Shown piece by piece: positions 1-64,000 of a DNA stretch of 64,000 bases. This DNA comes from an uncultured virus (IMG/VR IMGVR_UViG_3300034356_003109) (taxonomy: Duplodnaviria > Heunggongvirae > Uroviricota > Caudoviricetes): IMG/VR virus record IMGVR_UViG_3300034356_003109; one strand, 5' to 3'. Under the pieces are notes generated by a model that saw only the letters and a list, made by a program, of their open reading frames with translations, searched no databases and was not told where the DNA came from. Made by a program: the position numbers and the translations under genes. How positions within the stretch are numbered: the first letter of the stretch is position 1; each line of letters starts with the position of its first letter.

Positions 1-89
1 AGATTTGGCATCAAGATTCTCAACCCATACAGCTAGATTCTTGAACGCATCGGCTAGGTTCTTCTTATCGTATTTGTATTTCATATTAT

Positions 90-296
90 TTAATCTATAA
101 ATCCATTTACTTGTTTATTTTTCCACGCTTCAAGATTTTTGACTTGATCTTCAAGATTATAAAATGACTTGCGCGAAGATACATCATACAAGGCCCAGTT
201 GTCAATACCTTGTTTCTTGAAATAATTTCCAAGGAGCAGGGCTGCGTCCTTGACTTCTTGAGGGACTTCTATCCACAAATTAGGATCTGGATTCAT
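90..296 (-). CDS. hypothetical protein
   Basis: ORF in a tightly packed, overlapping minus-strand gene run. Confidence 0.6.
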   Translation of the reverse strand: MNPDPNLWIEVPQEVKDAALLLGNYFKKQGIDNWALYDVSSRKSFYNLEDQVKNLEAWKNKQVNGFID

Positions 297-486
297 AGTT
301 AAATAAAATCAACTTCACTTTATTAACTTTAATACCACATCTTTTTGCAATCTTATGTAGCGGCATATTATGCTCAAGTCTAAGATGCAATACGTTCATT
401 ATTATGATTAAGTCTTGTGCTTTTTTACCTTCATTATAAGCACTGCTATCTTGAGAATAAAGATTATAGAGTTGGGCTTCGTTCAT
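280..486 (-). CDS. hypothetical protein, possible C-terminal HTH
   Basis: Packed ORF; MPLHKIAKRCGIKVNKVK looks like a helix-turn-helix. Confidence 0.55.
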   Translation of the reverse strand: MNEAQLYNLYSQDSSAYNEGKKAQDLIIIMNVLHLRLEHNMPLHKIAKRCGIKVNKVKLILFNYESRS

Positions 487-668
487 TCTTCTAGCCTTTT
501 CATCTTCTTTACTTCTGTATCAGTAAAGAAACAACTATCTCCTTTATTATCTACAAAAAACTCAAATTCACATCCTTTAACCTCTCGACGAATGCCGAGG
601 TATGTTACTGTTTGTTTCCTACCAATAATGTCGGTATGAATGAATTTGTCTCCCGGTGTTGGTTTCAT
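483..668 (-). CDS. hypothetical protein
   Basis: ATGA overlaps with both neighbours. Confidence 0.6.
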   Translation of the reverse strand: MKPTPGDKFIHTDIIGRKQTVTYLGIRREVKGCEFEFFVDNKGDSCFFTDTEVKKMKRLEE

Positions 669-868
669 ATATCTTTTATATTACCTGAAAAATAATCCTT
701 GTTACTAATCACTCTATCACACACTTTACATTCCATCGAGGAAATAGTTCTTCGACTCCACTGACAAGTGTGCTTTTCGCCTTTAACGTAGAGAGTATGA
801 TCGTTCCCACAGTTTTGGCAAGGAATTTCTGCACTATCTTTGCAACAAAAGACGCATCTGTATTTCAT
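665..868 (-). CDS. small Cys-rich (zinc-ribbon) protein
   Basis: Start moved to ATG at 868 (MKYRCVFC); CxxC pairs CVFC, CQNC, CKVC. Confidence 0.6.
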   Translation of the reverse strand: MKYRCVFCCKDSAEIPCQNCGNDHTLYVKGEKHTCQWSRRTISSMECKVCDRVISNKDYFSGNIKDI

Positions 869-872
869 ATTA

Positions 873-1220
873 TTAGGACCACTTTCTATGCTCTTCATGG
901 ACTTCTTCATTCCCGTAATAATTGTGAATATACCATTTAACATCATCAGGCACTTCAACAATCTTCAATTTAGTATAACAACTATTAGCTAAATCGCCAA
1001 GCTGTTCGACAACTTCAACGAGAACTGGATCATTTCTTTCGATCTCCCATTCTGCAAATAAATTTTCGTTTTTTACTTCATTTAGAAAGTAATGAGTAAT
1101 GGTTTTAATTGCTTGATCTTGTTTAGCTATGATGTTAAGACCTTTCTTATCACCATATAATAGAACAGCTTCTTCGCTAAGAAGAAAGTCGCCGTGTTTT
1201 TTATTAATTACTATTTTCAT
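873..1220 (-). CDS. conserved phage protein, paralog of 9299..9595
   Basis: Shares VIN..F..S..A, R.(D/N)P.LVE.V..LG..AN and LKIVE.PDDV.W...E.HR.WS with 9299..9595. Confidence 0.8.
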   Translation of the reverse strand: MKIVINKKHGDFLLSEEAVLLYGDKKGLNIIAKQDQAIKTITHYFLNEVKNENLFAEWEIERNDPVLVEVVEQLGDLANSCYTKLKIVEVPDDVKWYIHNYYGNEEVHEEHRKWS

Positions 1221-1588
1221 ATCTTTTCAATACTAACGTTTTCATTATAATAACCATTTGATTCGCCAAGAAACCAAAACTCTAAACTGGCGTTTTTAGT
1301 TTTTAAAACATACTTAGTCCAAGTATGAGAATCATTATAATTGTCACCATACCAATCAGGATCATTTGCGCCAGCATCTTCTTCAGCAAAGATTATTTCT
1401 TCATTAAGAATATCTTTCTCGTCTCCAATAACATTTTCGACGAAAACGCTTTCGCAACAATCTTGTTCGTGATATAATTTATAAGTTGTTTGATTGGTTA
1501 CAATATGTACTTCTGGGCTGTTTTTTTCTAAACCAGTTATTTCTTTAACGATCTGACCCTTTAATTCGAAAAAATTTGCATCACTCAT
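1217..1588 (-). CDS. hypothetical phage protein
   Basis: Start at ATG 1588 follows TTGACA-17-CATCAT; motifs HEQDCCESV and GESNGYY. Confidence 0.7.
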   Translation of the reverse strand: MSDANFFELKGQIVKEITGLEKNSPEVHIVTNQTTYKLYHEQDCCESVFVENVIGDEKDILNEEIIFAEEDAGANDPDWYGDNYNDSHTWTKYVLKTKNASLEFWFLGESNGYYNENVSIEKI

Positions 1589-1654
1589 AATCGTGCGAAC
1601 ATGATGGCAGAAAAAAATTCCCTTGTCAAGCGGCATTTTTCGGTGTAAGAAAAT

Positions 1655-2572
1655 ATGATGACAACCTTAGAACAACTACTCGCAGATCACACAATTTTAA
1701 TTCAAAAAATAATCGCAGAAGCTAAGAACGAAGCTTTAAATGATGCGCCAAAAACAAAAATTACAATCACAAATTCTAGCGTTACTTCCGTTCAAACAAA
1801 ATTAGATCTATTTTCTCATATTTCTTCTAACTTCGATAATTTAATTAAAGATAAGAAAGAAAAGAATATATTAACACCTTATGCTAATCCTTATAATTGG
1901 CCCCGAAATAATAATTGTTGGGCAAAAAGTCTTGATCTAACTGGATATGCCGCTGCTGTCGTTCCTCTTGGTGGAGTTGGCGGCGGAACACTTATAACTA
2001 AGAAACATGTATTATTATCTAATCATGTGCCTTATTCAAATTCGCCATTTATGATTTTCTTTATAAACAATAATAATGTGTCACTTGTTTATAACGTCAT
2101 GAAAACAAAGCGAGTCGCCAATACTGATATATTAATTGGTGAATTAGATAAAGAAGTAGATTCTTCACTAAAAGTTTGCAGTGTGTTGCCAGCTAATTAT
2201 CTTAAATACTTTGATAAGCAAATTAATTTTCCTTTGTTGTATTCTGATCAAGAAAGAAAAGCTTTGATTGGCGAAAATGGTTTAATTAATATTACTTATG
2301 GATCAACAAATACATTAATAAATATGTCTAAAGACCCTAATAGAGCGCAATATTTTGAACCAGTTATTGGCGGCGACAGTGGCAATATTGTTTCTACTAT
2401 TATTAATAATGAGGTGGTATTAATTGGTGCTTGGTATATGACATTTGGAGCTATGGCCGGTTTAGGCACAAATATTCCTAGTTATATAACTGAAGTAAAT
2501 AACACAATAACATCATTAAGTAGTGGATATAAAGTTAATGAAGTAGACTTGAGTGGATTTAAAATGTATTGA
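1655..2572 (+). CDS. trypsin-like serine protease
   Basis: GGTLITKKHVLLSNH (His), TDIL (Asp), GGDSG (Ser) catalytic triad motifs. Confidence 0.8.
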   Translation: MMTTLEQLLADHTILIQKIIAEAKNEALNDAPKTKITITNSSVTSVQTKLDLFSHISSNFDNLIKDKKEKNILTPYANPYNWPRNNNCWAKSLDLTGYAAAVVPLGGVGGGTLITKKHVLLSNHVPYSNSPFMIFFINNNNVSLVYNVMKTKRVANTDILIGELDKEVDSSLKVCSVLPANYLKYFDKQINFPLLYSDQERKALIGENGLINITYGSTNTLINMSKDPNRAQYFEPVIGGDSGNIVSTIINNEVVLIGAWYMTFGAMAGLGTNIPSYITEVNNTITSLSSGYKVNEVDLSGFKMY

Positions 2573-2577
2573 AAGAG

Positions 2578-2659
2578 TTGGAGTAGCTAGACTTGCACTA
2601 GCGTAGGCTTGCGCCGGGAGATTTACAGTCTCCTGTAATTGCTGCTATACGATACTCCA
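2578..2659 (-). tRNA. tRNA-Tyr(GTA)
   Basis: Acceptor TGGAGTA/TACTCCA, anticodon arm GGAGA-CTGTAAA-TCTCC, long variable arm; T-loop TGCAAGT; no encoded CCA. Confidence 0.85.
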
Positions 2660-2668
2660 GTTAAAAAA

Positions 2669-2743
2669 TGGCTGATAGGGTTCGATTCGAACGAACATCG
2701 ACAAAATTAACAGTTTTGAGAATTACCATTATTCTACCTATCA
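2669..2743 (-). tRNA. tRNA-Asn(GTT)
   Basis: Anticodon loop CTGTTAA, T-loop TTCGAAT, 3' GCCA. Confidence 0.85.
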
Positions 2744-2751
2744 GTTTAAAT

Positions 2752-2829
2752 TGGCGTTCCCGACAGGATTCGAACCTGTGACCGAAAGCTTAGAAGGCTT
2801 TTGCTCTAATCCAACTGAGCTACGGGAAC
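2752..2829 (-). tRNA. tRNA-Arg(TCT)
   Basis: Canonical cloverleaf, loop CTTCTAA, GGTTCGAATCC, 3' GCCA. Confidence 0.95.
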
Positions 2830-2888
2830 GTAAAATCTACAACTATCTTATACTCTATTATAGTATTGTCAATAGTTTTAAAAATTAA

Positions 2889-2952
2889 ATCCCACTAGAA
2901 GTAAGTCTTTTTAAAGAACGGGGCATGAAGCCCCTTGTCCTTCTAATGAGAT
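2889..2952 (-). ncRNA. candidate small structured RNA (three-way junction)
   Basis: 13-bp closing stem ATCTCATTAGAAG/CTTCTAGTGGGAT with G-U pairs on the minus strand, enclosing GGGGC-TTCAT-GCCCC. Confidence 0.4.
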
Positions 2953-2968
2953 AAATTATTTAAAGAAC

Positions 2969-3142
2969 TGGATGACCATGACTTGCGAATATACGAGGAT
3001 TTCACTATTGTTCCATATATTATGGAAAATCAATACATTTACTTTCGAACATATATGTACTTTTTTTCCAAATGTCTTCTCGTTCAATTTCAGTCTCCCC
3101 TACTGTCTTGTAGCGTGCTATAATTCTATACACCAATGGTCA
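2969..3142 (-). ncRNA. tRNA-like RNA with about 100-nt insert at the T-loop position
   Basis: Perfect 7-bp acceptor TGACCAT/ATGGTCA plus T-CCA; D-stem GTGT/GCAC; aberrant anticodon arm; GACT/AGTC T-stem enclosing a long insert. Confidence 0.55.
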
Positions 3143-3147
3143 AAATT

Positions 3148-3305
3148 AATACCCATTTTTTTCTCAGTGTAAAGTGACTATAAACATTATCACTTGGGCG
3201 CACTGTATGTATTCGCAGATCAGGTCGCTCAGTTGTCTAATATACCGGATTATTTCCAGTACCCCAAACTACGTCTTAGTGACGACTGCCCTCATTGCTG
3301 CAAAA
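3148..3305 (-). ncRNA. candidate structured RNA(s) in tRNA cluster spacer
   Basis: Nested stems TTTGCAG/CTGCGAA, CGTC/GACG, TACTGGA/TCCGGTA, CAGTG/CACTG, AAGTGAT/GTCACTT; GC-richer than surroundings. Confidence 0.4.
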
Positions 3306-3323
3306 TTATTAAAAGAACAAAAG

Positions 3324-3405
3324 TGGTCCCGCTGGCGAGTTCGACCTCGCAATCCAAAAGGCGAGGGTTTTTAAGACCCTTGTGTATACGTTCCACCACA
3401 GCGGG
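3324..3405 (-). tRNA. tRNA-Leu(TAA)
   Basis: Acceptor CCCGCTG/CAGCGGG-ACCA; AGGGT-CTTAAAA-ACCCT; 6-nt T-loop. Confidence 0.85.
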
Positions 3406-3408
3406 ATT

Positions 3409-3451
3409 AAAAGAACACACACAATTTACTAGAAACTGTGGCCCCTGTCAA
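3409..3451 (-). promoter_or_regulatory. sigma70-like promoter followed by boxA-like element
   Basis: TTGACA-17-TAAATT, then GTGTTCTTTTAA just before tRNA-Leu. Confidence 0.7.
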
Positions 3452-3462
3452 GGGGAAAAATT

Positions 3463-3537
3463 TGGTAGTCCATGAGAAAATCGAATTCTCGTTTCCGCCG
3501 TGAAAGGGCAGTGTCATAACCACTAGACCAATGGACC
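3463..3537 (-). tRNA. tRNA-Glu(TTC)
   Basis: GGTCCAT acceptor, loop CTTTCAC, TTCGA T-loop, 3' ACCA. Confidence 0.9.
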
Positions 3538-3599
3538 GCTAAAATTTTATTGAAAGAACTAGCTCAAATCTTATAATAAAGTGTAATAAGAATTGAACT

Positions 3600-4151
3600 A
3601 TGGATAAATCTACGCTAGAGACCTACGTTAGTCAAGGTCTTTCCACTCACCAAATCGCAAAATCAACGAACAAAAGTCAAACTAATGTTAGGTATTGGCT
3701 TAACAAATTCAATTTAAAAACTAAAGGTATTTCTTTTGCCCAAGGATACGCTTTAAAAGAAAAAATTATTGAAAATGAAATTGAATACAAGATATGTCCA
3801 AAATGCCAACAAAAGAAAGAGCTTCTTAAAGAGTTTTATATTAAGGAAGATAAATACGCTCATGCTTGGTGCAAAGCCTGTTCTAATAAAAATACTATTG
3901 CAACTCAACAAAGACTTAAAAAGCAAGCGGTACAATACAAAGGAGGTAAATGCGTAAAATGTGGTTATAATAAATATGATGGAGCTTTAGACTTTCATCA
4001 TCTTGATCCAAGTAAAAAAGACTTCAGCATATCAAAACGTAAAAACTCTTCATTAGAAGTTATAAAAGCGGAATTAGAAAAATGCATATTAGTTTGCCGT
4101 AACTGTCATGCTGAATTACATTTCAATGAGAGATGTGAAAGAACAAATTAA
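3600..4151 (+). CDS. HNH endonuclease with N-terminal HTH and zinc fingers
   Basis: HTH-like STHQIAK..., CPKC/CKAC, CVKC, DFHHLDP...KCILVCRNCHAELH. Confidence 0.85.
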   Translation: MDKSTLETYVSQGLSTHQIAKSTNKSQTNVRYWLNKFNLKTKGISFAQGYALKEKIIENEIEYKICPKCQQKKELLKEFYIKEDKYAHAWCKACSNKNTIATQQRLKKQAVQYKGGKCVKCGYNKYDGALDFHHLDPSKKDFSISKRKNSSLEVIKAELEKCILVCRNCHAELHFNERCERTN

Positions 4152-4156
4152 AATTT

Positions 4157-4232
4157 TGGTAGCCCCGGTGAGATTTTCGCTCACAATCAATCCCTTATAA
4201 AGAGAACGCTTTTGATGTTAAGCTACGGGGCT
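4157..4232 (-). tRNA. tRNA-Ile(TAT)
   Basis: Acceptor AGCCCCG/CGGGGCT-ACCA; anticodon loop TTTATAA; non-canonical T-loop CGAAAAT. Confidence 0.8.
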
Positions 4233-4257
4233 AATAAAAAATATATAATAGTCTCTG

Positions 4258-4331
4258 TGGGCCATGAAGGGTACGATCCTTCAACCTACGAATTATGAGT
4301 TCGTTGCACTAACCAATTGTGCTAATGGCCC
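4258..4331 (-). tRNA. tRNA with CAT anticodon (Ile2-like or elongator Met)
   Basis: GGGCCAT/ATGGCCC acceptor, ACGAA-CTCATAA-TTCGT; no encoded CCA. Confidence 0.85.
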
Positions 4332-4373
4332 ATAGAAACTACTACATATTAAATTTTAAAAGAACTGAAAAAA

Positions 4374-4447
4374 TGGTAGGACTGGAGGGTAACGCTCCCT
4401 CTTCAATAGATTAAAAGTCTATTGCATCACTTTAATGCTTCAATCCC
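4374..4447 (-). tRNA. tRNA-Lys(TTT)
   Basis: ATAGA-CTTTTAA-TCTAT anticodon arm; T-loop AGCGTTA; 3' ACCA. Confidence 0.85.
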
Positions 4448-4449
4448 AT

Positions 4450-4492
4450 TTAAAGAACACGATCAATTTACCATACTTTCACTGATTGTCAA
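4450..4492 (-). promoter_or_regulatory. sigma70-like promoter followed by boxA-like element
   Basis: TTGACA-16-TAAATT, then GTGTTCTTTAAA just before tRNA-Lys. Confidence 0.7.
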
Positions 4493-4927
4493 GGGATTCT
4501 TGATACCTTCTGGAATTTCTGTGATCCCCGCATGAATCTCACCGTGACAATTCGCACAAACCAAAATACATTTTTTCAACTCATTTACTAATTCTTCATC
4601 TGATTTTCTTTTTCTTACTATCGCATCTGAAATAGTAAACTTTTTATCTGTACCGGGAAGATGATGAAAACTCAGTACGCTTTGACACTTATCATAAGAA
4701 CAAATTTGACATTTGCCGCCAAACTTATTTCTTACTTCTTCTTTCTTTGCAAATCTATTAGTCTTTTTAAAAGTCTTAGATCGATTTTGATGGCTTTTTT
4801 GATAACCTAGATCTATGTAATAAGAAACTAATGTTCTTGAACATTTGAGAAGCTTAGAAATTTCATTTCCTGTTTTGCCCTCAGATCTTAATCTGAGGAT
4901 TTCTTCTTTATACAAACTTCTTTTCAT
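4463..4927 (-). CDS. HNH endonuclease with N-terminal HTH
   Basis: Start moved to MKRSLYK because the upstream extension overlaps tRNA-Thr; CQIC, FHHL...KCILVCANCHGEIH. Confidence 0.85.
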   Translation of the reverse strand: MKRSLYKEEILRLRSEGKTGNEISKLLKCSRTLVSYYIDLGYQKSHQNRSKTFKKTNRFAKKEEVRNKFGGKCQICSYDKCQSVLSFHHLPGTDKKFTISDAIVRKRKSDEELVNELKKCILVCANCHGEIHAGITEIPEGIKNPLTISESMVN

Positions 4928-4933
4928 AAAAAT

Positions 4934-5008
4934 TGGAGCTTCGCCAGAGACTTGAACTCTGCTCTGAGGTTTACAAAACCTCTGCATCGCCATCTATGCT
5001 TGCGAAGC
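4934..5008 (-). tRNA. tRNA-Thr(TGT)
   Basis: GCTTCGC/GCGAAGC-TCCA; GAGGT-TTTGTAA-ACCTC; TTCAAGT T-loop. Confidence 0.9.
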
Positions 5009-5026
5009 GTACTTGAATATCTTACA

Positions 5027-5956
5027 CTATTTCTTTATAGTTTCTAAAGCTTTACATCCATTAGTAGTAATATATCTAATACTATCAATACTAATAAAGC
5101 CTTTACGAATTAAATACAATTCATGATCGCGCTGAATCGCGGTTCTTGACAAACCAGTTTTTGCAGCGAGCATAGAAAGAGTACAGCTACCTTCTTTACG
5201 CAAGATATTTAATATCTGCCATTCAATTCTATTTAAACCATAAGGTAAAATACCAAGAATAAAGAAAAGCTTTTGTGCATCTTCTTTTGTGAAGTCAGTT
5301 ATCTCGTATCTATCTGTATATAACTTAACCTCTTTAGCGCGGAGGACGCAAGACCGTGCGTTACCTCTGGATGTTTCGGACAACATTGAAAGAGCATCTT
5401 CATCAAAATTAATATTTGGCAAAGACTTTTGAAAGATCTCTCTCAACTCGCTCGTATTATAATCTGCAAATTCAATCGTCGTCAATCGATCACGCAACGG
5501 AATAAATAGCTTATCTGATTCAGTTGTCGCGAATATAAAATGATGCTTCTTGAAATTGAAGATGTAATTATTTTTGCCGCCATTATATTCTATTACATGA
5601 TCTTTCTCTGTAGAAAGAATAGATAGTAGAGCATAACTAAAATCTCTTGGCAAACAATGCGCTTCATCAAAGAAACAAATAATTTCTTGATCTTGAATGT
5701 GGGGCAGAAAAACTTGTTCAAAAAACTGATTCCCCGATTTAATACTAGAACTATTTAGTTCAAGTAGTGGCTTATTAACTCCGGTGGTGTTATAAATGTT
5801 CTTAGCAAATTCGCGAACAAACGCGGTCTTGCCTAAACCTTTTGCGCCAACGAAGTTTAAAAACGGTACAAGTTCAGTCTTAGCGTGAGCTTCCAAATAA
5901 AAGGAAAGCTTGCGTTTAACTTCTTCTTGTCCAACAAGTTCAGCGAAGTGATTCAT
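5027..5956 (-). CDS. ruvB: RuvB-like AAA+ ATPase (Holliday junction branch migration helicase-like)
   Basis: F.ELVGQ start, Walker A GAKGLGKT, Walker B FFDEAH, FATT, PLRDR, SRGNAR sensor, C-terminal winged helix. Confidence 0.75.
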   Translation of the reverse strand: MNHFAELVGQEEVKRKLSFYLEAHAKTELVPFLNFVGAKGLGKTAFVREFAKNIYNTTGVNKPLLELNSSSIKSGNQFFEQVFLPHIQDQEIICFFDEAHCLPRDFSYALLSILSTEKDHVIEYNGGKNNYIFNFKKHHFIFATTESDKLFIPLRDRLTTIEFADYNTSELREIFQKSLPNINFDEDALSMLSETSRGNARSCVLRAKEVKLYTDRYEITDFTKEDAQKLFFILGILPYGLNRIEWQILNILRKEGSCTLSMLAAKTGLSRTAIQRDHELYLIRKGFISIDSIRYITTNGCKALETIKK

Positions 5957-6207
5957 TACTGAGAGATAGTAAATTCTGCAACAGGCTCTTCGTCAAGCTG
6001 ATTCAGAATATCTTGAGGAATCGAATCACCGTCCTGAACCGACGCTGTAGGAACGTTGCTGTACTTGCCATACCAAACACGGCCAACAGTAACAGTGGCA
6101 TTTACATCGTTGTTAAGCTTCGCAAGAAGCTCGGCCAACGTGATTTCAATAGTGGAGGTTGCACCAATGGGGCGACCACGACCTTTTTTAGCTGATGGGT
6201 TTTCCAT
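5956..6207 (-). CDS. small AT-hook protein
   Basis: Start ATG 6207 after TTGACA-16-TAAAGT; KKGRGRP AT-hook; acidic C-terminus. Confidence 0.65.
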   Translation of the reverse strand: MENPSAKKGRGRPIGATSTIEITLAELLAKLNNDVNATVTVGRVWYGKYSNVPTASVQDGDSIPQDILNQLDEEPVAEFTISQ

Positions 6208-6286
6208 ACGAGATGACTTTAGCAGGTTTTTAGAGGTTGTCAACGGCTTATGCAAGATTTTTTGAAAAAAGTGAGGAGTAGGGACG

Positions 6287-6395
6287 AAAAAAGACCCGAT
6301 GTCAAAACACAAGTTTGATGCGCTTCGGGTCTTGCTGTTTTTTAATCAAAAGATTAAAGTTTGAACAGTTTATGTTGCGCTAATATATATTACAC
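6287..6395 (-). ncRNA. candidate stand-alone small RNA ending in an intrinsic terminator
   Basis: GTGTAA motif at 6390-6395, hairpin TTTAATC-TTTT-GATTAAA inside CTGTT/AACAG, terminator AAGACCCGA...TCGGGTCTT-TTTT; no ORF inside. Confidence 0.45.
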
Positions 6396-6398
6396 TAT

Positions 6399-6569
6399 TT
6401 ATTCATTTTCACGACAATTATCTTCTTCTTCATCATCATCTGTAAGATTGTTGTCTATTTCATCTGCATAATCTTCGTAGCAAAATATGCAAACTATCTT
6501 TTTACCGACTTTTTGGTAATCGTCGTTTTCAGTGTCGATAAATTCGTTGCAGTATAAACATTTTTTCAT
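6399..6569 (-). CDS. small acidic zinc-finger protein
   Basis: Read by hand: MKKCLYC...VCIFCYED...DDDEED, 56 aa. Confidence 0.55.
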   Translation of the reverse strand: MKKCLYCNEFIDTENDDYQKVGKKIVCIFCYEDYADEIDNNLTDDDEEEDNCRENE

Positions 6570-6621
6570 ACTTATATTCTATTTGTACATATCATACAAG
6601 TAAATGGGAAAAAATAAAACA

Positions 6622-6897
6622 TTATTCTTTACTTTTTGCGATAAACTTATTATATACAAGTTTACCTAGATTGGCGGCGAACTTTCTGGCTTTTCTTTCT
6701 GGTAAATCAAATAGGTGTGCATGAAATACTTCTTCAATCAATACGTTTAATTGGCGGCGGGTTAATAGCCTAGGATCAACATGAATTTGAGGGCTTTCTA
6801 TTTCTGGAGAATCGCACAAACCAGAAGCGTTTTGTCGCCCTAATGGTTTATTATAATTAACTGTATATTCTACACCCTCGAAATTCTTGAATTTCAT
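6622..6897 (-). CDS. hypothetical protein, zincin-like fold
   Basis: GLC...I.VD...VLIEEVFHAH resembles HExxH with the first His replaced by Glu. Confidence 0.5.
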   Translation of the reverse strand: MKFKNFEGVEYTVNYNKPLGRQNASGLCDSPEIESPQIHVDPRLLTRRQLNVLIEEVFHAHLFDLPERKARKFAANLGKLVYNKFIAKSKE

Positions 6898-7424
6898 ACT
6901 TCGTTCATTTTAGATAGACCAACGATATAATTCAATGGATTTTTAGCTCCGTAACGCTTTATTGTTTTATTTGTATCGAAATCGTTTCTTGAGATAACAC
7001 CTAGTAGTTCGATATCAATTGCATTTTCTGCATTTACTGTTAACGCTTTTAAGATTTTTTCTTTATTTGTTCTCGCTAAAATATATTTTTTTGGCTTTTT
7101 AGAGTCAAACTCTGTAACTTTTATTTTTAACTCTGGTTCGCCATGACCATAATAAGTTATTGTTTTAATTTCCTCACCATCAAAATCTTCAGAGTCTCGT
7201 ACTTCATATATATTTTCATCAACAGATCTATTTGTGTGCTTGGCCCACGCATATTCGCCAACTATACCTATAAAATGAGGCAAATAGTTCTCGACTGGAT
7301 TATTAAGATCTCTATCCATTAATATTCCAGTATTTTTTATATTATCTGATTTAGCATCGTGCCTTTTTTTAGCCAAAGCTAATATGTAATTTATTTCTTT
7401 TTTTGTAATTGTTATAGTTTTCAT
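6894..7424 (-). CDS. hypothetical phage protein
   Basis: Packed ORF, 176 aa. Confidence 0.7.
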   Translation of the reverse strand: MKTITITKKEINYILALAKKRHDAKSDNIKNTGILMDRDLNNPVENYLPHFIGIVGEYAWAKHTNRSVDENIYEVRDSEDFDGEEIKTITYYGHGEPELKIKVTEFDSKKPKKYILARTNKEKILKALTVNAENAIDIELLGVISRNDFDTNKTIKRYGAKNPLNYIVGLSKMNEV

Positions 7425-7796
7425 TTAATATTTAGACCAGCCTCCTGACCAATAATCATCTCCGTAGTGAATAAAAATTTCTTCTTCAGCATTTATTTCT
7501 TTTATTGTTTTTATGCAAATACCATTACTTGTAGTTACCCATATAGCATTATTATTATCGTTATGATTGTAAATTGAGATGTGACCCAATGCAATAACAT
7601 AATTATCTTCGTTTTTAGGAAAAGAAAAAACAATTTTTCTAAGATTTTCAGGAGTATCTTGCCATTTACTAGCCCAACAACTGCTAAATGGAGAATGTTC
7701 CACTATGACATCAGCACAATGATGTATTTTTGTAAAGACACCAAGACCTCGCGTAGTATTTCTAATTTCTAAAGAAGAAGAAATAAAATAATTCAT
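7425..7796 (-). CDS. SET-domain protein (lysine methyltransferase-like)
   Basis: RGLGVF, SIYNH..NN, IK.I...EEIFIHYG motifs. Confidence 0.85.
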   Translation of the reverse strand: MNYFISSSLEIRNTTRGLGVFTKIHHCADVIVEHSPFSSCWASKWQDTPENLRKIVFSFPKNEDNYVIALGHISIYNHNDNNNAIWVTTSNGICIKTIKEINAEEEIFIHYGDDYWSGGWSKY

Positions 7797-8047
7797 TTGT
7801 TTTCTAAGAACTGTTTTAATCTTTTTTGATTATCTGTATTTAATATTATAAAATCAGACCAAGGCTTTCCGTATCTAAGGATTTGCCAACACCATCTTAA
7901 TCTTTCTGACCATCTTAAGATTCTGCCATCCATTCCTCTTTCAAATAGACTCAAACACACTTCTTCTTCGCCTTCGAACTTCTCGACAAGAAGTCCATGA
8001 CTAAAACAATCGCAAATAAGAAATGCCGAATCTTTTTCTTCTTTCAT
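7793..8047 (-). CDS. hypothetical protein
   Basis: Packed ORF. Confidence 0.65.
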   Translation of the reverse strand: MKEEKDSAFLICDCFSHGLLVEKFEGEEEVCLSLFERGMDGRILRWSERLRWCWQILRYGKPWSDFIILNTDNQKRLKQFLENK

Positions 8048-8634
8048 TCTATTCTGATATTTCTTTCTATCTTATAAAGCGTAGTAGATAAGAAAGATAA
8101 AACTTTAATGGTTTTAAAGAATATAAAACTAACGCTGCGATTATACGGCTTTACAAAATACTTGTATTTCCAAGTCTGTCTAAATTGATAGTTTTCTTTA
8201 TTTTTCTTAGCGAATTCGACATCTCGGATCTTTCTTTTGGCGTTTTCATTCGCTTCGAAATTAATAATCTTTACTGAAGACATTTTGCCGTTAATAAATA
8301 CAGCTTCGTAAGTTATGAAGTAATCATAATCAGTCTTATTAGAATCAATAAAATCATAAAATTGTATTGTACAAGTATTGGTCAAAGGTTCAAGCCAAGT
8401 CTTTATGGTTTTTAAATGACCTATTTTACTTAGGAAGCCTTCGCCATTTGGATCTCCTTCTATCCATTCTGTATCTCGACGTTCAATAAGCAATTGACCA
8501 TCTTTGTCAATAATATAAACATCTAAAGCACATTCAAAATCTTTAGTTTGAAAGCCATGCGAACCAGTATAACCTTTTGGGTCTTCTGGCATTGGCAGTG
8601 GACAATGACAATCTACACTATTATACATTCCCAT
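8044..8634 (-). CDS. hypothetical phage protein
   Basis: MGMY...C..PLP...FQTKD N-terminus typical of phage proteins. Confidence 0.7.
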   Translation of the reverse strand: MGMYNSVDCHCPLPMPEDPKGYTGSHGFQTKDFECALDVYIIDKDGQLLIERRDTEWIEGDPNGEGFLSKIGHLKTIKTWLEPLTNTCTIQFYDFIDSNKTDYDYFITYEAVFINGKMSSVKIINFEANENAKRKIRDVEFAKKNKENYQFRQTWKYKYFVKPYNRSVSFIFFKTIKVLSFLSTTLYKIERNIRIE

Positions 8635-8637
8635 AAA

Positions 8638-8868
8638 TTAATTTCCTTTATTTTTAAACTCTTGCACATCATACAAGAAATTGCGAAACAACTGATAATC
8701 CTCAATATCGACCAAAGGCACTCCATTAAGCTTGTAATCTTTAACATAGTCCAAGATGGTATCAACATAATAAGATGGAATAATAATATTCTTTCCATCA
8801 TACTTTAAATCGTCACTTTGAACAAGTATCTTGTCATTAATATTCTTCATATATAAATCTTTAATCAT
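8638..8868 (-). CDS. hypothetical protein
   Basis: Packed ORF. Confidence 0.55.
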   Translation of the reverse strand: MIKDLYMKNINDKILVQSDDLKYDGKNIIIPSYYVDTILDYVKDYKLNGVPLVDIEDYQLFRNFLYDVQEFKNKGN

Positions 8869-8905
8869 TTCGTTTATAATAATCTATGCTTAGACATAGT
8901 CAAGG

Positions 8906-9298
8906 TTAATTTGATAATTTTTCAATATTACCTTCAGTGTCTGAATAAAAAACCTCATTGACGTTGTATGACTTAATTAAGCTCAAACAGCCGGGACACG
9001 GTTTACTGTTAGCTAAACGGCCTTTCCTGTCAACTCTAAGAACGATCATAGAGTGATCGTCGAGATTGTCAAGCCCTGATTTGAGAATGACATCTAACTC
9101 CGCATGAGTGCCAACGTATCCATCGTGATACGGATGTTTCGCGATTTTGGGGTGAGTTCTTTTTCTATTCCAACCAATTTTAACTATCTTATTTTTCTTG
9201 ATAAGAAAAGCTATATGAGAATTGTTTACATTCTTCCAGTTGGTAGGGCATAAAGCGTGCGCGGTTTCAACCGCTCGTTTCAATATTCGCAACTTCAT
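8906..9298 (-). CDS. Zn-dependent cytidine/adenosine deaminase-fold protein
   Basis: GWN, THAE and SKPCPGC zinc-binding motifs. Confidence 0.8.
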   Translation of the reverse strand: MKLRILKRAVETAHALCPTNWKNVNNSHIAFLIKKNKIVKIGWNRKRTHPKIAKHPYHDGYVGTHAELDVILKSGLDNLDDHSMIVLRVDRKGRLANSKPCPGCLSLIKSYNVNEVFYSDTEGNIEKLSN

Positions 9299-9595
9299 TT
9301 ACGACCAGATACGATGTTTTTCACGGATAACTTCTTTTCCATTTATTGCATCGACCCGCCATTCAACATCATCTGGTATTTCTACAATCTTTAATGTAGT
9401 ATACAACAAACCGTTGGCTTTAGCACCAAGTTTTTGCACCGCTTCTACAAGTAAAGGATTGCTTCTATCATTATCAAAAGAATAAGCATTTATTTGCGAC
9501 TTGGCTTTTGGGTTTTTTATCTTTTTTTGAATAAGTGATATAGCATCAGCACTTATAGCAAAATTACTATAAGAAGTATTAATTACGACTTGCAT
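9299..9595 (-). CDS. conserved phage protein, paralog of 873..1220
   Basis: Shared motifs with 873..1220. Confidence 0.8.
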   Translation of the reverse strand: MQVVINTSYSNFAISADAISLIQKKIKNPKAKSQINAYSFDNDRSNPLLVEAVQKLGAKANGLLYTTLKIVEIPDDVEWRVDAINGKEVIREKHRIWS

Positions 9596-9752
9596 ATATT
9601 GAAATTAGTTTTTCGAGTTCGTCACAGACGGTTTTAATATCTGCGGTTAATTGGCTAGGTTGGATTCCGACTTCATCCATCGTGCGGTCATCTTCTCCGG
9701 TACGCCATTTATTGTATGCGCGAAGACGTTCTATAGATTGTTCAATCATGAG

Positions 9753-10112
9753 TTAAATAAAAATTTGGTTTAAATATAGCTTGAATATTATCCAGATAGT
9801 AAAAATGTGCCACACGTTATCAACAACGATTAATGACCACGGTGCAAGAGGTGGTTTTGTGAAATTCTTTTGCCCTATAGTTCTCATGTACCAAGGTATT
9901 AATTGCCATCTATCTTGTATGTAATGTGTTATAAATAAAACGATAAACGCTGTAGGGTTCCATATAGAACCCATTAAACATACGCAACTCGCCCAAATTA
10001 AACAGTGAAGCGCACAAATGTAATTATCTTTTTTCTTGTTTTCAGCGATAAAATCAAATTGCAGCAGATAATCTGCTACTAAATGTCCTATGATTGCTGA
10101 AGTTAAGTCCAT
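9753..10112 (-). CDS. DUF3307-like membrane protein
   Basis: GHLVADYLLQ, H, THY..D, DN.WH pattern with hydrophobic helices. Confidence 0.7.
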   Translation of the reverse strand: MDLTSAIIGHLVADYLLQFDFIAENKKKDNYICALHCLIWASCVCLMGSIWNPTAFIVLFITHYIQDRWQLIPWYMRTIGQKNFTKPPLAPWSLIVVDNVWHIFTIWIIFKLYLNQIFI

Positions 10113-10306
10113 TACATCCTCGCTTCTATATCGTCTATCGAACCATACTCATTATAAATATAATCAAACAGCCAATCTTCGGCGTAAATAGTTATATTTA
10201 ATTCTTTTGTTAGATTGTCGTATAATGCGTGCTGTTTGGCATTCATATCTCTGATTTCATCACGGGTTTTGCAAATCAGTTCGTATTGTTGGGGTGTAAA
10301 TTTCAT
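10112..10306 (-). CDS. hypothetical protein
   Basis: Packed ORF. Confidence 0.55.
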   Translation of the reverse strand: MKFTPQQYELICKTRDEIRDMNAKQHALYDNLTKELNITIYAEDWLFDYIYNEYGSIDDIEARM

Positions 10307-10641
10307 TTCCAAAATATTTGAAGTGCGACTATACTAGCGCAAAAAAATAACAATGTCAAAGTCTTTAAGTTTAATTTTTCACCAAAATGATAAGAAGTTA
10401 AAACTGTAAATAATACTATGCCTATTGTAAAAGTTAATATTCTGTTCGGCCAAATCAAACCATTAAAATGTTCATTAATTAATTTGATAGCGCGAATAGA
10501 TATTAAAGTCGATGGTACGCTTATCCATATTAAATAATATTCATATTTTTTAAACCATTCGGATAAAAATTGTCCATGTAATTGATACCATCCAATTACA
10601 TAAACTAAGCTAAGTAATAATATTGCTAATAACAATTTCAT
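10303..10641 (-). CDS. four-helix small membrane protein (SMR/DMT-like topology)
   Basis: Four hydrophobic segments; FGEKLNLK.L motif. Confidence 0.6.
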   Translation of the reverse strand: MKLLLAILLLSLVYVIGWYQLHGQFLSEWFKKYEYYLIWISVPSTLISIRAIKLINEHFNGLIWPNRILTFTIGIVLFTVLTSYHFGEKLNLKTLTLLFFCASIVALQIFWK

Positions 10642-11310
10642 TTATATCCACAGCATATCCATGTGGTCTACGAATAATTGTAAACCTTGTTTTTTACGAG
10701 TTTCGAGTTGATCGCATGTTTTTGTATATTCGTCCCAAGCTTGTTTTGCTTCAAGAGTTCTTTCTCTATTGAAATAATTTTTATCTTTAATGTCCGAACT
10801 ACACGATTTAGGAAAAGGTGCATACTTATCAGGATCGATAATATAATCAAAAGCAAAAATCATTTCATCCAAAATGCGATTGATTTCTTTTTCACCGATC
10901 TTTTCCGCTTTTTCTCTATCTTCATCTTGTAGATTGTCATAATTACTAGGCAAAAATTTCATTGGAATGCCCATTTTACCTTTCTTCTTAAAATATTGCA
11001 AACGAGGAACTATATATTTAGCAATATTAGTTTCTAAAGAGTAAACTTCATCATCGGAAACTCTATAACGGAATTTCTGGTATTGGCATTTGATCCACCA
11101 ACGCAATTCATTATAATTTCCTCTCAGTCCCCATCCAAGTCGATAAGGAAGAAAATCAATAAACTGATCTACATATTTATTATATATGTAATAATCATTA
11201 GCTTTTCCTTCAAACATCTTGTTTAGCTTTACTTGTTGATCATGCCAGCCTTTAAGACGTTTTTCTTTTTGTTCTAGCGTTTCGAAATCAAATTGTAATT
11301 GATAGCTCAT
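10642..11310 (-). CDS. hypothetical phage protein
   Basis: ILDEMIFAF...GLQLF pattern, 222 aa. Confidence 0.7.
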   Translation of the reverse strand: MSYQLQFDFETLEQKEKRLKGWHDQQVKLNKMFEGKANDYYIYNKYVDQFIDFLPYRLGWGLRGNYNELRWWIKCQYQKFRYRVSDDEVYSLETNIAKYIVPRLQYFKKKGKMGIPMKFLPSNYDNLQDEDREKAEKIGEKEINRILDEMIFAFDYIIDPDKYAPFPKSCSSDIKDKNYFNRERTLEAKQAWDEYTKTCDQLETRKKQGLQLFVDHMDMLWI

Positions 11311-11687
11311 AGTGTTTTATTATAAGAATCAATATAAGATTCTATATTGTATTTTCCTATGGGATTCATAGAATGCACAACATACGGTGGATGTTTAATT
11401 CCACGCTCCATACAGTAATTTACTAACCATTTAGCTGCGTCATATCCTGTCTTTTCCTTATAAGAATCATAAGGAATATCATCGTTATTTAAACCGTGGC
11501 CGTAATGAATATCTGCTAGATCGTGATCGTAGCAGACGAACTTGGGAACCCCTCTAAGAGTTATTAAATCTACAAATTCCTTGTAGCTTCGTACAACAGA
11601 ATAATGTTGATCAACTGGTATATTAACCCAAGTGACATCGGTTGGGACGCGAATATCATCAAGGAACAAATTATATTTACTTATCAT
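11307..11687 (-). CDS. cyclic-phosphate-processing receiver-like domain protein
   Basis: LFLDDIR, YDHDL, KTGYD, VHSMNPIG motifs. Confidence 0.7.
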   Translation of the reverse strand: MISKYNLFLDDIRVPTDVTWVNIPVDQHYSVVRSYKEFVDLITLRGVPKFVCYDHDLADIHYGHGLNNDDIPYDSYKEKTGYDAAKWLVNYCMERGIKHPPYVVHSMNPIGKYNIESYIDSYNKTL

Positions 11688-12352
11688 AGCTCAAATGCGG
11701 CGATTGTATGTTGGAAGGGGTTGCCTTCAATATTCTTTACTAGATTTAACATCTCAGCAGCAATCTCTCGGATTTCTTTCTGAGCATCAGGCTTGTTGCG
11801 AAGCTCAAGGAAGTGATAAAAACTGCGCCAATTAAACATAACATCAGCTTGAATTTGAGAATTATAAGCCTTGAAGAATCGAGCAGATTCCTTAGCTCGC
11901 TTGCGACCTAAAGTTGGTTCAAGATCTTTAACGCATTGATGATAAAGAGTATTGCCAAGGTGAGTATAATCTTCAAGTATTGTAGTCCATTTACTATTTT
12001 GTACTCCTTCTTTATCAAAGGTAGATTCAATATCTCCCCAATCACTAGGAATCAAATACTTATCTTCTTTTATCTCCTTGTACCTAGCAGACTCTCCATT
12101 AATAGATACGCCAACCCTATGTTTTAATTTATGAATATGGGAAGCTATATCAGAATTAACAAGAAAGTGGAGGCTAGATTTTTCAAATGGGGTATGATGC
12201 CCAGCGTCCGCAAGCATTTTGAGAAGCTTTGGGATTCTCTGAACTTTATCCTCTGTCAAATCTCGACTTGTTGATGTCCACGCCGAACACGCATGAACCT
12301 GATCGTTTCCATAGTAGCCAAGTAACTCGACGCTATTCTGATGTTTATTCAT
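11684..12352 (-). CDS. thyX: FAD-dependent thymidylate synthase
   Basis: GHHTPFE, KHRVGVSINGESARY (ThyX motif), KESAR, NWRS..HF..LR, AQKEIR. Confidence 0.92.
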   Translation of the reverse strand: MNKHQNSVELLGYYGNDQVHACSAWTSTSRDLTEDKVQRIPKLLKMLADAGHHTPFEKSSLHFLVNSDIASHIHKLKHRVGVSINGESARYKEIKEDKYLIPSDWGDIESTFDKEGVQNSKWTTILEDYTHLGNTLYHQCVKDLEPTLGRKRAKESARFFKAYNSQIQADVMFNWRSFYHFLELRNKPDAQKEIREIAAEMLNLVKNIEGNPFQHTIAAFEL

Positions 12353-12848
12353 TTAATTTGTATTTATTTGTTTCTTTATCGAAAATTATTTTACCTTTTT
12401 TTACTAACTCGTATGCTATCTCTTCTAATTGACAATGTAAATTTCTATGTTCTGTAATATCCTTACAAAGCACTAAATTGTCAAGAGAATTGTTTAGTTT
12501 ATCGCCGTCTATATGATGGATTTGTTCTCCACGGTATCCTTGAGTAGTTTTTAACTCTCTACCAAGAAATTTTTCATAAATTGCAACGTGTTCTCTTTTA
12601 TATTTTTGCCTTCCAGAGGCATGGAACTCTCCTTCAACTTTGACCATTTTATAACCGTCACTAGAAATATATTCTCCACCTCCCCATCTGCCGCTATTTT
12701 CTCGACTAAATTGAGGTCTTTTTATTCCTTTTTGTGTGCCTACGGTTACGCAATTTTTACAAAATGGAGTTTTCTTAATTTTAAATTTGTATTTATCAGT
12801 TTCTTGAACTTTATTACAGATCGGACATAGATATGTTATCTTTTTCAT
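12345..12848 (-). CDS. HNH homing endonuclease
   Basis: CPIC/CKNC, EHV, IHHIDGDKLNN..NL; overlaps the thyX start. Confidence 0.85.
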   Translation of the reverse strand: MKKITYLCPICNKVQETDKYKFKIKKTPFCKNCVTVGTQKGIKRPQFSRENSGRWGGGEYISSDGYKMVKVEGEFHASGRQKYKREHVAIYEKFLGRELKTTQGYRGEQIHHIDGDKLNNSLDNLVLCKDITEHRNLHCQLEEIAYELVKKGKIIFDKETNKYKLNE

Positions 12849-12903
12849 TATAGAATTATACACTTATATACACGAAAAGTGAAATGTATAAGAGAAGATG
12901 TAA

Positions 12904-13674
12904 TCATATATCTGAAAATTTTTTAATTTCTAACTTACCGTTGCTGAACACTATATACTCATTTAGTCCGTTGTCAATGCAAAGATTGTCGCAATCTGCT
13001 GGATTCACGTTGCCATCCAAATGGTGAGGATTAACTCTACCATTTTTATGATAAGTATGTCCAACGATTTGTTTTAATCCTTCAATAGGTTGAAACTCTT
13101 GTTTAAAATCTAGCCAAACAATTCCTCCACCTTTCTTAGGGCCACCTCGACTTCGGCCAGCATAATAAAACCAATGATTTTGATCTGTCCGTAAAGCAAT
13201 GTTTGCGCGTTCTATCTCTTTTACAAAAAATAGATTCAAGTCATCATTGTTTTTAACAGATGGATCTATGTAATCAGAAAACAGTCCAGCATGAGTACAA
13301 AGATAGTCATCAATCCAAAAACGCCATTTGAACTTGTTGGTAATATTTTGACGCTCAGATCCTAGTATTTCATCGATAGCAAAAAACTTTCTATCTTCAT
13401 ACCCACTGCACATAGTATAGTGATTATTAAATAGATAATGTAGATCATGATTACCAAAAAGAGTATAGTTATTCGGCGCAGATAGATATCGCATCAAATA
13501 ATCAGCAGTCTTTTTATAATCATCGGAATCATCCAAATTAAAACTATCAAACCAATCGCCAAGACAAATATTTATGTCTGCCGATTCGTGCTGAATAATC
13601 TTATTGAACTTCTCGATGTTATTGTGAAGATCGGAAAGTATTACTATTTTCTTTTTGTGACTATCGAATGTCAT
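12904..13674 (-). CDS. calcineurin-like metallophosphoesterase
   Basis: SDLH, LGDWFD, GNHD, THAG, VGHT motifs. Confidence 0.9.
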   Translation of the reverse strand: MTFDSHKKKIVILSDLHNNIEKFNKIIQHESADINICLGDWFDSFNLDDSDDYKKTADYLMRYLSAPNNYTLFGNHDLHYLFNNHYTMCSGYEDRKFFAIDEILGSERQNITNKFKWRFWIDDYLCTHAGLFSDYIDPSVKNNDDLNLFFVKEIERANIALRTDQNHWFYYAGRSRGGPKKGGGIVWLDFKQEFQPIEGLKQIVGHTYHKNGRVNPHHLDGNVNPADCDNLCIDNGLNEYIVFSNGKLEIKKFSDI

Positions 13675-14038
13675 TTCTAAATTGTGTTTTAAAAGGATCA
13701 ATCGTTGGTTTGCTGATCATGATTCTTGTATCAGTTTCGTTTTCTTTAACTTCTAACCATTTGACTTCAAAGTCGCCTTTTTCATTTCCACTCATTTCTA
13801 GCGTTCGATCATTAACATGAAAAATAATACCGTGGACATGGAGCTTAGTAATGGGCATGCTAGTTCCTAATCCAACGTTATCTGATCCTCCAATACCAAG
13901 ATTGCCATTATTAAGTGAAAAATCTTTTGACGGTTGAATATTCTCTTCTGCTTTGATTAGAGATGGAGTCGCTGCTGCCGCTACAAAACCGCCAAATATA
14001 GATTTAAAGAATCCCTTACGAGTGAATTTCATACTCAT
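13661..14038 (-). CDS. exported protein with Tat-like signal
   Basis: TRKGFFKS followed by an Ala-rich hydrophobic stretch; GNLGIG/VGLGT repeats. Confidence 0.55.
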   Translation of the reverse strand: MSMKFTRKGFFKSIFGGFVAAAATPSLIKAEENIQPSKDFSLNNGNLGIGGSDNVGLGTSMPITKLHVHGIIFHVNDRTLEMSGNEKGDFEVKWLEVKENETDTRIMISKPTIDPFKTQFRNDIR

Positions 14039-14049
14039 ATATTATAACT

Positions 14050-14466
14050 TTATTTGTCATAGTCTATTTTTCCAATGACGTTTATGCGAAAAGTATTAGT
14101 TACTTTTCCATCATTAGAACTGGTTATAATGTAGCTCTCTTCAATCGTACCGTCAAGAAAAAAAACAATTTTTGTTGCAGATGATTCTATTATTTTTAAA
14201 TCGTTAGTTATTGCGGCAAGTTCATCTGGATTCTCAAGAGAGTTTATAGTGTATTCTTCATCGAAAGATAATTCAATATCTTTTTGATGGTATGCCGCTT
14301 GATGACGTTTGTTTATTAGAAATGTTTTTAAATTCTCTCGCGCTTCTTGATATCTATTTCCATTAAAAGAATCAAAATTAATAACAATCGCGGCAATTAT
14401 TGATAATAAAATCGTAGTCGCCAATACTATCTCTATAAGAGTAAACCCTTTGGATTTACCAATCAT
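14050..14466 (-). CDS. prepilin-type N-terminal methylation domain protein (pilin/pseudopilin-like)
   Basis: KG-FTLIE followed by a hydrophobic helix. Confidence 0.8.
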   Translation of the reverse strand: MIGKSKGFTLIEIVLATTILLSIIAAIVINFDSFNGNRYQEARENLKTFLINKRHQAAYHQKDIELSFDEEYTINSLENPDELAAITNDLKIIESSATKIVFFLDGTIEESYIITSSNDGKVTNTFRINVIGKIDYDK

Positions 14467-14740
14467 TATATTTTGGTAGTTTTTCCAACTCTTTTTGTCT
14501 TTCAATGGCTCGTTTTAAAATGGTTTTTAACTCCATTAGTGCCGTCTCGTAAGAAACACAAGTTATTTCTATATTATCGGTGACATATCCATGATGTAAC
14601 ACTCTATATTTTGGCTGCTCGCCATAAGACCAGCGCGTTTCTATATACCAATGACAGTCTTTATCTTTATGGTGATCGCCGCTGATAAGATCGTGCCATT
14701 CTTCAGATAGCTTTACTATATCTTTTTGTATGTCAGTCAT
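14456..14740 (-). CDS. hypothetical protein
   Basis: Packed ORF. Confidence 0.65.
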   Translation of the reverse strand: MTDIQKDIVKLSEEWHDLISGDHHKDKDCHWYIETRWSYGEQPKYRVLHHGYVTDNIEITCVSYETALMELKTILKRAIERQKELEKLPKYNDW

Positions 14741-14954
14741 GAATATCTATGTGTCGAGCGTTAAGTTCATCATACAAAATTGTATGAATGGTGTCAAGAG
14801 CTTCACTCACATTTTCGAAATCGTTACCGTGCTTGCGGTAGCTTCTTAATCTTTCAGCAAGATGACAAATCACTGCATACATATCAGCAGATTGGTTTGC
14901 TATTTCAAATTGCTTTTGATCTTCAGGAAGATTGAATTCTAAGATTGCTTTCAT
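14733..14954 (-). CDS. hypothetical phage protein
   Basis: MKAILEFNLPED start, packed ORF. Confidence 0.7.
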   Translation of the reverse strand: MKAILEFNLPEDQKQFEIANQSADMYAVICHLAERLRSYRKHGNDFENVSEALDTIHTILYDELNARHIDIHD

Positions 14955-15612
14955 ATTTTAAAATTTGTTCACCGATATATTTAGTATACGCAGGAGGAAT
15001 GGCTTCAGTTAATTCCCAACCACGACCTGCCCAAGGCATATCCATTACCTTGCGCCAAACATCGATTGAGCCTTTGCGACGACTCTTGCCGGTAACGCTC
15101 ATATCGCGATAATCGATGCCATTATCTTCGGCGTATTTTTTAGAATATCCACGTTTAGTAATGCTTTTTAATTCTGCAACTGGAAAATTACATTCAAAAT
15201 ATCGCGTTCTTTCGATTGGCATATTAAACATATAACCAGTTAACTTAAATGGTTCTATAAGATATTCTTTTGCGCCAGCAACGTTTTCGATAATATAATA
15301 TTTACCAGTATTAATTAACGCATTACGAACTGGCTCAATTAGTTTTGGCGTGTCTTTGCCTTGAGAATAATGAACGTAGACTGAATCAGGCTTTGTAGCG
15401 TTACTATATCCCTGACAAGGAGGTGATGCGTGAATAACGTCAAATGAGCCAAGAAACTCTTTATCTTTCAGGATTTCCATTACATCTCCTTTAATGAATT
15501 TAAAAGGATAACTAGGTTGATCTTTAATATCAACTCCGGTCACTTCGAATCCTGCTTGGCTGTAACCCATGCTTGCTCCACCAGCGCAGCAAAATAAATC
15601 AAGTAATTTCAT
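14923..15612 (-). CDS. DNA cytosine-5 methyltransferase
   Basis: DLFCCAGG (motif I), SPPCQ (catalytic), ENV, R.R.FE. Confidence 0.85.
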   Translation of the reverse strand: MKLLDLFCCAGGASMGYSQAGFEVTGVDIKDQPSYPFKFIKGDVMEILKDKEFLGSFDVIHASPPCQGYSNATKPDSVYVHYSQGKDTPKLIEPVRNALINTGKYYIIENVAGAKEYLIEPFKLTGYMFNMPIERTRYFECNFPVAELKSITKRGYSKKYAEDNGIDYRDMSVTGKSRRKGSIDVWRKVMDMPWAGRGWELTEAIPPAYTKYIGEQILKYESNLRIQSS

Positions 15613-15677
15613 AAATTTGTAAAGCAAATGTAAAAGTTGTATCTTTTTGATTGTTTAACGTGTCAATTATTGTAGAT

Positions 15678-15944
15678 ATGAAATATCTACTATCAATTAT
15701 CGCGTTGACCCTCTCACTTAATGCCCAAGGTATACCAGATCATCCTCCCGGTCAAGGGGAAAATCGTCGTAAACCTCCTGAAATTTCGAAAGAATTTCGA
15801 GAAGAGATGTTGAAAAAATACGACACAAATAAAGACGGAAAATTAGATAGAGAAGAAAGGTCTAAAATTTCCCTTGAAGATCGCAAAAAGGTGGGTCCAC
15901 CTCGCAGAGGACCAAAAGGCCCGCCTTCTCCAAGAAAAAATTAA
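15678..15944 (+). CDS. secreted EF-hand protein
   Basis: Signal peptide MKYLLSIIALTLSLNA; EF-hand DTNKDGKLDREE; Pro/Arg-rich flanks. Confidence 0.75.
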   Translation: MKYLLSIIALTLSLNAQGIPDHPPGQGENRRKPPEISKEFREEMLKKYDTNKDGKLDREERSKISLEDRKKVGPPRRGPKGPPSPRKN

Positions 15945-15945
15945 T

Positions 15946-15978
15946 AAAAAACCCACAGATTTAACTCTGTGGGTTGTT
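15946..15978. terminator. bidirectional intrinsic terminator
   Basis: AACCCACAGA/TCTGTGGGTT stem between convergent genes. Confidence 0.7.
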
Positions 15979-15993
15979 TGCTTATATCAATAA

Positions 15994-16293
15994 TTACTCA
16001 GAAACTGTATTTGAATCGTTGTCAGAAGCAGCTTGTAGACGATCTGCTTGAGCGTTGATTACGTCTGCGGCTGCTTGAATAGCCTCTTCAGTAGGATGTG
16101 GAGTGTTTAGCACCTTTACGGCCTGATCAGTGATTGAAGATAGGCGGGTGATAGCGTCTTGTAGGTTAGTTAGTGAGGACATAATATGTTCTATTTGTTT
16201 TTGTAACGATGCTTGCTTATCTGCGATCTCTTTAATCTGTTTATTTTCACTTAAAAATATAGATTTAAGATTTTTTAGAAAAGTATTCATCAT
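15994..16293 (-). CDS. coiled-coil hypothetical protein
   Basis: Ala/Gln-rich helical ORF. Confidence 0.6.
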   Translation of the reverse strand: MMNTFLKNLKSIFLSENKQIKEIADKQASLQKQIEHIMSSLTNLQDAITRLSSITDQAVKVLNTPHPTEEAIQAAADVINAQADRLQAASDNDSNTVSE

Positions 16294-16342
16294 TAAAATA
16301 TTTTATATAAAAAATTGAATTTGTAAGTCACAAACAAGTTAA

Positions 16343-16714
16343 TTATTCACACTTTTTAAAACCCAGCAGTATTGCCGATTGTGTAGATAGTGTTTTGTAC
16401 CATCCATGTTTTTCGCAAAGATGTCCTTTGCCGCCAGTCACTTCACAAGTTTTAGATGAAAGTTTCGCATACTTGTCAATCATAGCAGAGGTCACTTCAT
16501 TTCCGCCGCTCGCATAAAACCGAAGTCCTGCAAATTTCTCCTTGACTTGAGCCGCGACGACTTGTTGGCAACCAGAGTTATTAATTTCATGTTGCATATC
16601 TTTGCAAAGATCAAAGATAATATCAAACCATCCATCATCACATTCAAAATAAAAATTCTCCTTAAAGATGTCAGGAAATCTATTAATTAGTTTATCGCTA
16701 TTCTTGTCAGTCAT
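16343..16714 (-). CDS. conserved phage protein
   Basis: ECDDGW, QVKEKFAGLRFY, TCEVTG, GWYKTL. Confidence 0.75.
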   Translation of the reverse strand: MTDKNSDKLINRFPDIFKENFYFECDDGWFDIIFDLCKDMQHEINNSGCQQVVAAQVKEKFAGLRFYASGGNEVTSAMIDKYAKLSSKTCEVTGGKGHLCEKHGWYKTLSTQSAILLGFKKCE

Positions 16715-16849
16715 TGTATTTATCTTTTTTGTTTAAATCAAAAGGGTTTTCGTCTTGTTCTTCGATTTCTCCAAGACAGTCTATGCAAACAGAACAATAA
16801 TTTAAATCTTCTAAAAATGCGGTTTTTTTGCCGCAGTAATCGCAGTTCA

Positions 16850-17068
16850 TTATAGAGCGGATAATTTAAGAATTTCGTCTAAGCTCTCTTTTACTCTAAT
16901 TGGATGCATGGTACTATTTTTAGTAAAAATCAGACTATGAATATGAGACTGTTCTACATTAACAACCATATCTAAATTAATGAGTTGAGGATTGTATTGT
17001 CTATTAGTTTTATTTACCAAGTCATCGTGACCGGGATCTAATACGTTTAATCTTACGAAATGAGCCAT
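16850..17068 (-). CDS. FlbD-like small protein
   Basis: LINLDMV..VE and VKES.DEI pattern. Confidence 0.45.
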   Translation of the reverse strand: MAHFVRLNVLDPGHDDLVNKTNRQYNPQLINLDMVVNVEQSHIHSLIFTKNSTMHPIRVKESLDEILKLSAL

Positions 17069-17070
17069 AT

Positions 17071-17107
17071 AAAAAAAGCGGTTTTAAGGATTACCGCAAA
17101 CCTTTTT
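17071..17107 (-). terminator. terminator with possible pseudoknot
   Basis: AAGGTTT-GCGGT-AATCCTT-AAA-ACCGC-TTTTTTT. Confidence 0.55.
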
Positions 17108-17109
17108 AA

Positions 17110-17304
17110 TTAAAATCTACGAGGCTCAGGAGCGCGAAACACTTCTTGCTCTTTACTCATGTCGCCTTCGACATAATAAATTACGCCGTTTACAGATTTA
17201 GCGCACTGCATAGCCCAATCATACGCTTGCTTCTTTCCTAGCGCAAGATTATAGGCTGACTGATACGCACCATCTCGGTCTCTGACAATATAACGCTTGT
17301 TCAT
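17110..17304 (-). CDS. hypothetical protein
   Basis: Packed ORF. Confidence 0.6.
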   Translation of the reverse strand: MNKRYIVRDRDGAYQSAYNLALGKKQAYDWAMQCAKSVNGVIYYVEGDMSKEQEVFRAPEPRRF

Positions 17305-17305
17305 A

Positions 17306-17590
17306 TTAAGAGTTTTGAATTAGAATGTCGTGAATTAGATGACGAGTCTTATGGTCAAGAATTCGACCAGTCTCGTCCTTCGGGAGATCTGTAACTACCT
17401 TATCAAAATTAAGTCCAAGCACAGAACTCATGCACTTAATCTTTCGGTAGATGCCAATCTCCTTGTACTTTAGAATTGACCACAATGTGTCAACTTGTTC
17501 TGGAGTCGCCTTAGTAATTGCATTAGTCAAGGCAACTGGTTGTGTAATAACATCAGTCTTTTCACTCATATATTTTATATTACCGATCAT
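17306..17590 (-). CDS. hypothetical protein
   Basis: Packed ORF downstream of the rIIB-like gene. Confidence 0.6.
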   Translation of the reverse strand: MIGNIKYMSEKTDVITQPVALTNAITKATPEQVDTLWSILKYKEIGIYRKIKCMSSVLGLNFDKVVTDLPKDETGRILDHKTRHLIHDILIQNS

Positions 17591-18659
17591 CAGACTCTGA
17601 ACCGATAGTTACAACACTGTTCGACAAAGCAGTATCATCATCTTCCTGAACCGTAAATTCTAGGTCCAAACAAATATCCTTGATTTCTTGACAAGTGATA
17701 AAAATACCCTTTAGACGGGATTGAATGGATTTGAGAGTAGGAGGCAATCCAGCCTCAATACGACCCTCAACGTAATTCTTGATAGCGAGATAAGTAGAAT
17801 CGCTATAGTTGTGGCCTTCACTGATATTGCAACCACAATCGTCATCGACGCTGATTTCTTCTTCAGTGTTGTAATAAGGCTCATTGAGCGGAGCTTCAGT
17901 TTCCTTAACGCGCTCGAAAGGAACTTCACCAATGACCTTGTACTTAGAAACGCGAAGCTTCTGGAAGTTGCAATCAGTAGGCACACTAACTGCATCACAA
18001 GGATTAAATTCAACCATCATTAGATGGCCGTCGTTACCAGCCCAATCCTTTGCATAGTCATAGCTGCCAATGTGCAAGCCATGAGAACAATGATTGTCTT
18101 TGTTATCATCAACACTGTTGCGAGCGACTTCAATAGTTTCGCCCACCTTATTAAGAATACAACCATTCTTATTTACAGTACCAGTGATAACAATGGTATT
18201 AGTATTACCACGCTTTGAATAATAATCAGCATCAACGCCTTTATATCCAATAACATTGCCAGTCTCAGTCAATGGCAAAGTCTTATAAGAAAGAAAAGTA
18301 TACAACTGATCGACACTGTTCTTGCTAGGATTGAACATAAGCTTCTCAATAAAATTGAGAATAGGTTGAGCATCCTTAGCTCCTGAGCGCAAAAACTCAA
18401 GCAACTTATCAATTACAAAACCCTTCAGTTCGTAATTGCCGTAATAAACCTTTTCAGCGACAACCTTGATGCTGTTATGCGAGAAGTCTTCGATCTGCTT
18501 CTTGATATCAAGAAACCGACCAATACTGTCGTATTCTGCATTAAGCAGAGCGTTCTTCAATCCGGTATAATTGGGATTATCCGTATTCACCGTGTACGGT
18601 TGACCTTCCCAAATGACCGTGATTGCGTTGCTGGTGACAATGTATGCTGGCTTGTTCAT
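17580..18659 (-). CDS. rIIB: rIIB-like protein
   Basis: NPS...QLY.FL, GYKGV, R..VDD....CS.GLH, V...P.D.VSVP.D....KLRV..Y; follows the rIIA-like gene. Confidence 0.8.
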   Translation of the reverse strand: MNKPAYIVTSNAITVIWEGQPYTVNTDNPNYTGLKNALLNAEYDSIGRFLDIKKQIEDFSHNSIKVVAEKVYYGNYELKGFVIDKLLEFLRSGAKDAQPILNFIEKLMFNPSKNSVDQLYTFLSYKTLPLTETGNVIGYKGVDADYYSKRGNTNTIVITGTVNKNGCILNKVGETIEVARNSVDDNKDNHCSHGLHIGSYDYAKDWAGNDGHLMMVEFNPCDAVSVPTDCNFQKLRVSKYKVIGEVPFERVKETEAPLNEPYYNTEEEISVDDDCGCNISEGHNYSDSTYLAIKNYVEGRIEAGLPPTLKSIQSRLKGIFITCQEIKDICLDLEFTVQEDDDTALSNSVVTIGSESDDR

Positions 18660-18696
18660 AATATTTTTTACACCTTAACTGTTCAACTATGCTAAC

Positions 18697-20889
18697 TCAG
18701 ATTTTCGAAAAGTCAACCGAATTTTGCTGGTTGATGAAGGAAATGTATGCCTTAAATTCAACTTCATTTTTATTGCGATCAGTATGGTAAAGATCGGAGT
18801 GAATTTTAAGCATTGGATAATTTTTATAAATTTCTTCGGTAGCTTCTTTTAAATATTTTCCGCAAATAGAAACTGGAGTTTCGTTATCATGGGACATATT
18901 AATTTTAAGATTTTCCAATGGATGCCGCCAAGTTTTAATAAATTCGGCAAATATAAGCGCGTCTGCTTTCTTAAGAAGTTCTGAACAAAATTTTAGCTTG
19001 TAATCGTATTTCTGATAAGTAACAACATCTCCAATCATAGACACGAAAGTCATAATATTATATGCGTCATCAGTCTTGCAGGAAATGTATTCAAGAGTCA
19101 ACGACTTAACTTCATCAGAGCAAGCGTTCCATTTGTCTTGAACATACTTAATAACATCAACGAAGTCAGCGCGGCTTTTAAATTTACTAGTTATGGCTAT
19201 ATTATTTGATACTCCATAAACATTGATCTTAAACAATTTACTTACATCGTATAAAAAATGAGTATTGAGTTTATTCTTTTCATAATAAAAATGCGAATAC
19301 TGATTGATGGGCTTACCGTTAGAAATAGGAAAATAAAGTTTAACAACAGATGCATCGTTTATCTCTTGAGAATAAGAATTTGAAGAAAGAAAAATGCGGT
19401 CATGAACCTTGTAAAAATAACTAGGCGTATATGGAATGGTAGAAGCTTTCTTATTAGAAGGAAGCTTAACAGCATTCAATTCACTTAGATTACAATAACC
19501 AGACTTAACAAGATCAAATCGATTAACCTCTTTGAACTTATCAACACCATTAAGAGTAGCAGAACTAATGATTGATTGATCGTGAGCAACAACGACTACG
19601 TTTTTGTATTTTTTAACTAATTCGTAAACGCGAGGAACGACCTTCGTATTGTCTGGCAAATCATGAAATACAATATAAGTATCTTTATCATTGCCAACAG
19701 TATAACATTTAGCAATAGCTACACGATCACCAGATACGCAATAATTCTTAGCATAAACAGGAATCCTGATCGTTTTATCATTCTCTTCATAACTAGAACG
19801 ATTGAAATTCCAAGTAGTAATTTTATGACCTTTGAAAACAAAGACATCTTGGTCTTGAAGTTTGTCAAAAGCGTTTCGAGGAAAAGTCTGGCTAATATCT
19901 TTATAGTAAGACATAGCATCACGCAAACAATCAAATTGCGCGATTTTGTTTTTAATCGAATCCGTAAACTCTTTACAGAAAGCTTGATAACGAGACTTTA
20001 GATAAGACTTGGTAGTCTTATTGTACTCAAGCGTTTCGCGTGAGTGATGTAGCGAAACAGATCCAATATCAGCAATAAAAACAAGCTTATTAAGATACTT
20101 AGTCCATGCGTAATCATCGTCACTCTTGAAATCAACCAGTTCAGGATTGATAGGATAATAAATGCCGCCCATTACAATACCCTGTTCGCCAACTGAATAA
20201 TGATTATAACTGTTATAAGATTTGCGAATCTGCCAATTATTACCAGAAGTAACGATCTCAGGCTTGACAATGTGATTTTGAATATTGAGGAACGTAGGAA
20301 GAACCTCAAAATTACTAAAGAATGAAGCGATCTCTTCGTTGAATTTATTTATATCAGCATTCGCGACTCCGACAGAAATACAAATACCATTACATTCAGA
20401 AGTATGCCCAAGGAATACTTCATCAATCTTAGTGTCATTCTCTTCAGAGATATAAAGGCTATAGATAGATTGAATACCATTATAATAAGAAGTAACAGTA
20501 AAACTATCTTTGTAAGAAAGAGGAGCGAAGCGTCCAATCCCAAAACCGCCGATTGAAAGATCGGAACCGCGCTTTGTAGATTTGCCAAATTTACTATATA
20601 GATTAAAAATTTGATCTCGGCTCAGACCACATCCGTAGTCACGAACTGAAAAAGTCTGATCAAGAGAAGTTGGAGACTTAACTTCGATAAGTTCAGGAGA
20701 AAGATTGTTCTCTTTATTCGCATCAACAGCGTTGGCGTAAGTCTCGCGAATGGTCGCAAGAATCGTGTTTGAATAATTGTTCCGCAAAAGCGAGGAAATG
20801 TACCTCATATCTTCTGCGTCAATCGAGCAGTTTACGGTTGGGAAATCGTGCGAAGTCGCAACGACTCTATCAGCAACAAGGATCTTCAT
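18697..20889 (-). CDS. rIIA: rIIA-like protein (N-terminal GHKL ATPase)
   Basis: YSN...IRETYANAVDA, VRDYGCG, STK, GGFGIG, SRETLEY. Confidence 0.85.
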   Translation of the reverse strand: MKILVADRVVATSHDFPTVNCSIDAEDMRYISSLLRNNYSNTILATIRETYANAVDANKENNLSPELIEVKSPTSLDQTFSVRDYGCGLSRDQIFNLYSKFGKSTKRGSDLSIGGFGIGRFAPLSYKDSFTVTSYYNGIQSIYSLYISEENDTKIDEVFLGHTSECNGICISVGVANADINKFNEEIASFFSNFEVLPTFLNIQNHIVKPEIVTSGNNWQIRKSYNSYNHYSVGEQGIVMGGIYYPINPELVDFKSDDDYAWTKYLNKLVFIADIGSVSLHHSRETLEYNKTTKSYLKSRYQAFCKEFTDSIKNKIAQFDCLRDAMSYYKDISQTFPRNAFDKLQDQDVFVFKGHKITTWNFNRSSYEENDKTIRIPVYAKNYCVSGDRVAIAKCYTVGNDKDTYIVFHDLPDNTKVVPRVYELVKKYKNVVVVAHDQSIISSATLNGVDKFKEVNRFDLVKSGYCNLSELNAVKLPSNKKASTIPYTPSYFYKVHDRIFLSSNSYSQEINDASVVKLYFPISNGKPINQYSHFYYEKNKLNTHFLYDVSKLFKINVYGVSNNIAITSKFKSRADFVDVIKYVQDKWNACSDEVKSLTLEYISCKTDDAYNIMTFVSMIGDVVTYQKYDYKLKFCSELLKKADALIFAEFIKTWRHPLENLKINMSHDNETPVSICGKYLKEATEEIYKNYPMLKIHSDLYHTDRNKNEVEFKAYISFINQQNSVDFSKI

Positions 20890-20897
20890 ACGCCATG

Positions 20898-20925
20898 ATT
20901 ATGGCAAATCATTCGAAATCGTCAA
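20898..20925 (-). promoter_or_regulatory. sigma70-like promoter, near-leaderless
   Basis: TTGACG-16-CATAAT, 8 nt before the rIIA ATG. Confidence 0.65.
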
Positions 20926-21193
20926 GGGGTTTTTCAAAAAAATCATCAAGGTATCCACTACTTAATTCAAGATAAAAAATAACTGATTTTTCATCTTCAA
21001 ACATTCTTACTTCATTGGAAATACTTTTGGCGCATTTATAAAATATATCACTGCTATATTTATCTACGCTTTCTTCATTGGGGACTAACGCTCGTATAAC
21101 GTCTAATACTAAAACGCGCAAATAGAAATCAGAATTGTTTTGTATCTGATTGTAGAATTTTTTATCTACAATTACTGCAAATTTATGAGTCAT
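20909..21193 (-). CDS. hypothetical protein
   Basis: ORF immediately downstream of tRNA-Gly. Confidence 0.55.
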   Translation of the reverse strand: MTHKFAVIVDKKFYNQIQNNSDFYLRVLVLDVIRALVPNEESVDKYSSDIFYKCAKSISNEVRMFEDEKSVIFYLELSSGYLDDFFEKPLDDFE

Positions 21194-21198
21194 AAAAG

Positions 21199-21272
21199 TG
21201 GAGCGTCATATCGGTACTGCCCCGATTTGTCCTGTTTGGAAGACAGGTACATTACTTTTATGTTAATGACGC
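21199..21272 (-). tRNA. tRNA-Gly(TCC)
   Basis: GCGTCAT/ATGACGC-TCCA; CCTGT-CTTCCAA-ACAGG; T-loop GGCAGTA. Confidence 0.85.
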
Positions 21273-21674
21273 TTTATTAAATCTTTCGAAAGTTCTAACT
21301 CTGTGACAATTAGCGCATACTAATTCACATTTTTTGATTTCATTTAGAACTTTCTTTTTACTATAATTTCCTTTAGCTGCGTTTGATATTTGAAATTTTT
21401 TATTATGCAAATGATCAAATTCCATGACATAATGTGGATAACTAACACCACAATCTTTACATGGTAAATTTTTTAACGATTTATACCATTCGAAAAAATT
21501 CTGTTTGTTTTCTTTGACTTGCAATAATATTTTATCTTTATTTTTTAAATAATGATTGCGCCTTAAAATTTTATGACATTCTTTACAATGACTTGAAAGC
21601 CCATCTTTTTTAGAAATATTTTTACTGAAATGATTTAAAGATTTACCTTGTTTGCATTCAGTGCAAATTTTCAT
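21258..21674 (-). CDS. HNH endonuclease
   Basis: CTEC/CKEC, PCKDCG, EFDHL...KCELVCANCHRVRT; stop codon lies inside tRNA-Gly. Confidence 0.85.
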   Translation of the reverse strand: MKICTECKQGKSLNHFSKNISKKDGLSSHCKECHKILRRNHYLKNKDKILLQVKENKQNFFEWYKSLKNLPCKDCGVSYPHYVMEFDHLHNKKFQISNAAKGNYSKKKVLNEIKKCELVCANCHRVRTFERFNKASLT

Positions 21675-21679
21675 ATTAA

Positions 21680-21979
21680 TTACGGATTTATTACTTTTTC
21701 TAACCCACAAACTGGCTTTAGCCTTAGTAAAGCTTTGCCGCCTTGTTTATCGTCATGTTGAATAGCAAAACATTGTATAAAAACAAATTCATTAATAAAC
21801 CTTACGTCTATTAATTGTACACTATGTTGTTTGCCGTCTTCAGTCTTAAGAATAGCAAGCGGCGGCGAATTAATATCAATATCCTTATACAAAGAATCAA
21901 TATTTACTTCTTGCCCAACATAGTTTTCCAAGAATTTACCACCAGCATTGCTGCCGTCTATGTTGAGAATAAACTTCAT
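21680..21979 (-). CDS. hypothetical protein
   Basis: Packed ORF. Confidence 0.6.
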   Translation of the reverse strand: MKFILNIDGSNAGGKFLENYVGQEVNIDSLYKDIDINSPPLAILKTEDGKQHSVQLIDVRFINEFVFIQCFAIQHDDKQGGKALLRLKPVCGLEKVINP

Positions 21980-22188
21980 GCTTCGATATCTATAATTTCG
22001 TTCTTGGGGTTATTAAGAACTTGCTTAAGGATTTCAATAATAAGCAAGTCTTGTTGAGCTTGAGGCTTGAAATCAGCTTCGCTTTTAAAGATATCCTTCA
22101 ATACTTCAAGATCATTATCTCCGATCTTAATTGTTACATTTTTCATGTATTAATAATATACATAAGGTATGACTTTTCAATTGACAGT

Positions 22189-22632
22189 TTATTCGTTTAA
22201 TAAATTACGGACTGTACTTGCGGTCCATTTTCTACCTGTTCTGGTGGGTATATTTTCATTATTTAAATAGTCAGCTTTGCTTTGAAGAGTTTTAAAGCCA
22301 TTGTCTTTTAGATATATTGTAATAGGTGACATTTTGATTCGAAATTCTTTTTTCGCTTTGTTTGCGCCATCATTCATAATTTTAATTGATTTTTCTGGAT
22401 TTGGGCCACCGAGTTTTACGCCACGTTGTTTTGCTTTTTGTAGACCCTGTTTAGTTAGATTAGACAAAGAGATGTTTCTGGGTTTTATGTTATGTACTTT
22501 GTCGTGACATGGTTGACAAAGCGGTATGGTATTTTTACCGCCTAGTGATTGTGGAATTACATGATGTTTTACTATATTAGATATAGAATTACATTCGAAA
22601 CATTTTGCTGAATCAAACGAGATAAGTAACAT
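22189..22632 (-). CDS. HNH endonuclease fused to a recombinase-type DNA-binding domain
   Basis: CFEC..HHVIP..GG...LCQPCH..VH, then TKQGL..AK.RG.KLG and LN...IPT..G.KW...TV.N. Confidence 0.7.
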   Translation of the reverse strand: MLLISFDSAKCFECNSISNIVKHHVIPQSLGGKNTIPLCQPCHDKVHNIKPRNISLSNLTKQGLQKAKQRGVKLGGPNPEKSIKIMNDGANKAKKEFRIKMSPITIYLKDNGFKTLQSKADYLNNENIPTRTGRKWTASTVRNLLNE

Positions 22633-22635
22633 TTT

Positions 22636-23580
22636 TCAATTATGAAGACGCTTGATTAGATGAATAAAAGCTTTGTCTTTGCCTTTTACTTCGATCTCCC
22701 AAGTAACATCAAGACCCATATCAGGAGGAGCGGTAGTTAGATTCTTGGCATGATTTCTTTTTGTACCAGCTTCAGCTTCAGACCAATGAAATACTGGAGG
22801 AACGCTCCAAGTCTGAAAAAATCGAATAAAATTCTTTTCAAAAGGTACTATAGAGCCGTCAGGTAAGATGCTAGGATTAGCGGTATCGTGTAGATTGTCG
22901 TAAGTCAAAGGGAAGTGAAAATTATAAACTTGTTTCATGTAGTTATGAAAATAGTCATAAAGATTACTGCAAGTCCAGAAACCTTTGTCTTCGTTTTCAA
23001 CCACTAGTCTACTACGAACTGACATATCACAACGAAAGAGATTTCGTACAAATTTGTCTACGAACTTTTCAGCAGATTCAAAATTAGACAAACTAGGATG
23101 AATATTAATTGGGCATTCATGAGTTTGCGGCATTCTCATTTGATCTAAAACCCAAGCATGAAAATTGAGTTCCGCTATGGATTTGGCGCAAATGTCATCG
23201 GAATTAGAACCAAGAACCACGAACTGATCAGGATGAATTGACATCGTAATATTTAGTTCGCGAGACACACGGCCAATCTCCATCAGCTTTTGCTCAAGAA
23301 GGTTCCAGTAAGGAAGTAATTCAACTTGAATCTTAAGAGTAGGATCAGTAACCAAAGGAAACAATTTGCAAGACAAACGATAATGTTTAATACCTACTTC
23401 TTTACAATGCTTTAAAGTTTCAATCGTAACCGTAAGGTTATGAGAGATGCGGCGAGAAAGTTCAGCGATAGATTCGTCACGATCCTTTTTAAGGAACTGA
23501 GTACGAGTCATGGTTTTGAACGCTAATTCGGGGTTTTTATCCCGCAAAAGTTCAGAAATGCAAACGAGTCCATATTTCAT
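22636..23580 (-). CDS. uvsE: UV damage endonuclease
   Basis: YRLS..LFP, SIHPDQF.VL.S, INIH, VENED, DNLHD, FHWS. Confidence 0.9.
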   Translation of the reverse strand: MKYGLVCISELLRDKNPELAFKTMTRTQFLKKDRDESIAELSRRISHNLTVTIETLKHCKEVGIKHYRLSCKLFPLVTDPTLKIQVELLPYWNLLEQKLMEIGRVSRELNITMSIHPDQFVVLGSNSDDICAKSIAELNFHAWVLDQMRMPQTHECPINIHPSLSNFESAEKFVDKFVRNLFRCDMSVRSRLVVENEDKGFWTCSNLYDYFHNYMKQVYNFHFPLTYDNLHDTANPSILPDGSIVPFEKNFIRFFQTWSVPPVFHWSEAEAGTKRNHAKNLTTAPPDMGLDVTWEIEVKGKDKAFIHLIKRLHN

Positions 23581-23586
23581 CGCCTG

Positions 23587-23615
23587 ACTTTAAGATTTTT
23601 TTGCTGTCTTGTCAA
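23587..23615 (-). promoter_or_regulatory. sigma70-like promoter, leaderless
   Basis: TTGACA-17-TAAAGT, 6 nt before the uvsE ATG. Confidence 0.7.
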
Positions 23616-24336
23616 GGGGTAAATTCTCAATAAACTCAGAAATATTATCTAATAAATAAACTAAATTTTCTATGTCTTTATTTTTATCTGAAACTAAATA
23701 AATCTTTTCACAATCATCGTTACGCCCATAATTTAAAATAAAAAAGTTTTTATCGATGTCTTTTATAAAATCAAAAATTCTTTTATTTTTTTCGGACAGG
23801 CTGTATCTTACATTATCTTCTGTTTCGACTGTGTTGGAATGAGATATTAATGGACAAAAACAAAAATCGTTATGATTTAATCTTTTGGCCTCTATAAAAT
23901 GAGTTTGCATTTTACTATCTATTTTTTTTAAATTACTGCTTAATAAATAATCATAAATTTCATGCTCGATTATTTCGCGATTATTGTTTAGATAATAAGC
24001 GTTAAAAGTTATCACGCCTTCTTTAAAATCTTTAAATCCAAATCCTTTCTTTAATTCGATTTCACCTTCTGAATCATAATTAAATTCTACACCAACTGTA
24101 AAACCAGAAAAACCGGGATGAAGTTTTTTCCACTCTTTAGTGTCTGTGTAGTATTTTAAACACTCTTCACCTCCGAAATCCAATAAAAAATTAAAATACG
24201 CATCAAAATGCTCGTATATTTTATTGTAAATTTTTATCTTTTGTATTTTACCTTCTTTGAGAGAAAGACCGGCTGAATATATATTTTTGCCGCCGTCAAA
24301 TATTATTGGATTGATTATATCTTTGAAGTATATCAT
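23590..24336 (-). CDS. hypothetical protein
   Basis: 248-aa very AT-rich ORF. Confidence 0.6.
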   Translation of the reverse strand: MIYFKDIINPIIFDGGKNIYSAGLSLKEGKIQKIKIYNKIYEHFDAYFNFLLDFGGEECLKYYTDTKEWKKLHPGFSGFTVGVEFNYDSEGEIELKKGFGFKDFKEGVITFNAYYLNNNREIIEHEIYDYLLSSNLKKIDSKMQTHFIEAKRLNHNDFCFCPLISHSNTVETEDNVRYSLSEKNKRIFDFIKDIDKNFFILNYGRNDDCEKIYLVSDKNKDIENLVYLLDNISEFIENLPLDKTAKKS

Positions 24337-24901
24337 AACTACTAGAGAATTTTATTTTTTTATGTATAGCTCTTTGATGTATTAAGGTAAAACCTACGCT
24401 TCTACATATTATAGGAAAAATATCAGCATTATAAACATTACATCCACAGTCTAATAAAACACAAGCAGTTAACCCTCCAATATTCAATGGTAAATTCACA
24501 TGTTTCGCAAAATTACAAGAGTTTTGTATGTTTACGCTTGAATAATTCAAGGCTGCAATTTTTTCTAAAGCTCTTTGAGTTCTTGGATCAACATCTTTAT
24601 ATTTAGGATGACCAAAACCGGGATAAAATCTACTTTCAGTTTTGTAATTTTCTAATATAAAGTTAAGTGCGCTGCTAAAACAGGCGTGTTTAACACCAAA
24701 AACATTAATAGAACTAGCTATTACTTGAGGTAATTTTTGCCCACAAGCCGTAGAATACAATGCTATTGCTGAACTTGGGGGTTCTATTTCATCGTCATCA
24801 AACGAAAAAAGCTCATTAGCAATAAATTCTAAAATTTCATTTTGATCGTCGGTTATTTCTTTATTATTTAATTTATAAAATAATGATTTTAAAAAGCTCA
24901 T
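24296..24901 (-). CDS. citrate synthase / citryl-CoA lyase-like protein (compact, divergent)
   Basis: PGFGHPKYKDVDPR, FGVKH, LPLNIG, R.VG...H. Confidence 0.7.
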   Translation of the reverse strand: MSFLKSLFYKLNNKEITDDQNEILEFIANELFSFDDDEIEPPSSAIALYSTACGQKLPQVIASSINVFGVKHACFSSALNFILENYKTESRFYPGFGHPKYKDVDPRTQRALEKIAALNYSSVNIQNSCNFAKHVNLPLNIGGLTACVLLDCGCNVYNADIFPIICRSVGFTLIHQRAIHKKIKFSSSYDILQRYNQSNNI

Positions 24902-25377
24902 TTAGGAAAAATAGTGTATTTTTTAATATTTGTATTAACGCCATCAGGAGTTATGATAGAATCACTAATATGTAAATTAAAGTTAAATATCTCAGCGGTT
25001 TTTTTTGCGTTTTCAATAGAAATGACATTAGAATTTTTTATGAAAGTAGAAAATTCATCTATTTCTGTTTTTAATAAATCGAACATTTTTTCACGCAGTA
25101 AAAAGCTATATTTTTTACCTCTGTGTTCCGGCAATATAAAGGTAAAGCCTCCTTCTATTTTTTTATTTTTTATTTTTACTATTTCATATCCAATAGGATT
25201 ATCGTTTTCAAAAAGTATAAAACAATGGTTTTTCGAAAGGCTAATAAGGACCACTTCTTTAAAAAATGACTCATAAGGACCATGAGTTTGTTTTATAATT
25301 TCCGATATAGATTGATTGTAGATTTTTTCAAAATCCTTCGAATTGAAAAACAATTTATATCTTTCTACTTTTATCAT
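24898..25377 (-). CDS. GNAT acetyltransferase
   Basis: FILPEHRGKKYS acetyl-CoA motif, N..S. Confidence 0.7.
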   Translation of the reverse strand: MIKVERYKLFFNSKDFEKIYNQSISEIIKQTHGPYESFFKEVVLISLSKNHCFILFENDNPIGYEIVKIKNKKIEGGFTFILPEHRGKKYSFLLREKMFDLLKTEIDEFSTFIKNSNVISIENAKKTAEIFNFNLHISDSIITPDGVNTNIKKYTIFPK

Positions 25378-25380
25378 AAT

Positions 25381-25405
25381 AAAAAGCCCCCATTTCTGGG
25401 GGCTT
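25381..25405 (-). terminator. intrinsic terminator
   Basis: AAGCCCCCA-GAAA-TGGGGGCTT followed by TTT. Confidence 0.75.
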
Positions 25406-25412
25406 GACTCAT

Positions 25413-25736
25413 TCACATTGGAATACCATCATCATCTTCAACAGACGCTGGTTGCGGTACTCGCTTCGGCGGTGCAGTCTTTACCTTTGCTGGTGCTGTA
25501 GCAGCTTCGCCGTTCTCTTGCTCATTAGACAAGTAAATAATAAAGTCTGGCGACTTCTCATTACTCTTAGTCTTGTTACTGAACATGATTACTCGCTGCT
25601 TCACTTTGTTTCCTAGCTCATCAGAAATGATATAGCCAGTACAAAACGAACTCTTTCCATTAGCGGCTGCTTTCTTCCAAAGCGCACCAACTTCACGATT
25701 CTTCCAATCTGATTGCTTATCTGTGGTATTACTCAT
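25413..25736 (-). CDS. putative ssDNA-binding protein (DUF736-like)
   Basis: VGALWK...G.I, N..K.NEKSPDF.I; SSB-like acidic tail DDDGIPM. Confidence 0.55.
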   Translation of the reverse strand: MSNTTDKQSDWKNREVGALWKKAAANGKSSFCTGYIISDELGNKVKQRVIMFSNKTKSNEKSPDFIIYLSNEQENGEAATAPAKVKTAPPKRVPQPASVEDDDGIPM

Positions 25737-25874
25737 ATTTTTTATTGTGATGTATAACTAAAACTAACGAAGTGAATATTATTATTAATAGTAGCACTAA
25801 TTTTTATCTTCATGTTAGCAATTATTTACGCGAACTCACTTTAGCAGATTTTTTGAGGCTGTCAAGAGGTGATT

Positions 25875-26063
25875 TCAAAAATTATCGAGATCTCCCAACA
25901 TTTTCACTTCTAAAGTTATTCTGTTTTTTAATGCGATCAATTGTTTCAAATATTTTAATCTGCTTTTTTCTGTTTTTGCTCTTGTCGTTTTTAAAATAAC
26001 CTTGTCAACCTCTTTATTAAAAAATGCAGCGGAATCTTCAACTATTTTTTTATGGTTTGACAT
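25875..26063 (-). CDS. hypothetical protein
   Basis: Packed ORF. Confidence 0.55.
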   Translation of the reverse strand: MSNHKKIVEDSAAFFNKEVDKVILKTTRAKTEKSRLKYLKQLIALKNRITLEVKMLGDLDNF

Positions 26064-26568
26064 ATAGAGCTTGTAAAAAATCTTGGTCTTTTTTGACCCA
26101 ATGCAAGATTTTTTCGATACTCTTATTATTCAATTGGATGTTGTTTATTCCATAAAATTTAAATATTTCTTGGTACTTTAAATCAGGTTCTTGAACCGAG
26201 CCTTTTATATATTGTTGAATGAAATAAACATTTTTTATTTTTGAAGCTGCGATGGTTTTGGCGCAATGAACACACGGGCTGTAAACCATACAAGCGTAGT
26301 GAGGTTGACGAGATGCATATAAAATAGCATTGATTTCGGCATGATTAATTAAACAAGATTTAGTTTCGCGATCTTTAAAAACATCTTCTTTTGGTAAAAA
26401 ACCGGGACCGAATCCGTTAAAGCCAGTAGACACTGTTCGCCATTCTTGGTCGAATAGCGCAACGCCTACTTGTGTGTGAGGATCTTCAGATCGCGATCTT
26501 GCAGAAAGAGCGATATAACATCCATATTCTGGTTTACTTAATCTTGGGTTATTCGGATTGAAACTCAT
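26050..26568 (-). CDS. dCMP deaminase
   Basis: RSEDPHTQVG, STGFNG, HAEINA, PCVHCAK. Confidence 0.9.
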   Translation of the reverse strand: MSFNPNNPRLSKPEYGCYIALSARSRSEDPHTQVGVALFDQEWRTVSTGFNGFGPGFLPKEDVFKDRETKSCLINHAEINAILYASRQPHYACMVYSPCVHCAKTIAASKIKNVYFIQQYIKGSVQEPDLKYQEIFKFYGINNIQLNNKSIEKILHWVKKDQDFLQALYVKP

Positions 26569-27193
26569 AATACATTAATTCAGCATCCCCTGCGGTCCAC
26601 TTGTGAGCGAGACCTTCACAGGAAAATTCTTTCGAAAACGGTTTCCATGTTTTCGCTTCTGGAGGTAGTTTATTAGATATCCACGCTCCACTGTCTCTAA
26701 AAATTATTCTATTATTTGGTTGAGCGAACATTTGTCCGCCTTCGCCCCAAAAAATATGAGCGCATTTGTGTCCAGCAGATATTTCAGAATAGCCTAGATT
26801 ATAATCTTCACCATTGCACCAATCAATTGTGAATAGATATTTTGCAACATGCATTCTCTTATCTTTAAGATAAATATATGCACTGCTATTTTTTAAATAT
26901 TCAAATCTTTGAATTGTAAAATAATAACTATAACTATCCCATAGCTGCAACCAATCTAAGTCATATTTGGTGATGGGTTGTTCACTATTGGAAAGATAAT
27001 GAATAGGCACTCTGGCAAATTGTGCGCCGTATTCACTCATGACATTAAACATCAAACAACGTCGAGGAATAGATACTATAGAAAATATTTCTACAGGAAT
27101 AAATTTTCCAGTCGTTCTGGGCGCACTGTCAGCAAGAAAAGAAGTATCTAAATATCCTAACTGAGTTGGTATATTTGTCGATAGATAGCTCAT
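26549..27193 (-). CDS. conserved phage protein
   Basis: GA.FARVPI, LQLWD, YLFTIDW, HKCAH, AQPNNR. Confidence 0.75.
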   Translation of the reverse strand: MSYLSTNIPTQLGYLDTSFLADSAPRTTGKFIPVEIFSIVSIPRRCLMFNVMSEYGAQFARVPIHYLSNSEQPITKYDLDWLQLWDSYSYYFTIQRFEYLKNSSAYIYLKDKRMHVAKYLFTIDWCNGEDYNLGYSEISAGHKCAHIFWGEGGQMFAQPNNRIIFRDSGAWISNKLPPEAKTWKPFSKEFSCEGLAHKWTAGDAELMYYEFQSE

Positions 27194-27378
27194 TATTCGC
27201 CTTTTTTAAACGACTCCATGAGATCATGCACGGATTTTAGCATCGTGTCAAGAGTGGCAATGCGATTTGCGTAAAGATTTTCGGTTTTTATCTGTTCTTC
27301 TTTGATAAGTTTTTCTAGTTCTTGTATTTTTTTAAAAGTTTTGACTGGTTTGTTTCTTTCGAATTCAGATACGTTCAT
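27193..27378 (-). CDS. hypothetical protein
   Basis: Packed ORF. Confidence 0.55.
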   Translation of the reverse strand: MNVSEFERNKPVKTFKKIQELEKLIKEEQIKTENLYANRIATLDTMLKSVHDLMESFKKGE

Positions 27379-27968
27379 ATTTTTTTATAAATAAAATACT
27401 TTTGCCATTCTTCTCTATTTTTTACTGGCTTGTTGGGGAGTACGGGGATAGGCATTGGAACGGATTTAATATCGCGATTTTTGTTGTCTAAAAATGGATA
27501 TAAGTCCTTCTTTATTTGATTACACCGCGCACAGGTAAGAGTGATGTTTTCTATTTCTTTAGTTCCACCTTTGGAGCGTGGAAAGATATGTTCAACGGTC
27601 ATATCTTTTTTATCAAATTGATCGTAACAAATTTGACAAGTATAATCAAAAATAATGCATAATTTTTGAAGACTCAATGTGCGAGGCATTTTTTTTCTTT
27701 TTGAATAAAAAGAAGCTTTGATAACAGCGGTAGTGGGTAAAAACCAAATTCTATCTTTAGAAGTTAAAAAAGGTTGATCTTCGTGAAAATCAATTCCCTG
27801 ATTAGAAATCCATTGCAGATTGTTATCTATTAGATTTTCGCTCGCATCAAAGCATTTGATATTATTTTTTATTAAATGCAAGAATGTAGCCCTACCCGTT
27901 AAAAAGGTGTAAGGCATAAACGAAGAATCTAAAAGTAAAGTGGTTATTTGATTAGAATAACTTGACAT
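27375..27968 (-). CDS. HNH endonuclease (McrA-like)
   Basis: TCQIC, TVEHIFPRSKGG..N...CARCNQ.K. Confidence 0.85.
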   Translation of the reverse strand: MSSYSNQITTLLLDSSFMPYTFLTGRATFLHLIKNNIKCFDASENLIDNNLQWISNQGIDFHEDQPFLTSKDRIWFLPTTAVIKASFYSKRKKMPRTLSLQKLCIIFDYTCQICYDQFDKKDMTVEHIFPRSKGGTKEIENITLTCARCNQIKKDLYPFLDNKNRDIKSVPMPIPVLPNKPVKNREEWQKYFIYKKI

Positions 27969-28005
27969 ACTATGAAAATAGCAGAAAAATCAAAATTGTC
28001 AACAT

Positions 28006-28033
28006 AAAAAAACCGTTAACTTTCGTTAACGGT
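28006..28033 (-). terminator. intrinsic terminator
   Basis: ACCGTTAAC-GAAA-GTTAACGGT followed by TTTTT. Confidence 0.75.
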
Positions 28034-28058
28034 ATATTTGACTAAATATCGTTCACTA

Positions 28059-28766
28059 TTAGAAGTTCCAGCGAACTCCCGCAACAGCGACTACATCGCC
28101 GCTGAACTCTTGGCGTGCGAAGTTATACTTGGAAGACTGAAAATTATTGTCGTAATATCCAACTTCAGCATAAGGTTGAAGATGATTGAAGAAAGTGCGA
28201 GAAACACCAATCTTGGCTGCTACGACATCATAATCAGTAAACTTACCATACTCGACAGCAGGAGTAACAGTGAACCAGCCGAACACATCGGTTGGGCGTT
28301 CAGCACCAACGATATAACCTGATTGACCAAGGTTAAAGTCATGTGAACCACGGATGTAAGGAGTTAGATATGGATTTACCAAAGCAATCTTTGGAGCGAT
28401 TTCAGTGGAATTACGACCTCCAAGAATTGAGCTTTGATGGCGAAGAACTTGCAAATCACCGCGAAGGGAGAACTTTTCGGTAATCTTTAGAGCCTTGCCA
28501 ACACCCACCTTCCAATGAGATTCGTCGATGTTATTAGAATTAGGAAGAACGACACCACCGACGTAAGCATCTACACCAAAATAGGTCTTTCCAATGTCGA
28601 AACCAGCAAATGCTGATCCGCTAGTCTTTGCTAGACCATTGACGATGTAGTGGTTGTTGTAACCAGCGTTAATACTGGCGTTGATTGTTGATTCCTCGGC
28701 ATCCGCAGCAAAAACTGCGACTGAGGCTAGAACTGATACGATGAATAACTTAAATGACTTAATCAT
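28059..28766 (-). CDS. outer-membrane beta-barrel protein
   Basis: Signal peptide (AVFA), alternating aromatic beta strands, C-terminal BAM signal VAGVRWNF. Confidence 0.8.
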   Translation of the reverse strand: MIKSFKLFIVSVLASVAVFAADAEESTINASINAGYNNHYIVNGLAKTSGSAFAGFDIGKTYFGVDAYVGGVVLPNSNNIDESHWKVGVGKALKITEKFSLRGDLQVLRHQSSILGGRNSTEIAPKIALVNPYLTPYIRGSHDFNLGQSGYIVGAERPTDVFGWFTVTPAVEYGKFTDYDVVAAKIGVSRTFFNHLQPYAEVGYYDNNFQSSKYNFARQEFSGDVVAVAGVRWNF

Positions 28767-28816
28767 AGGCGTATAATTTTACACCTTTTTAGCGAGAAGT
28801 CAACAAGTTTTTTTCG

Positions 28817-29038
28817 TCAAACGCCTTTTATCTTGTTCATTAAATAATTAGCTCCAACTGAAACTGCCGCAACTATTCCTGCTAAATAATATTTAAAATA
28901 CTCAAGGCCAGCGACTCGCGTTTCTAAGTCTTTGTGGCTTTTTTTAATATCGTCTATATTGTCAGAGATAGTATCTAATTTTTGTTCCATTCTTGAGAGA
29001 ACAGCATCGTAACTATTATTTTCGTACTTGTCTGACAT
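28817..29038 (-). CDS. small coiled-coil protein with C-terminal TM helix (holin/XhlA-like)
   Basis: Coiled coil, RV..LE..K, then a hydrophobic helix. Confidence 0.5.
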   Translation of the reverse strand: MSDKYENNSYDAVLSRMEQKLDTISDNIDDIKKSHKDLETRVAGLEYFKYYLAGIVAAVSVGANYLMNKIKGV

Positions 29039-29111
29039 GTAGTTTTTTACACTAGAAACAGAGCTTTGAGAGCGTTGTTTTTTTAATGTTAAATTTTAGT
29101 ATTTTTTAAGT

Positions 29112-29324
29112 CTATATAAAATAAAAAAGACCTTTAGAGTTATAAACTACTATTTTAATTTTAGTTTCATTGATCCTGTTTGAGCCAAGTATGTCAGTCA
29201 CTTGAAAAGGGTCTGGAGTGGGGCTTATTGGAGCGGCCATAACTCTATCTTTTACTTTATATATATCTAAATTAGTATCAACAATACTTGGATGGTATTG
29301 TCTTGTTAAAGGTGCCATTTTCAT
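29112..29324 (-). CDS. hypothetical protein
   Basis: ATGA overlap with the cyclase gene stop. Confidence 0.55.
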   Translation of the reverse strand: MKMAPLTRQYHPSIVDTNLDIYKVKDRVMAAPISPTPDPFQVTDILGSNRINETKIKIVVYNSKGLFYFI

Positions 29325-31093
29325 ATTGTTTTAGGTGTTGATTCTGTTTTTTTAACCCTAGAAGTTGGAAACGCTTTGTTTCCAAAGTCAGATGCGTATA
29401 AGCTATATAATCTCATAATAACTCCATGTTTAACAGTAACGTCGCCAAGATCTTCGACTAATACATAATTTGGCCTATCGTATTTAGCTACAACATCAGA
29501 ACTAACTAATAAATGATTAGTTTCTCCTGAATCCATTACTCTTTGTGCATAATTAATTCCATCGCCACTAATGTTTAAATTGCCATTGATATCTTCAAGC
29601 GGGCAAACATCGCCACAATGAATACCCATTCTCATTTCTAAATCTGGTCTATTTTTTACAGCTTTTGCTACGGTAATGCCACAATTGATAGCGTCTTCAA
29701 GATAAGTAAAAAATCCGAGAATCATTCCATCTCCTGTCGGTAGAACGATTAATTTTTCAAGTGCGTTTGCGGTTTTAAATTGTATAGTTGATTTAACTAT
29801 TTCGCCCAAATCTTTAAAGCATTTTCTCTGCTCATCAGTGGTTTTTTTACTATATCCAACTATGTCCATGAAAAAAATATAGCCATCTTGTATTTTGTCC
29901 AATTCAAGACGACTAGATTTAACTTCAGCATCAATAGCTGCTACTTGATTTATTATTTTTTTAAGTGGTTTCGGAGCTTCAACTTTTTTAACTTCTTCGA
30001 TTTTCTTTTCTTCGACGACTTTGTTTTTGCTTTTTAAAAATTCTTTCCAGTTGATTGTTTTTTTATCTTTTTTCTTTGGATCTTTTGCGACTTCTTCTTC
30101 GTGTATTTTTTTTAATTTATCTTCTTCTTCATTTCTTTTATCAATATAAGCTTGCATTTGTTTTTTAAATTCTTCGCTGATGTGGATTGTAACGTCTTTG
30201 CCGTTGCCTCCATTGTCGATTTTTTTCTTTCTTGCGGCTCCTTTTAATTGAAGAAGCGTTTGCATTTTGATATTGCCAGTTTTAAAAGCCAAATCTAATG
30301 GAGCTATTTCGCCTTTAAAATCCGCTCCATTAACGTTAGCTCCTAAACATATCAAAAACTCAACCATTTCTATATCGTTAGCGTTAACGGCATAATGAAT
30401 TGGCATCCATCCATTCTTTTCATCTCTGCCATTTATGCGCCCATCTACATCAAAATATTTTTGCACACCTTCAAAATCTCCCGTTTCAGCACAAAAATGA
30501 AGGCTTGAGCCGCCAGAAGATTTTGCACCAGCTTTAGTTAATATTCTTACTATTTCGCCTCTATTACCTAAAGCTAATACGTCTATTGGATTATTCTTTC
30601 CTAAGAAGTCTTTAGCGTTAACATCTGCACCTTTGATTAATAAATATTCTACAAGATGTTTTTGTCCGTAGTGAGCCGCGTAATGCAGAGCGGTCCAGCC
30701 TTTTGCGGCATCAACTTCATTTAAAGTATGTCCTTTGTTCAACATCTCTTCGATAGAAACTATATCTCCATTTTTAGCGGCTAAATGAAAACTGCTACCA
30801 CTGCCGTATTTTGCGCCACGTTTTTGAAGAGTATCAACAATTGATAAAAACCCTTTTTGTTCTGCAATATCAAGTGCTGTATTTTTACTTGTCCAGTCTT
30901 TACAATTAACATCAGCACCATGATTCAATAATAATTCAACAATTTCTTTATTGTTTTCTGACACAGCTACGATAAGAGGAGGGTTGCCGGTATCCTCATC
31001 TCTTTCGTTTATATTAACTTTATCTTTAACTATGCAATTGTAGACATTATCATATAAATTGCGGCGGATATGAGTGAAAATATTAATTGCCAT
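29321..31093 (-). CDS. ankyrin-repeat protein with C-terminal class III nucleotide cyclase domain
   Basis: Repeated G.(T/P)(A/P)LH.A...GADVN ankyrin units; cyclase motifs FMDIVGYS, TGDG, RMGIHCG, GDGINYAQRVM, VKHG. Confidence 0.88.
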   Translation of the reverse strand: MAINIFTHIRRNLYDNVYNCIVKDKVNINERDEDTGNPPLIVAVSENNKEIVELLLNHGADVNCKDWTSKNTALDIAEQKGFLSIVDTLQKRGAKYGSGSSFHLAAKNGDIVSIEEMLNKGHTLNEVDAAKGWTALHYAAHYGQKHLVEYLLIKGADVNAKDFLGKNNPIDVLALGNRGEIVRILTKAGAKSSGGSSLHFCAETGDFEGVQKYFDVDGRINGRDEKNGWMPIHYAVNANDIEMVEFLICLGANVNGADFKGEIAPLDLAFKTGNIKMQTLLQLKGAARKKKIDNGGNGKDVTIHISEEFKKQMQAYIDKRNEEEDKLKKIHEEEVAKDPKKKDKKTINWKEFLKSKNKVVEEKKIEEVKKVEAPKPLKKIINQVAAIDAEVKSSRLELDKIQDGYIFFMDIVGYSKKTTDEQRKCFKDLGEIVKSTIQFKTANALEKLIVLPTGDGMILGFFTYLEDAINCGITVAKAVKNRPDLEMRMGIHCGDVCPLEDINGNLNISGDGINYAQRVMDSGETNHLLVSSDVVAKYDRPNYVLVEDLGDVTVKHGVIMRLYSLYASDFGNKAFPTSRVKKTESTPKTI

Positions 31094-31094
31094 T

Positions 31095-31475
31095 TTAGTC
31101 TTGCTTTTTAAATCTACTTAGATCTAAGTTAGCAAGAGGCTTTTCAATATTTAATGATGCTAGTCTTTCGTTTTGGACGACTAGTTTGCTGCCGCCCAAA
31201 ACCTTTCCGTCAACAACATCGTATATGAAGAATACGGTCTTTGTTAAACCCACTCTAACTATTCTTCCAGGTTTACCATCTACATAAACGACATCATCTT
31301 CTTTATAATCATTTCCAACAAACATGAATAAAGCTGCGGCAAGTTTTTCGATACTAGACTTAAACATTAATGCTACAAGTCCAATAATAAATAACCAAAC
31401 ATATTTGCCGGTCAAATCTTGACCAGTTGATTCTAATACTTGTTGTGATATAACGTGTGCGTCGTTTGTGTTCAT
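31095..31475 (-). CDS. small membrane protein with an MscS-like beta domain
   Basis: TM helix, then YKEDDVVYVDGKPGRIVRVGLTKT and V.N..L. Confidence 0.55.
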   Translation of the reverse strand: MNTNDAHVISQQVLESTGQDLTGKYVWLFIIGLVALMFKSSIEKLAAALFMFVGNDYKEDDVVYVDGKPGRIVRVGLTKTVFFIYDVVDGKVLGGSKLVVQNERLASLNIEKPLANLDLSRFKKQD

Positions 31476-31561
31476 ATAATCAGTTGTGTCATAACTGATT
31501 ACACTAAAATAAATAAAATAGATTTTTTAAAGTTCTCCGGTATTTTTTAGTATATTGCCGG

Positions 31562-32521
31562 TTATTTGATCCACTTTTGTTCTCTTAATATATTATCTAT
31601 TAAATCTTTTTCATCGCTATCCATTTCTTTCTCGAAACGTTTTAGTAATTCATTTAATGGATATACTCTATCAGGAGATTCTTTCTGTTTTACTTTCAAT
31701 TCTTGAATAACATCTACAATTTTAACAAGAGGAGATTTAAATTCATCAACCTTATCTTTTGTTGCGAAATCACACATTTCAAAAGCTTTGGGAGTAAGAG
31801 CTTTAAGAATAGATATGATTGCAGATCCCAACATATTAAATATTGAGAATGCAGCGGCGGCAGCAGGATGAACCGTAGCCAATAAACGAAGAAGAACGAA
31901 TACCACAACAAATACTAATATTGCAGTTAACGCGCTAACAATAAATTTCTTTAATCCCCAAAATACTGCATTAAGACCAAACATTCCGCTCATTGAATCT
32001 AATACAGCTTTATTTTGATCAGCTTCTTTGGCTACTTCTTTAGCTTTATCGGTTAGTTGCCAGAGTTGATCGTCGTATTTTTGATTTAATTCTGATTTTT
32101 CTTTTTGAAGTTTATTTATTAGCTCGTCTCTTTGAGTTAATAACTCTTCGCCTTTTTTACGTTCTTCAACTAAAGCGGAGTTTAAAAGATCTACTGTAGC
32201 TTTAATTCTTTTTGTTTCGTCTATGTGAGGCGAACCGACAATGGAAATAACTCTTTCATTTAATTTTAATGCTGTGTCTACTTGTACAGGAGCATTAGTA
32301 ACTTGATTTAAAGAATGTTGAATGCCGATTGAAAGCCCAGAGGTTTGTATTTTCTTACCTTTGTCGTTCTTTTCTATTTCTACTAAAGTGTTATCTACTT
32401 TTTTTTCTTCTTTCGCGATAATCTTTTGATTATCATCGATTTGTTTAGAAGGCTTGATTGTAGAGAAACATCCAGTAAATAAAAAAACCAATATAATAAA
32501 TATTGGTAGCTTGAAAGTCAT
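31562..32521 (-). CDS. lipoprotein with coiled coil and internal TM segment (spanin-like architecture)
   Basis: Lipobox FTGC, long coiled coil, TM FIVSALTAILVFVVVFVLL. Confidence 0.6.
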   Translation of the reverse strand: MTFKLPIFIILVFLFTGCFSTIKPSKQIDDNQKIIAKEEKKVDNTLVEIEKNDKGKKIQTSGLSIGIQHSLNQVTNAPVQVDTALKLNERVISIVGSPHIDETKRIKATVDLLNSALVEERKKGEELLTQRDELINKLQKEKSELNQKYDDQLWQLTDKAKEVAKEADQNKAVLDSMSGMFGLNAVFWGLKKFIVSALTAILVFVVVFVLLRLLATVHPAAAAAFSIFNMLGSAIISILKALTPKAFEMCDFATKDKVDEFKSPLVKIVDVIQELKVKQKESPDRVYPLNELLKRFEKEMDSDEKDLIDNILREQKWIK

Positions 32522-32573
32522 ATCTGTTGTTACACAGATAATGATAAAAAGAAAATATAAAAATTATCCGCTA

Positions 32574-32789
32574 TTACTTTTTTCTATACACGGAGTTTTC
32601 TTTTGTTATTTTAAATTTTAAAAGAAGGTTACCGTCACCAATTTTAACATATTGATCGTCGTACAGTAATACATAATCATCTTTTTTAAATAACTCGCCT
32701 ATTTTAACTAGGTTGTATTTTTTAATATCTTTATCGGATAAGGTAAAGACATTCACCGCTCTATGTATATTTGAAACATTATCGTTCAC
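32574..32789 (-). CDS. hypothetical protein
   Basis: Short ORF. Confidence 0.5.
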   Translation of the reverse strand: MNDNVSNIHRAVNVFTLSDKDIKKYNLVKIGELFKKDDYVLLYDDQYVKIGDGNLLLKFKITKENSVYRKK

Positions 32790-32942
32790 TATTGGAGCCT
32801 TTTTTAATTTTCTTTATATTCTTACGTCCCCAATTTATTGAATCGTGATTTTCTTTATATTGTTTGCTAAAACAATTCCTTGGTTTATCGCCTTTACCAG
32901 CACTCATATTTTTTTTATTTATATAATTCTTACGCTATAAAA

Positions 32943-33016
32943 TGGTTGTCCGATCAGAATTCGAATCTGAACAAAAAGAGTCAAAGTCTTTTGTGCTACC
33001 GTTACACCATCGGACA
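32943..33016 (-). tRNA. tRNA-Gln(TTG)
   Basis: TGTCCGA/TCGGACA-ACCA, AAAGA-CTTTGAC-TCTTT, TTCGAAT. Confidence 0.9.
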
Positions 33017-33024
33017 ATTTAAAT

Positions 33025-33117
33025 TGGCGGTGAGAGAAGGATTTGAACCTTCGGTACTCTTTTGAAGTACGGAATTTTAGTAGAATTCTGCCATAAACCA
33101 GACTCGGCCACCTCACC
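33025..33117 (-). tRNA. tRNA-Ser with ACT anticodon
   Basis: GGTGAGG acceptor, G73-CCA, long variable arm GTACT/AGTAC, anticodon arm GAATT-CTACTAA-AATTC. Confidence 0.85.
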
Positions 33118-33394
33118 TTAATTTTTCTAACTCGAAACATCCAAAACCAGCTTGATGTTCAAAAGTTAGTAATCCACATCTTTTACTTTTTTTATTTGCA
33201 CAGACTCCGTAATCAAAGTCTGCATCTCTATATTTCTGATTGTATAAAGGAATAAAATGCTTACACCCGCCGCTACAATCATTGTACTCAGCATCAGGAT
33301 CAGCCCAGCGAGATATTTTTCCTCCATAATCTATATAATCAGTATCAAGAACTTTACAAAGATCCAATAGACCTAAATCTTTGTTTTTTTTCAC
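33113..33394 (-). CDS. Cys-rich hypothetical protein
   Basis: DCSGGCKHF, DYGVC.N, LLTFEH..GC. Confidence 0.65.
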   Translation of the reverse strand: MKKNKDLGLLDLCKVLDTDYIDYGGKISRWADPDAEYNDCSGGCKHFIPLYNQKYRDADFDYGVCANKKSKRCGLLTFEHQAGFGCFELEKLR

Positions 33395-33684
33395 TTCTTC
33401 TTATTGTTTTTTATAGAACGAGTTGAAGTTTTAAGTCCAAAATTCAAATCAATCCAAGCCGTCTCTATCAATGCTTTATCTTTAGTGAGCTTCATCTTTT
33501 CGCGCATATACTTCATCGTCCAGTTCTTCCACTTCTCATTCTCTTCTGGGGAATATGTATACTTCTGATACCAATTTGGTACTTGATTATTGCAAATATC
33601 TTCGTATTTTATATCTAAATTGGCAATTTTAAATTGTTTATCTATTATCTTTTTAATATGTTTATCATTCATACGCCGGTCCAT
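33391..33684 (-). CDS. hypothetical protein
   Basis: Packed ORF. Confidence 0.6.
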   Translation of the reverse strand: MDRRMNDKHIKKIIDKQFKIANLDIKYEDICNNQVPNWYQKYTYSPEENEKWKNWTMKYMREKMKLTKDKALIETAWIDLNFGLKTSTRSIKNNKKK

Positions 33685-34109
33685 CCAAATCCACCGTCTT
33701 CTCTTACGGTATTATCAAGAGTGTTAGTTTCATTAAAGTTTACCGAATAACAAGCTTCAAATATAATTTGAGCAATTCGATCACCTTTCTTAACTATAAA
33801 ATCAATATCCTTGTCTGTATTATAAAGAATAACTCCAATATCTCCACGATAATCGCAATCAATCACGCCAGCCAGAACATCAATACCATTTTTATAAGCC
33901 AAGCCAGAACGAGGAGCAATGCGCCCGTAGTAGCCGGTAGTAATTGCCATTGAAATATTAGTCTTTACTAATTTGCGAGTTCCGCAAACAATTGTAGTGT
34001 CTTCTGCTGCATATAAATCATATCCAGCCGCAAAATTTGTTCCTTGAGTGGGAATTTTTGCATTATCAGAAAGCTTCTTAATATTTATTTGTAGAACTTC
34101 TTTATACAT
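33669..34109 (-). CDS. dut: dUTPase
   Basis: AGYDL, PRSG, GVIDCDYRG, GDRIAQ, R..GGFG.TG. Confidence 0.95.
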   Translation of the reverse strand: MYKEVLQINIKKLSDNAKIPTQGTNFAAGYDLYAAEDTTIVCGTRKLVKTNISMAITTGYYGRIAPRSGLAYKNGIDVLAGVIDCDYRGDIGVILYNTDKDIDFIVKKGDRIAQIIFEACYSVNFNETNTLDNTVREDGGFGWTGV

Positions 34110-34110
34110 A

Positions 34111-34860
34111 TCACTTATCTTTTAACATTGACATTAAAATTCTAGCTTCTTTTGCGGGAATATCATTGTAACAAGTCCAAACTTTAGCTTCGGCATTCTT
34201 ATAAACGCCAAGCTTCCAAGCGTTTCGAAGGTAATCTTGAAACTCTTCAAAATTACTGAGTCCAGAATTCTTGGCAGTCTTTTCTAACATGCCTTGAGAA
34301 GAAGGAAGAGCGACTTCATTATCATCTTCAAATACTGAAGGGGTTCCCTTCTTAGAAGCATCGATTTCATCGCTACCTACGATATGTACGCCTAGAAAGT
34401 TTCTTACAGACCTAACGAATGCACGATTAGCTGCAATCGTCTCCAAAAATTTGACAGCAAAATCTGAAGTGTTATTGACTGTAGCGTTTGCGATATCTTC
34501 GTAGTAGCTTTCACGTTCTGATTCATAATTTGAAATCCATGTTATACCGCATTTAATGGCGACATAAGACGCTTCACATTTAACAACATCGTATTTTACG
34601 CTTGTATAACCTCGCAGTTTTGCAAGTTCTTTAATACCAGACAGCTTGATAAGAAGCTGATTGTCAGCAAGACCTTCAATCGAAGTTGGCATCTGCTGCT
34701 TGCGCGATTCAAACCAGCCTCTATTAGGAAATAGATGCTCTGGTTTAACCATTGCTCGCCAGTTGATTGAGCCGTCTTCATTTGTCTTGTAATCTATTCC
34801 TTGAATTAGACCCCATGCATTACGCGATTGGGGTGTTAGATGTGGGTTCTTCTCGCTCAT
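34111..34860 (-). CDS. putative single-strand annealing protein (Rad52/Sak/ERF-like)
   Basis: G...LA, then ETIAANRAFVRSVRNFLG...DE, resembling the MA.TRA..RA helix of SSAPs. Confidence 0.45.
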   Translation of the reverse strand: MSEKNPHLTPQSRNAWGLIQGIDYKTNEDGSINWRAMVKPEHLFPNRGWFESRKQQMPTSIEGLADNQLLIKLSGIKELAKLRGYTSVKYDVVKCEASYVAIKCGITWISNYESERESYYEDIANATVNNTSDFAVKFLETIAANRAFVRSVRNFLGVHIVGSDEIDASKKGTPSVFEDDNEVALPSSQGMLEKTAKNSGLSNFEEFQDYLRNAWKLGVYKNAEAKVWTCYNDIPAKEARILMSMLKDK

Positions 34861-36013
34861 TGTAGATTTTAAAGAATTCGATTTCTTTTTCGAACTCTCT
34901 TGAGAGAATAACACATTCGTCTGAATTGTCAAGGTGTTTGTTCAAGGTATGATTGGCCTTGCAGGAAAATTGTTTTCCTTTGGATATTAAAATCTTAGAG
35001 CTAATAAATTTAGACTTCTCTGAAATTGTTGGCAGCTTTTCCAAAGCTGAATCGTTTTCAAAATCTTTATTAATTTCCCAATCTAAAAATTTAAATTTAT
35101 ATTCGTTTAGCTTTTCTTTGTCGTCGCAAAATATTTTTAATTTAAGACCTATCGTTTTGCAGTGTTTTAAGAATTTTTCAGATATATTTTCTGACATCAT
35201 TATAGTCATAAGAATGATGTTGCTTCTATGAGGAGCTATAAGATTTATGTTTATATCTTTATCTGTAATAATATTTACTTTTCTATTAGCCATCCAATAA
35301 TTAAACACAGAAACATTTAAATTTTTTATGTAGTCTAGTCGTAAATTTATTGATCGCCCTTTCATGAAATCTTCTCCAGATATAAAATCTGGAACAATCT
35401 CTACGATTTTTTGATTAAAACTATTACCAAGACTGACTAATTCAAATCTATGAAGATCATTTTTAATATTTAAATTATCCAATATATTTTTAGCGATTAC
35501 GTAAGGGCTAATTAAATTAATTGTTTTTGGCGTTTCTTTCAAGCTTCCGTATGAAGGTAAGTTACCGTCTCTGTCAGATTCTAAAATTATTTGAGAATTT
35601 TGATTCCAAACTGGTTGTGTGTTTTTTGGATTGAATACAGAATACAAACCAATAGATTTTACATTAAAAACAGAAGCAATGTATAAGCTATAATTTTCAT
35701 TAGAAATTAACAGTTTAGCTTTTGATATCAAATAGTTTTCTTGTTTTTTGTTTATTGTTATGTAGCATTTACTGCAAGCAAGTTTATTATTTTTCTCGGT
35801 TGCTAGTTGAAAAACATCTATATCAGCTTCTTTTAAATAATCTTTGATAAGATCGAGAACATCATTAAAATAATCGTATTCACCAGTATCGTTTTTGCTT
35901 CTTGTGTCTATGATTATATAATTATCATTTTTAATTGGCAGAAAATATTTATCAAGATAAGGCTTAGAGATTTTAACTCCGCAATCTAAAGCCATTTTTT
36001 CAGTTAGATTCAT
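34820..36013 (-). CDS. hypothetical protein, possible degenerate GT-B glycosyltransferase
   Basis: YDYFNDV..LI, AKLLISNE..SLYIAS.FNVKSIGLY resembles GT9. Confidence 0.45.
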   Translation of the reverse strand: MNLTEKMALDCGVKISKPYLDKYFLPIKNDNYIIIDTRSKNDTGEYDYFNDVLDLIKDYLKEADIDVFQLATEKNNKLACSKCYITINKKQENYLISKAKLLISNENYSLYIASVFNVKSIGLYSVFNPKNTQPVWNQNSQIILESDRDGNLPSYGSLKETPKTINLISPYVIAKNILDNLNIKNDLHRFELVSLGNSFNQKIVEIVPDFISGEDFMKGRSINLRLDYIKNLNVSVFNYWMANRKVNIITDKDININLIAPHRSNIILMTIMMSENISEKFLKHCKTIGLKLKIFCDDKEKLNEYKFKFLDWEINKDFENDSALEKLPTISEKSKFISSKILISKGKQFSCKANHTLNKHLDNSDECVILSREFEKEIEFFKIYNEREEPTSNTPIA

Positions 36014-37895
36014 ATATGTTGTATTGAATAATATCTTCTGCGTTTCTGAAATAATTATTATTAATAGATAGATATGGCGCAAACACTATATCAAAATATT
36101 TATTATTAGCTCCTTTGCCTTCGAAAAATAACGGATCATCCATTTTATTAAAATAGTTTAATACTTTTTTAACATCAGGATGCGAATTTATTAAATCAAA
36201 ATACTCGTTTCTTGTGAAGAAATAAATATCATAATCGGGGTAGGTTTTTTTAATGGAAGTTACTAAAGATGTGGCAATAATAATTTCTTCAACTCCATTA
36301 GGTTGAATAAATGCTATTTTTTTTGAATCTTTATTTTCCTTGAGGGAAGAAAGCATTTCATCTAAAAAAGAATTTTGATTTTCCGACAAAGCTACTTTTC
36401 TAAAATAATTTAATACATCAGATCTTTTAAGATCAGCTTTTAATCTTTGCATCCAATGAACGACACCTGCTGGATCTTGTTTTGTTAAGATGTTGCTGTA
36501 TAAAGATTCTATCCATTCTTTATCTTGTGAATTTGGATCTGGATCATAAAACGGATCGCACTTTAATTTTTTATTTTCAAAAACGTAATCTACATGCGGA
36601 AAACTATCGAATAAATTTTCAAAAAACTTACCAACAACTTCTATACTATAATTATCTATTACAAATTGCCTTGCTGATTTGCCCAATAGCTTCTTGGTTT
36701 CTGATGGTAAATTATATACATGCTGTAATTGAGAAAAAATGCTAGTTGGCAATGTAGAAGCTTTAATGAATTGAGTTCCAGGCTCTCTGTATTCAGCCCA
36801 TTCAAGAGGAAAGCCTCCACTAGCTTCTGTGGAACAATCTTCGCCACAACTATAATTAGTGACGAGAGTTATTAGTTCAGTCAGTTTTGCTTCTTGAATT
36901 GGGATTTCTTGTCCGCCAGAAGTGAATGGATGACAATATACATCCATAAGATTATATATCTCATTCAATTGTTGTTCATTTACTCCTGTTTTAACATTGG
37001 TGGTTTCGCAGCTATTTTGTGTGCGACAAAAATCACAATTTACAACGTGAGACGAAAATGATTTTACATTATAAGCATTGCAATTTTTACATACATAAGT
37101 AGTTAATATGTTTTTTGTATTAATTTCTTTTTCTTTTAAAAGCTTTAATATATCCCAACCTTCGTTCCAAGAGGTATGTAAAAGTAGTTTTACTTTGGAT
37201 TGTTTATTGTTTTCTTGAAATAGTTTGAAGCCATCGAGTAAATTTGGAACTGATTTACGCAATTGGTTTCTAAAAACAAAACCAATAATGTATTCATCTG
37301 ATAACTTAAATCTATTTCTTAATTTTAATCTATCTTCATCAAGAAGGCGATAAAAAGAAGAAGCGTCTAATGTTCCATGTACGGTTTTTACATGAGTGTG
37401 ACCAAGTTTATGCATCGCTTTTTCAGCGAACGATGCCCAAACAAAATAATTCTTTATCTTGTCTGCGGCGTTAACCGCATCAGGAAGTATTGGAAGACTG
37501 TCTAATGTCGTATGAACGATGCAATGAATTTTATTCCACCATTCTTTTTCTATAAAGCCATTGAACGCCCAAACGTCTTCGATTCCTAAATAAATATCGG
37601 GTTTTAATTCTTTTACTGCATGATCAATCATTTCGGCTCCATAGCCAGCAGCATTTTTACGTCTTTCATCAATAGCTATTTCTTTATGAATCTCTGGATC
37701 GCTAGGTAACGTACCGTAAGATTCCCAAGGAACAAATTTTAATTGTTCAGATTCCCAAGTATATCCATTACTTAATTCTATTATATCGTATTTGCCGGTA
37801 TTATATAGATATGATAATAGATTCTTTTTATGCTTACCAAAGCCGGTAAACATTTTACAAAAGTTGCTATGAATTAAAACCCGTTTTTTACGCAT
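36000..37895 (-). CDS. GT4-type glycosyltransferase with Zn-ribbon insert and GT9-like C-terminal domain
   Basis: TGFG, RNQLRK, YNLMDVYCHP..GQEIP..EA, CKNC/CDFC insert, IKK.YP...I.F.T. Confidence 0.8.
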   Translation of the reverse strand: MRKKRVLIHSNFCKMFTGFGKHKKNLLSYLYNTGKYDIIELSNGYTWESEQLKFVPWESYGTLPSDPEIHKEIAIDERRKNAAGYGAEMIDHAVKELKPDIYLGIEDVWAFNGFIEKEWWNKIHCIVHTTLDSLPILPDAVNAADKIKNYFVWASFAEKAMHKLGHTHVKTVHGTLDASSFYRLLDEDRLKLRNRFKLSDEYIIGFVFRNQLRKSVPNLLDGFKLFQENNKQSKVKLLLHTSWNEGWDILKLLKEKEINTKNILTTYVCKNCNAYNVKSFSSHVVNCDFCRTQNSCETTNVKTGVNEQQLNEIYNLMDVYCHPFTSGGQEIPIQEAKLTELITLVTNYSCGEDCSTEASGGFPLEWAEYREPGTQFIKASTLPTSIFSQLQHVYNLPSETKKLLGKSARQFVIDNYSIEVVGKFFENLFDSFPHVDYVFENKKLKCDPFYDPDPNSQDKEWIESLYSNILTKQDPAGVVHWMQRLKADLKRSDVLNYFRKVALSENQNSFLDEMLSSLKENKDSKKIAFIQPNGVEEIIIATSLVTSIKKTYPDYDIYFFTRNEYFDLINSHPDVKKVLNYFNKMDDPLFFEGKGANNKYFDIVFAPYLSINNNYFRNAEDIIQYNIYESN

Positions 37896-38494
37896 TAGAA
37901 ATCCATTTCTTCTGAATCAGCAACAACTGGCTCTACCTTCTTAGTCTTTGGAGCGGATTCTTGAACTGGTTCGCGTTTTTGTACTGGCGTTTGCGCTGGA
38001 GCTTGATCTGTCTTTGGAATCATCTTCCGAGAATCGTCCAGAACAGAATAAAACTTATTAATAAAAGCGATTAACCTAACAGCTTCTCCCGGTTCTAGTG
38101 GAACCTTGAAAGTATCAGCACCGTTTCTAATAAAAGAAATACCGAATGCAGTATACTTTACAGCGTAATCGCCAGTACCCTTAGTCTTTTCATAAGGAGC
38201 TAGTTTAATTTGTGTCTTATTTGATTCGCTTGAATGGAATGCGGAATAAGAAGTCTTTTGTTGAAATGCGTTGATCATTTCTCCAAGCTCAAATTCGTTG
38301 AACTTAACAGCAATAGTCTTTGAAGGATTATTTCTGCTTTCTGCGAATGATGCAGTCTTGGTCTGATCATTCCAAGAATGTTGAGCGATACAGTTTACAT
38401 AAAACTGAGGCTCATTGTTTGGCTTTTGTGAGATTTGAAAACTAATTGCACAACCTTGATTCTTTGGGTTGGGCTTGTAAATCTGAAGATTCAT
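37895..38494 (-). CDS. putative ssDNA-binding protein
   Basis: Beta-rich N-terminus, low-complexity linker, acidic-aromatic tail DSEEMDF; replication context. Confidence 0.5.
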   Translation of the reverse strand: MNLQIYKPNPKNQGCAISFQISQKPNNEPQFYVNCIAQHSWNDQTKTASFAESRNNPSKTIAVKFNEFELGEMINAFQQKTSYSAFHSSESNKTQIKLAPYEKTKGTGDYAVKYTAFGISFIRNGADTFKVPLEPGEAVRLIAFINKFYSVLDDSRKMIPKTDQAPAQTPVQKREPVQESAPKTKKVEPVVADSEEMDF

Positions 38495-38527
38495 ATATCG
38501 CAGGATATTATTAGTATCCTGCGATAT
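38495..38527 (-). promoter_or_regulatory. perfect 13-bp hairpin abutting the start codon
   Basis: ATATCGCAGGATA-7nt-TATCCTGCGATAT directly followed by ATG. Confidence 0.6.
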
Positions 38528-38538
38528 TTCTAATCAAA

Positions 38539-38766
38539 TTATTCGAAATAATAGAACAAACTTCTAGCCGTTCCGCTAACAACTGGACTAGAAATTTTAA
38601 TTGGAACAGTGGGGTTTAAAGATTGATTTGCGCCTAAAGTTACAGTGCCAAAATCTCCGCTAAACGAAGCTAATGCAGAAACAATATAGACATCTTTATC
38701 GCTTGTTGGAGTGATAGTTGTTCCAGTATTGAAATAACAAAATTGTAGATCTTGATTATAAGACAT
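38539..38766 (-). CDS. small beta-rich hypothetical protein
   Basis: ORF preceded by the GTGTAA motif. Confidence 0.6.
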   Translation of the reverse strand: MSYNQDLQFCYFNTGTTITPTSDKDVYIVSALASFSGDFGTVTLGANQSLNPTVPIKISSPVVSGTARSLFYYFE

Positions 38767-38780
38767 ATAATTTATTACAC

Positions 38781-39929
38781 TTATTGACTAGCTTTTAGAA
38801 GAGCGTCTAGTTTATCAACAGGAGTTGCAATGCCTCCGATAGCGGTAAATATAGAAAGACCTTCTTTAACTCCTTTATAAACGCCTTGATGAACTGTACT
38901 GTTGGTTTTAAGAGTTCTATTCAATTGATTGAAAGCGTTGTCTAAGTATTCTTGAGGAATACTATCTAATGTCTTTTCATCGCAAATAGCCACAGCAGCA
39001 GCGGTGCTACCAGTAGAAAGATCAAGCTCGCCGCAAAGAACATTTCTCTTAAGATTTTCGCGTACTGCTTTGCTGATCTCGGATTCACTACTAACATTAG
39101 TAATGTTAGCTGCACCAAAAACCATAATACCAGAATCGAGAACAGTTCTGAAATCATTTGTGTCAAATGTGCTATACTGACTATTTTTAGTAATTATGTT
39201 GTTAAACAAATGGAACAAAGAACAAATATTTGCATTTGCTACTTGCCAGAATTTATTTACAGATAGTTTTGGATAAAGAGAATTGATTCTTTCGTTATCA
39301 AGAATGATAAGAGGAGAAACAATTTTTTGTTCTACTAGTTCACAAGCTTCTTTTAATGTTTCATAAGCATTTTGGCTTACCTTCTTACCTTCGGAAAGCT
39401 TTGGCAGAGCTAGAATCAAACCAACATAAGGAGATCCAGCTTTAATTGTGTTTTGATATTCCTTAACAGTTTTTACAAGCTCAGAACAAACACCAGCACC
39501 AGTTCCACCGCCAGCACCAACTGTTACAAAGATACGATCTATATCTGTACCGATAGAAGACTTAATAAAATCAACGACATCTTCTTTACTGTTTAAAAAA
39601 GCCTGTTTAGCGAATTCTCTGTTTTTTCCTGCTCCTTGCTGTTCGCCAAATTTCATTTTATTTGGTACATTAATTGTCGCAAGATCTTGATCGGCGGTAT
39701 TAATAACACCAACGCGAGCGTAACCAATTTGAGAAAATGTTTCAGCCAATTTTCCGCCACCTTGACCAGCACCAATAAAGCCAAATTTAAAACCTACAGA
39801 ATCTCTATCTTTAGGTTCTGGCTTTTCATTTTGCGGTGGTTCAGGAATGTCTGGCATCACAAAATCAAATGTGTCATTAGATGATGGCGGATTTGGATTT
39901 ATACCATAAATAGGGTTATGTTCATTCAT
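38781..39929 (-). CDS. tubulin/FtsZ-family GTPase (PhuZ/TubZ-like)
   Basis: IGAGQGGGKL, INTA..D, GAGKN, GAGGGTGAG signature, DNE, FDTND. Confidence 0.9.
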   Translation of the reverse strand: MNEHNPIYGINPNPPSSNDTFDFVMPDIPEPPQNEKPEPKDRDSVGFKFGFIGAGQGGGKLAETFSQIGYARVGVINTADQDLATINVPNKMKFGEQQGAGKNREFAKQAFLNSKEDVVDFIKSSIGTDIDRIFVTVGAGGGTGAGVCSELVKTVKEYQNTIKAGSPYVGLILALPKLSEGKKVSQNAYETLKEACELVEQKIVSPLIILDNERINSLYPKLSVNKFWQVANANICSLFHLFNNIITKNSQYSTFDTNDFRTVLDSGIMVFGAANITNVSSESEISKAVRENLKRNVLCGELDLSTGSTAAAVAICDEKTLDSIPQEYLDNAFNQLNRTLKTNSTVHQGVYKGVKEGLSIFTAIGGIATPVDKLDALLKASQ

Positions 39930-39962
39930 ATACTGTAGAAATATTAAAATGTTTTATTCTAA

Positions 39963-42371
39963 TTAAATTACACAAATATTACCATCTTTGATAGAAATTT
40001 CTAAATTCAATTTCTTGTCCGCATCTAGCATTTTTTCTGCAACTTGAGTTTGCAATTCACGTTGAATGGTTTTGATAACTTGTCTTGCGCCAAAATTATT
40101 AAATTGAATCTTACTGAAGATGTGATTTGTAACTTCTGAAGAGTATTTAATAGTTACGTCTCTATTAGATAGATCGTTCTTAAATAGTTGAAGTTCTTTT
40201 TCTATGATTGATTTGATATTCTCTTCACCAAGCGAATCAAAAATAATAATCTCATCGATTCGATTAAGTAGATCGGCAGGAAAGTGTTTCTTAATTGATG
40301 ATAGTACATCTGATTTGCTGGATTTTTGTTTACCAAATCCAATAGCAGAATGATTAATGCTTTCGGCACCAATGTTTGTAGTCATTACAATCATGGAATT
40401 AGAAAAATCAACCGTTTTTCCTGAAGAGTCCGTTATCTTGCCTTCTTCTAAAATTTGTAACAAACAATACAAAACATCTTCATCGGCTTTTTGTATTTCA
40501 TCGAAAAGAATCAAAGAGTATGGATTCTTTCTGACTTTTTCTGTTAAAACTCCTCCTTTATCAAATCCAATATAACCGGGGCTAGAGCCAACTAATTTAT
40601 TTACAGCCGCTTTGTCTGTATATTCAGACATGTCGATTGTTATAAAATTATTTTTATTAATGAATAAAGATTCAGCTATAATTTTTGCAGTCATGGTTTT
40701 TCCAACACCTGTTGGACCTGCATAAAGCATAGAACATATCGGTTTGCTAGGGTTGCGAAAGCCAGCCTTGACCCTAATTAAAGATTTATAAATATGTTCT
40801 ATTTGAGATTCTTGACCGAAGACTTGTTCTTTTAGTTTAATCTTGAGAGATTTAACTTTTTCAAAGTCTTGTAATTTTAAATCATCAATTGGAATATTTG
40901 TTTTATCAGATATAACTTCTAAAATATCAGAGTTTGTTATTTGATATTTATTATTTCGCCAATTGTTTATCATCTTTTTTGTTGATTCTTCATATTCAAC
41001 TAAAAGAGTTTCTAAAGAAGCTATTTTTTTGTTTTCGCTAACTCGTTCGTTTGAGCCGACAAATTTGCTGAGTTTTTTTTCTATCTTGATCATCTCGGCG
41101 GATTTTACAAAATTTTTCAATTTAACTTTCGCTCCAACTTGATCAATAATATCTAAAGCTTTATCAGGGAATCTTCCTTCAATATATTTCTCAGCACTGT
41201 TAATAGTAAAGCGTAAAACTTCGTCAGTAAAATCAATAATATGAAAACTCTCGTATCCACCTTTAATGTTTTTAATTAAATTAAAAGTTTGTTCTTTTGT
41301 CGGCTCTTCAATTTTGATGATTTGAAAACGCCTAGATAATGCCGGATCGTCTGAAATAGTTTTCTTGTATTCATCGAATGTTGTTGCTCCAATACAACTG
41401 ATCTCTCCTCTAGCTAAATATGGTTTTAAAATATTAGCCATGTCGTTTCCATTCTCTGGATTGCCAGCACCAATAATAGTGTGAATTTCATCTATAAAAA
41501 GAATAATGTATGGATCATCAGTTATTTCTTTTAATAGGTTCTTAATCTTTTCTTCAAATTCGCCGCGAAATTTACAACCAGCAATCATCATGGGAATGTC
41601 TAGGCTATAAATTTGTTTAAGACTAAGCAAATCCGAAGCTTCTCCTTTTACTATCGCTTGAGCCAAAGATTCAACAAGTGCGGTTTTACCTACACCGGCT
41701 TCGCCAACAATTAAAGGATTGTTCTTATTTTTGCGGCAAAGGACTTCTGAAATTTTTTGTATTAGTTCTTTATTTAAATGTAAGTTATTAATTTTTCCAT
41801 TAACTACTTGTGTATTTAAATTGTTAGCATAAGTGTTTAAGATTTTATACTTTTTAATATCAAAGGTTTGCTTCGCTTTATTAGGAACATTTATTTCTTC
41901 TTCTTCAACACTTGGAAGCATGTCGTCGTTTTCTAGCTTTTGTTCAACGTAATCTACTATTTTAACAAAGTCATAATTATAATCTATTAAGTATAGTTCA
42001 AACTTTTGATCAGGCACTTCAAATAAACTTATAAATACATGTTCTAAACCAATATACTTATGATCAAATTTAGAAGATATACTCTTGGCGCATTTAAAAA
42101 TGGTCTTTATGCCTTCAGATAATAAAGGTTTAGTTACCGCTTTCTTTTGCGCTGTAGTGTTGGATTTTAAAAATGTTATAGCACTGTTTTTTATTTTTAA
42201 AGAATCTATTCCAAAATTACCAAATGCTTCTTCTATTTGACTTTGACTAAGATTAAGAAAACTTATAAACAAATGAAGATGCGTGATCTCTGTGTGTTTG
42301 AAATCTACAGCTATTTTATAAGCTTCTTTGATTAGTTTTTGCGCTCTAGGAGTAAGATTTAAATTTTTCAT
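39963..42371 (-). CDS. ClpA/ClpC-like Hsp100 AAA+ ATPase
   Basis: Clp N-domains, GEAGVGKT, FIDEIH, GPTGVGKT, IDMSEY, GSSPGYIG, FGAR. Confidence 0.92.
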   Translation of the reverse strand: MKNLNLTPRAQKLIKEAYKIAVDFKHTEITHLHLFISFLNLSQSQIEEAFGNFGIDSLKIKNSAITFLKSNTTAQKKAVTKPLLSEGIKTIFKCAKSISSKFDHKYIGLEHVFISLFEVPDQKFELYLIDYNYDFVKIVDYVEQKLENDDMLPSVEEEEINVPNKAKQTFDIKKYKILNTYANNLNTQVVNGKINNLHLNKELIQKISEVLCRKNKNNPLIVGEAGVGKTALVESLAQAIVKGEASDLLSLKQIYSLDIPMMIAGCKFRGEFEEKIKNLLKEITDDPYIILFIDEIHTIIGAGNPENGNDMANILKPYLARGEISCIGATTFDEYKKTISDDPALSRRFQIIKIEEPTKEQTFNLIKNIKGGYESFHIIDFTDEVLRFTINSAEKYIEGRFPDKALDIIDQVGAKVKLKNFVKSAEMIKIEKKLSKFVGSNERVSENKKIASLETLLVEYEESTKKMINNWRNNKYQITNSDILEVISDKTNIPIDDLKLQDFEKVKSLKIKLKEQVFGQESQIEHIYKSLIRVKAGFRNPSKPICSMLYAGPTGVGKTMTAKIIAESLFINKNNFITIDMSEYTDKAAVNKLVGSSPGYIGFDKGGVLTEKVRKNPYSLILFDEIQKADEDVLYCLLQILEEGKITDSSGKTVDFSNSMIVMTTNIGAESINHSAIGFGKQKSSKSDVLSSIKKHFPADLLNRIDEIIIFDSLGEENIKSIIEKELQLFKNDLSNRDVTIKYSSEVTNHIFSKIQFNNFGARQVIKTIQRELQTQVAEKMLDADKKLNLEISIKDGNICVI

Positions 42372-44920
42372 TCTATATCAGATAATTTCATGTAGATCTT
42401 TTCGTCTAAGATTCCTATGTTCTCTATCCATAACACATCATCTCCTTTTCTGCCAGTGAAAACTACAATACTTTCTTTCTCTGGTATCTTTAGACCGTCT
42501 TCAAGATATTCTGTTAATCTCTGATGTTTTCCACCATCTAAAAACATAGCACTTATGCTGCCCACTTCATCTTTTAATTGAAAACGATAAAACGTAGAGT
42601 TAGATTTTTTAGTCTTTCCTTTATATACGTCATCTATTACACCAATCATTTTAATTCTGTCTTCTTTAAAAGCAGAATGAAACTCTAACGTATCTGTGAA
42701 AGTGCATTCAGATTGTTGGAAAATTGTCTTTAGTCTAATTGTTGGAGTGTATCCTAACAACCTGTTTTCAAAGACCCAGTTTGCAAATTTTTCATAATTC
42801 TTGTTTTGCTCGTAGATTTTCTTATACTCATCATACTTTTTCTTGAATGTGACCTTACGCTTTTCATTCATGAATGGTTTTCCGCTTTCATTAAGAGATT
42901 GAGCTTTGAACGCGCATTCACTAATAATATTTAAGATATCATAATCGTATTTTGGGCCGACACTACAAGCGAACTTCTTTTCTTTGTCTGTTAAGACATT
43001 AAAAGCTTGAGCTTCAAGGACCAAGCGTGATCGTCGATGAGTATATGAGCCAAGAGTTCCAGCTTGAATCAAAGATGAAAGTACGCCTATATTAATTCCT
43101 GCTTGTTTTGCAGAAATAAAGATATCGAATTTTGTGGGAGTAGTTGTTTCGCGAAAATTCTGAAGAGATTGAAGAGTCTTTTCTGAAACGCCTTTGATAG
43201 AATTCAAACCAAATCTAATATTTCCATCTTCAATCTTGAAATCAAGAGATGACTTGGCTAGATCAGGAGGCAAAAGCTTAATGTCAAAGAATACTAACTC
43301 TTTAGATATCTTGTTAATTTCTTGATGCGAATCAGGTTCAAATTTAGACAATCGAAGAAGAGCTAAGAAAAATTCATGTGGATATTTGAATTTAAGATAA
43401 ATCGTCCATGCAGCTAAAATAGCGTATGAAATCGAGTGCGATTTATTAAAAGAATAATTTGCTGAGTCTTCAGCTACCTTCCATAGCACATCTCCAATTG
43501 CTGGGTCTAAATTCTGCTCTGTAACTTTTTGACGGATCTTGCCTTGCCAAGCTGGCATTTGATCTACTTTCTTTTTACCAACAATTCGACGCAACTGTTC
43601 AGATTCATCAAGAGTAAATCCAAGACGCACGGCCATCTTCATTAATTGCTCCTGATAGAGAGGAATGCCTCCAGTGTATGAAAGCTCGTCTTTAAAGAAA
43701 TCATGCACCAATTGGAATACTCCTGATGCGGAATATGTAGCGTACTGATCAGCGAAGTCCAAAGCACCGGGGCGAGCAATAGCCACCACTGCACTAAGTT
43801 GTTCTAGCGACTTGGGTTGAACTTTACGACATACTTTAAAATTAGTTTCAGCTTCAATTTGAAATAATCCTTGTGGAGTTCTAAGACCCTGCAAGTTTTC
43901 ATAAATAAAAGGATCTTCTGGATCAATAGAAGCCATTTGTATATTTAACCTCTTGCAAACCTCACTAACCACAGTTAAAGTCCTCAACCCAAGAACGTCA
44001 AACTTCACCATCAACTCAGCTACATAATTCATATCGTAGCCGCTAACTAAATCGCCATCCGAAGTCTTTTGTACTGGGCAGACTTCTTCAATCTTGTAAT
44101 AAGAAATAGCGATACCGGAAGGATGAACGCCAGTATTCTTGTTCAAGCCTTCAATCTTTTTTCCTATTTCAAAGACGAATTTATTCTGATCCACCCAAGC
44201 TTTGAATTTATCGTTAGCTTTGTAAGCCTCTTCTAATTCAAAAACTCGACCAAATAGTTTTGGAATATTATCGCTGACTTCATTTACCTCTGTCTCGGAA
44301 AGACCACCGACAATTTTCCCACATTCTTTGATGCAAAGTTTACTAGATAAAGTATTAAGAGTTAATATCTTTGATGTTTTACCTAGATGCTTTTGCTCAA
44401 TATATTTAATTACTTCAATGCGTCGATCATAGCTAATGTCATTATCAACATCAGGAAGCAAAGAACCGTCAAGATAAGTTATATCGTCTTTAATAATCTT
44501 CTTTGCGCGAGAACGACTAACGAAACGCTCAAAGAACAACTCGTACCTTATTGGATCAACTTTCGTAACGCCCACAATAAACAAAACCAAAGAACCCGCA
44601 GCACTACCACGGCCAGCACCAGTTGGAATATCATTTTCATGGCAGAAATTAAGAATATCCCAGTTGAGAAGTACATAGTCAACGAAGTCAAGCTCTCTGA
44701 AGATTTCTAACTCCATCTCCATTCGGTCAACATATTGATTGTTATTTAATCCTAAGTTGTTTAAACTCTTGTAACACAAAGTCTTCAGAAATGTAAAATT
44801 ATCTGAAGAAGTGGGTATGCTCAACAAATCGTAATATTTACTTTCGATGGAGATTTGTGGCAATCGAACGCCGGGAAGCATGGCGTTATCATAAAGCTTT
44901 ATGTCTTGTAAAAAATTCAT
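42368..44920 (-). CDS. dnaE: DNA polymerase III alpha catalytic subunit lacking the PHP domain
   Basis: GRGSAAGS, FERF, PDVDND, GVHPSG, KFDVLGL, YQEQLM, YSFNKSH. Confidence 0.92.
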   Translation of the reverse strand: MNFLQDIKLYDNAMLPGVRLPQISIESKYYDLLSIPTSSDNFTFLKTLCYKSLNNLGLNNNQYVDRMEMELEIFRELDFVDYVLLNWDILNFCHENDIPTGAGRGSAAGSLVLFIVGVTKVDPIRYELFFERFVSRSRAKKIIKDDITYLDGSLLPDVDNDISYDRRIEVIKYIEQKHLGKTSKILTLNTLSSKLCIKECGKIVGGLSETEVNEVSDNIPKLFGRVFELEEAYKANDKFKAWVDQNKFVFEIGKKIEGLNKNTGVHPSGIAISYYKIEEVCPVQKTSDGDLVSGYDMNYVAELMVKFDVLGLRTLTVVSEVCKRLNIQMASIDPEDPFIYENLQGLRTPQGLFQIEAETNFKVCRKVQPKSLEQLSAVVAIARPGALDFADQYATYSASGVFQLVHDFFKDELSYTGGIPLYQEQLMKMAVRLGFTLDESEQLRRIVGKKKVDQMPAWQGKIRQKVTEQNLDPAIGDVLWKVAEDSANYSFNKSHSISYAILAAWTIYLKFKYPHEFFLALLRLSKFEPDSHQEINKISKELVFFDIKLLPPDLAKSSLDFKIEDGNIRFGLNSIKGVSEKTLQSLQNFRETTTPTKFDIFISAKQAGINIGVLSSLIQAGTLGSYTHRRSRLVLEAQAFNVLTDKEKKFACSVGPKYDYDILNIISECAFKAQSLNESGKPFMNEKRKVTFKKKYDEYKKIYEQNKNYEKFANWVFENRLLGYTPTIRLKTIFQQSECTFTDTLEFHSAFKEDRIKMIGVIDDVYKGKTKKSNSTFYRFQLKDEVGSISAMFLDGGKHQRLTEYLEDGLKIPEKESIVVFTGRKGDDVLWIENIGILDEKIYMKLSDIE

Positions 44921-45546
44921 ATTTCAATTTGCCAAAGCTGCTTCTGAAAAATCTTAAAATTCATCTGAACGTCGTACATAGAATTATGTAGCATGTTCTC
45001 GTCAAAGTCAATCTTATATTCTTTCAATTGAGTTTTAATACTGGTCTTCAAGCCTTTTTCTCGAAAATCATTTAATCTATACTGCCAGAAAGTAAAATCA
45101 GAATCTCTTTGAGGTTTTAGATTCTTTTTAATTGCTTTGGCGATACAGTTAGTATCAACAATCCTCTTAACGTAAGAGAAGTCGCTTTTATAACCTAGAA
45201 GTCTTCTGTATATGTTGTGAATATAAACATCAAAACCAAGAAGATTTTGCCCTATGATTAAGTATTGATCGTCATAAATGATCTTTTCAAATGCAGCCAA
45301 CACTTCTTTTGGATCGACTGCTAATGAACGATATTTACGCTCATCAAAATGCGTAACTAGTTTAGCTCCTTCAGAAAGCTTTAAATCAGGCCAATAAATA
45401 TGATTATCTACTTCTTCAAGTATGTTGCTGCCTTTAGCTATTAAATAGCTTAGTTGCCAAGGTTTATTACTGTTGTCTAAAAGATTGAGATGGCAGGTCT
45501 CAAAATCAAAGCAAATGTATTTTTGTTCTTTATCGAATCGTAACAT
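44917..45546 (-). CDS. DEDDh 3'-5' exonuclease (DnaQ-like)
   Basis: FDFET, QN..GFD, DT, HNSMYD. Confidence 0.85.
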   Translation of the reverse strand: MLRFDKEQKYICFDFETCHLNLLDNSNKPWQLSYLIAKGSNILEEVDNHIYWPDLKLSEGAKLVTHFDERKYRSLAVDPKEVLAAFEKIIYDDQYLIIGQNLLGFDVYIHNIYRRLLGYKSDFSYVKRIVDTNCIAKAIKKNLKPQRDSDFTFWQYRLNDFREKGLKTSIKTQLKEYKIDFDENMLHNSMYDVQMNFKIFQKQLWQIEI

Positions 45547-45886
45547 GTGGAAAACTTTCTGGTAAAAATATATAAGTTATTAACTCGTCTTTTTTTATGT
45601 CTCTGTAAGATATGAATTCTATTTTTTCCGTTTCATAATTTATGATAGGAACTGTATTGCCTTTTTGATTCGCTTTGATAAACTTTGCTAATCCAGTCAA
45701 AGTCACTTTAATAAATAAGTCTTCAACAGGAACGACATCATTTATTACGATATCCGTTTTTGGCAGAAAAAATAAATTTTCATTTTGTTGAGTGAACCAA
45801 GAAGCTTCAAGAACTTTCGTTGATCTTGGGATATCAATTGAAGCTATCAATTGAATCTCATTTTCAATCGTTTTTAACTCAATCAT
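45530..45886 (-). CDS. degenerate SET-domain-like protein
   Basis: LIASIDIP..T.V, AKFI....GN, FISYRDIKKDELITY; lacks the NH(S) motif. Confidence 0.5.
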   Translation of the reverse strand: MIELKTIENEIQLIASIDIPRSTKVLEASWFTQQNENLFFLPKTDIVINDVVPVEDLFIKVTLTGLAKFIKANQKGNTVPIINYETEKIEFISYRDIKKDELITYIFLPESFPHVTIR

Positions 45887-46634
45887 GATTCTCTTCCTTC
45901 CAAGCTTCGAAGCTGAATTTATCGCTGCAAAAATGCGGCAGTTCTGGTTTATCTAAAGATCTATCTCGACCAAAAGTTCTATTACAAATTATCTTATAAG
46001 CCATAAAAGCTTTAACATCAGATTTCTTATGATAATAAATACTACGAACTTTAGTCATTGGGATATCATTGTTAATAGAAAATTCTTTCACCTTCTCTTT
46101 TAAAATAAAGTCTAATGCCAAATCATTCTCTTCGAAGAATAAGGTTGGTTTTGTAAAAGAAATATCAGGCACGGCATTTCCAAAAGATAGGTTATTTATA
46201 TAAATAAACGAATCGTAAAATGGAATAGCGAGCTTGAGAGAATCTTCACTCCATAAGTCTTTAAGATCATTATAATCTAAGAATCCAGTATTGGTGCAAA
46301 ATGCTTTAGAATATATTTTATTAAGCAGCTTGCATCCAAGATCATCTTTTGCAAAGATGATTATCTTATGTTGGCTTCCTTCATCTTCTGGTAAAGCCGA
46401 ATTTCTCATCGATAATCTAAGACCAAATATTAATTGAATGCCCATCTCTTTGCTGCGCTTGTACGCCTCAAAGAAACCAATTAAAGTATCTTCGACTAAA
46501 ATGACTTGTTTAAGACCGTTATCTTTTGCGATCTTAAAAACGCTATCTGATCCACCTTCAGTTACTTTTTTTGGATCATCTAAAGTTAGTATAGATTTTC
46601 CTATACTAAAGTGTGATTTAAACAATGGCAGCAT
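45879..46634 (-). CDS. stand-alone PHP domain of DNA polymerase III alpha
   Basis: KSHFSIGKS, LVED...GF, IFGL, IFAKD..G.K.L..I.S.A match the DnaE N-terminus. Confidence 0.8.
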   Translation of the reverse strand: MLPLFKSHFSIGKSILTLDDPKKVTEGGSDSVFKIAKDNGLKQVILVEDTLIGFFEAYKRSKEMGIQLIFGLRLSMRNSALPEDEGSQHKIIIFAKDDLGCKLLNKIYSKAFCTNTGFLDYNDLKDLWSEDSLKLAIPFYDSFIYINNLSFGNAVPDISFTKPTLFFEENDLALDFILKEKVKEFSINNDIPMTKVRSIYYHKKSDVKAFMAYKIICNRTFGRDRSLDKPELPHFCSDKFSFEAWKEENHD

Positions 46635-46643
46635 GCTACATAC

Positions 46644-46671
46644 ACTTTAGCAAAAGACTAAAACTTGTCAA
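46644..46671 (-). promoter_or_regulatory. sigma70-like promoter, near-leaderless
   Basis: TTGACA-16-TAAAGT, 9 nt before the ATG. Confidence 0.65.
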
Positions 46672-47716
46672 GGTCGAAAGCGTCAAAATCATCAGGAGTT
46701 TCAGCAGGTTTAGGTTTAAAACAAGGACATCCATCGTATTTGTTTTTTATTATCTTGTCTCCTTCTTGAAGCTTTATTTTCTCTAGTTCTTTTTCTGTGA
46801 ATGCAGATTTTTTAATCTTATTATCTTTGTCTACAATCGCATAATAATCAAATCCAAATTTATATGTGCAATACCACATTGGAGTTCCATCTTTTTTAAT
46901 CTGATTAGGCTCTTTAGCGAAACCACATAAAAGTTTTCCTGAAAAGCTGCCATCTTTTGGCATTCCTTGATTCGCGGCCATGTTAGATGTAGCGGTCTTT
47001 TCCACAAAAGAATCAGCATATTTTTGATAACCACTTAACTCATGCTCAAAACCCAAAAGCTCGTATTTGTCTTTGGGATGCATTGGCATGGCTCCACCAT
47101 CATTTAGATCTTGTTTCAAAAACAAGAATTCCATTTTTACATCTTTTAATTCAGGATAAAGTTTTCTAATAGCAAGCGTGTACATATAATCTTGTAGATT
47201 ATCAGTAACTTCTTTGCCTTCGTATTTCTTTTTATTTGTTTTAAAATCTCTTATTAGGACGACTCCATGATTTCCATAAATAAAGAGTTTATCTATAAAT
47301 CCTTTTATTTTGTATTCGATGCCTTTTTCTTGGACAACTATTTCAAAATCTTTTTCTGACACGACTTCTGTAGGTTCGCCGTATTTCTTTCCGAAGAAAT
47401 CGTAAGTCAAACCATTCAAAGCCATTGAACGAATATTTTCTAAATCAGTGGTCTCATTAAGATTTTTTTTCTTAATGTGTTTATGCACCATTCTTTTTAT
47501 AGCTTTAGACGCAAAAATGTCTTTATTCTTTACTATCTTATTGTAATGACTCTTGTGCCTTGCAGAGCCAAGGCATTCAAGAATAATATGAACAGTATCT
47601 CCAATCAAAGCTCCAGAGTTAGTCTTGTCTGGAAGTTTTAAAATATATTTGCACCAATACTGCCATGAGCAGGATTTTAGCGTTTTAATTTTGCTGGCTG
47701 ATAATGTTTCTTTCAA
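46658..47716 (-). CDS. PD-(D/E)XK exonuclease (RecB/Cas4-like)
   Basis: LSASKI...C, G..VH, E, GFID, DFKT, Q..MY. Confidence 0.85.
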   Translation of the reverse strand: MKETLSASKIKTLKSCSWQYWCKYILKLPDKTNSGALIGDTVHIILECLGSARHKSHYNKIVKNKDIFASKAIKRMVHKHIKKKNLNETTDLENIRSMALNGLTYDFFGKKYGEPTEVVSEKDFEIVVQEKGIEYKIKGFIDKLFIYGNHGVVLIRDFKTNKKKYEGKEVTDNLQDYMYTLAIRKLYPELKDVKMEFLFLKQDLNDGGAMPMHPKDKYELLGFEHELSGYQKYADSFVEKTATSNMAANQGMPKDGSFSGKLLCGFAKEPNQIKKDGTPMWYCTYKFGFDYYAIVDKDNKIKKSAFTEKELEKIKLQEGDKIIKNKYDGCPCFKPKPAETPDDFDAFDLDKF

Positions 47717-48792
47717 AGGTTTAAGCTTTCTAGGTAATCTTTAAGAATAGAAATAACCTTCTTATCCTTGTCGTTATTATACACATAGTCAAGAATGTAT
47801 TCCACTTGAGTTATTCTATTCCTTTTCTTGTTTTCCCATCTTTCCATTGAAATATCTTTTTCCAACATCTCACCAAAATCTTTACAGATAGGAAGCATAA
47901 TTTTAACCTTATCAATATCAATGTATTTAATAAGTTTTAAGAATATTTTAATAGCAGCTTGCAAGCCGCGATTGTCAGTTTTATCGGCATCGTTGTTTGT
48001 GGAGATTATTATTTCGTCCACAGACAAAGACATTAGATATGACAATTGTTTAGAACTGATTTCAAGACCGAAAATAACAAGATGATTATAATAACCTTGT
48101 TGCGACAAAGCTAGACTGTCGCCGATTCCTTCAACAAGAATTATTTTTCGTTTTTCTTCAATAGTTTTCTTGAATATATTATCTTGTTCTCCTTGAATAT
48201 TTATAGGATATATCCAATTACCTTTTCTGCCAATATGTTTCCACTTAGGAGCGGAACTGTTTGGTTTCCATAACAAATGTCTTCCGCTGATACCTATTAC
48301 TTTTTTATTTTCATCGAATATCGGAAACACAAATCGGCCATTCATCTTTCCAGACATTGAAAAACCAGATCGATAAAGCTCAAGAGTTTGTGAACTTATG
48401 GCTTTTTTATTGTAAAAATCATAATGAGGAAGCAATGTCTTTACTTCTTCATGGTCAAAAAATTGGTCTGATTCCATTTTGGGCGTTCTAATTGATTCTA
48501 TACAAGGATCGTTGTTGTTCTTGATTGAATGTAAAATTTCATCTATTTTAGAATCATCTTTGCAAGATAGTTCAAGTAATCTTTTAAAAGGTTGATATGT
48601 TGTGTTAGCAACGAAATCTTTCCAGATTCCAGTGTCTTTCCAAATTTGTAAAGCGGTTCTGTTGTCGCCATCACGATAAATAGCATTACATTGCCAATAC
48701 TTGCCGCGATCTGATAATTGATATCCTAAATCAATCAAAGTTTTTTCTATAACTTCCGCTCGATTGTTAATGGAGGTTAGGTACGTCGTCAT
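47713..48792 (-). CDS. DNA primase (DnaG-like, TOPRIM)
   Basis: GRFVFPI, SGR, KWKH, LVEG..D, NND.D, KDFGE; adjacent to helicase. Confidence 0.85.
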   Translation of the reverse strand: MTTYLTSINNRAEVIEKTLIDLGYQLSDRGKYWQCNAIYRDGDNRTALQIWKDTGIWKDFVANTTYQPFKRLLELSCKDDSKIDEILHSIKNNNDPCIESIRTPKMESDQFFDHEEVKTLLPHYDFYNKKAISSQTLELYRSGFSMSGKMNGRFVFPIFDENKKVIGISGRHLLWKPNSSAPKWKHIGRKGNWIYPINIQGEQDNIFKKTIEEKRKIILVEGIGDSLALSQQGYYNHLVIFGLEISSKQLSYLMSLSVDEIIISTNNDADKTDNRGLQAAIKIFLKLIKYIDIDKVKIMLPICKDFGEMLEKDISMERWENKKRNRITQVEYILDYVYNNDKDKKVISILKDYLESLNL

Positions 48793-50281
48793 CGTTATCT
48801 TTAATTACATTTGCATTGGCACCGAGAGCGTCCACTATATCTCTGTAATCACCTTTTTCTGAAACACAGAAGTTAGCGATCTCAAGATTAACAAAATTCT
48901 TTTTAAGAGTACCGTCTGCGAGCTTTACTGGATTAATAGCTCCTGCAATATCTTTGCCAAGATGGCGAGCTTTCACGTTGATAAACTTATGAGTTCCGAA
49001 GCTGACTTCGTTCTGTAATTCATCAGATGTTTTCTGTCTTAGAATAAACATGTGAGATGAGAATTGAGTAATACGATCAGAAAGAGAAACAATGCTTTCG
49101 TCATCAGTTATACTTGATGAATTTTTGTTCGTGACAATACCTGCGCGATTAGACTGTACAGAAGTCATCATTGATATACATGGTCCTTTGTCGCTTACTA
49201 TATCTTTCTGAATGCAGCGTTTATATTTATCGACCATTTCTCCAACAAGTTGCCATTCTGTTTTATTACCTCCGCTTTCGCTTGTAGTTTTAATATAATC
49301 AAAACTAAAAATCATAGGATTTCCGCGACCTATCTTGGAGTAGTAGAATCTTTTTAAAACGCTGATCTGAGCATCAACGCTCATTCCGCCTACATTATAA
49401 TAATATAAATGCTTGTAGCGTTTATTGATGGTGTTCCATACTGCTCTAACATTATCTACAACTTCTGCGCCAGCCTTTCGCCAGTTGCCGCTTTCTAGTA
49501 GATACATTGGAACTTTAGACATTGCAGCGCATTGTCTAAAAATGAGTTCTTCTTTGCTCATCTCTCCATTATCAAAATGAAGAACTGGAACTTCGTATTG
49601 TTCAGATACTTTTGTAGTGAAATCTAAACAGAATTGAGTTTTACCTACGCCTGAACGAGCTACAATAACTGTGATATTACCCGGTCTCAAAAGAGAGCCG
49701 TACATATCTTGAATTTTAGGATGAGGCCCAGCAAATCCAAATTCTGTAACTGGATTGTTTCCTCGCTCTTCAATAAGAGCTTCCATTTCAGAAAAGATGT
49801 TTTCTGGCTGATCGCTGCCAGTTTCGTACAAATTGATCTGATCATTATAAAGCTTATCAGCGGTCTCGATAATGACGTTGTAATCAGAAGATGGAGATAT
49901 TGACTTCATCTTCTTGTTTATTTCTGCTCCACACATCGCTATTTCGCGGCGTATAGTGTATTTCTTTAATTCTTTAGCTACGCTAATAATTGATTCTGGA
50001 GATAGCTTTTTAAGAGATAGTGATTCAATATAATCTGATGGATTAATATTATCTTCGAAAGTTACTCCAAAGTTCTTTACTCTTTGAGAAATAACTACAT
50101 CATCAATTTTTTCTCCGTTATCGATTGCTTGACGAAGCACGCAAAAGATAGTTCTATTAATTTTGGAACTTTCGCTCCAAAAGTCTTTTTCAGTTATAAA
50201 AACAGCGACATCTGAATATCGTTCTGGATATTTAATCAATCCAGCAAGCAACTGAGTCTCTAAATCATACGAATAAATCAT
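48767..50281 (-). CDS. dnaB: replicative DNA helicase (DnaB-like)
   Basis: ARSGVGKT, NGEM, FDYIK, Q.NR, KARH. Confidence 0.9.
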   Translation of the reverse strand: MIYSYDLETQLLAGLIKYPERYSDVAVFITEKDFWSESSKINRTIFCVLRQAIDNGEKIDDVVISQRVKNFGVTFEDNINPSDYIESLSLKKLSPESIISVAKELKKYTIRREIAMCGAEINKKMKSISPSSDYNVIIETADKLYNDQINLYETGSDQPENIFSEMEALIEERGNNPVTEFGFAGPHPKIQDMYGSLLRPGNITVIVARSGVGKTQFCLDFTTKVSEQYEVPVLHFDNGEMSKEELIFRQCAAMSKVPMYLLESGNWRKAGAEVVDNVRAVWNTINKRYKHLYYYNVGGMSVDAQISVLKRFYYSKIGRGNPMIFSFDYIKTTSESGGNKTEWQLVGEMVDKYKRCIQKDIVSDKGPCISMMTSVQSNRAGIVTNKNSSSITDDESIVSLSDRITQFSSHMFILRQKTSDELQNEVSFGTHKFINVKARHLGKDIAGAINPVKLADGTLKKNFVNLEIANFCVSEKGDYRDIVDALGANANVIKDNDDDVPNLH

Positions 50282-50296
50282 GCCAACCGCACATTA

Positions 50297-50557
50297 TCAC
50301 TCTTCATCGGTGATGTCAATCGAATCTTGACTATTGTTCACTTCGTTTAAATATTTTTCGAGAGCTTTGACGAGTCCCATTTCAACGATTGGGTTGGAGA
50401 CTTTGGTATAAATCATTGGGCATCCATCTTGAGAGACGTAAGCCACTATAAATCCTTTGGAGGATTCATCGGAACCAGTAAACTCATAGAGTTTATTAAA
50501 ATAGTTTTCAGGAATTTTAAACTGTTTAAAATTCTCTGATTGTGAATCTCTCTTCAT
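50297..50557 (-). CDS. hypothetical protein
   Basis: Packed ORF preceded by GTGTAA. Confidence 0.65.
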   Translation of the reverse strand: MKRDSQSENFKQFKIPENYFNKLYEFTGSDESSKGFIVAYVSQDGCPMIYTKVSNPIVEMGLVKALEKYLNEVNNSQDSIDITDEE

Positions 50558-50558
50558 A

Positions 50559-50972
50559 TTATAATGTTACACCTTGACTCTCGAAAAGCTCTTTATTTAT
50601 AGTATCATTTTCAAATATAGTTACAAGTGTAATTTTATTAAGTTCGCAAAAACGCTCTTTTTTCTTATCTCTATTGAGTTGATGAAGAAAATTCATTCTA
50701 TTTGTATGGAAGAACTTAACAAATCCAGTATGTTGTCTGCCTTGAACTTCTATAGCTATCTTTTTATTAGCGTTATAAAAGTCCAAGGTAAGACGAGTTC
50801 CAACTATTGGAAACTCTTCAAACACAATATTTTGTTGCCAATAGTTGCTTAAAAATTTCTTAGCTTCTGTTTGAAACTTACTACGACTATTCGCGCTCCA
50901 ATCAATTAAATAATTGCGAGCGTTCTTGCAACGTCTTTTTTTATTACTCAGTGATAGAAATTCCATCGCCAA
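50559..50972 (-). CDS. Vsr/DUF559-like endonuclease
   Basis: EE, LDFY, AIEVQG.QH, RD..K..FC. Confidence 0.75.
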   Translation of the reverse strand: MAMEFLSLSNKKRRCKNARNYLIDWSANSRSKFQTEAKKFLSNYWQQNIVFEEFPIVGTRLTLDFYNANKKIAIEVQGRQHTGFVKFFHTNRMNFLHQLNRDKKKERFCELNKITLVTIFENDTINKELFESQGVTL

Positions 50973-52122
50973 AATTTAATAAGTTTTCACTGATGTATTT
51001 AAAGAAAAACGATTTCAACTTTTCGTTGTTGTTGACCATCTGTTCAAATTTAGCAGACCCTTGAATCTGAGCAGGAAAGTCTGTGAACCCAGCTTCTTTT
51101 AGAATATTCAGAAACTCTTCGTCGAAACTAATCCAAGCTCCCTTTTTAATGGCGATCTCCCACATAGTTAGAAAGTCAAAGATTTCCTTTTCGATCCAAT
51201 TTGACGTTCCATTCTTTCTTCCATACTTAATAGGATAACGAATAGTACAGTTAGTTCTTTCATTTGGCGACTTTTTAACTATAATTTTTACAAAATGACC
51301 TAGATAAGGATTCTTTTGTTCGTCATAAGAAGCGGTGGGATCTTCAAGAATCAAATCACCCTTGAAGCGAGAATCAAATTCAAAAATCCAATTAGCAAAA
51401 TGTAGTAAAGCGTTTCCGCCTGTAGCTGTAGTTTGGCGAATTGGAGCCTTGCTATAAGGATCGAGTTTGATATCAGCGCGAACTTGAGAAACGAATACCG
51501 CAACATGACCGCGTTTTTGCAACGCAATGGACATGCGCTTCATTAGATCGGCGGCAATAACTGCGCCACCGGCAACTTTTTGAGATTCTTCAAAAGTCTT
51601 TTCTAAATCACCTTTACGAATCAAGCCATCGACAGAATCGAGTAAAAAGAAATATTGAATCTTTTCATCGTTTTTTCCGACTAGTTCTCGCATTGAATCA
51701 AATACGGTTTCATGAATATTAGATTCAAATACAAAACATGTGCCTTCCACCCACTCTTCATCATTAAATACGAATTTAACTCCAGAACGAGTGATCATCT
51801 CCTTGCTCAATCGCCCTTCGGCTTTGATATAAAAGCCTTTACGCTTCTTAGGTTGATCTAAGAAGTTCTTCATGAACTGAAGCGCACAGCTAGTTTTGCC
51901 GCCTTCATTGATGCCGCAGAAACGATGCAGCCCAGTACCAATGCCGCCATTTAAAAAGTAATCAAGAAGAAGGCTTCCGCTAGAAATTTTATACTCTATA
52001 CTCTCTTCAAAATTATAATGCGAATCTTTATTGTTCTTCAAGAAACTTTTTAGTTGATCTTGAGAAGTGATTATTTTGCCGCTTTCTGTTTCTACTTTTA
52101 CTTCTTTTATTTTCTTAGTCAT
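50944..52122 (-). CDS. recA: RecA/UvsX-like recombinase
   Basis: SSGS..LD..L.GG, G.NEGGKT, LDSV, SQVR, TGGNAL.H, KGAW. Confidence 0.88.
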   Translation of the reverse strand: MTKKIKEVKVETESGKIITSQDQLKSFLKNNKDSHYNFEESIEYKISSGSLLLDYFLNGGIGTGLHRFCGINEGGKTSCALQFMKNFLDQPKKRKGFYIKAEGRLSKEMITRSGVKFVFNDEEWVEGTCFVFESNIHETVFDSMRELVGKNDEKIQYFFLLDSVDGLIRKGDLEKTFEESQKVAGGAVIAADLMKRMSIALQKRGHVAVFVSQVRADIKLDPYSKAPIRQTTATGGNALLHFANWIFEFDSRFKGDLILEDPTASYDEQKNPYLGHFVKIIVKKSPNERTNCTIRYPIKYGRKNGTSNWIEKEIFDFLTMWEIAIKKGAWISFDEEFLNILKEAGFTDFPAQIQGSAKFEQMVNNNEKLKSFFFKYISENLLNFGDGISITE

Positions 52123-52439
52123 TTTAAAAAGTCTTTAACTGTCTTAGGTTTTATACTAATATTGTAGTCTTGTCCAGTCTTTTCGCCAATCTGAACTTCT
52201 GTATTTTTGAATTCAGGTTGAAAAATATATTTCTTATATTTATCTGCAATGCCGTTTGCGTCCTCTCCTGCATATAAAGTCAAACAATTGACTTTAACTA
52301 CGACAAGCTGTTCCCAGAATTTTAAATCAGGAAACTTCTTTAGTAGAGAATTTAATATTCTAAACTGTTTTCCCCAAAATGAAACAGGCACTTTTTGAGG
52401 AATATGCAAAAGCTTTCTTAGCAACTCTCTTTTATTCAT
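52119..52439 (-). CDS. hypothetical protein
   Basis: Start moved to MNKRELL, after TTGACA-16-TACTCT. Confidence 0.65.
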   Translation of the reverse strand: MNKRELLRKLLHIPQKVPVSFWGKQFRILNSLLKKFPDLKFWEQLVVVKVNCLTLYAGEDANGIADKYKKYIFQPEFKNTEVQIGEKTGQDYNISIKPKTVKDFLK

Positions 52440-52477
52440 CCTCGATAGAGTAGCATGAAAACCAGAGATGTCAACAG

Positions 52478-52505
52478 CAAAAAACCGCTGGTTTCCCAGC
52501 GGTTT
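52478..52505 (-). terminator. intrinsic terminator
   Basis: AAACCGCTGG-GAAA-CCAGCGGTTTTTT. Confidence 0.75.
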
Positions 52506-52524
52506 GTTTTGATTATTTTCTTTA

Positions 52525-53055
52525 TTAAGCTTTCGGATTGAAACCAGCACTCTGAAGATCAGGATTTTTAATAGCAGATTTTTGCTGTTGCAATTTTAGT
52601 TTTTCGTCTATACTTAAGCCTTCGATGGCTGCATCTGGAGTAATATTTCCTGATGGAGCGGCAGGGGTTTCTGGAAAAACGGCTACTTGAGCAGCTTCAG
52701 ACTTTTCAGCTTCTGGTGATTCGCCAGCTTCTTTCTTGCCTTCGTCGTTTAATTTGCCTTCTTTTTGCATCTTTTTTAGAATAGCTTTTTGAAGTGCTGG
52801 AGGTAGGGTTTTTTGTTTTTCTGTCAACTGACCAGCCATTTCAGTAAGCATCGAGCGATTCTTCATATATGACATGCCGCACATATATTTAGCATCACTT
52901 GTACTCATTCCGGCAGTGTTGATCAAAGATTCGTCTTTGAGCATACACTCGCTCATATATTCGCTATGCATTTCAGCTTCATCTTCCTCCATTATGTTAG
53001 AGATGGAGATTTCAGCTATGAGGTTTTTTGTATCGAATTTTATATTTGATTTCAT
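52525..53055 (-). CDS. hypothetical protein (possible virion/internal protein)
   Basis: LTEKQKTLPPALQKAI motif, acidic linkers. Confidence 0.65.
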   Translation of the reverse strand: MKSNIKFDTKNLIAEISISNIMEEDEAEMHSEYMSECMLKDESLINTAGMSTSDAKYMCGMSYMKNRSMLTEMAGQLTEKQKTLPPALQKAILKKMQKEGKLNDEGKKEAGESPEAEKSEAAQVAVFPETPAAPSGNITPDAAIEGLSIDEKLKLQQQKSAIKNPDLQSAGFNPKA

Positions 53056-53056
53056 G

Positions 53057-53917
53057 TTATTTATTACCTTCTAGGATTTTTATTTGATCTATTGTTTTTG
53101 TTAAAATATCACCTTTTTTGAAATTAGCTCCATCGTTGATAACTTCGTAAGCAATTATTTTACCCATGTCATCGGGAAGATCTTTAATTTCTTTAATGAT
53201 TCCTTCGCTATTATAATGTTTGCATGAAGCGTTGGTATTCAGAATTCTCATTCCAGTTTCAATTATGTTTTTATCTTCTTTTCCTTTTTGAGAATATACA
53301 AGATAATTATAAACAGCAAATAAATAATCCTCCATTAAAGTAATTTTGCTTTGAACCCAAGGTTCAATCGCTTCAGACATCTTCGGATTTGCATTAAGTT
53401 TATCGAGCAAGTCTTTAGAATAATCTGAAATATAAGCCAATTGCGCGATTGCCATTTCAGAAGCATCTTCGTTTATATCTTCGGATTCAGTTTCTATTTC
53501 TTCAGCGATTTCTTCAGCTTGAGCTAGATGAGGAGCTAATTTTAAAAGATCAGATTCTTCCCACAAGGTAATGCCATCCCATTGATGAACAACATCATCG
53601 ACTCCACCTTTAGAAGTATAATCAGTTACAGACTTCTTTGATTCCCACATTTTACATGACCAATATCTAGCTTTCCAACGAGGACCGGGGTTTGTATCGC
53701 ATTGATGTCTAGCGCGAAAACTCTTTCTACGAGCGGGATCGTCGCGTTTGATCTCCATATTTGGATCGCCAAAATTAACTTTTACAATATTGCCTTTCTC
53801 GTTTTTGACGTAAACAGAAAACTTCTTTGGCCCTTTGGACGTTCTAAAAGGTTTATTTAAAGTTTTCTTGTCTTTTGACGCTCGTATTTCGTTGCTAAAA
53901 TTTACCGATATGTTCAT
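53057..53917 (-). CDS. multidomain conserved phage protein
   Basis: Basic N-domain LNKPFR..KKFSVYV..VNFGD..RRKSFRARH.C..YWSC; second module WVQSKIT...Y. Confidence 0.7.
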   Translation of the reverse strand: MNISVNFSNEIRASKDKKTLNKPFRTSKGPKKFSVYVKNEKGNIVKVNFGDPNMEIKRDDPARRKSFRARHQCDTNPGPRWKARYWSCKMWESKKSVTDYTSKGGVDDVVHQWDGITLWEESDLLKLAPHLAQAEEIAEEIETESEDINEDASEMAIAQLAYISDYSKDLLDKLNANPKMSEAIEPWVQSKITLMEDYLFAVYNYLVYSQKGKEDKNIIETGMRILNTNASCKHYNSEGIIKEIKDLPDDMGKIIAYEVINDGANFKKGDILTKTIDQIKILEGNK

Positions 53918-54062
53918 TTTTTAATCTTCTATATTAACGAAATTAAGATTTAATTCATCTTCATTTACACCAAATTGCTTAAGATCAGAAAGAGATTCAT
54001 CAAAATCAGCCTCTTCAAAATCATTAAATGAATAAATGTCTACTATTTTGTCGTTCATGTTA

Positions 54063-54530
54063 TTAGTTAGCTATATCTTGATCTGCGCGACGATAAGCGT
54101 CTTTGACTTTACCACCACTTTGCATTCTTAAAAATGTATTCACTCTTGCCATACTCCAAGCTGCTCTTGATTGTCCAGGTCTATGACTAGAACTAAACGC
54201 ACCTGAGCCTCTACGATACACCTTCTTTAATTGTCCAAGAGTTACTTTCTTAGAATGTTTAGCGTTGTGATTTTTTACTTTTTCTTTTAAAGCGTTAGTT
54301 ACCTTTTGACTAAAAGTGATTTCAGCTTTACTTACTAATTGTTTTTCATTTTTTTTGTTTAATGCTTCTTTAGCTTTCTCTTTAGCATCTGGGCTTGTAC
54401 CAGCAGATCCCGGTTTATTTACGCTAGAGCCTTTCTTACGTTCATCTGGCTTCGCTGGAGTTTGGGCCGAACTTTTTGGGCCTTGTCTTTTTTTTGCAAT
54501 AAGCTCAGAAAAATCTAATATTAAATTCAT
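54063..54530 (-). CDS. basic conserved viral protein (DUF5824-like)
   Basis: LKKVYRRG.GA..SSHRPG....W..ARVN.F. Confidence 0.65.
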   Translation of the reverse strand: MNLILDFSELIAKKRQGPKSSAQTPAKPDERKKGSSVNKPGSAGTSPDAKEKAKEALNKKNEKQLVSKAEITFSQKVTNALKEKVKNHNAKHSKKVTLGQLKKVYRRGSGAFSSSHRPGQSRAAWSMARVNTFLRMQSGGKVKDAYRRADQDIAN

Positions 54531-54570
54531 ATTTAAAATTACACTAATTTAACAATGTGTAGAAAAAAGT

Positions 54571-54598
54571 AAAGCCGCTTTTTAGAGCGGCTTTTTTT
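54571..54598. terminator. intrinsic terminator
   Basis: AAAGCCGCT/AGCGGCTTT stem with T/A tracts. Confidence 0.7.
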
Positions 54599-54613
54599 GT
54601 TTTTAATTGACTA

Positions 54614-54727
54614 TTACTTCTTCTTTACTGGAGGCTTGGCTGGAACTGGAGGCTTTCCAGTGGGCTTTGCAACCTTAGCGGAAGCGGTGGCGGTCTTAGT
54701 CATTGTCTTTGCTGTAGTCTTGCTCAT
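54614..54727 (-). CDS. 37-aa Lys/Ala/Pro/Thr-rich histone-H1-like peptide
   Basis: Read by hand: MSKTTAKTMTKTATASAKVAKPTGKPPVPAKPPVKKK; all Lys codons are AAG; followed by a terminator. Confidence 0.65.
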   Translation of the reverse strand: MSKTTAKTMTKTATASAKVAKPTGKPPVPAKPPVKKK

Positions 54728-54768
54728 ATTTGTATATGTGGTTTATACTATATTAAATTAATTTTTTT

Positions 54769-55446
54769 TCAAGCTTTTATCTTAAAAAGAACGTGTTTTT
54801 TGAGGACTTCTTCTTTCTGTAAAAACAAACCTCTGTTTTTAGCAAAATTTAAATAATAAAAATTGGCAATTTTGTTTTCGTTGTATTCTTGTGTCTTATA
54901 TTTTTTGATTTCGTTTCTAGAAATTTGATAATAGTAATAACAGTCTTCTTTATTTTTGCTCGATATCTTATGTTTTATAATATCTCTTTGCCAAGTGTCT
55001 AAATCTTCATAAACGAAAGAAGAACAAATAAAAGTTCCGTTTTTGTTTAACATTGATAGGATTTTGTCTATAGTTTCAGTTTGATTTTTGACATAACCTA
55101 TCATTTCAATACAAAATATATAATCAAATTTTTCATTTGTTTCGAATTTTTCAATGTCAATGCAATAACTTTTTATATTTTGTGAGTAAAGTAGTTGTTT
55201 TTCACTTATGTCTATACCATGCAATTCACAATTTTTATAATTTTTTGATAATTGATTTAATAAAAATCCATTTCCGCATCCAATATCTAAAACTTTAGAA
55301 TTACTTTTTACATCAGCAAAAGAAAAAAGCCTTATAAAGTGTTGACTGATAGACTGATCAAGTACAACAGCATTATAAGGCTGATAATTATTTTTTATTA
55401 CAGCGGCGTTTTTATCGTAAAAATTTTTGACCGCTTCGATTGACAT
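54769..55446 (-). CDS. class I SAM-dependent methyltransferase
   Basis: VLDIGCGNG, GIDIS, FDYI, L.K.G. Confidence 0.85.
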   Translation of the reverse strand: MSIEAVKNFYDKNAAVIKNNYQPYNAVVLDQSISQHFIRLFSFADVKSNSKVLDIGCGNGFLLNQLSKNYKNCELHGIDISEKQLLYSQNIKSYCIDIEKFETNEKFDYIFCIEMIGYVKNQTETIDKILSMLNKNGTFICSSFVYEDLDTWQRDIIKHKISSKNKEDCYYYYQISRNEIKKYKTQEYNENKIANFYYLNFAKNRGLFLQKEEVLKKHVLFKIKA

Positions 55447-55447
55447 T

Positions 55448-57430
55448 TTATCTAATTGGACATGCGCCACCGGCACATTCAGCCATATCTAGCATTTCAA
55501 TGTTTCCTGATAGGATGGTAATTAAAGGCTTAACTTTAGCGTTGGCCGCTAAATACGCGGCTTCGTCAATTTCTTGATATGGAGCTTGTTTGAATCCATG
55601 ATCCTTGAACAAAAGAAAGCTAACGCTCTTGATATTATTTTCGTAATTATCTTTTAGCCAAACTTTAAGAGACTCAAGTTCTTCTGGTTTGTAATAAGCA
55701 GTTACAGAAACAGCGTTATCTGACCAAATAGTTTGCAGCTTCTTAACCATATCAAGTTGCTTGATGACATCCATATCTTTTGTAAGGATAGATCCTTCAG
55801 GAGTCTTGCATGGGAAATACACAACAACGGTATCACGATTCTCAGTTCCATCAAAATTAATAATGAACTCTACATGATAACCCATGTCTTTGCATGTTTG
55901 AACGAGACTGTCAGAGCTAGACATGCGTACTGTACGCATATAATATTCACTAAAAGCTGGATGAACGCCGGGAGTAGCTCCACCAAGTAAACTTAATGTT
56001 CCGCTGGGTTTGATGGTTGTAAGCTTAATGCTTTCAGGCCAACCACGATACTTACTCCAAGACTTATCAAAGTTGCGTAGAGCAACATAACAATCATCAA
56101 GCCAATCAAGCTTATCAAGAGACTGGCACACACCAGTAACGCCAAGGCCAAGGCGCATGTTCTTGTGGACAATACGATTAGTTTCTTCGTGTATGAAAGG
56201 TAACGCAGCAATAGCCTTTTGAGTTTTATAAAGAAGTTTTGCACAGTCAATTAATTCATCTTTAGAGGTAATGTTGTTTAAATAAAGTTCAGAAAGATTG
56301 CAGCACTCATAATTTGCAAGGCTGATTTCAGCGCATGGATTTGTCATTTCACAATTATCTACATCTGTTGGATATAGAAGATTTTCAGAAATTGGCCCAT
56401 CTTTAATGCGTCCAAATTTTTGAGAAAGAGGAAGATTAAAGAATCCATAAGGTTCACCATTTGCATAACCTGAATCTTTATTTATTTCGTATCCATTTTT
56501 CCAAACCTCTTCAAGAACGTGATCATAGCTATCCGCATAGATGGTGTTGTTGCTCATTGCTCGCCAATTTGGGACGTTGCTAGAACCCCAATTCTTGGCG
56601 CGAAGATAAAGAATATCATCAGGATCGCCTAGAGCGATTTCCGCACTGCGCCGCACATTGCCAGCGACAACAACACTGCCAATAATATTGCAGATATCCA
56701 ACACATCAATCGAGCGAAGTTTTTTGCCTTCGCGAGCTTGGAATATCTTTGTGATTTTATCGATTCCGTCAATAAGGATTTGTGGACCACTAGCTTTTCC
56801 GCCAAAGCCCTTGATTGGTTCGCCGTAACCTCTGATGAGGATAGTTGAATACGAAAACGATTTACCTGTAACGTAAAAAGCATCCAGAACTTTAGAAAGT
56901 AGATTAACCCAACCTTCGCGTTTATCTGGAACAATATAATCAGCGTCTTTAGTTGCTTCATGAATAACATTTACACCTTTCTTGATCTTTGGGAGTTCGT
57001 GGACATCTTCACGACGAATACTATAACCTACACCGCCACCAAGCATTAGGTTCTCAAAGAGGAACAAAAAAGCCTTTGGCTCGCGCATTGCTGTTGCCCA
57101 GCAATTAAGAAGAGAATTCGCTCCAAAACGATCTACAGTTGAAGTGCCGAGTTGCCATAGCATTCGACCTGCAAAGTTACACTTTAAATTAAAAACGTAA
57201 TCATAAATGCGTTCTGCTTCTTCTTTTGTATATTGTGCGCCAATTTTCTGTGCGCCATTGATACAACGTTCTACTGTTTCATTCCATTCTTCTGTCGTTC
57301 CATCTTCTTTTTGACGAGCATAAGTCCTTTTGTAGACAATATATCCAAGACCGCTAAAACCCCAGTTGGGTTGCTTGTTTTTATATTGCGCCAAAAAAGA
57401 AGGAGACAGAATATTTAAATTATCGCTCAT
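55448..57430 (-). CDS. nrdJ: class II (adenosylcobalamin) ribonucleotide reductase
   Basis: YKRTYAR, LLNC, GNVRRSA, TNPCAE, CNL, KPSGT, C-terminal CAGGACPIR. Confidence 0.92.
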   Translation of the reverse strand: MSDNLNILSPSFLAQYKNKQPNWGFSGLGYIVYKRTYARQKEDGTTEEWNETVERCINGAQKIGAQYTKEEAERIYDYVFNLKCNFAGRMLWQLGTSTVDRFGANSLLNCWATAMREPKAFLFLFENLMLGGGVGYSIRREDVHELPKIKKGVNVIHEATKDADYIVPDKREGWVNLLSKVLDAFYVTGKSFSYSTILIRGYGEPIKGFGGKASGPQILIDGIDKITKIFQAREGKKLRSIDVLDICNIIGSVVVAGNVRRSAEIALGDPDDILYLRAKNWGSSNVPNWRAMSNNTIYADSYDHVLEEVWKNGYEINKDSGYANGEPYGFFNLPLSQKFGRIKDGPISENLLYPTDVDNCEMTNPCAEISLANYECCNLSELYLNNITSKDELIDCAKLLYKTQKAIAALPFIHEETNRIVHKNMRLGLGVTGVCQSLDKLDWLDDCYVALRNFDKSWSKYRGWPESIKLTTIKPSGTLSLLGGATPGVHPAFSEYYMRTVRMSSSDSLVQTCKDMGYHVEFIINFDGTENRDTVVVYFPCKTPEGSILTKDMDVIKQLDMVKKLQTIWSDNAVSVTAYYKPEELESLKVWLKDNYENNIKSVSFLLFKDHGFKQAPYQEIDEAAYLAANAKVKPLITILSGNIEMLDMAECAGGACPIR

Positions 57431-57448
57431 GGTAAAAAGTATTATACA

Positions 57449-58504
57449 CTAGATTTTAAAAATCTCTATGTCGTACTTTACCATACGTTCTACGAGGTTG
57501 TCAAAGGAAATTTTCGGATTCCAACCTAATTCTTTTCTGGCTGGAGTCGAGTCTCCCAAAAGAAGCTCAACTTCGGCGGGCCTGTAAAATTTAGGATTAA
57601 TTTTAACTAAAATAGACGATTGAATTTCATTTTTAATGGCGTATTCAGTAGACACGCTCATCTGTTCTTCTTGTCCGCATCCATGCCAAACACCTTCGAT
57701 CCCGGCGCAAACAAAAGATTTATTAATGAATTCCCTAATTGTGTGTGTTTCGTTGCTTGAGAGAACGTAATCTTTTGGTTTTTCTTGATTCATTATTTTC
57801 CAAACGCCATCGACAAAATCTTCAGAATCCGACCAGTCTCTTTGAGCGTCTATGTTTCCGAGTTCAATTGGAGAGAATGGTTGATTGTTTTTAATAGCAT
57901 GGTGTATGCGAGCAACACCTTTGCTGATTTTTCTAGTTACAAATTCTTCTCCGCGTTTAGTTCCTTCGTGATTAAAAAGAATGCCATGCACAGCGTATAG
58001 ATTATAAGATTCACGATAAACTTTTACTAAATGGCGGGCAGCCGCTTTGCTTGCTCCGTATGGGCTTCTTGGTTTAACTGGATGAATAATGTCTTGTGGG
58101 CTGTATTGAACATCTCCAAACTCTTCACTAGATCCAGCAGAATAAAAACGACACTTTGGTTGAAAACGACGAATAGCTTCAAGGCATCTTGCTACACCAG
58201 TAGCGTTGACATCGAAAGTTTGCAAAGGTATTTCCCAACTGCATCCAACAAAACTTTGTGCGCCAAAATTAATAAAATAGTCTGGTTGAATATCTCTTAC
58301 AATATTGTCTAAACTTATAGAATCAGCAAGATCGCCATATACAAATTTAAATCTAGTATTTTTAATGAATGCATTACAATTTATAAAATTAGGATTAGAG
58401 GTTCTTCGCATCATGCCATAAATTTGAGCGTCAGTATTCTTAAGCAAATATTCGCACATGTTTGCGCCATCTTGTCCTAAAATTCCAGTTATAATTATTT
58501 TCAT
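57449..58504 (-). CDS. gmd: GDP-mannose 4,6-dehydratase
   Basis: ITGILGQDG, AQSFV..S, SSEEFG, PRSPYGASK, LFNHE, FVTRKI, RDW, RPAEV. Confidence 0.95.
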   Translation of the reverse strand: MKIIITGILGQDGANMCEYLLKNTDAQIYGMMRRTSNPNFINCNAFIKNTRFKFVYGDLADSISLDNIVRDIQPDYFINFGAQSFVGCSWEIPLQTFDVNATGVARCLEAIRRFQPKCRFYSAGSSEEFGDVQYSPQDIIHPVKPRSPYGASKAAARHLVKVYRESYNLYAVHGILFNHEGTKRGEEFVTRKISKGVARIHHAIKNNQPFSPIELGNIDAQRDWSDSEDFVDGVWKIMNQEKPKDYVLSSNETHTIREFINKSFVCAGIEGVWHGCGQEEQMSVSTEYAIKNEIQSSILVKINPKFYRPAEVELLLGDSTPARKELGWNPKISFDNLVERMVKYDIEIFKI

Positions 58505-58944
58505 ATATTTTGGTATTTTATAACGTAATCAGTGCATATTCCATAACATATTGATAGATCACCATCAAAACCTAGTTCTGGTAGTACGCAGATACTATTG
58601 GTAAATAATTTTTTATTTGGATAAGTCCAAATATATTTCTTACTTGTTAAAATCCAATCTTCAGTAGTATGCCAAAATACATTAAAATTATAATTTTTAT
58701 CATTAAGCAATTTATAAAATGCTTCGCCGTTTTTAGCATGTAACCAAAATTGAGAATCAAATAAAAAATTATATTTTATTTCGTATGTAGGATTATCATG
58801 CCCTAAATACCATTTATCATTTATATGCCAAATATCAATTTCAACATCGTATCCTATACCTAATGCATCATTGATATAATCTGGATGATTTTCTTTATCT
58901 TCATTAGGCCCATCTACATTACCTCTATGAGAAATAAATTTCAT
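58501..58944 (-). CDS. GDPD/PLC-like phosphodiesterase-fold protein
   Basis: ISHRGN, EN, VEIDIW, LGHD, HAKN, GICTD. Confidence 0.7.
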   Translation of the reverse strand: MKFISHRGNVDGPNEDKENHPDYINDALGIGYDVEIDIWHINDKWYLGHDNPTYEIKYNFLFDSQFWLHAKNGEAFYKLLNDKNYNFNVFWHTTEDWILTSKKYIWTYPNKKLFTNSICVLPELGFDGDLSICYGICTDYVIKYQNI

Positions 58945-58962
58945 AACTTTTTAGTCTGTTAA

Positions 58963-60156
58963 TTAAATTTTTCCCCATTTTTCAATAGCTTCATAATATT
59001 CATTTGAATATTTTTTAGTAATAGATTGACTCATTGCTTTTGCGCCAGCCGTTGTTCCGTTAGGATGAGAAGTTATAGCTCCGCCAACATTAGCCATCCA
59101 ATTGTTATGGCCGATTATAGAGCTGATATGATCAACTAAACCAGGATGCATTCCGCAACTTAAAGCTGGTACAGCATTCAATTGATTCATATCAGAAATA
59201 ATATTCTTCATGTTTTCTTCGTCAGTTTGCAAATATCCACCGATCATTCCAACATGAAGAGTCCCACATCCAGACATCGCGGCTAACTTGAATAGTAGTC
59301 TAGAATCTATTCTATATTGATGAGATTCAAAGTTAAGAACTCTATCTCCACTCTTCTGGAAATGAATCAATAAAGGTAAATTCAATTCTCGTAAAGACTT
59401 ATAAACACCCATTCCACAATGAAAATTAGTATGAATTCCATTTCCACCTAAATCATGAACAAGTTTAGCTTTGTTTAAAATAAAAGCAGGATCAGAATGA
59501 AGAGAAACGCAATAAAAAGTTTTGTATCCTCCGTCTCTAATTAAATTAGAGACTAGGTCAATTCTTTTTTCAAAACCACAGTGAGCGGCTGAACATAAAA
59601 TTTCGTCTTCTTTTATGAAATTGCATCCGCCATCTAGTAATTTTTTTACTAGTTCTAAATGTTTTTCTGCTGAAAGCCCTATCTTGGGCTTTGTTATTCC
59701 GCCAAAAATAACTTGATTATCTGGAATTCCGCAATGATTTCTTATTTCTTTAAGCCCTATTTTAGGGCCAAGAAAACAGTTTTTCATTTTAGGCGTGAAT
59801 TCAATGTCTAATAGATGGCAAGCTTGAACTTCATCAATGTCACATTGACCGCCCATAACCTGAACTAAAAGATGAGAAATACCATCTTCTTTAAAATTGA
59901 TATTGCTTTCTGGAAAAGCTACGCAAACAATTCCTTCTTTTTTCTTCTTAAGTTCTATTTCATCGCCAAGAATCAAACAACTATGTTTCTCAAACATCTC
60001 TTCTGTTTCCATTTCGGCTCTGCATTTAGGATTACCAATTGATTGACCAACAGCTAAATTAAATGCTGCGTCAGCTACTGAGGTTTTTCCTTGTAAGAAA
60101 TATTTTACAATAAAATAGTCTTCTTTATTAACGGATGTTACGAATAAGTTTTTCAT
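58963..60156 (-). CDS. RuBisCO-like protein (form IV)
   Basis: GPKIG, GGITKPKIGLS, GGCNFIKEDE, LHVG, PALSCGMH, VGGAI.SHP.G..AGA.A. Confidence 0.9.
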   Translation of the reverse strand: MKNLFVTSVNKEDYFIVKYFLQGKTSVADAAFNLAVGQSIGNPKCRAEMETEEMFEKHSCLILGDEIELKKKKEGIVCVAFPESNINFKEDGISHLLVQVMGGQCDIDEVQACHLLDIEFTPKMKNCFLGPKIGLKEIRNHCGIPDNQVIFGGITKPKIGLSAEKHLELVKKLLDGGCNFIKEDEILCSAAHCGFEKRIDLVSNLIRDGGYKTFYCVSLHSDPAFILNKAKLVHDLGGNGIHTNFHCGMGVYKSLRELNLPLLIHFQKSGDRVLNFESHQYRIDSRLLFKLAAMSGCGTLHVGMIGGYLQTDEENMKNIISDMNQLNAVPALSCGMHPGLVDHISSIIGHNNWMANVGGAITSHPNGTTAGAKAMSQSITKKYSNEYYEAIEKWGKI

Positions 60157-60871
60157 TGTTTGAGTGTTTTAAATATGTTTGTAAATCTTCTGGAGTTCCT
60201 ATCGGAAAATGTTCATTAAAAAAATAATGTCCTATTTTCTTTCCCTTATTTATTAAATAATTATATGATGGCGCTATATAAAATTCATTTAAAGTTCTAT
60301 CGTTTTTTTCAAACATTTCTTCACAAGAAGAAAATAAATCAGCAGCTTTTTTCCAGTAATGAAAACCGTTTGAAGCAAATTCACTAAGAACCACTTTTTC
60401 TTTAACCTCAGTGACATCGCAAAAATCGTTTAATTTTACAAAACTGTTTTTTGGAGATCTAGAAAAAAAGGTTCCAAGCAAACCGTCGTAATCGTATTTG
60501 TGAGCGTATTGTCTAAATTTTTCAACATTGTAGTTACATATAACTTGATCGCAATTTGTTAATATTAATTCTTCGTTCAGATTTATATTGTTTTTTGCTT
60601 CATATGAAGTTTTTGCGGGTCCATCTTTCAATCCATCAATAATATAGAATTCAACACGACAAGGAAGTTGAAGATTAATTATTTTTTTAGAAATAGAGAA
60701 TTTTTCTTCATGCTCTTTCAAGATGCATAAAATAAATTTATCGCTTTTTTCTTGATTCAAATTCTTAATAACAAGTTCAATCATGTAGCTTCCGTTGACA
60801 TTTATCAATGGCTTGGGTACTGGTGAATTGAATCTTTTGCCCAGTCCAGCGCATGGTATTAAATAATTCAT
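60128..60871 (-). CDS. sugar-phosphate nucleotidyltransferase
   Basis: IPCAGLGKRF...PKPLI, GPA, NCDQ, EK, EFYIAP.YN, IGTPEDL. Confidence 0.85.
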   Translation of the reverse strand: MNYLIPCAGLGKRFNSPVPKPLINVNGSYMIELVIKNLNQEKSDKFILCILKEHEEKFSISKKIINLQLPCRVEFYIIDGLKDGPAKTSYEAKNNINLNEELILTNCDQVICNYNVEKFRQYAHKYDYDGLLGTFFSRSPKNSFVKLNDFCDVTEVKEKVVLSEFASNGFHYWKKAADLFSSCEEMFEKNDRTLNEFYIAPSYNYLINKGKKIGHYFFNEHFPIGTPEDLQTYLKHSNNEKLIRNIR

Positions 60872-61197
60872 GATTTAAGTTGAAAACATCTCTTGTCTTG
60901 CGCAGATGGGGTTTTTACGCAAATAATATTACAATCTTCAAGGAAAGTTGGATCAGAAATTTCATAAGGTTCTAATATAAAAATATCGCCTTCTTCTAGA
61001 ATTTTATCTTGCATAATCATTTTTCCGCTAATTAAAAGATTTATTTCTTTAACTATCGAGTGGTAATGATATTCGCAAATTTCATTTCTTTTGTGATTTT
61101 TGAATGAGACTTCAAAATCTTTTGTTTTATAAGCAGTTGGTTCAAAATTACCTACAAACCATCCGCCTTTCATGTCTGATATTTTATACGTTTGCAT
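60868..61197 (-). CDS. cupin-fold protein
   Basis: GWFVGNF.P, HYH...E, G.M, GDIF.L.P.E. Confidence 0.75.
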   Translation of the reverse strand: MQTYKISDMKGGWFVGNFEPTAYKTKDFEVSFKNHKRNEICEYHYHSIVKEINLLISGKMIMQDKILEEGDIFILEPYEISDPTFLEDCNIICVKTPSAQDKRCFQLKS

Positions 61198-61912
61198 ATT
61201 TATTATTAATAAATACTAAATCTTCTTCTATTCCGAGTTCATTTGATATAGAGCTTACTAATTGAAAATCTTGTTTTTCTAGAAATTCAATTAATTCATT
61301 TTTTATTGTTGACTTGTCATATATTTTTGAAAGTCCAACTTCTGTATGAATAGCTTTAATATTTTTAAGATGAAAATCAAAACTCTTCAAGACTTCTAAT
61401 TCGGCACCTTGAACATCCATCCATATTAAATCAATTTGATTTATTGAATTATTTCTTAAAAAAGAATCCCCTCTTATACATTCCACTTCAATTTCTTCTT
61501 GTATATAAGATTTGCCATAATAATGATTATTATTTGCTTTATATAAGGAACTGGCTCCTATATTGCCATTAATGACTTTATGAAATTTAATATTGCCATC
61601 GATTAATCCAATTGCTTTTTCATAAAAAATTATATTATTTCTATCTTTTATATTTTTTTTGCACCATTCTGCTGTTTCTGGAATAGGTTCGAAACAATGA
61701 ATTTTAGAATTCGGAAACCAATCTGACAATTCTAAACTTTGACAAGCGTCTCTAGATCCAATATCTAAAACATGATTTATGTCTTCTAAATCTATTTTAT
61801 TTTCAATTTTTTTTATAAAATCAAATGTGTAGCTTAATACAGAACCTTCCCAGTTATTATATTTTCTTTCTTTATTTGAGGAAAATGCATTTTTATTATA
61901 TATAGTTTTCAT
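61184..61912 (-). CDS. FkbM-family methyltransferase
   Basis: LDIGS, FEP, ASS, IDLIWMDVQGAEL.VL, I.TEV. Confidence 0.88.
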   Translation of the reverse strand: MKTIYNKNAFSSNKERKYNNWEGSVLSYTFDFIKKIENKIDLEDINHVLDIGSRDACQSLELSDWFPNSKIHCFEPIPETAEWCKKNIKDRNNIIFYEKAIGLIDGNIKFHKVINGNIGASSLYKANNNHYYGKSYIQEEIEVECIRGDSFLRNNSINQIDLIWMDVQGAELEVLKSFDFHLKNIKAIHTEVGLSKIYDKSTIKNELIEFLEKQDFQLVSSISNELGIEEDLVFINNKYANV

Positions 61913-62505
61913 ATTATATGATCGATTGCTGATTTATCAGCTTTGTATGATGATAAAAATTTATTGTACTTTGTCCAAAAAATGTCATTTTCATCATTTA
62001 TTCTATTTAAAAAAAATGTAAATTCTTCATTTTTTAATTGCATTTTATAAAAATTTTCAAGTATCATCTGTTCTGCAAATGCGTAGTTCATTTTTTCGTT
62101 TTTACTCCATAGTTTTATCATTAAATCTATATCGCCAGCCATTAAATAATCGCAAATATACCCTCCTTCATGGTTATGCCAAAAGAAAAAATTAATTTTA
62201 TGGGTAAAAATATCAAGTAATTTATTTATATTTTTCGCTACATAATCACTTCTTATTTTTAAAACATTTTCAAATCCCAACTCTTTAGCTTTTAATAATC
62301 CATTCTCAGTTGTTATTTGTTGATAAAATAAATTTCCTACTCCAGAGTTTCGAGGTTTTTCATTAAAAATAACGTTATCATTTTTTAAATATTTGTTTTC
62401 ATCCCCTTTCCATGTGGAAAAAATGCAATTTTGATTTTCCGTGGATTTTTTAATTTCTTCCACTTTTACAGATGGACCTTGGATTACAATACACCATTTT
62501 TTCAT
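61909..62505 (-). CDS. WavE-like lipopolysaccharide synthesis protein
   Basis: IVIQGP, STW, N...Q..TT..GL, KIRSD, D...G, AEQ. Confidence 0.65.
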   Translation of the reverse strand: MKKWCIVIQGPSVKVEEIKKSTENQNCIFSTWKGDENKYLKNDNVIFNEKPRNSGVGNLFYQQITTENGLLKAKELGFENVLKIRSDYVAKNINKLLDIFTHKINFFFWHNHEGGYICDYLMAGDIDLMIKLWSKNEKMNYAFAEQMILENFYKMQLKNEEFTFFLNRINDENDIFWTKYNKFLSSYKADKSAIDHII

Positions 62506-63227
62506 TAAATTTTATCTCTTAGGCTGTTTGATATCTTTTTTATTTTTTCTAATTCAATTTTGTATTCTGAAAAGTTCCATTTTCCTTTTACTATTGCTGT
62601 GGCAATATAAGGCCATATATTAGAATCATAATGTCCGCCTCTTTTATTTTCATTATCGAAATGAATTAATCCTTGAATTACATTTTTTTGTGATATTTCT
62701 TGGCTTTTAATTTCTAATTCCCAAATTGAAGATTTGGGGAATAATTTTAAAAAATCAATAAATTTTTGCTTTTTCCATATCGTGGGTTGAACAGCAAAAA
62801 AATCTGAAGATCCATTTGTTATTTCATATAAACAATCTATTTCTTTGATTTTTTGTACTTTTAAATTTCCAGTTCTGCATAGTCTAATAAATGAATATTT
62901 ACTGTTAGAAAGAAAATTTATATAATCATTTATTTTTTTAAAATCCGGTTTGCTGTATAAAAACATATCTTCATGTTGATAAAATATATATTCGCTATTT
63001 ATCTTTTCTAAACATTGAATAAGTCTTTCTGAATAAATCAAAGAATCATCATATATAATATGTTGATTTTTTTCATTAAATTTTTTATTAGCAAGAATAC
63101 AAATTTCATCTTTATCAATTCCATATCTTTCTTGTTCTTCTAAGAATATTTCTAATACATCAAAGTATTCTGAATTTGTATAAACTATATCTTTAATTAT
63201 TGATTGCATGTTCATACCCATACACAC
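62505..63227 (-). CDS. putative glycosyltransferase
   Basis: Y.D, YS.RL..CL, HEDMFL, QPTIW, WELE; glycan cluster context. Confidence 0.55.
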   Translation of the reverse strand: MCMGMNMQSIIKDIVYTNSEYFDVLEIFLEEQERYGIDKDEICILANKKFNEKNQHIIYDDSLIYSERLIQCLEKINSEYIFYQHEDMFLYSKPDFKKINDYINFLSNSKYSFIRLCRTGNLKVQKIKEIDCLYEITNGSSDFFAVQPTIWKKQKFIDFLKLFPKSSIWELEIKSQEISQKNVIQGLIHFDNENKRGGHYDSNIWPYIATAIVKGKWNFSEYKIELEKIKKISNSLRDKI

Positions 63228-63904
63228 GTTCTATTTGTAAAAAATCCATTCGCATAATAATCTCTTTTAAAACCTTCAGATTGTAACCAAGGATTTAATG
63301 TTGATCCTATATCTAAGTAAATGTTTTTTTTGTTAGATTCGTAAAGTTGATGAGCTAATAAATTTCCAAAAGGTCCAGCGCAAAAAAGAAATAGTTTATT
63401 TGTAAGATTTTTTTGTTTTATTTCTTCAATTAATTTATAATTATTGACCCATGCGCTAAATCCTATAGGATAAAACTGTTCAATCTTAAACGGTAGATTA
63501 TCTATTTTTGATTTTTCATTCGCTATTAAATGGATATCATAATTTTTATATTCTTTAACAAATGTTTCTTTATAAATTTCATAATTTGAATTTACAAATA
63601 CATTTGCAAAAGTTAAATGATCATAATCTTGACCAGAAAAATTAATCATTTTTTGAGATTCGCCACCTTGACAACAAGGGCAAGATACGCCCACATAATA
63701 GTTGGGATCTTTATATTGGAAAGATTCAATTAGTTTATTTTTGAAAAAAGATGGAGTCAATGGTGTTTTTTCAAATTCTCTATTATTTAAATTAACATCA
63801 TTTATAATAGCCCATTCGCCGTCAGCATATTTAGAAAAAGAAAAAGGTGATCCTTTCTTAAAAAGATCAAATATTCTATAAATTTCTGATTCAAAGTTTT
63901 TCAT
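63212..63904 (-). CDS. GT-D fold (DUF1792-like) glycosyltransferase
   Basis: FSKYADGE, LFCAGP, LDIGS. Confidence 0.7.
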   Translation of the reverse strand: MKNFESEIYRIFDLFKKGSPFSFSKYADGEWAIINDVNLNNREFEKTPLTPSFFKNKLIESFQYKDPNYYVGVSCPCCQGGESQKMINFSGQDYDHLTFANVFVNSNYEIYKETFVKEYKNYDIHLIANEKSKIDNLPFKIEQFYPIGFSAWVNNYKLIEEIKQKNLTNKLFLFCAGPFGNLLAHQLYESNKKNIYLDIGSTLNPWLQSEGFKRDYYANGFFTNRTCVWV

Positions 63905-63998
63905 TACTGAGTATTGTTAAAATCTTTTTTGCACTTTTACCGTTTCCGTATGGACATTTCTTAGATATTAGAAAATTATTATTGATTTTCAAAAAATG
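63891..63998 (-). CDS. C-terminal end of a probable UDP-GlcNAc 2-epimerase (partial, window edge)
   Basis: Read by hand: ...KCPYGNGKSAKKILTIL..., matching the PYGDG.A..I C-terminal motif. Confidence 0.5.
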   Translation of the reverse strand, partial: HFLKINNNFLISKKCPYGNGKSAKKILTILSNEKL

Positions 63999-64000
63999 GT

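What the first reader, a model, noticed from the sequence alone, without database searches (positions are those of the whole stretch)
2969..3142. tRNA-like RNA with a CCA end, broken anticodon arm and about 100-nt structured insert in the T-loop
Seen on the minus strand: TGACCAT-TG-GTGT(11-nt loop)GCAC-G-CTAC-AAGACA-GTAG-GGGA-GACT...insert...AGTC-ATGGTCA-T-CCA. The acceptor, D-stem and T-stem spacing are tRNA-like, but the anticodon arm is only 4 bp with a 6-nt loop. The insert has its own pairings (CGAG/CTCG, TGGAAAA/TTTTCCA, TACAT/ATGTA). It lacks the tmRNA G3-U70 pair and TTC loop. Inference: a tRNA mimic or decoy (for synthetases, ribotoxins or processing enzymes) or an intron-like insertion at an unusual position. 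Standard tRNA scanners would probably miss it.
Basis: partly seen in the sequence, partly recalled or inferred. Interest (0 to 1): 0.7.

Follow-up and report, generated by a model that had tools for sequence, protein, structure and literature searches.

The report
tRNA-shaped phage RNA carrying portable module
A large freshwater phage encodes a conserved RNA that has the frame and CCA end of a tRNA but cannot read codons, and whose T loop is replaced by a small folded module that many unrelated phages attach to other RNAs among their tRNA genes; what the module binds is not yet known.

Summary
The 174-base element (3142-2969, minus strand) is as described and is a conserved non-coding RNA gene, neither a decayed tRNA nor an intron-bearing one. 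I found 66 distinct full-length homologs (121-177 bases) in freshwater phage contigs, almost always among tRNA genes. Acceptor, 'anticodon', T and upper stems show compensatory changes, although only one pair passes a tree-aware test. The anticodon loop drifts freely and the D-loop GG and T-loop are gone (0 of 66), while 34 of 36 unbiased homologs end in CCA. About 55 bases of the 'insert' are an optional hairpin. The conserved part is a ~35-base three-way junction (AUAGA / GGAAC / GUGAAAUCC). Unrelated large phages carry the same junction in T arms, D loops, in place of acceptor stems, behind tRNAs and behind GOLLD RNA. It is not in Rfam or T4/T5, and I found no convincing copy in 802 sampled bacterial genomes. 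Best reading: the tRNA frame is a processing and stability carrier for a T-loop-bearing module that binds a conserved tRNA-handling partner. The partner is inferred, not shown. This scan has reported this family and apparently this module before on other DNA.

The parts
2969..3142 (-). Whole tRNA-framed RNA gene, 174 bases
   Evidence: model R1 score 106.5 bits; 66 distinct homologs
3136..3142 (-). Acceptor stem 5' strand (pairs with 2973-2979); U1-A72, G2-C71, A3-U70 invariant
   Evidence: first three pairs 66 of 66; pair 6-67 covaries, 4 independent two-sided changes, 0 hits as high in 40 null alignments
3115..3133 (-). D-like arm; loop lacks G18G19 and carries near-invariant A-N-AGAAU
   Evidence: GG in loop 0 of 66; ANAGAAU in 66 of 66 (part of this motif was in the retrieval patterns)
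3100..3113 (-). Hairpin at the anticodon-arm position: stem kept by compensatory change, loop free (about 5-9 bases by eye), no anticodon
   Evidence: 40 different arm versions among 66 homologs; alignment; pair counts
3092..3095 (-). T-stem equivalent GACU (pairs with 2980-2983)
   Evidence: GAC/GUC, GGC/GCC, GGG/CCC variants
3085..3091 (-). Conserved internal-loop strand at the T-loop position, facing 2984-2992 (AUAUUC plus a 3-base bulge)
   Evidence: AUAUUC 65 of 66 (partly fixed by the patterns); GAR/YUY pairing suggested by remote members
3079..3083 (-). Upper stem ACGAG (pairs with 2993-2997), closing the module
   Evidence: two-sided changes CG/UA and AU/GC
3074..3079 (-). Module 5' strand (here G-AAGA-C; family consensus G-AUAGA-C)
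   Evidence: C-G pair to 3014 switches to U-A in 4 of 49 non-family modules and in the 147-148 nt family members
3015..3073 (-). Optional long hairpin (arm P5), here tipped by GUUCGAAA
   Evidence: absent in 37 of 66 homologs; four unrelated versions in the other 29
2997..3014 (-). Module 3' strands GGAAC-(variable loop)-GUGAAAUCC with a UG..A T-loop signature
   Evidence: GUGAAAUCC 64 of 66, one UGAGA variant, one last-base variant; same strands in unrelated phages
2969..2972 (-). Discriminator U and encoded CCA
   Evidence: UCCA in 34 of 36 homologs retrieved by patterns without CCA; 64 of 66 overall
3423..3451 (-). Promoter-like site ahead of tRNA-Leu, the second RNA and this gene (inferred operon start)
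   Evidence: 10 of 12 consensus match; 12 such sites found against 10.1 expected, so weak
2920..2934 (-). Terminator-like hairpin 35 bases downstream
   Evidence: 3 found, 1.6 expected; weak

Best explanation
A stable, non-decoding RNA cut out of the phage tRNA operon. The tRNA frame (acceptor stem, U8, D-like arm, anticodon-position hairpin, 4-bp T stem, CCA) acts as a carrier: it gives processing ends and nuclease protection. The working part is the ~35-base purine-rich three-way junction that replaces the T loop. It carries a UG..A T-loop and most likely binds a partner that is the same in many hosts (the tRNA elbow, or a conserved tRNA/ribosome-handling protein), as a dock or decoy during infection. 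SHOWN: gene, conservation, stems, loss of decoding features, portability of the module, confinement to phage tRNA operons. WEAKLY SHOWN: presence in RNA libraries in unspliced form. INFERRED: end processing by RNase P and 3' nucleases, the T-loop fold, the partner (about 0.3 RNA-RNA elbow-type docking, about 0.3 host protein).
For: Family of 66 distinct sequences from 59 viral contigs (tallied) and 66 full-length of 78 metagenome hits. Same-strand tRNA within 1 kb in 46 of 49 loci, none on the opposite strand. Stems: 96.4% of cells paired, 11 of 29 pairs with two-sided change, covariation score above all 500 shuffles. On a tree: 16 two-sided, 42 one-sided and 15 breaking changes. Anticodon loop free, CCA kept. 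Module outside the family: 37 of 77 distinct hits have at least 4 closing pairs, against mean 4.0 and maximum 11 in 2000 partner shuffles. 18 copies in 8 phage records, 16 within 1 kb of a tRNA (8.7% of the DNA), 18 of 18 on the nearest tRNA's strand. The same module sits in T arms of unrelated CCA-ended RNAs (L322, L265, L257, L295, L357: 58-35 bits), in D loops (L301, L418), around tRNA bodies (L454, L573, L585, L617), and about 20-45 bases behind GOLLD matches in 5 loci. The module-bearing phages share only generic proteins, so a phage-specific partner is not evident.
Against: No binding, processing or structure data exist here. Only 1 pair passes the tree-aware covariation test at E<0.05, and the junction bases are invariant, so their pairing cannot be read from covariation. 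The AG..A signature of the first T-loop of the known double T-loop is not met inside the module (fifth base A in 21 of 49). RNase P is reported to need a T-loop or similar loop (PMC4919913, passage), which this RNA lacks at the usual place. RNA evidence is contigs only and may include DNA. Discriminator and acceptor pairs differ among remote members, so no shared aminoacylation identity. Host unknown.
Confidence: 0.55

Rival explanations
1. The module is an RNA-only processing element: a small self-cleaving ribozyme or a nuclease cut signal that trims RNAs in tRNA operons.
For: Three-way junction with two arms of free length (P5 from a few bases to about 100, P6 loop to about 60). Tandem copies. 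One clean circular permutation among 8 hits (L578). Often 10-35 bases behind a tRNA, like theta ribozymes (PMC10879173, abstract listing). An RNA ligase is encoded in 6 of 6 large unrelated module-bearing records checked.
Against: No Rfam ribozyme match. Junction bases differ from the hammerhead core (recalled consensus). RNA contigs from 3 of the 4 libraries laid run uncut through the whole module (DNA not excluded). The module is embedded inside at least six independent CCA-ended RNAs, where cutting would destroy the carrier. RNA ligase was not found in 4 of 4 partial family records and is common in large phages.
Confidence: 0.15
2. The whole RNA is a tRNA decoy through its acceptor end (for a synthetase, a tRNA-targeting toxin, or a CCA-processing enzyme), and the T-arm module is only structural.
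For: U1-A72, G2-C71, A3-U70 and U73 invariant in 66 of 66 and kept in the remote GC-rich member L322; CCA kept.
Against: Other module-bearing tRNA-like RNAs have different acceptor ends. The module also occurs with no acceptor end at all, so it has a role of its own.
Confidence: 0.15
3. The module mimics a ribosomal RNA site (16S helix 21 loop or the L1 stalk head) and titrates a ribosomal protein or an rRNA-targeting enzyme.
For: E. coli 16S has GUGAAAUCC at 604-612 and GGAAC at 627-631, two of the three invariant strands in permuted order. The 23S L1 stalk has GGA...UUGAAAUACC at 2156-2175.
Against: The module model gives no rRNA match. Pairing registers differ (the module's last C pairs with its 5' G). 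The comparison is post hoc, and eight other [G/U]UGA[A/G]A[U/A] sites occur in the same rRNAs. No paper in the listing tied a protein to this loop.
Confidence: 0.1
4. A tRNA with an intron-like insertion in the T loop that is spliced out to give a working tRNA.
For: A UUCG remnant lies just 5' of the T-stem 3' strand; the optional hairpin comes and goes.
Against: No GUUCRA T-loop or D-loop GG in 66 of 66; 40 anticodon-arm versions with no fixed triplet; the junction is the most conserved part; no joint skips it in 4 RNA libraries (contigs show presence only).
Confidence: 0.03
5. Decayed pseudo-tRNA without function.
For: Not called by ARAGORN or Rfam; 15 pair-breaking changes on the tree.
Against: Invariant loops with freely changing, compensated stems across 66 sequences and unrelated phages.
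Confidence: 0.02

Closest known systems
Phage T4 RNA C / RNA D (species 1 and 2) and phage T5 RNA I, III, IV, 1, 2, 2H, 3, X
   Same: Small RNAs of unknown function encoded inside phage tRNA clusters; several are annotated 'tRNA-like stable RNA with unknown functions' (records; PMC9697503 passage: RNAC and RNAD are late RNAs of yet unknown function).
   Different: None contains the module or matches models R1/R2. T4 RNA C and T5 RNA1/RNA2 keep a T arm with a UUCRA loop, whereas here the T loop is the part replaced.
Head-to-tail (interdigitated) double T-loop of the 23S L1 stalk, RNase P and T-box Stem I (PMC3664808, PMC4810234, PMC4919913)
   Same: Purine-rich invariant junction strands, a UG..A pentaloop (66 of 66), an A-N-AG start on the opposite strand and in the D loop, a variable helix between the strands, and association with tRNA.
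   Different: The AG..A first T-loop is not complete in the module. The D-loop candidate (AGAAU-U-A) lies far from the second loop in the secondary structure. No 3D or binding data.
YrlA-type Y RNAs (Rfam RF02553; PMC4201824, listing only)
   Same: Phage/bacterial non-coding RNAs with a tRNA-like domain; one module locus (L299) lies next to a sub-threshold YrlA match (39.8 bits).
   Different: No RF02553 match to this RNA; it ends in CCA; Ro60/TROVE in only 1 of 10 module-bearing records (several are partial).
tmRNA
   Same: tRNA-like acceptor and CCA with a large non-tRNA domain, in phage tRNA clusters.
   Different: A3-U70, no T loop, no tag frame; 10 of 20 homolog loci carry a separate tmRNA.
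GOLLD RNA (Rfam RF02032; bioRxiv 10.1101/2024.12.08.627333, passages)
   Same: Phage tRNA-island RNA of unknown function; the module follows GOLLD's 3' end in 5 of 20 loci scanned.
   Different: This RNA has no GOLLD match and is 121-177 bases; the module lies outside the GOLLD model.

Membership tests
canonical tRNA | 7-bp acceptor stem, discriminator, CCA | tested here: met
canonical tRNA | D-loop G18G19 | tested here: not met
   0 of 66
canonical tRNA | 7-base T loop with UUCRA | tested here: not met
   0 of 66; no ARAGORN/Rfam call
canonical tRNA | 7-base anticodon loop with a stable triplet | tested here: not met
   40 arm versions among 66, loop length variable
canonical tRNA | aminoacylation | not testable with these tools
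   needs a charging assay
tmRNA | G3-U70 pair and RF00023/ARAGORN match | tested here: not met
   A3-U70 in 66 of 66; separate tmRNAs in 10 of 20 loci
tRNA with intron | removal restores a canonical tRNA | tested here: not met
   no T loop, no GG, no anticodon after removal
tRNA with intron | spliced product in RNA | tested here: inconclusive
   no joint skipping the insert in 4 libraries, but contigs cannot show absence
double T-loop motif (L1 stalk / RNase P / T-box) | second T-loop UG..A | tested here: met
   UGAAA 65, UGAGA 1 of 66; signature from PMC3664808 Fig. 2 legend; the motif was part of the retrieval patterns
double T-loop motif (L1 stalk / RNase P / T-box) | first T-loop AG..A adjacent to the second | tested here: not met
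   fifth base A in 21 of 49 non-family modules and the fourth base is paired; D-loop AGAAU(U)A is only a distant candidate
double T-loop motif (L1 stalk / RNase P / T-box) | interdigitation and stacking on the tRNA G19-C56 pair | not testable with these tools
   needs structure or binding data
YrlA Y RNA | RF02553 match | tested here: not met
YrlA Y RNA | Ro60/TROVE gene in the same genome | tested here: inconclusive
   1 of 10 records, five of them incomplete
known self-cleaving ribozymes (hammerhead, HDV-like/theta, hairpin) | match to the Rfam models or conserved core | tested here: not met
   the GUC needed for a hairpin-ribozyme site (recalled) varies to GCC/CCC
known self-cleaving ribozymes (hammerhead, HDV-like/theta, hairpin) | self-cleavage | not testable with these tools
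   needs an in vitro assay
T4/T5 tRNA-cluster stable RNAs | location in a phage tRNA operon, no decoding role | tested here: met
   46 of 49 loci
T4/T5 tRNA-cluster stable RNAs | sequence or structure homology to a named T4/T5 RNA | tested here: not met

The most novel reading that the evidence does not exclude
[quoted passage not shown] Unrelated phages have grafted it onto tRNA frames, GOLLD and tRNA spacers to hold, shield or replace tRNAs against host tRNA-cutting defences. A new small ribozyme class is the less likely alternative.
Probability: 0.25. Interest if true: 0.85.

Novelty: new variant of a known kind. Interest (0 to 1): 0.62.

Why it matters
Stable RNAs of unknown function have been known in phage tRNA clusters since T4 and T5, with no handle on what they do. 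Here one conserved ~35-base module ties together many such RNAs across unrelated phages and shows that tRNA frames serve as interchangeable carriers. Because it is tiny, has invariant bases and has natural minimal versions (122 bases whole, about 40 bases alone), binding, cleavage and structure can be tested at the bench without the uncultured host. If it grips the tRNA elbow or a tRNA-targeting defence enzyme, it would be a new RNA-based tactic in the phage-host conflict over tRNA.

Tried and rejected
Cultured phages: blastn of the element and of two module-bearing relatives gave only short chance matches or none. GTDB genome scan: 2 hits, both rejected (L255 18.5 bits, L256 no model match). 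Module pattern in 401 + 401 bacterial genomes from two phyla: 1 hit, which reads like protein-coding DNA and was not examined further; this is a sample, not proof of absence. Chance hits dropped before counts: L001 and L011; the hits lacking the 3' half; L102 and L115; L144; 9 of 78 metagenome hits. In one search one repeated family without a closing stem was collapsed (99 to 77 rows). Circular permutation: of 101 distinct hits and 8, only one is a clean permutation; the others are tandem modules or chance. Ro60 link not supported. Shared-protein search over 8 records plus the window found only generic families (HNH, GIY-YIG, dUTPase, RecA, ligases, deaminase, cREC); one cluster had no Pfam match. 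Host: the Atlas search of the pilin-like protein was uninformative; host unknown. Hairpin-ribozyme, hammerhead, L1-binding-site, 5S and SRP resemblances were considered from memory and dropped. Literature: 10 searches found no description of this RNA or module. Fremin 2023 (PMC10690425): main-text passages read; 7 supplementary files gave no motif or sample-id hit; files 1 and 2 could not be searched and may hold a model of it.

Full report
OBSERVATION. It has a 7-bp acceptor stem, U8, a D-like arm with an 11-base loop, a 4-bp hairpin with a 6-base loop, four variable bases, a 4-bp T stem enclosing 108 bases, discriminator U and CCA. The predicted fold contains these stems (z -2.6, 1 of 200 shuffles as stable). 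ARAGORN and Rfam, at gathering and at E up to 10, report nothing at this place.

SETTING. The window is part of a large phage: tubulin-like protein, Clp ATPase, DnaE, class II ribonucleotide reductase, RecA, RuvB. No whole genome is held and the host is unknown (uninformative). The element lies in a minus-strand tRNA cluster. A promoter-like site (3451-3423) is followed by tRNA-Leu (3405-3327), a second conserved RNA (about 3303-3157), this gene, and a terminator-like hairpin (2934-2920). The promoter and terminator matches are no more frequent than in shuffles, so the operon limits are inferred.

FAMILY. Four pattern scans of viral contigs gave 59 contigs with the element, tallied from those lists after dropping chance hits seen. 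A metagenome scan gave 66 full-length and 3 cut-off copies among 78 hits. Together there are 66 distinct full-length sequences of 121-177 bases. A same-strand tRNA lies within 1 kb in 46 of 49 loci, and none lies on the opposite strand. The two GTDB hits are chance, and cultured phages gave no match. CCA is kept in 34 of the 36 sequences retrieved by patterns that did not contain it.

STRUCTURE. On the first 36 sequences, 96.4% of cells pair, 11 of 29 pairs change on both sides, and the covariation score exceeds all 500 shuffles and all slid controls. That control ignores relatedness, so I ran a tree-aware test. Among 66 sequences there are 16 two-sided, 42 one-sided and 15 pair-breaking changes, but only acceptor pair 6-67 passes E<0.05. 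With four remote RNAs added, 9 of the 12 top-scoring column pairs are proposed pairs, and again only that one pair is significant. RNAalifold independently recovers the acceptor, anticodon-position, T and upper stems (20 pairs, 18 with a two-sided change). The D stem and the junction are too invariant to test.

NOT A DECODING tRNA, NOT AN INTRON. No member has the D-loop GG or a GUUCRA loop (0 of 66). The anticodon-position arm occurs in 40 versions with loops of about 5-9 bases. A3-U70 is invariant, and 10 of 20 homolog loci carry a separate tmRNA. Of the 108-base insert, about 55 bases are an optional hairpin: 37 of 66 members lack it and the other 29 carry one of four unrelated versions. 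What stays constant is an internal loop at the T-loop position, a 5-bp stem and a junction with strands G-AUAGA-C, GGAAC and GUGAAAUCC. Parts of these motifs were in my retrieval patterns, so divergent members may be missed.

EXPRESSION. Of 22 runs listed (17 on record as RNA) I laid four, from four studies. Contigs cover the element in all four and run through the whole module in three. No joint skips the insert. One contig stops at 2976, seven bases short of the CCA end, and continues in what I recall as adapter letters. Another library holds a short, hairpin-less homolog. These are assembled contigs: DNA carry-over is not excluded, and ends and levels cannot be read.

THE MODULE IS PORTABLE. 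Among 77 distinct non-family hits, 37 have at least four contiguous closing pairs, against a mean of 4.0 and a maximum of 11 in 2000 partner shuffles. It caps the T arm of unrelated CCA-ended RNAs (L322, L265, L257, L295, L357; 58-35 bits). It sits in D loops (L301, L418) and encloses or replaces the acceptor end of tRNA-like bodies (L454, L573, L585, L617). It follows tRNAs by 10-35 bases and follows GOLLD matches in 5 of 20 loci scanned. Both free arms vary widely, and one clean circular permutation exists (L578). Eight phage records held 18 copies (1-6 each); 16 are within 1 kb of a tRNA, which covers 8.7% of that DNA, and all 18 are on the nearest tRNA's strand. It is not in T4 or T5, and no convincing copy was found in 802 sampled bacterial genomes. 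The module-bearing phages share only generic proteins. An RNA ligase was present in 6 of 6 large unrelated records but not found in 4 partial family records. Ro60 was in 1 of 10.

HOW IT MOST LIKELY WORKS. A module that can replace any arm of a tRNA, or stand alone, is the cargo; the tRNA frame is the carrier that gives defined ends and stability (inference). Identical junction bases in unrelated phages with no shared dedicated protein point to a partner common to many hosts, or to an RNA-only activity (inference). The sequence offers a UG..A pentaloop, half of the double T-loop signature that docks the tRNA elbow in the L1 stalk, RNase P and T-boxes (PMC3664808, passages). The AG..A half is not complete in the module (21 of 49). 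The D loop's A-N-AGAAU could supply it only if the long arm folds back. I therefore do not file it as a double T-loop, but rate elbow-type docking at about 0.25-0.3 and a host-protein decoy at about 0.3. A self-cleaving or cut-signal role (0.15) fits the free arms, the permutation and the positions behind tRNAs, but fits poorly with uncut contigs and with embedding in CCA-ended carriers. Two invariant strands also occur facing each other in E. coli 16S helix 21; this is post hoc, the registers differ, and I give it 0.1. RNase P processing is uncertain, since a review states that a T-loop or similar loop is needed (PMC4919913, passage).

KNOWN RELATIVES AND NOVELTY. The nearest known kind is the set of stable RNAs of unknown function in T4 and T5 tRNA clusters (PMC9697503, passages), with which it shares setting but not sequence or module. 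Papers seen: PMC4810234 (passages and section 4), PMC4919913, PMC3664808, PMC9697503, PMC7609411, PMC10690425 and bioRxiv 10.1101/2024.12.08.627333 (passages); PMC10879173 and PMC4201824 (search listing only). Ten literature searches found no description of this RNA. The library lacks most subscription journals, bioRxiv supplements are closed, and two supplementary files of PMC10690425 could not be searched. Earlier notes of this scan describe the same family on other DNA and what appears to be the same module; I tested the portability claim here.

VERDICT. A real, uncatalogued phage non-coding RNA family built on a tRNA frame and carrying a portable junction module; function inferred, cheaply testable. 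New variant of a known kind; interest 0.62.

Noticed in passing
window 3157-3303 (-): A second conserved non-coding RNA directly upstream, with no Rfam match; a homolog at 82% identity lies in another phage (L401:568-727) away from this family's element. It is well covered in the RNA libraries laid.
   Followed up: partly
window 3327-3405, 4160-4232, 4377-4447 (-): Three tRNA genes found by Rfam but not by ARAGORN.
   Followed up: no
window 33025-33117 (-): tRNA called Ser with the unusual anticodon ACU.
   Followed up: no
window 3600-4151 (+) and 4463-4993 (-): Two ORFs inside the tRNA cluster that share a C-terminal motif resembling HNH endonucleases by eye; no Pfam match.
   Followed up: no
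window 38781-39929, 58963-60156, 14050-14505 (-): Tubulin/TubZ-like protein, RuBisCO-large-chain-like protein and a prepilin-type protein in this phage.
   Followed up: no
window 3043-3051 (-): The optional hairpin of this clade is tipped by GUUCGAAA, a tRNA T-loop-like sequence, and its stem shows a compensatory change in L184.
   Followed up: partly
L264, L266, L269, L279, L292: GOLLD RNA 3' domain (93-125 bits, cut by the locus end) is followed by a stand-alone copy of the module.
   Followed up: partly
L454, L573, L580, L585, L617: The module encloses tRNA-like cloverleafs that lack a CCA end, some in tandem pairs.
   Followed up: partly
L299, L259, L276: Permuted tRNA-like (YrlA-like, sub-threshold) RNAs immediately upstream of the module.
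   Followed up: no
L002, L043, L003, L076, L087 flanks: Several other repeated, apparently structured spacers with no Rfam match at gathering threshold lie beside the element in different phages.
   Followed up: no

Follow-up and report, generated by a model that had tools for sequence, protein, structure and literature searches.

The window, by which we mean the whole 64-kb stretch of DNA analyzed here, comes from an uncultured T4-like phage that carries a gene for a RuBisCO-like protein (RLP), and its phage nature is backed by rIIA/rIIB, PolB, UvsX, primase, a DnaB-like helicase, and the clamp loader. As shown in Table 1, the RLP gene, which is open and intact, belongs to a minus-strand operon with translational coupling, together with glycosyltransferase (GT)-like genes and genes for an FkbM methylase, a cupin, a nucleotidyltransferase (NT), a small protein of the glycerophosphodiester phosphodiesterase (GDPD) fold (mini-GDPD), and Gmd. 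The NT gene overlaps the start of the RLP gene by 29 bases, and Gmd is the final gene of the glycan run, after which comes a class II ribonucleotide reductase (RNR; 55448-57430, Pfam). Beyond the window, the operon goes on in the parent contig with UDP-GlcNAc 2-epimerase, GT2-like, and GT1 genes (L001 3668-6266). The neighbors that the initial annotation had named Gmd, NT, and FkbM are real by their Pfam matches, the cupin is identified as such by structure comparison of its model, and the GDPD fold is borne out by profile and structure alignment. The two remaining names stand less firmly: the GT-D neighbor has a sub-threshold Pfam match, and the label WavE-like for the 198-aa protein, which had no match in Pfam, PHROG, or NCBIfam, derives from a weak BLASTP similarity to the true WavE proteins of two other loci, L019 and L020 (28-31% over ~90 aa, E ~1e-6, in a four-sequence database). 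The sole match of the 240-aa protein was a sub-threshold NCBIfam glycosyltransferase domain (E 0.0038). The families of the 198-aa (c23) and 240-aa (c22) proteins each occur in 4 viral loci, and FkbM genes recur beside the cassette described below.

Table 1. Genes of the RLP operon within the 64-kb window
Gene product	Length (aa)	Coordinates	Strand	Basis or remark
Gmd (GDP-mannose 4,6-dehydratase)	351	57449..58504	-	Pfam GDP_Man_Dehyd, E 1.5e-105
Mini-GDPD, stripped-down glycerophosphodiester-phosphodiesterase fold	147	58501..58944	-	phrog_34507, E 2.5e-27
RLP, predicted non-carboxylating, "Form IV-like" clade	397	58963..60156	-	Pfam RuBisCO_large; signature gene of the cassette
NT, sugar-phosphate NT family	247	60128..60871	-	Pfam NTP_transferase, E 2.5e-6; phrog_3980, E 9.8e-47
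Small metal-binding monocupin	109	60868..61197	-	phrog_24762, E 5e-34
FkbM-family methyltransferase	242	61184..61912	-	Pfam Methyltransf_21, E 1.3e-18; TIGR01444, E 3.3e-24
Weakly WavE-like, possible glycan-assembly protein	198	61909..62505	-	BLASTP
Function unassigned, family c22	240	62505..63227	-	Conserved with the cluster
GT-D-like, sub-threshold	230	63212..63904	-	Pfam GT-D, E 0.0042, 17.3 bits (cut-off 27)

The RLP matched Pfam RuBisCO_large over residues 143-379 (E 3e-28, 99.4 bits; cut-off 30.1) and, weakly, RuBisCO_large_N (E 0.0031, 18.1 bits, below the 20.7 cut-off). In a phmmer search of the PDB, E was <= 0.001 for 99 distinct RuBisCO/RLP sequences, with 8dht (6.7e-28) and MtnW 2oek (9.9e-27) as the best matches. 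Residue calls were checked by aligning the RLP to a form I reference in MAFFT, using the spinach-numbered motif assignments that we take to apply (K175/K177, K201, E60, N123, H294/R295, H327, and K334). The KPK motif is retained as K156/K158, KDDE has become KEDE (K182, E183, D184, and E185), SGG reads SCG and GGG reads GGA, and H327 corresponds to H301, a correspondence visible in the 8dht phmmer alignment only. The position of E60 is occupied by Q38, that of N123 by G103, those of H294/R295 by Q267/K268, and that of K334 by Y308. The RLP thus retains the triad of carbamyl-lysine and metal ligands as well as the phosphate site P1, whereas the second phosphate site is predicted to be lost. The active-site residues are invariant across 23 members of the clade, with the catalytic core and P1 kept and the carboxylase-specific residues uniformly replaced, which bears out the initial reading of RuBisCO barrel motifs combined with missing carboxylase residues. 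We conclude from these alignments that the RLP is non-carboxylating and is predicted to be unable to fix CO2.

In a small reference tree, the RLP and its phage and cellular relatives, including a protein from a Beckwithbacteria metagenome-assembled genome (MAG; L025), group as a separate clade. The nearest reference is a single MtnW, a long-branch sister (SH-aLRT 89), and because of this the clade may be distantly akin to the YkrW group. The RLP scored under every NCBIfam equivalog cut-off, falling far short for the two MtnW/YkrW models (125 and 105 bits versus 409 and 514) and for OiaX (94 versus 700); its top NCBIfam and PDB sequence scores were to form III RuBisCO (150.9 bits versus an NCBIfam cut-off of 497). 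The RLP shares with MtnW/YkrW (2,3-diketo-5-methylthiopentyl-1-phosphate enolase) the fold, the carbamyl-lysine, and the metal ligands, but it is only 27.6% identical to Bacillus MtnW and has no mtn operon around its gene. Further, MtnW has a lysine, presumably its catalytic base, one column past the N123 position, where the RLP clade has Q104 in the MAFFT alignment. The OiaX/OiaT-type RLPs of D-apionate catabolism and the RLPs encoded beside four-carbon acid sugar kinases are likewise members of the RuBisCO superfamily that use sugar-acid phosphates and fix no carbon, but they form a well-supported clade separate from the phage RLP (SH-aLRT 99), and their hallmark neighbor, that kinase, stood beside no cassette in our neighbor scan.

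Phage RLPs of this kind have already been published as "Form IV-like," with their function left open (Jaffe, Castelle, Dupont & Banfield 2019, Mol Biol Evol; PMC6389311). As described there, those proteins are phage-borne (Myoviridae-type) and highly divergent from other RLPs, as here, and they partly keep the key residues of form IV and group with Beckwithbacteria, matching the MAG protein in our clade. The words nucleotidyl, glycosyl, and cupin are absent from the main text of that paper. Set by description against that main text, the additions made here are the conservation of the cassette, the gene fusions, and members from SAR11, Azospirillum, and Verrucomicrobiae, to which we now turn.

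Compared with the PDB, the NT family profile matched 4evw (E 8.1e-35) and scored ~45 bits for RmlA/ManC but 26 bits for IspD; by this profile comparison it is nearest to sugar-1-phosphate NTs, closer to RmlA/ManC than to IspD. The cupin (predicted model, pLDDT 93.5) has invariant H35, H44, H46, and E51, and Foldseek on the model returned monocupins, including the Thermococcus phosphomannose isomerase 7zvy/7zvm and KdgF; Pfam MannoseP_isomer gave no match. The mini-GDPD had no Pfam GDPD match, and Foldseek returned weak matches (best E 0.012). Its profile matches the GDPD 3i10 (E 6.3e-6), and VIA-align of its predicted model (pLDDT 97.5) aligned 133-143 of the 147 residues to the 22 top chains (Z 10.8-7.8), 20 of which are titled GDPD/GlpQ/PLD. 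The protein thus aligns across the entire barrel of GDPD/GlpQ/UgpQ and GDPD-fold phospholipases D and keeps the HR...E.D...H...K catalytic pattern (H6, R7, E35, D37, H49, and K71, all invariant) in ~145 residues, whereas GDPD/GlpQ/UgpQ have 220-330.

The profiles of RLP, NT, cupin, and mini-GDPD each matched once in the window, and we surveyed their linkage in 35 loci (18 viral and 17 from genome assemblies). An NT of this specific family lies <=3.7 kb from the RLP in 32 loci, with a gap of <=1,226 bases in 30 of those; the cupin is present in 27 loci and the mini-GDPD in 28, and all four genes occur together in 24. Four SAR11-type loci lack the cupin. Two metagenome proteins, P0125 (817 aa) and P0126 (813 aa), are RLP-NT-cupin fusions with the NT as the middle domain, and an NT-cupin fusion is found in the viral locus L018. 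The linkage of RLP, NT, cupin, and GDPD-fold genes that had been noticed in this one phage is therefore conserved across phages and cells. The cupin (3 records) and the mini-GDPD (17 records) also occur in Synechococcus phages without an RLP; because of this, neither is specific to the RLP route. In phages lacking the RLP, the mini-GDPD is also paired with HAD-NT fusions. Among the cellular carriers are Pelagibacter, represented by a complete chromosome (L030), a member of Verrucomicrobiae, represented by a chromosome (L034), and the cultured species Azospirillum oleiclasticum (L035), in which the order GDPD-RLP-cupin-NT is followed by CysD, CysN/C, and a GT41-TPR protein. Several other loci assigned to a "cell" probably represent phage DNA that was binned wrongly, since one (L022) has a gp32-like gene and another (L023) is near-identical to the viral L018.

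We scanned the neighbors in 28 loci, using a 7-kb reach and Pfam on 262 ORFs from a crude longest-ORF caller. A glycosyltransferase-type match lay within reach in 17 loci, and in 22 when Gmd/epimerase/FkbM/TylF-type genes were also counted; the other 6 had no glycan-type Pfam match <=7 kb away. In cellular genomes, the cassette keeps company with genes of the Wzy type and with GT9, WavE, and Bac_transf genes. In L034 it adjoins a fatty-acid desaturase and a transporter rather than glycosyltransferases, and in L021 the RLP is alone amid amino-acid-metabolism genes. Judged by these Pfam matches, glycan loci are the majority context of the cassette. Neither mtn nor four-carbon-acid-sugar-kinase genes were seen among the 262 neighbor ORFs, which places the RLP outside a methionine-salvage or apionate context.

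We propose that the RLP and NT, usually with the metal cupin and the mini-GDPD, form a mobile 2-4-gene cassette that makes an NDP-activated unusual sugar for glycans; this reading, which includes the RLP being an active, non-carboxylating enzyme, is drawn from sequence comparison, and we give it an even chance of being right. The Mg2+/carbamyl-lysine center (K182, D184, and E185, with K156) would enolize a keto-sugar monophosphate held at the P1 site, and the outcome, by analogy with known RLP isomerases, would be a carbonyl shift or an epimerization. A further aldose-ketose isomerization or epimerization could be the work of the cupin, a protein similar to minimal phosphomannose isomerases; the RmlA/ManC-like NT would couple the product to a nucleotide, and the operon's own glycosyltransferases and methyltransferases would use and decorate the activated sugar. 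The probable role of the mini-GDPD is to form or cleave a phosphodiester in the NT part of the pathway. The initial annotation had suggested that the sugar may be branched and may be destined for virion or host-surface glycans. Several observations count against the proposal: no obvious kinase or mutase in the cassette could supply an anomeric phosphate to the NT, L021 and L034 have other kinds of neighbors, 6 scanned loci had no glycan-type match, 4 SAR11-type loci lack the cupin, and the cupin and mini-GDPD also occur in phages with no RLP. Enzymes of the AlgA/ManC type are bifunctional type II phosphomannose isomerases/GDP-mannose pyrophosphorylases, and they likewise join a sugar-phosphate NT to a cupin isomerase domain, as do the fusions described above; minimal phosphomannose isomerases are also among the fold neighbors of the phage cupin. 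The phage system differs in that its cupin lacks the MannoseP_isomer match and, comparing by description, in that the RLP stands in the slot that a phosphomutase fills in the classical route. The pairing of an RLP with a cupin has a precedent in the MTA-isoprenoid shunt that operates in Rhodospirillum rubrum and Rhodopseudomonas palustris, in which the non-carboxylating DeepYkr RLP, a 5-methylthioribulose-1-P 1,3-isomerase, adjoins a small cupin-type methylsulfurylase (PMC5893883). Its carbonyl migration on a keto-sugar monophosphate, as described there, is a model for the mechanism proposed here, but the constant partner of the phage RLP is the NT, in a context of glycan assembly, and mtnA and mtnP were not seen among the neighbors of the phage-type cassette.

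The order of steps could be otherwise. The NT may make an ordinary NDP-sugar, after which the RLP would enolize an NDP-keto-sugar with P1 holding the beta-phosphate; the substrate could be, for example, the 4-keto-6-deoxy product of Gmd, which would be epimerized or isomerized, with the cupin as a second, RmlC/FdtA-like step. This would suit an NT that looks like ordinary sugar-1-phosphate NTs and sits between RLP and cupin in the fusions, a cassette that encodes neither an obvious kinase nor an obvious mutase for the anomeric phosphate, and the many loci in which the cassette has Gmd or a different SDR dehydratase/epimerase as a neighbor. However, homologues of Gmd (cluster c5) are found in just 7 of the 18 viral loci, the cassette also occurs with no SDR nearby (e.g. 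in Pelagibacter L030), and we know of no member of the RuBisCO superfamily that acts on a nucleotide-linked substrate; we consider activation before the RLP step unlikely. The cassette could also be read as a version of the MTA-isoprenoid shunt, which we consider distinctly unlikely. The RLP would then be a 5-methylthio- or 5-deoxy-ribulose-1-phosphate 1,3-isomerase with a methylsulfurylase-like cupin, serving salvage of SAM by-products or conversion to an NDP-activated 5-deoxy/5-thio pentose. SAM-dependent methyltransferases are plentiful in the operons, but methyltransferases give SAH, not MTA. The DeepYkr RLP-cupin pair is established (RPA2169/RPA2170, as described in PMC5893883), and among the references in the tree MtnW falls nearest; against these points stand the NT, which is closer to RmlA/ManC than to IspD, the SAR11 loci without a cupin, and the lack of MtnA, MtnK, MtnP, and DXR families among the listed matches of the 262 neighbor ORFs.

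Two further readings concern the product and the chemistry. The cassette abuts nucleotide metabolism in the window (the class II RNR), a DUF1599 "nucleotide modification associated" protein lies <=7 kb away in L014 and L015, and neither L021 nor L034 is a glycan locus, all of which would agree with a different nucleotide-linked small molecule, such as a precursor of phage DNA modification or a signaling or cofactor-like compound, the glycan genes being mere neighbors in a variable island. The translational coupling to FkbM and GT-like genes in the window, the glycan genes around the cellular cassettes, and the count of 22 among 28 scanned loci argue against this, and we regard it as improbable. 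A true form III-like carboxylase working in nucleotide/AMP salvage, which the top sequence scores would favor, is scarcely credible given the clade-wide replacement of E60, N123, H294, R295, and K334, the score far below the form III cut-off, and the lack of AMP phosphorylase and R15P isomerase families among the listed neighbor matches.

Our literature search found no paper linking an RLP to nucleotide-sugar synthesis. If the proposed cassette for an NDP-activated unusual sugar is real, it would mean that the RuBisCO fold has been given a sugar-building job in the glycan clusters of phages and of bacteria such as SAR11.

The gene for the RuBisCO-like protein (RLP) belongs to a minus-strand operon of nine ORFs, which ends a long minus-strand gene run and is followed by a class II ribonucleotide reductase. 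We refer to the RLP together with three partners from this operon, a nucleotidyltransferase (NT), a cupin and a short GDPD-fold protein (mini-GDPD), as the cassette; among the other products, the 240-aa protein had at most a sub-threshold match in Pfam, PHROGs and NCBIfam. The window is phage DNA and carries rIIA/rIIB, a family B DNA polymerase (PolB), a UvsX-like recombinase, a primase, a DnaB-like helicase, a clamp loader, thymidylate synthase and a Lon-like protease. A 70.9-kb IMG/VR contig (L001) includes the whole window at 100% identity; there, the operon reaches further upstream, past the end of the window, where it encodes a UDP-GlcNAc 2-epimerase, a GT2-like protein and a GT1 protein. 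In 50,697 phage records, no match was found for the RLP or the UvsX-like protein (tblastn) or for window positions 44000-64000 (megablast), indicating that the phage has no close cultured relative, and the nearest virus record (G001; 40,138 bases, 28% complete) had no RLP match. We note that the PolB of the window is spread over three consecutive ORFs, which a frameshift, an intron or intein, or a polymerase that is truly split might explain; the PolB of another RLP locus, L009, is likewise broken, likely by a frameshift or assembly error, and is a single ORF in the near-identical L011. The window may have another glycan region, at a great distance from the cassette: a 631-aa protein there matched the glycosyltransferase family phrog_2170 (E 3.1e-13), and the 420-, 273- and 199-aa proteins that flank it had no PHROG match.

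Features of the window and of other RLP-bearing loci (L numbers); operon genes are numbered in transcription order
Feature	Source	Position	Strand	Remark
Operon, nine ORFs	window	63904 to 57449	-	overlaps 1-29 bases, gaps 18 bases
Gene 1, 230-aa protein	window		-	GT-D match, sub-threshold
Gene 2, 240-aa protein	window		-	function unknown
Gene 3, 198-aa protein	window		-	weak match to WavE proteins of L019 and L020
Gene 4, FkbM methyltransferase	window		-	
Gene 5, cupin	window		-	109 aa
Gene 6, NT	window		-	247 aa
Gene 7, RLP	window	58963-60156	-	397 aa
Gene 8, mini-GDPD	window		-	147 aa
Gene 9, Gmd	window		-	
PolB, three ORFs	window	42368-46634	-	
PolB ORF	window	45879-46634	-	N-terminal part of phrog_405
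ORF between the PolB ORFs at 45879-46634 and 44917-45546	window			118 aa
PolB ORF	window	44917-45546	-	polymerase exonuclease subunit match
PolB ORF	window	42368-44920	-	850-aa polymerase core
Lon-like ATP-dependent protease	window	39963-42371	-	802 aa; phrog_4871, E 2.7e-209
Second possible glycan region	window	34111-38494	-	
"Ferredoxin" auxiliary gene	window	26549-27193	-	214 aa; phrog_3704, E 4.4e-43
PolB	L009	400-2780		two ORFs, 355 and 438 aa
PolB	L011	6510-9056		one 848-aa ORF
DHQ_synthase-like sugar-phosphate cyclase	L004	3620-4654		E 4.1e-35
PARP catalytic and regulatory domains	L007	13528-14781	-	E 3.3e-15 and 2.3e-8
B12-binding radical SAM enzyme	L020	3166-4926		CPR locus
B12-binding radical SAM enzyme	L024	11732-13102		CPR locus
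B12-binding radical SAM enzyme	L025	11675-13048		CPR locus
GDPD-RLP-cupin-NT and following genes	L035	3891-11480		Azospirillum oleiclasticum

The C-terminal barrel domain of the RLP matched PF00016 (RuBisCO_large) above the gathering score (E 3e-28; 99.4 bits versus a cut-off of 30.1), and its closest solved relatives, RuBisCO 8dht (6.7e-28) and MtnW 2oek (9.9e-27), are about equally distant. The active site was mapped by aligning the RLP with a form I reference, where the motif-to-number assignments (K201, E60, N123, H294 and so on) follow spinach numbering. The RLP keeps K182, D184 and E185 (the KDDE motif, which reads KEDE), K156 (KPK) and the P1 phosphate site (S-C-G, G-G-A), and H301 corresponds to H327 in the alignment with 8dht; K182, D184 and E185 are the predicted carbamylated lysine and metal ligands (K201, D203 and E204). 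The carboxylase residues E60, N123, H294, R295 and loop-6 K334 are replaced by Q38, G103, Q267, K268 and Y308, respectively. The initial annotation had listed these kept and replaced residues by eye, and the alignment bears the list out. The residue states, those of K182, D184, E185 and K156 included, are invariant over 23 clade members that are 46-65% identical to the window RLP, which argues for a working enzyme with an altered reaction rather than a decaying gene. Further, an Asp (D271) stands almost without exception at position 298, which, together with the R295K replacement, points to loss of the second phosphate site and to a substrate that may be a monophosphate.

The RLP belongs under no named NCBIfam equivalog, as it reached neither the MtnW equivalogs (NF007095, 125.1 versus 409; TIGR03332, 105.3 versus 513.6) nor that of OiaX (94.3 versus 700). 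A phylogeny had been proposed as a check on the idea that the phage RLP serves to make an unusual, possibly branched, sugar within a glycan operon. We built a quick maximum-likelihood tree of 40 sequences (15 from viruses, 16 from genome assemblies and nine references; support as SH-aLRT), for which the references, covering form I, MtnW, OiaX and RLPs linked to four-carbon-acid kinases, came from annotated plasmids and Azospirillum. All 31 cassette RLPs fell into a single clade of their own (support 98), apart from the references for MtnW, the OiaX group and form I. This clade consists of a 30-member core (97), which holds a protein from a Beckwithbacteria metagenome-assembled genome (MAG; L025), with the Azospirillum protein of L035 added. 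OiaX and the RLPs linked to four-carbon-acid kinases formed a separate clade (99), and the two form I sequences stood at the root. The single MtnW reference came out as sister of the cassette clade (89), its branch being 2.5 changes per column long; this position may reflect long-branch attraction and does not put the cassette clade within MtnW. The cassette clade fits, by description, the "Form IV-like" group of phage and Beckwithbacteria RLPs, which includes about 80 phage sequences and whose function was left open (Jaffe et al. 2019, PMC6389311), because the Beckwithbacteria protein lies inside it; the window RLP is likewise phage-borne. The main text of that paper makes no mention of nucleotidyltransferases, glycosyl genes or cupins. 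As to the size of the clade, 2,800 proteins matched at E ≤ 1e-10, and the best 120 of the 2,800 all had at least 50% identity.

Gene neighbourhoods were searched in six frames, with profiles built here, in 18 viral loci and 17 loci of species-representative genomes, among which L012/L013, L005/L017 and L009/L011 are duplicate or near-duplicate pairs. The linkage that the initial annotation had proposed to look for proved to be conserved: NT was present in 32 of the 35 loci, the cupin in 27, the mini-GDPD in 28 and all three in 24, each cassette profile giving exactly one match in the 64-kb window. In all 32 loci that have it, the NT is no more than 3,626 bases away from the RLP, and in 30 of them the distance is at most 1,226 bases; of the three other loci, two (L016 and L033) end at the RLP, and only L021 is truly without an NT. 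The order of the cassette genes differs between loci, an observation that favours selection for closeness over common inheritance of a single arrangement. Cassette members also occur fused, as NT-cupin in the viral locus L018 (352 aa) and as RLP-NT-cupin in two metagenome proteins (817 and 813 aa). A candidate RLP-NT fusion in Azospirillum (706-aa ORF) was rejected, as it came from a false reading frame in high-GC DNA; by tblastn and ORF listing, the region has four separate genes.

Outside viral records, NT-RLP and the mini-GDPD occur with no cupin in one complete chromosome (Pelagibacter) and in three contigs of SAR11 type from single cells or MAGs, a Verrucomicrobiae chromosome carries RLP-NT-cupin, and the cassette is present in CPR genomes and in a MAG contig labelled Methanobacteriota (L028). 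Some of these "cell" loci probably represent phage sequence that was assigned to MAGs, since L022 has a gp32-like gene and L023 hardly differs from the viral L018. In the cultured Azospirillum oleiclasticum (L035), genes for CysD, a CysN/APS-kinase fusion and a TPR-GT41 glycosyltransferase come after the cassette in the same orientation. CysD and CysN/C serve PAPS synthesis, and the arrangement hints at a sulfated or protein-linked glycan.

We then consider the partner proteins themselves. The NT gave a PF00483-type match in Pfam (27.7 bits versus 21.2) and has an N-terminal G-x-G-x-R nucleotide loop in which G9, G11 and R13 vary little or not at all. Its profile matched best 4evw, the structure of an uncharacterised NDP-sugar pyrophosphorylase (E 8.1e-35), followed by RmlA and ManC-type enzymes (about 45 bits), inositol-1-phosphate cytidylyltransferase (36 bits) and IspD (26 bits); by this ranking, the NT looks more like a sugar-1-phosphate nucleotidyltransferase than a polyol-phosphate cytidylyltransferase. 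The 109-aa protein is a metal-binding monocupin with the double-stranded beta-helix fold: H35 and the residues of the H-x-H...E metal motif (H44, H46 and E51) are invariant, and its model (pLDDT 93.5) gave 156 Foldseek matches at E ≤ 0.001, all cupins among the matches listed, with the Thermococcus minimal phosphomannose isomerases 7zvy and 7zvm and KdgF among its fold neighbours. It had no Pfam match itself, Cupin_2 being matched only on one of the RLP-NT-cupin fusions, P0125 (E 0.00087). The mini-GDPD had no match to PF03009 in Pfam and none in Foldseek at E ≤ 0.001. Its profile matched GDPD 3i10 (E 6.3e-6), and VIA-align of its model (pLDDT 97.5) against 48,161 chains aligned 133-143 of 147 residues in the best 22 chains (Z 10.8-7.8), 20 of which are titled GDPD, GlpQ or PLD. 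No variation was seen in its catalytic residues (H-R, E-x-D, H and K). In the Atlas, it stands among unnamed viral clusters, the nearest named cluster having GDPD in 25% of its members (score 0.85, a lead only). The profile, the model alignment and the kept residues suggest that the 147-aa protein is a shortened relative of the GDPD barrel.

The surroundings of the cassette were scanned in 28 loci (262 ORFs of at least 100 aa within 7 kb; Pfam E ≤ 1e-5). A glycosyltransferase-type match (GT1, 2, 9, 10, 11, 17, 25, Mannosyl_trans3, WavE, Bac_transf or Wzy_C) was found in 17 loci, and in 22 when Gmd/epimerase, FkbM, TylF and similar sugar-tailoring genes were added; true WavE proteins adjoin the cassette in L019 and L020. 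No glycan-type gene was found within 7 kb in the other six (L012, L021, L022, L023, L027 and L034), of which L021 (with arginase, ornithine cyclodeaminase and a permease) and L034 (with a fatty-acid desaturase and an EamA transporter) are real exceptions to the glycan context. The recurrent neighbours of clusters c7 and c18 and two SAR11 neighbours of 290 and 346 aa had no Pfam, PHROGs or NCBIfam match. Individual loci hold further enzymes: the sugar-phosphate cyclase of L004, 4 kb upstream of the cassette beside an epimerase and Gmd, is possibly a cyclitol branch; the PARP-domain protein of L007 lies 2 kb from the cassette; and the radical SAM enzymes of three CPR loci, with many class I methyltransferases alongside, possibly serve glycan C-methylation.

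The partners also occur without the RLP. The mini-GDPD was found in 17 records of cultured Synechococcus myoviruses and the cupin in two Synechococcus phages (three records). In phages B3 (L055) and S-CAM9 (L054), the mini-GDPD directly follows a 457-461-aa NDP-sugar pyrophosphorylase, the counterparts of which in RLP-bearing loci are HAD-NT fusions, and in Bellamy (L036) and SynMITS9220M01 it lies among heptose-pathway genes (isomerase, kinase, aldolase and NT). In four such records (L036, L037, L054 and L055), which have HAD/NT fusions or heptose-pathway genes next to these partners, the annotation given to the mini-GDPD is "hypothetical protein". Its company with an NT or pyrophosphorylase in phages that have no RLP makes NT and mini-GDPD look like a common back end, which would take either HAD or RLP plus cupin as its front end.

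We propose that the Mg2+/carbamate centre of the RLP would enolise a keto-sugar monophosphate and so isomerise or epimerise it, that the cupin would add an aldose-ketose isomerisation, that the NT would activate the product, and that the transferases and methylases of the operon would use it. As a whole, we give this reading an even chance of being right. The MTA-isoprenoid shunt, as outlined in PMC5893883, has an RLP isomerase that also works beside a cupin, and its enolisation and isomerisation chemistry is, by analogy, that proposed here. A methylthio- or 5-deoxy-pentose route derived from that shunt strikes us as rather unlikely; by gene position, the only feature that the DeepYkr RLP and cupin methylsulfurylase share with the cassette is RLP-cupin adjacency. 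No methionine-salvage gene (mtnA, mtnK, mtnX or mtnB) is present in the window operon, and no methionine-salvage family was among the matches listed for the 262 neighbour ORFs of 28 loci (best five families per protein), whereas a true mtn operon, used for comparison, does show such genes; DXP-reductoisomerase, AMP-salvage and four-carbon-acid-kinase families were likewise absent from the matches listed for these ORFs. The RLP might also act on an NDP-keto-sugar after activation, which we consider unlikely. That the product is nucleotide-linked and other than a glycan seems quite improbable beside the glycan-type genes of most loci, L021 and L034 excepted. True carboxylation is extremely improbable: measured against forms I-III, the RLP has the five replacements and scored 150.9 bits versus 497 for the form III equivalog.

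We can also envisage, with considerable doubt, a "carbonyl-walking" RLP isomerase that replaces the kinase or phosphomutase of nucleotide-sugar routes. Starting from a ketose phosphate of central metabolism, e.g. pentulose 5-phosphate, it would move the carbonyl along the chain, opposite in direction to the reaction of the R. rubrum RLP, so that the existing phosphate would be positioned for the cupin isomerase and the RmlA-like NT, giving an NDP-pentose or NDP-ketose. The RLP with its cupin and the HAD domain of the HAD-NT fusions would then be alternative front ends for the NT and mini-GDPD.

To our knowledge, all RLP functions assigned so far serve catabolism or salvage, in methionine salvage, the MTA-isoprenoid shunt or the breakdown of apionate. 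A literature search, outside which most subscription journals lay, found no nucleotide-sugar-type pathway and no RLP-NT(-cupin-GDPD) cassette in glycan loci; the phage RLP clade and the RLP-cupin pairing in another pathway are already published. The question is directly testable, as it involves four small proteins and a cultured carrier, Azospirillum oleiclasticum. If the proposed reading is true, it would bring a biosynthetic role to the RuBisCO superfamily, through a clade tied, and sometimes fused, to a sugar-activating enzyme, and would imply an undescribed nucleotide-sugar or sugar-phosphate donor; if the "carbonyl-walking" reading is true, this would be the first biosynthetic, glycan-building role of the RuBisCO fold, spread among phages, SAR11 and CPR bacteria. 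Because the clade is large and occurs in abundant aquatic lineages (SAR11, CPR and T4-like phages), the product of the cassette may be a common but undescribed component of surface glycans, with a bearing on phage-host recognition.
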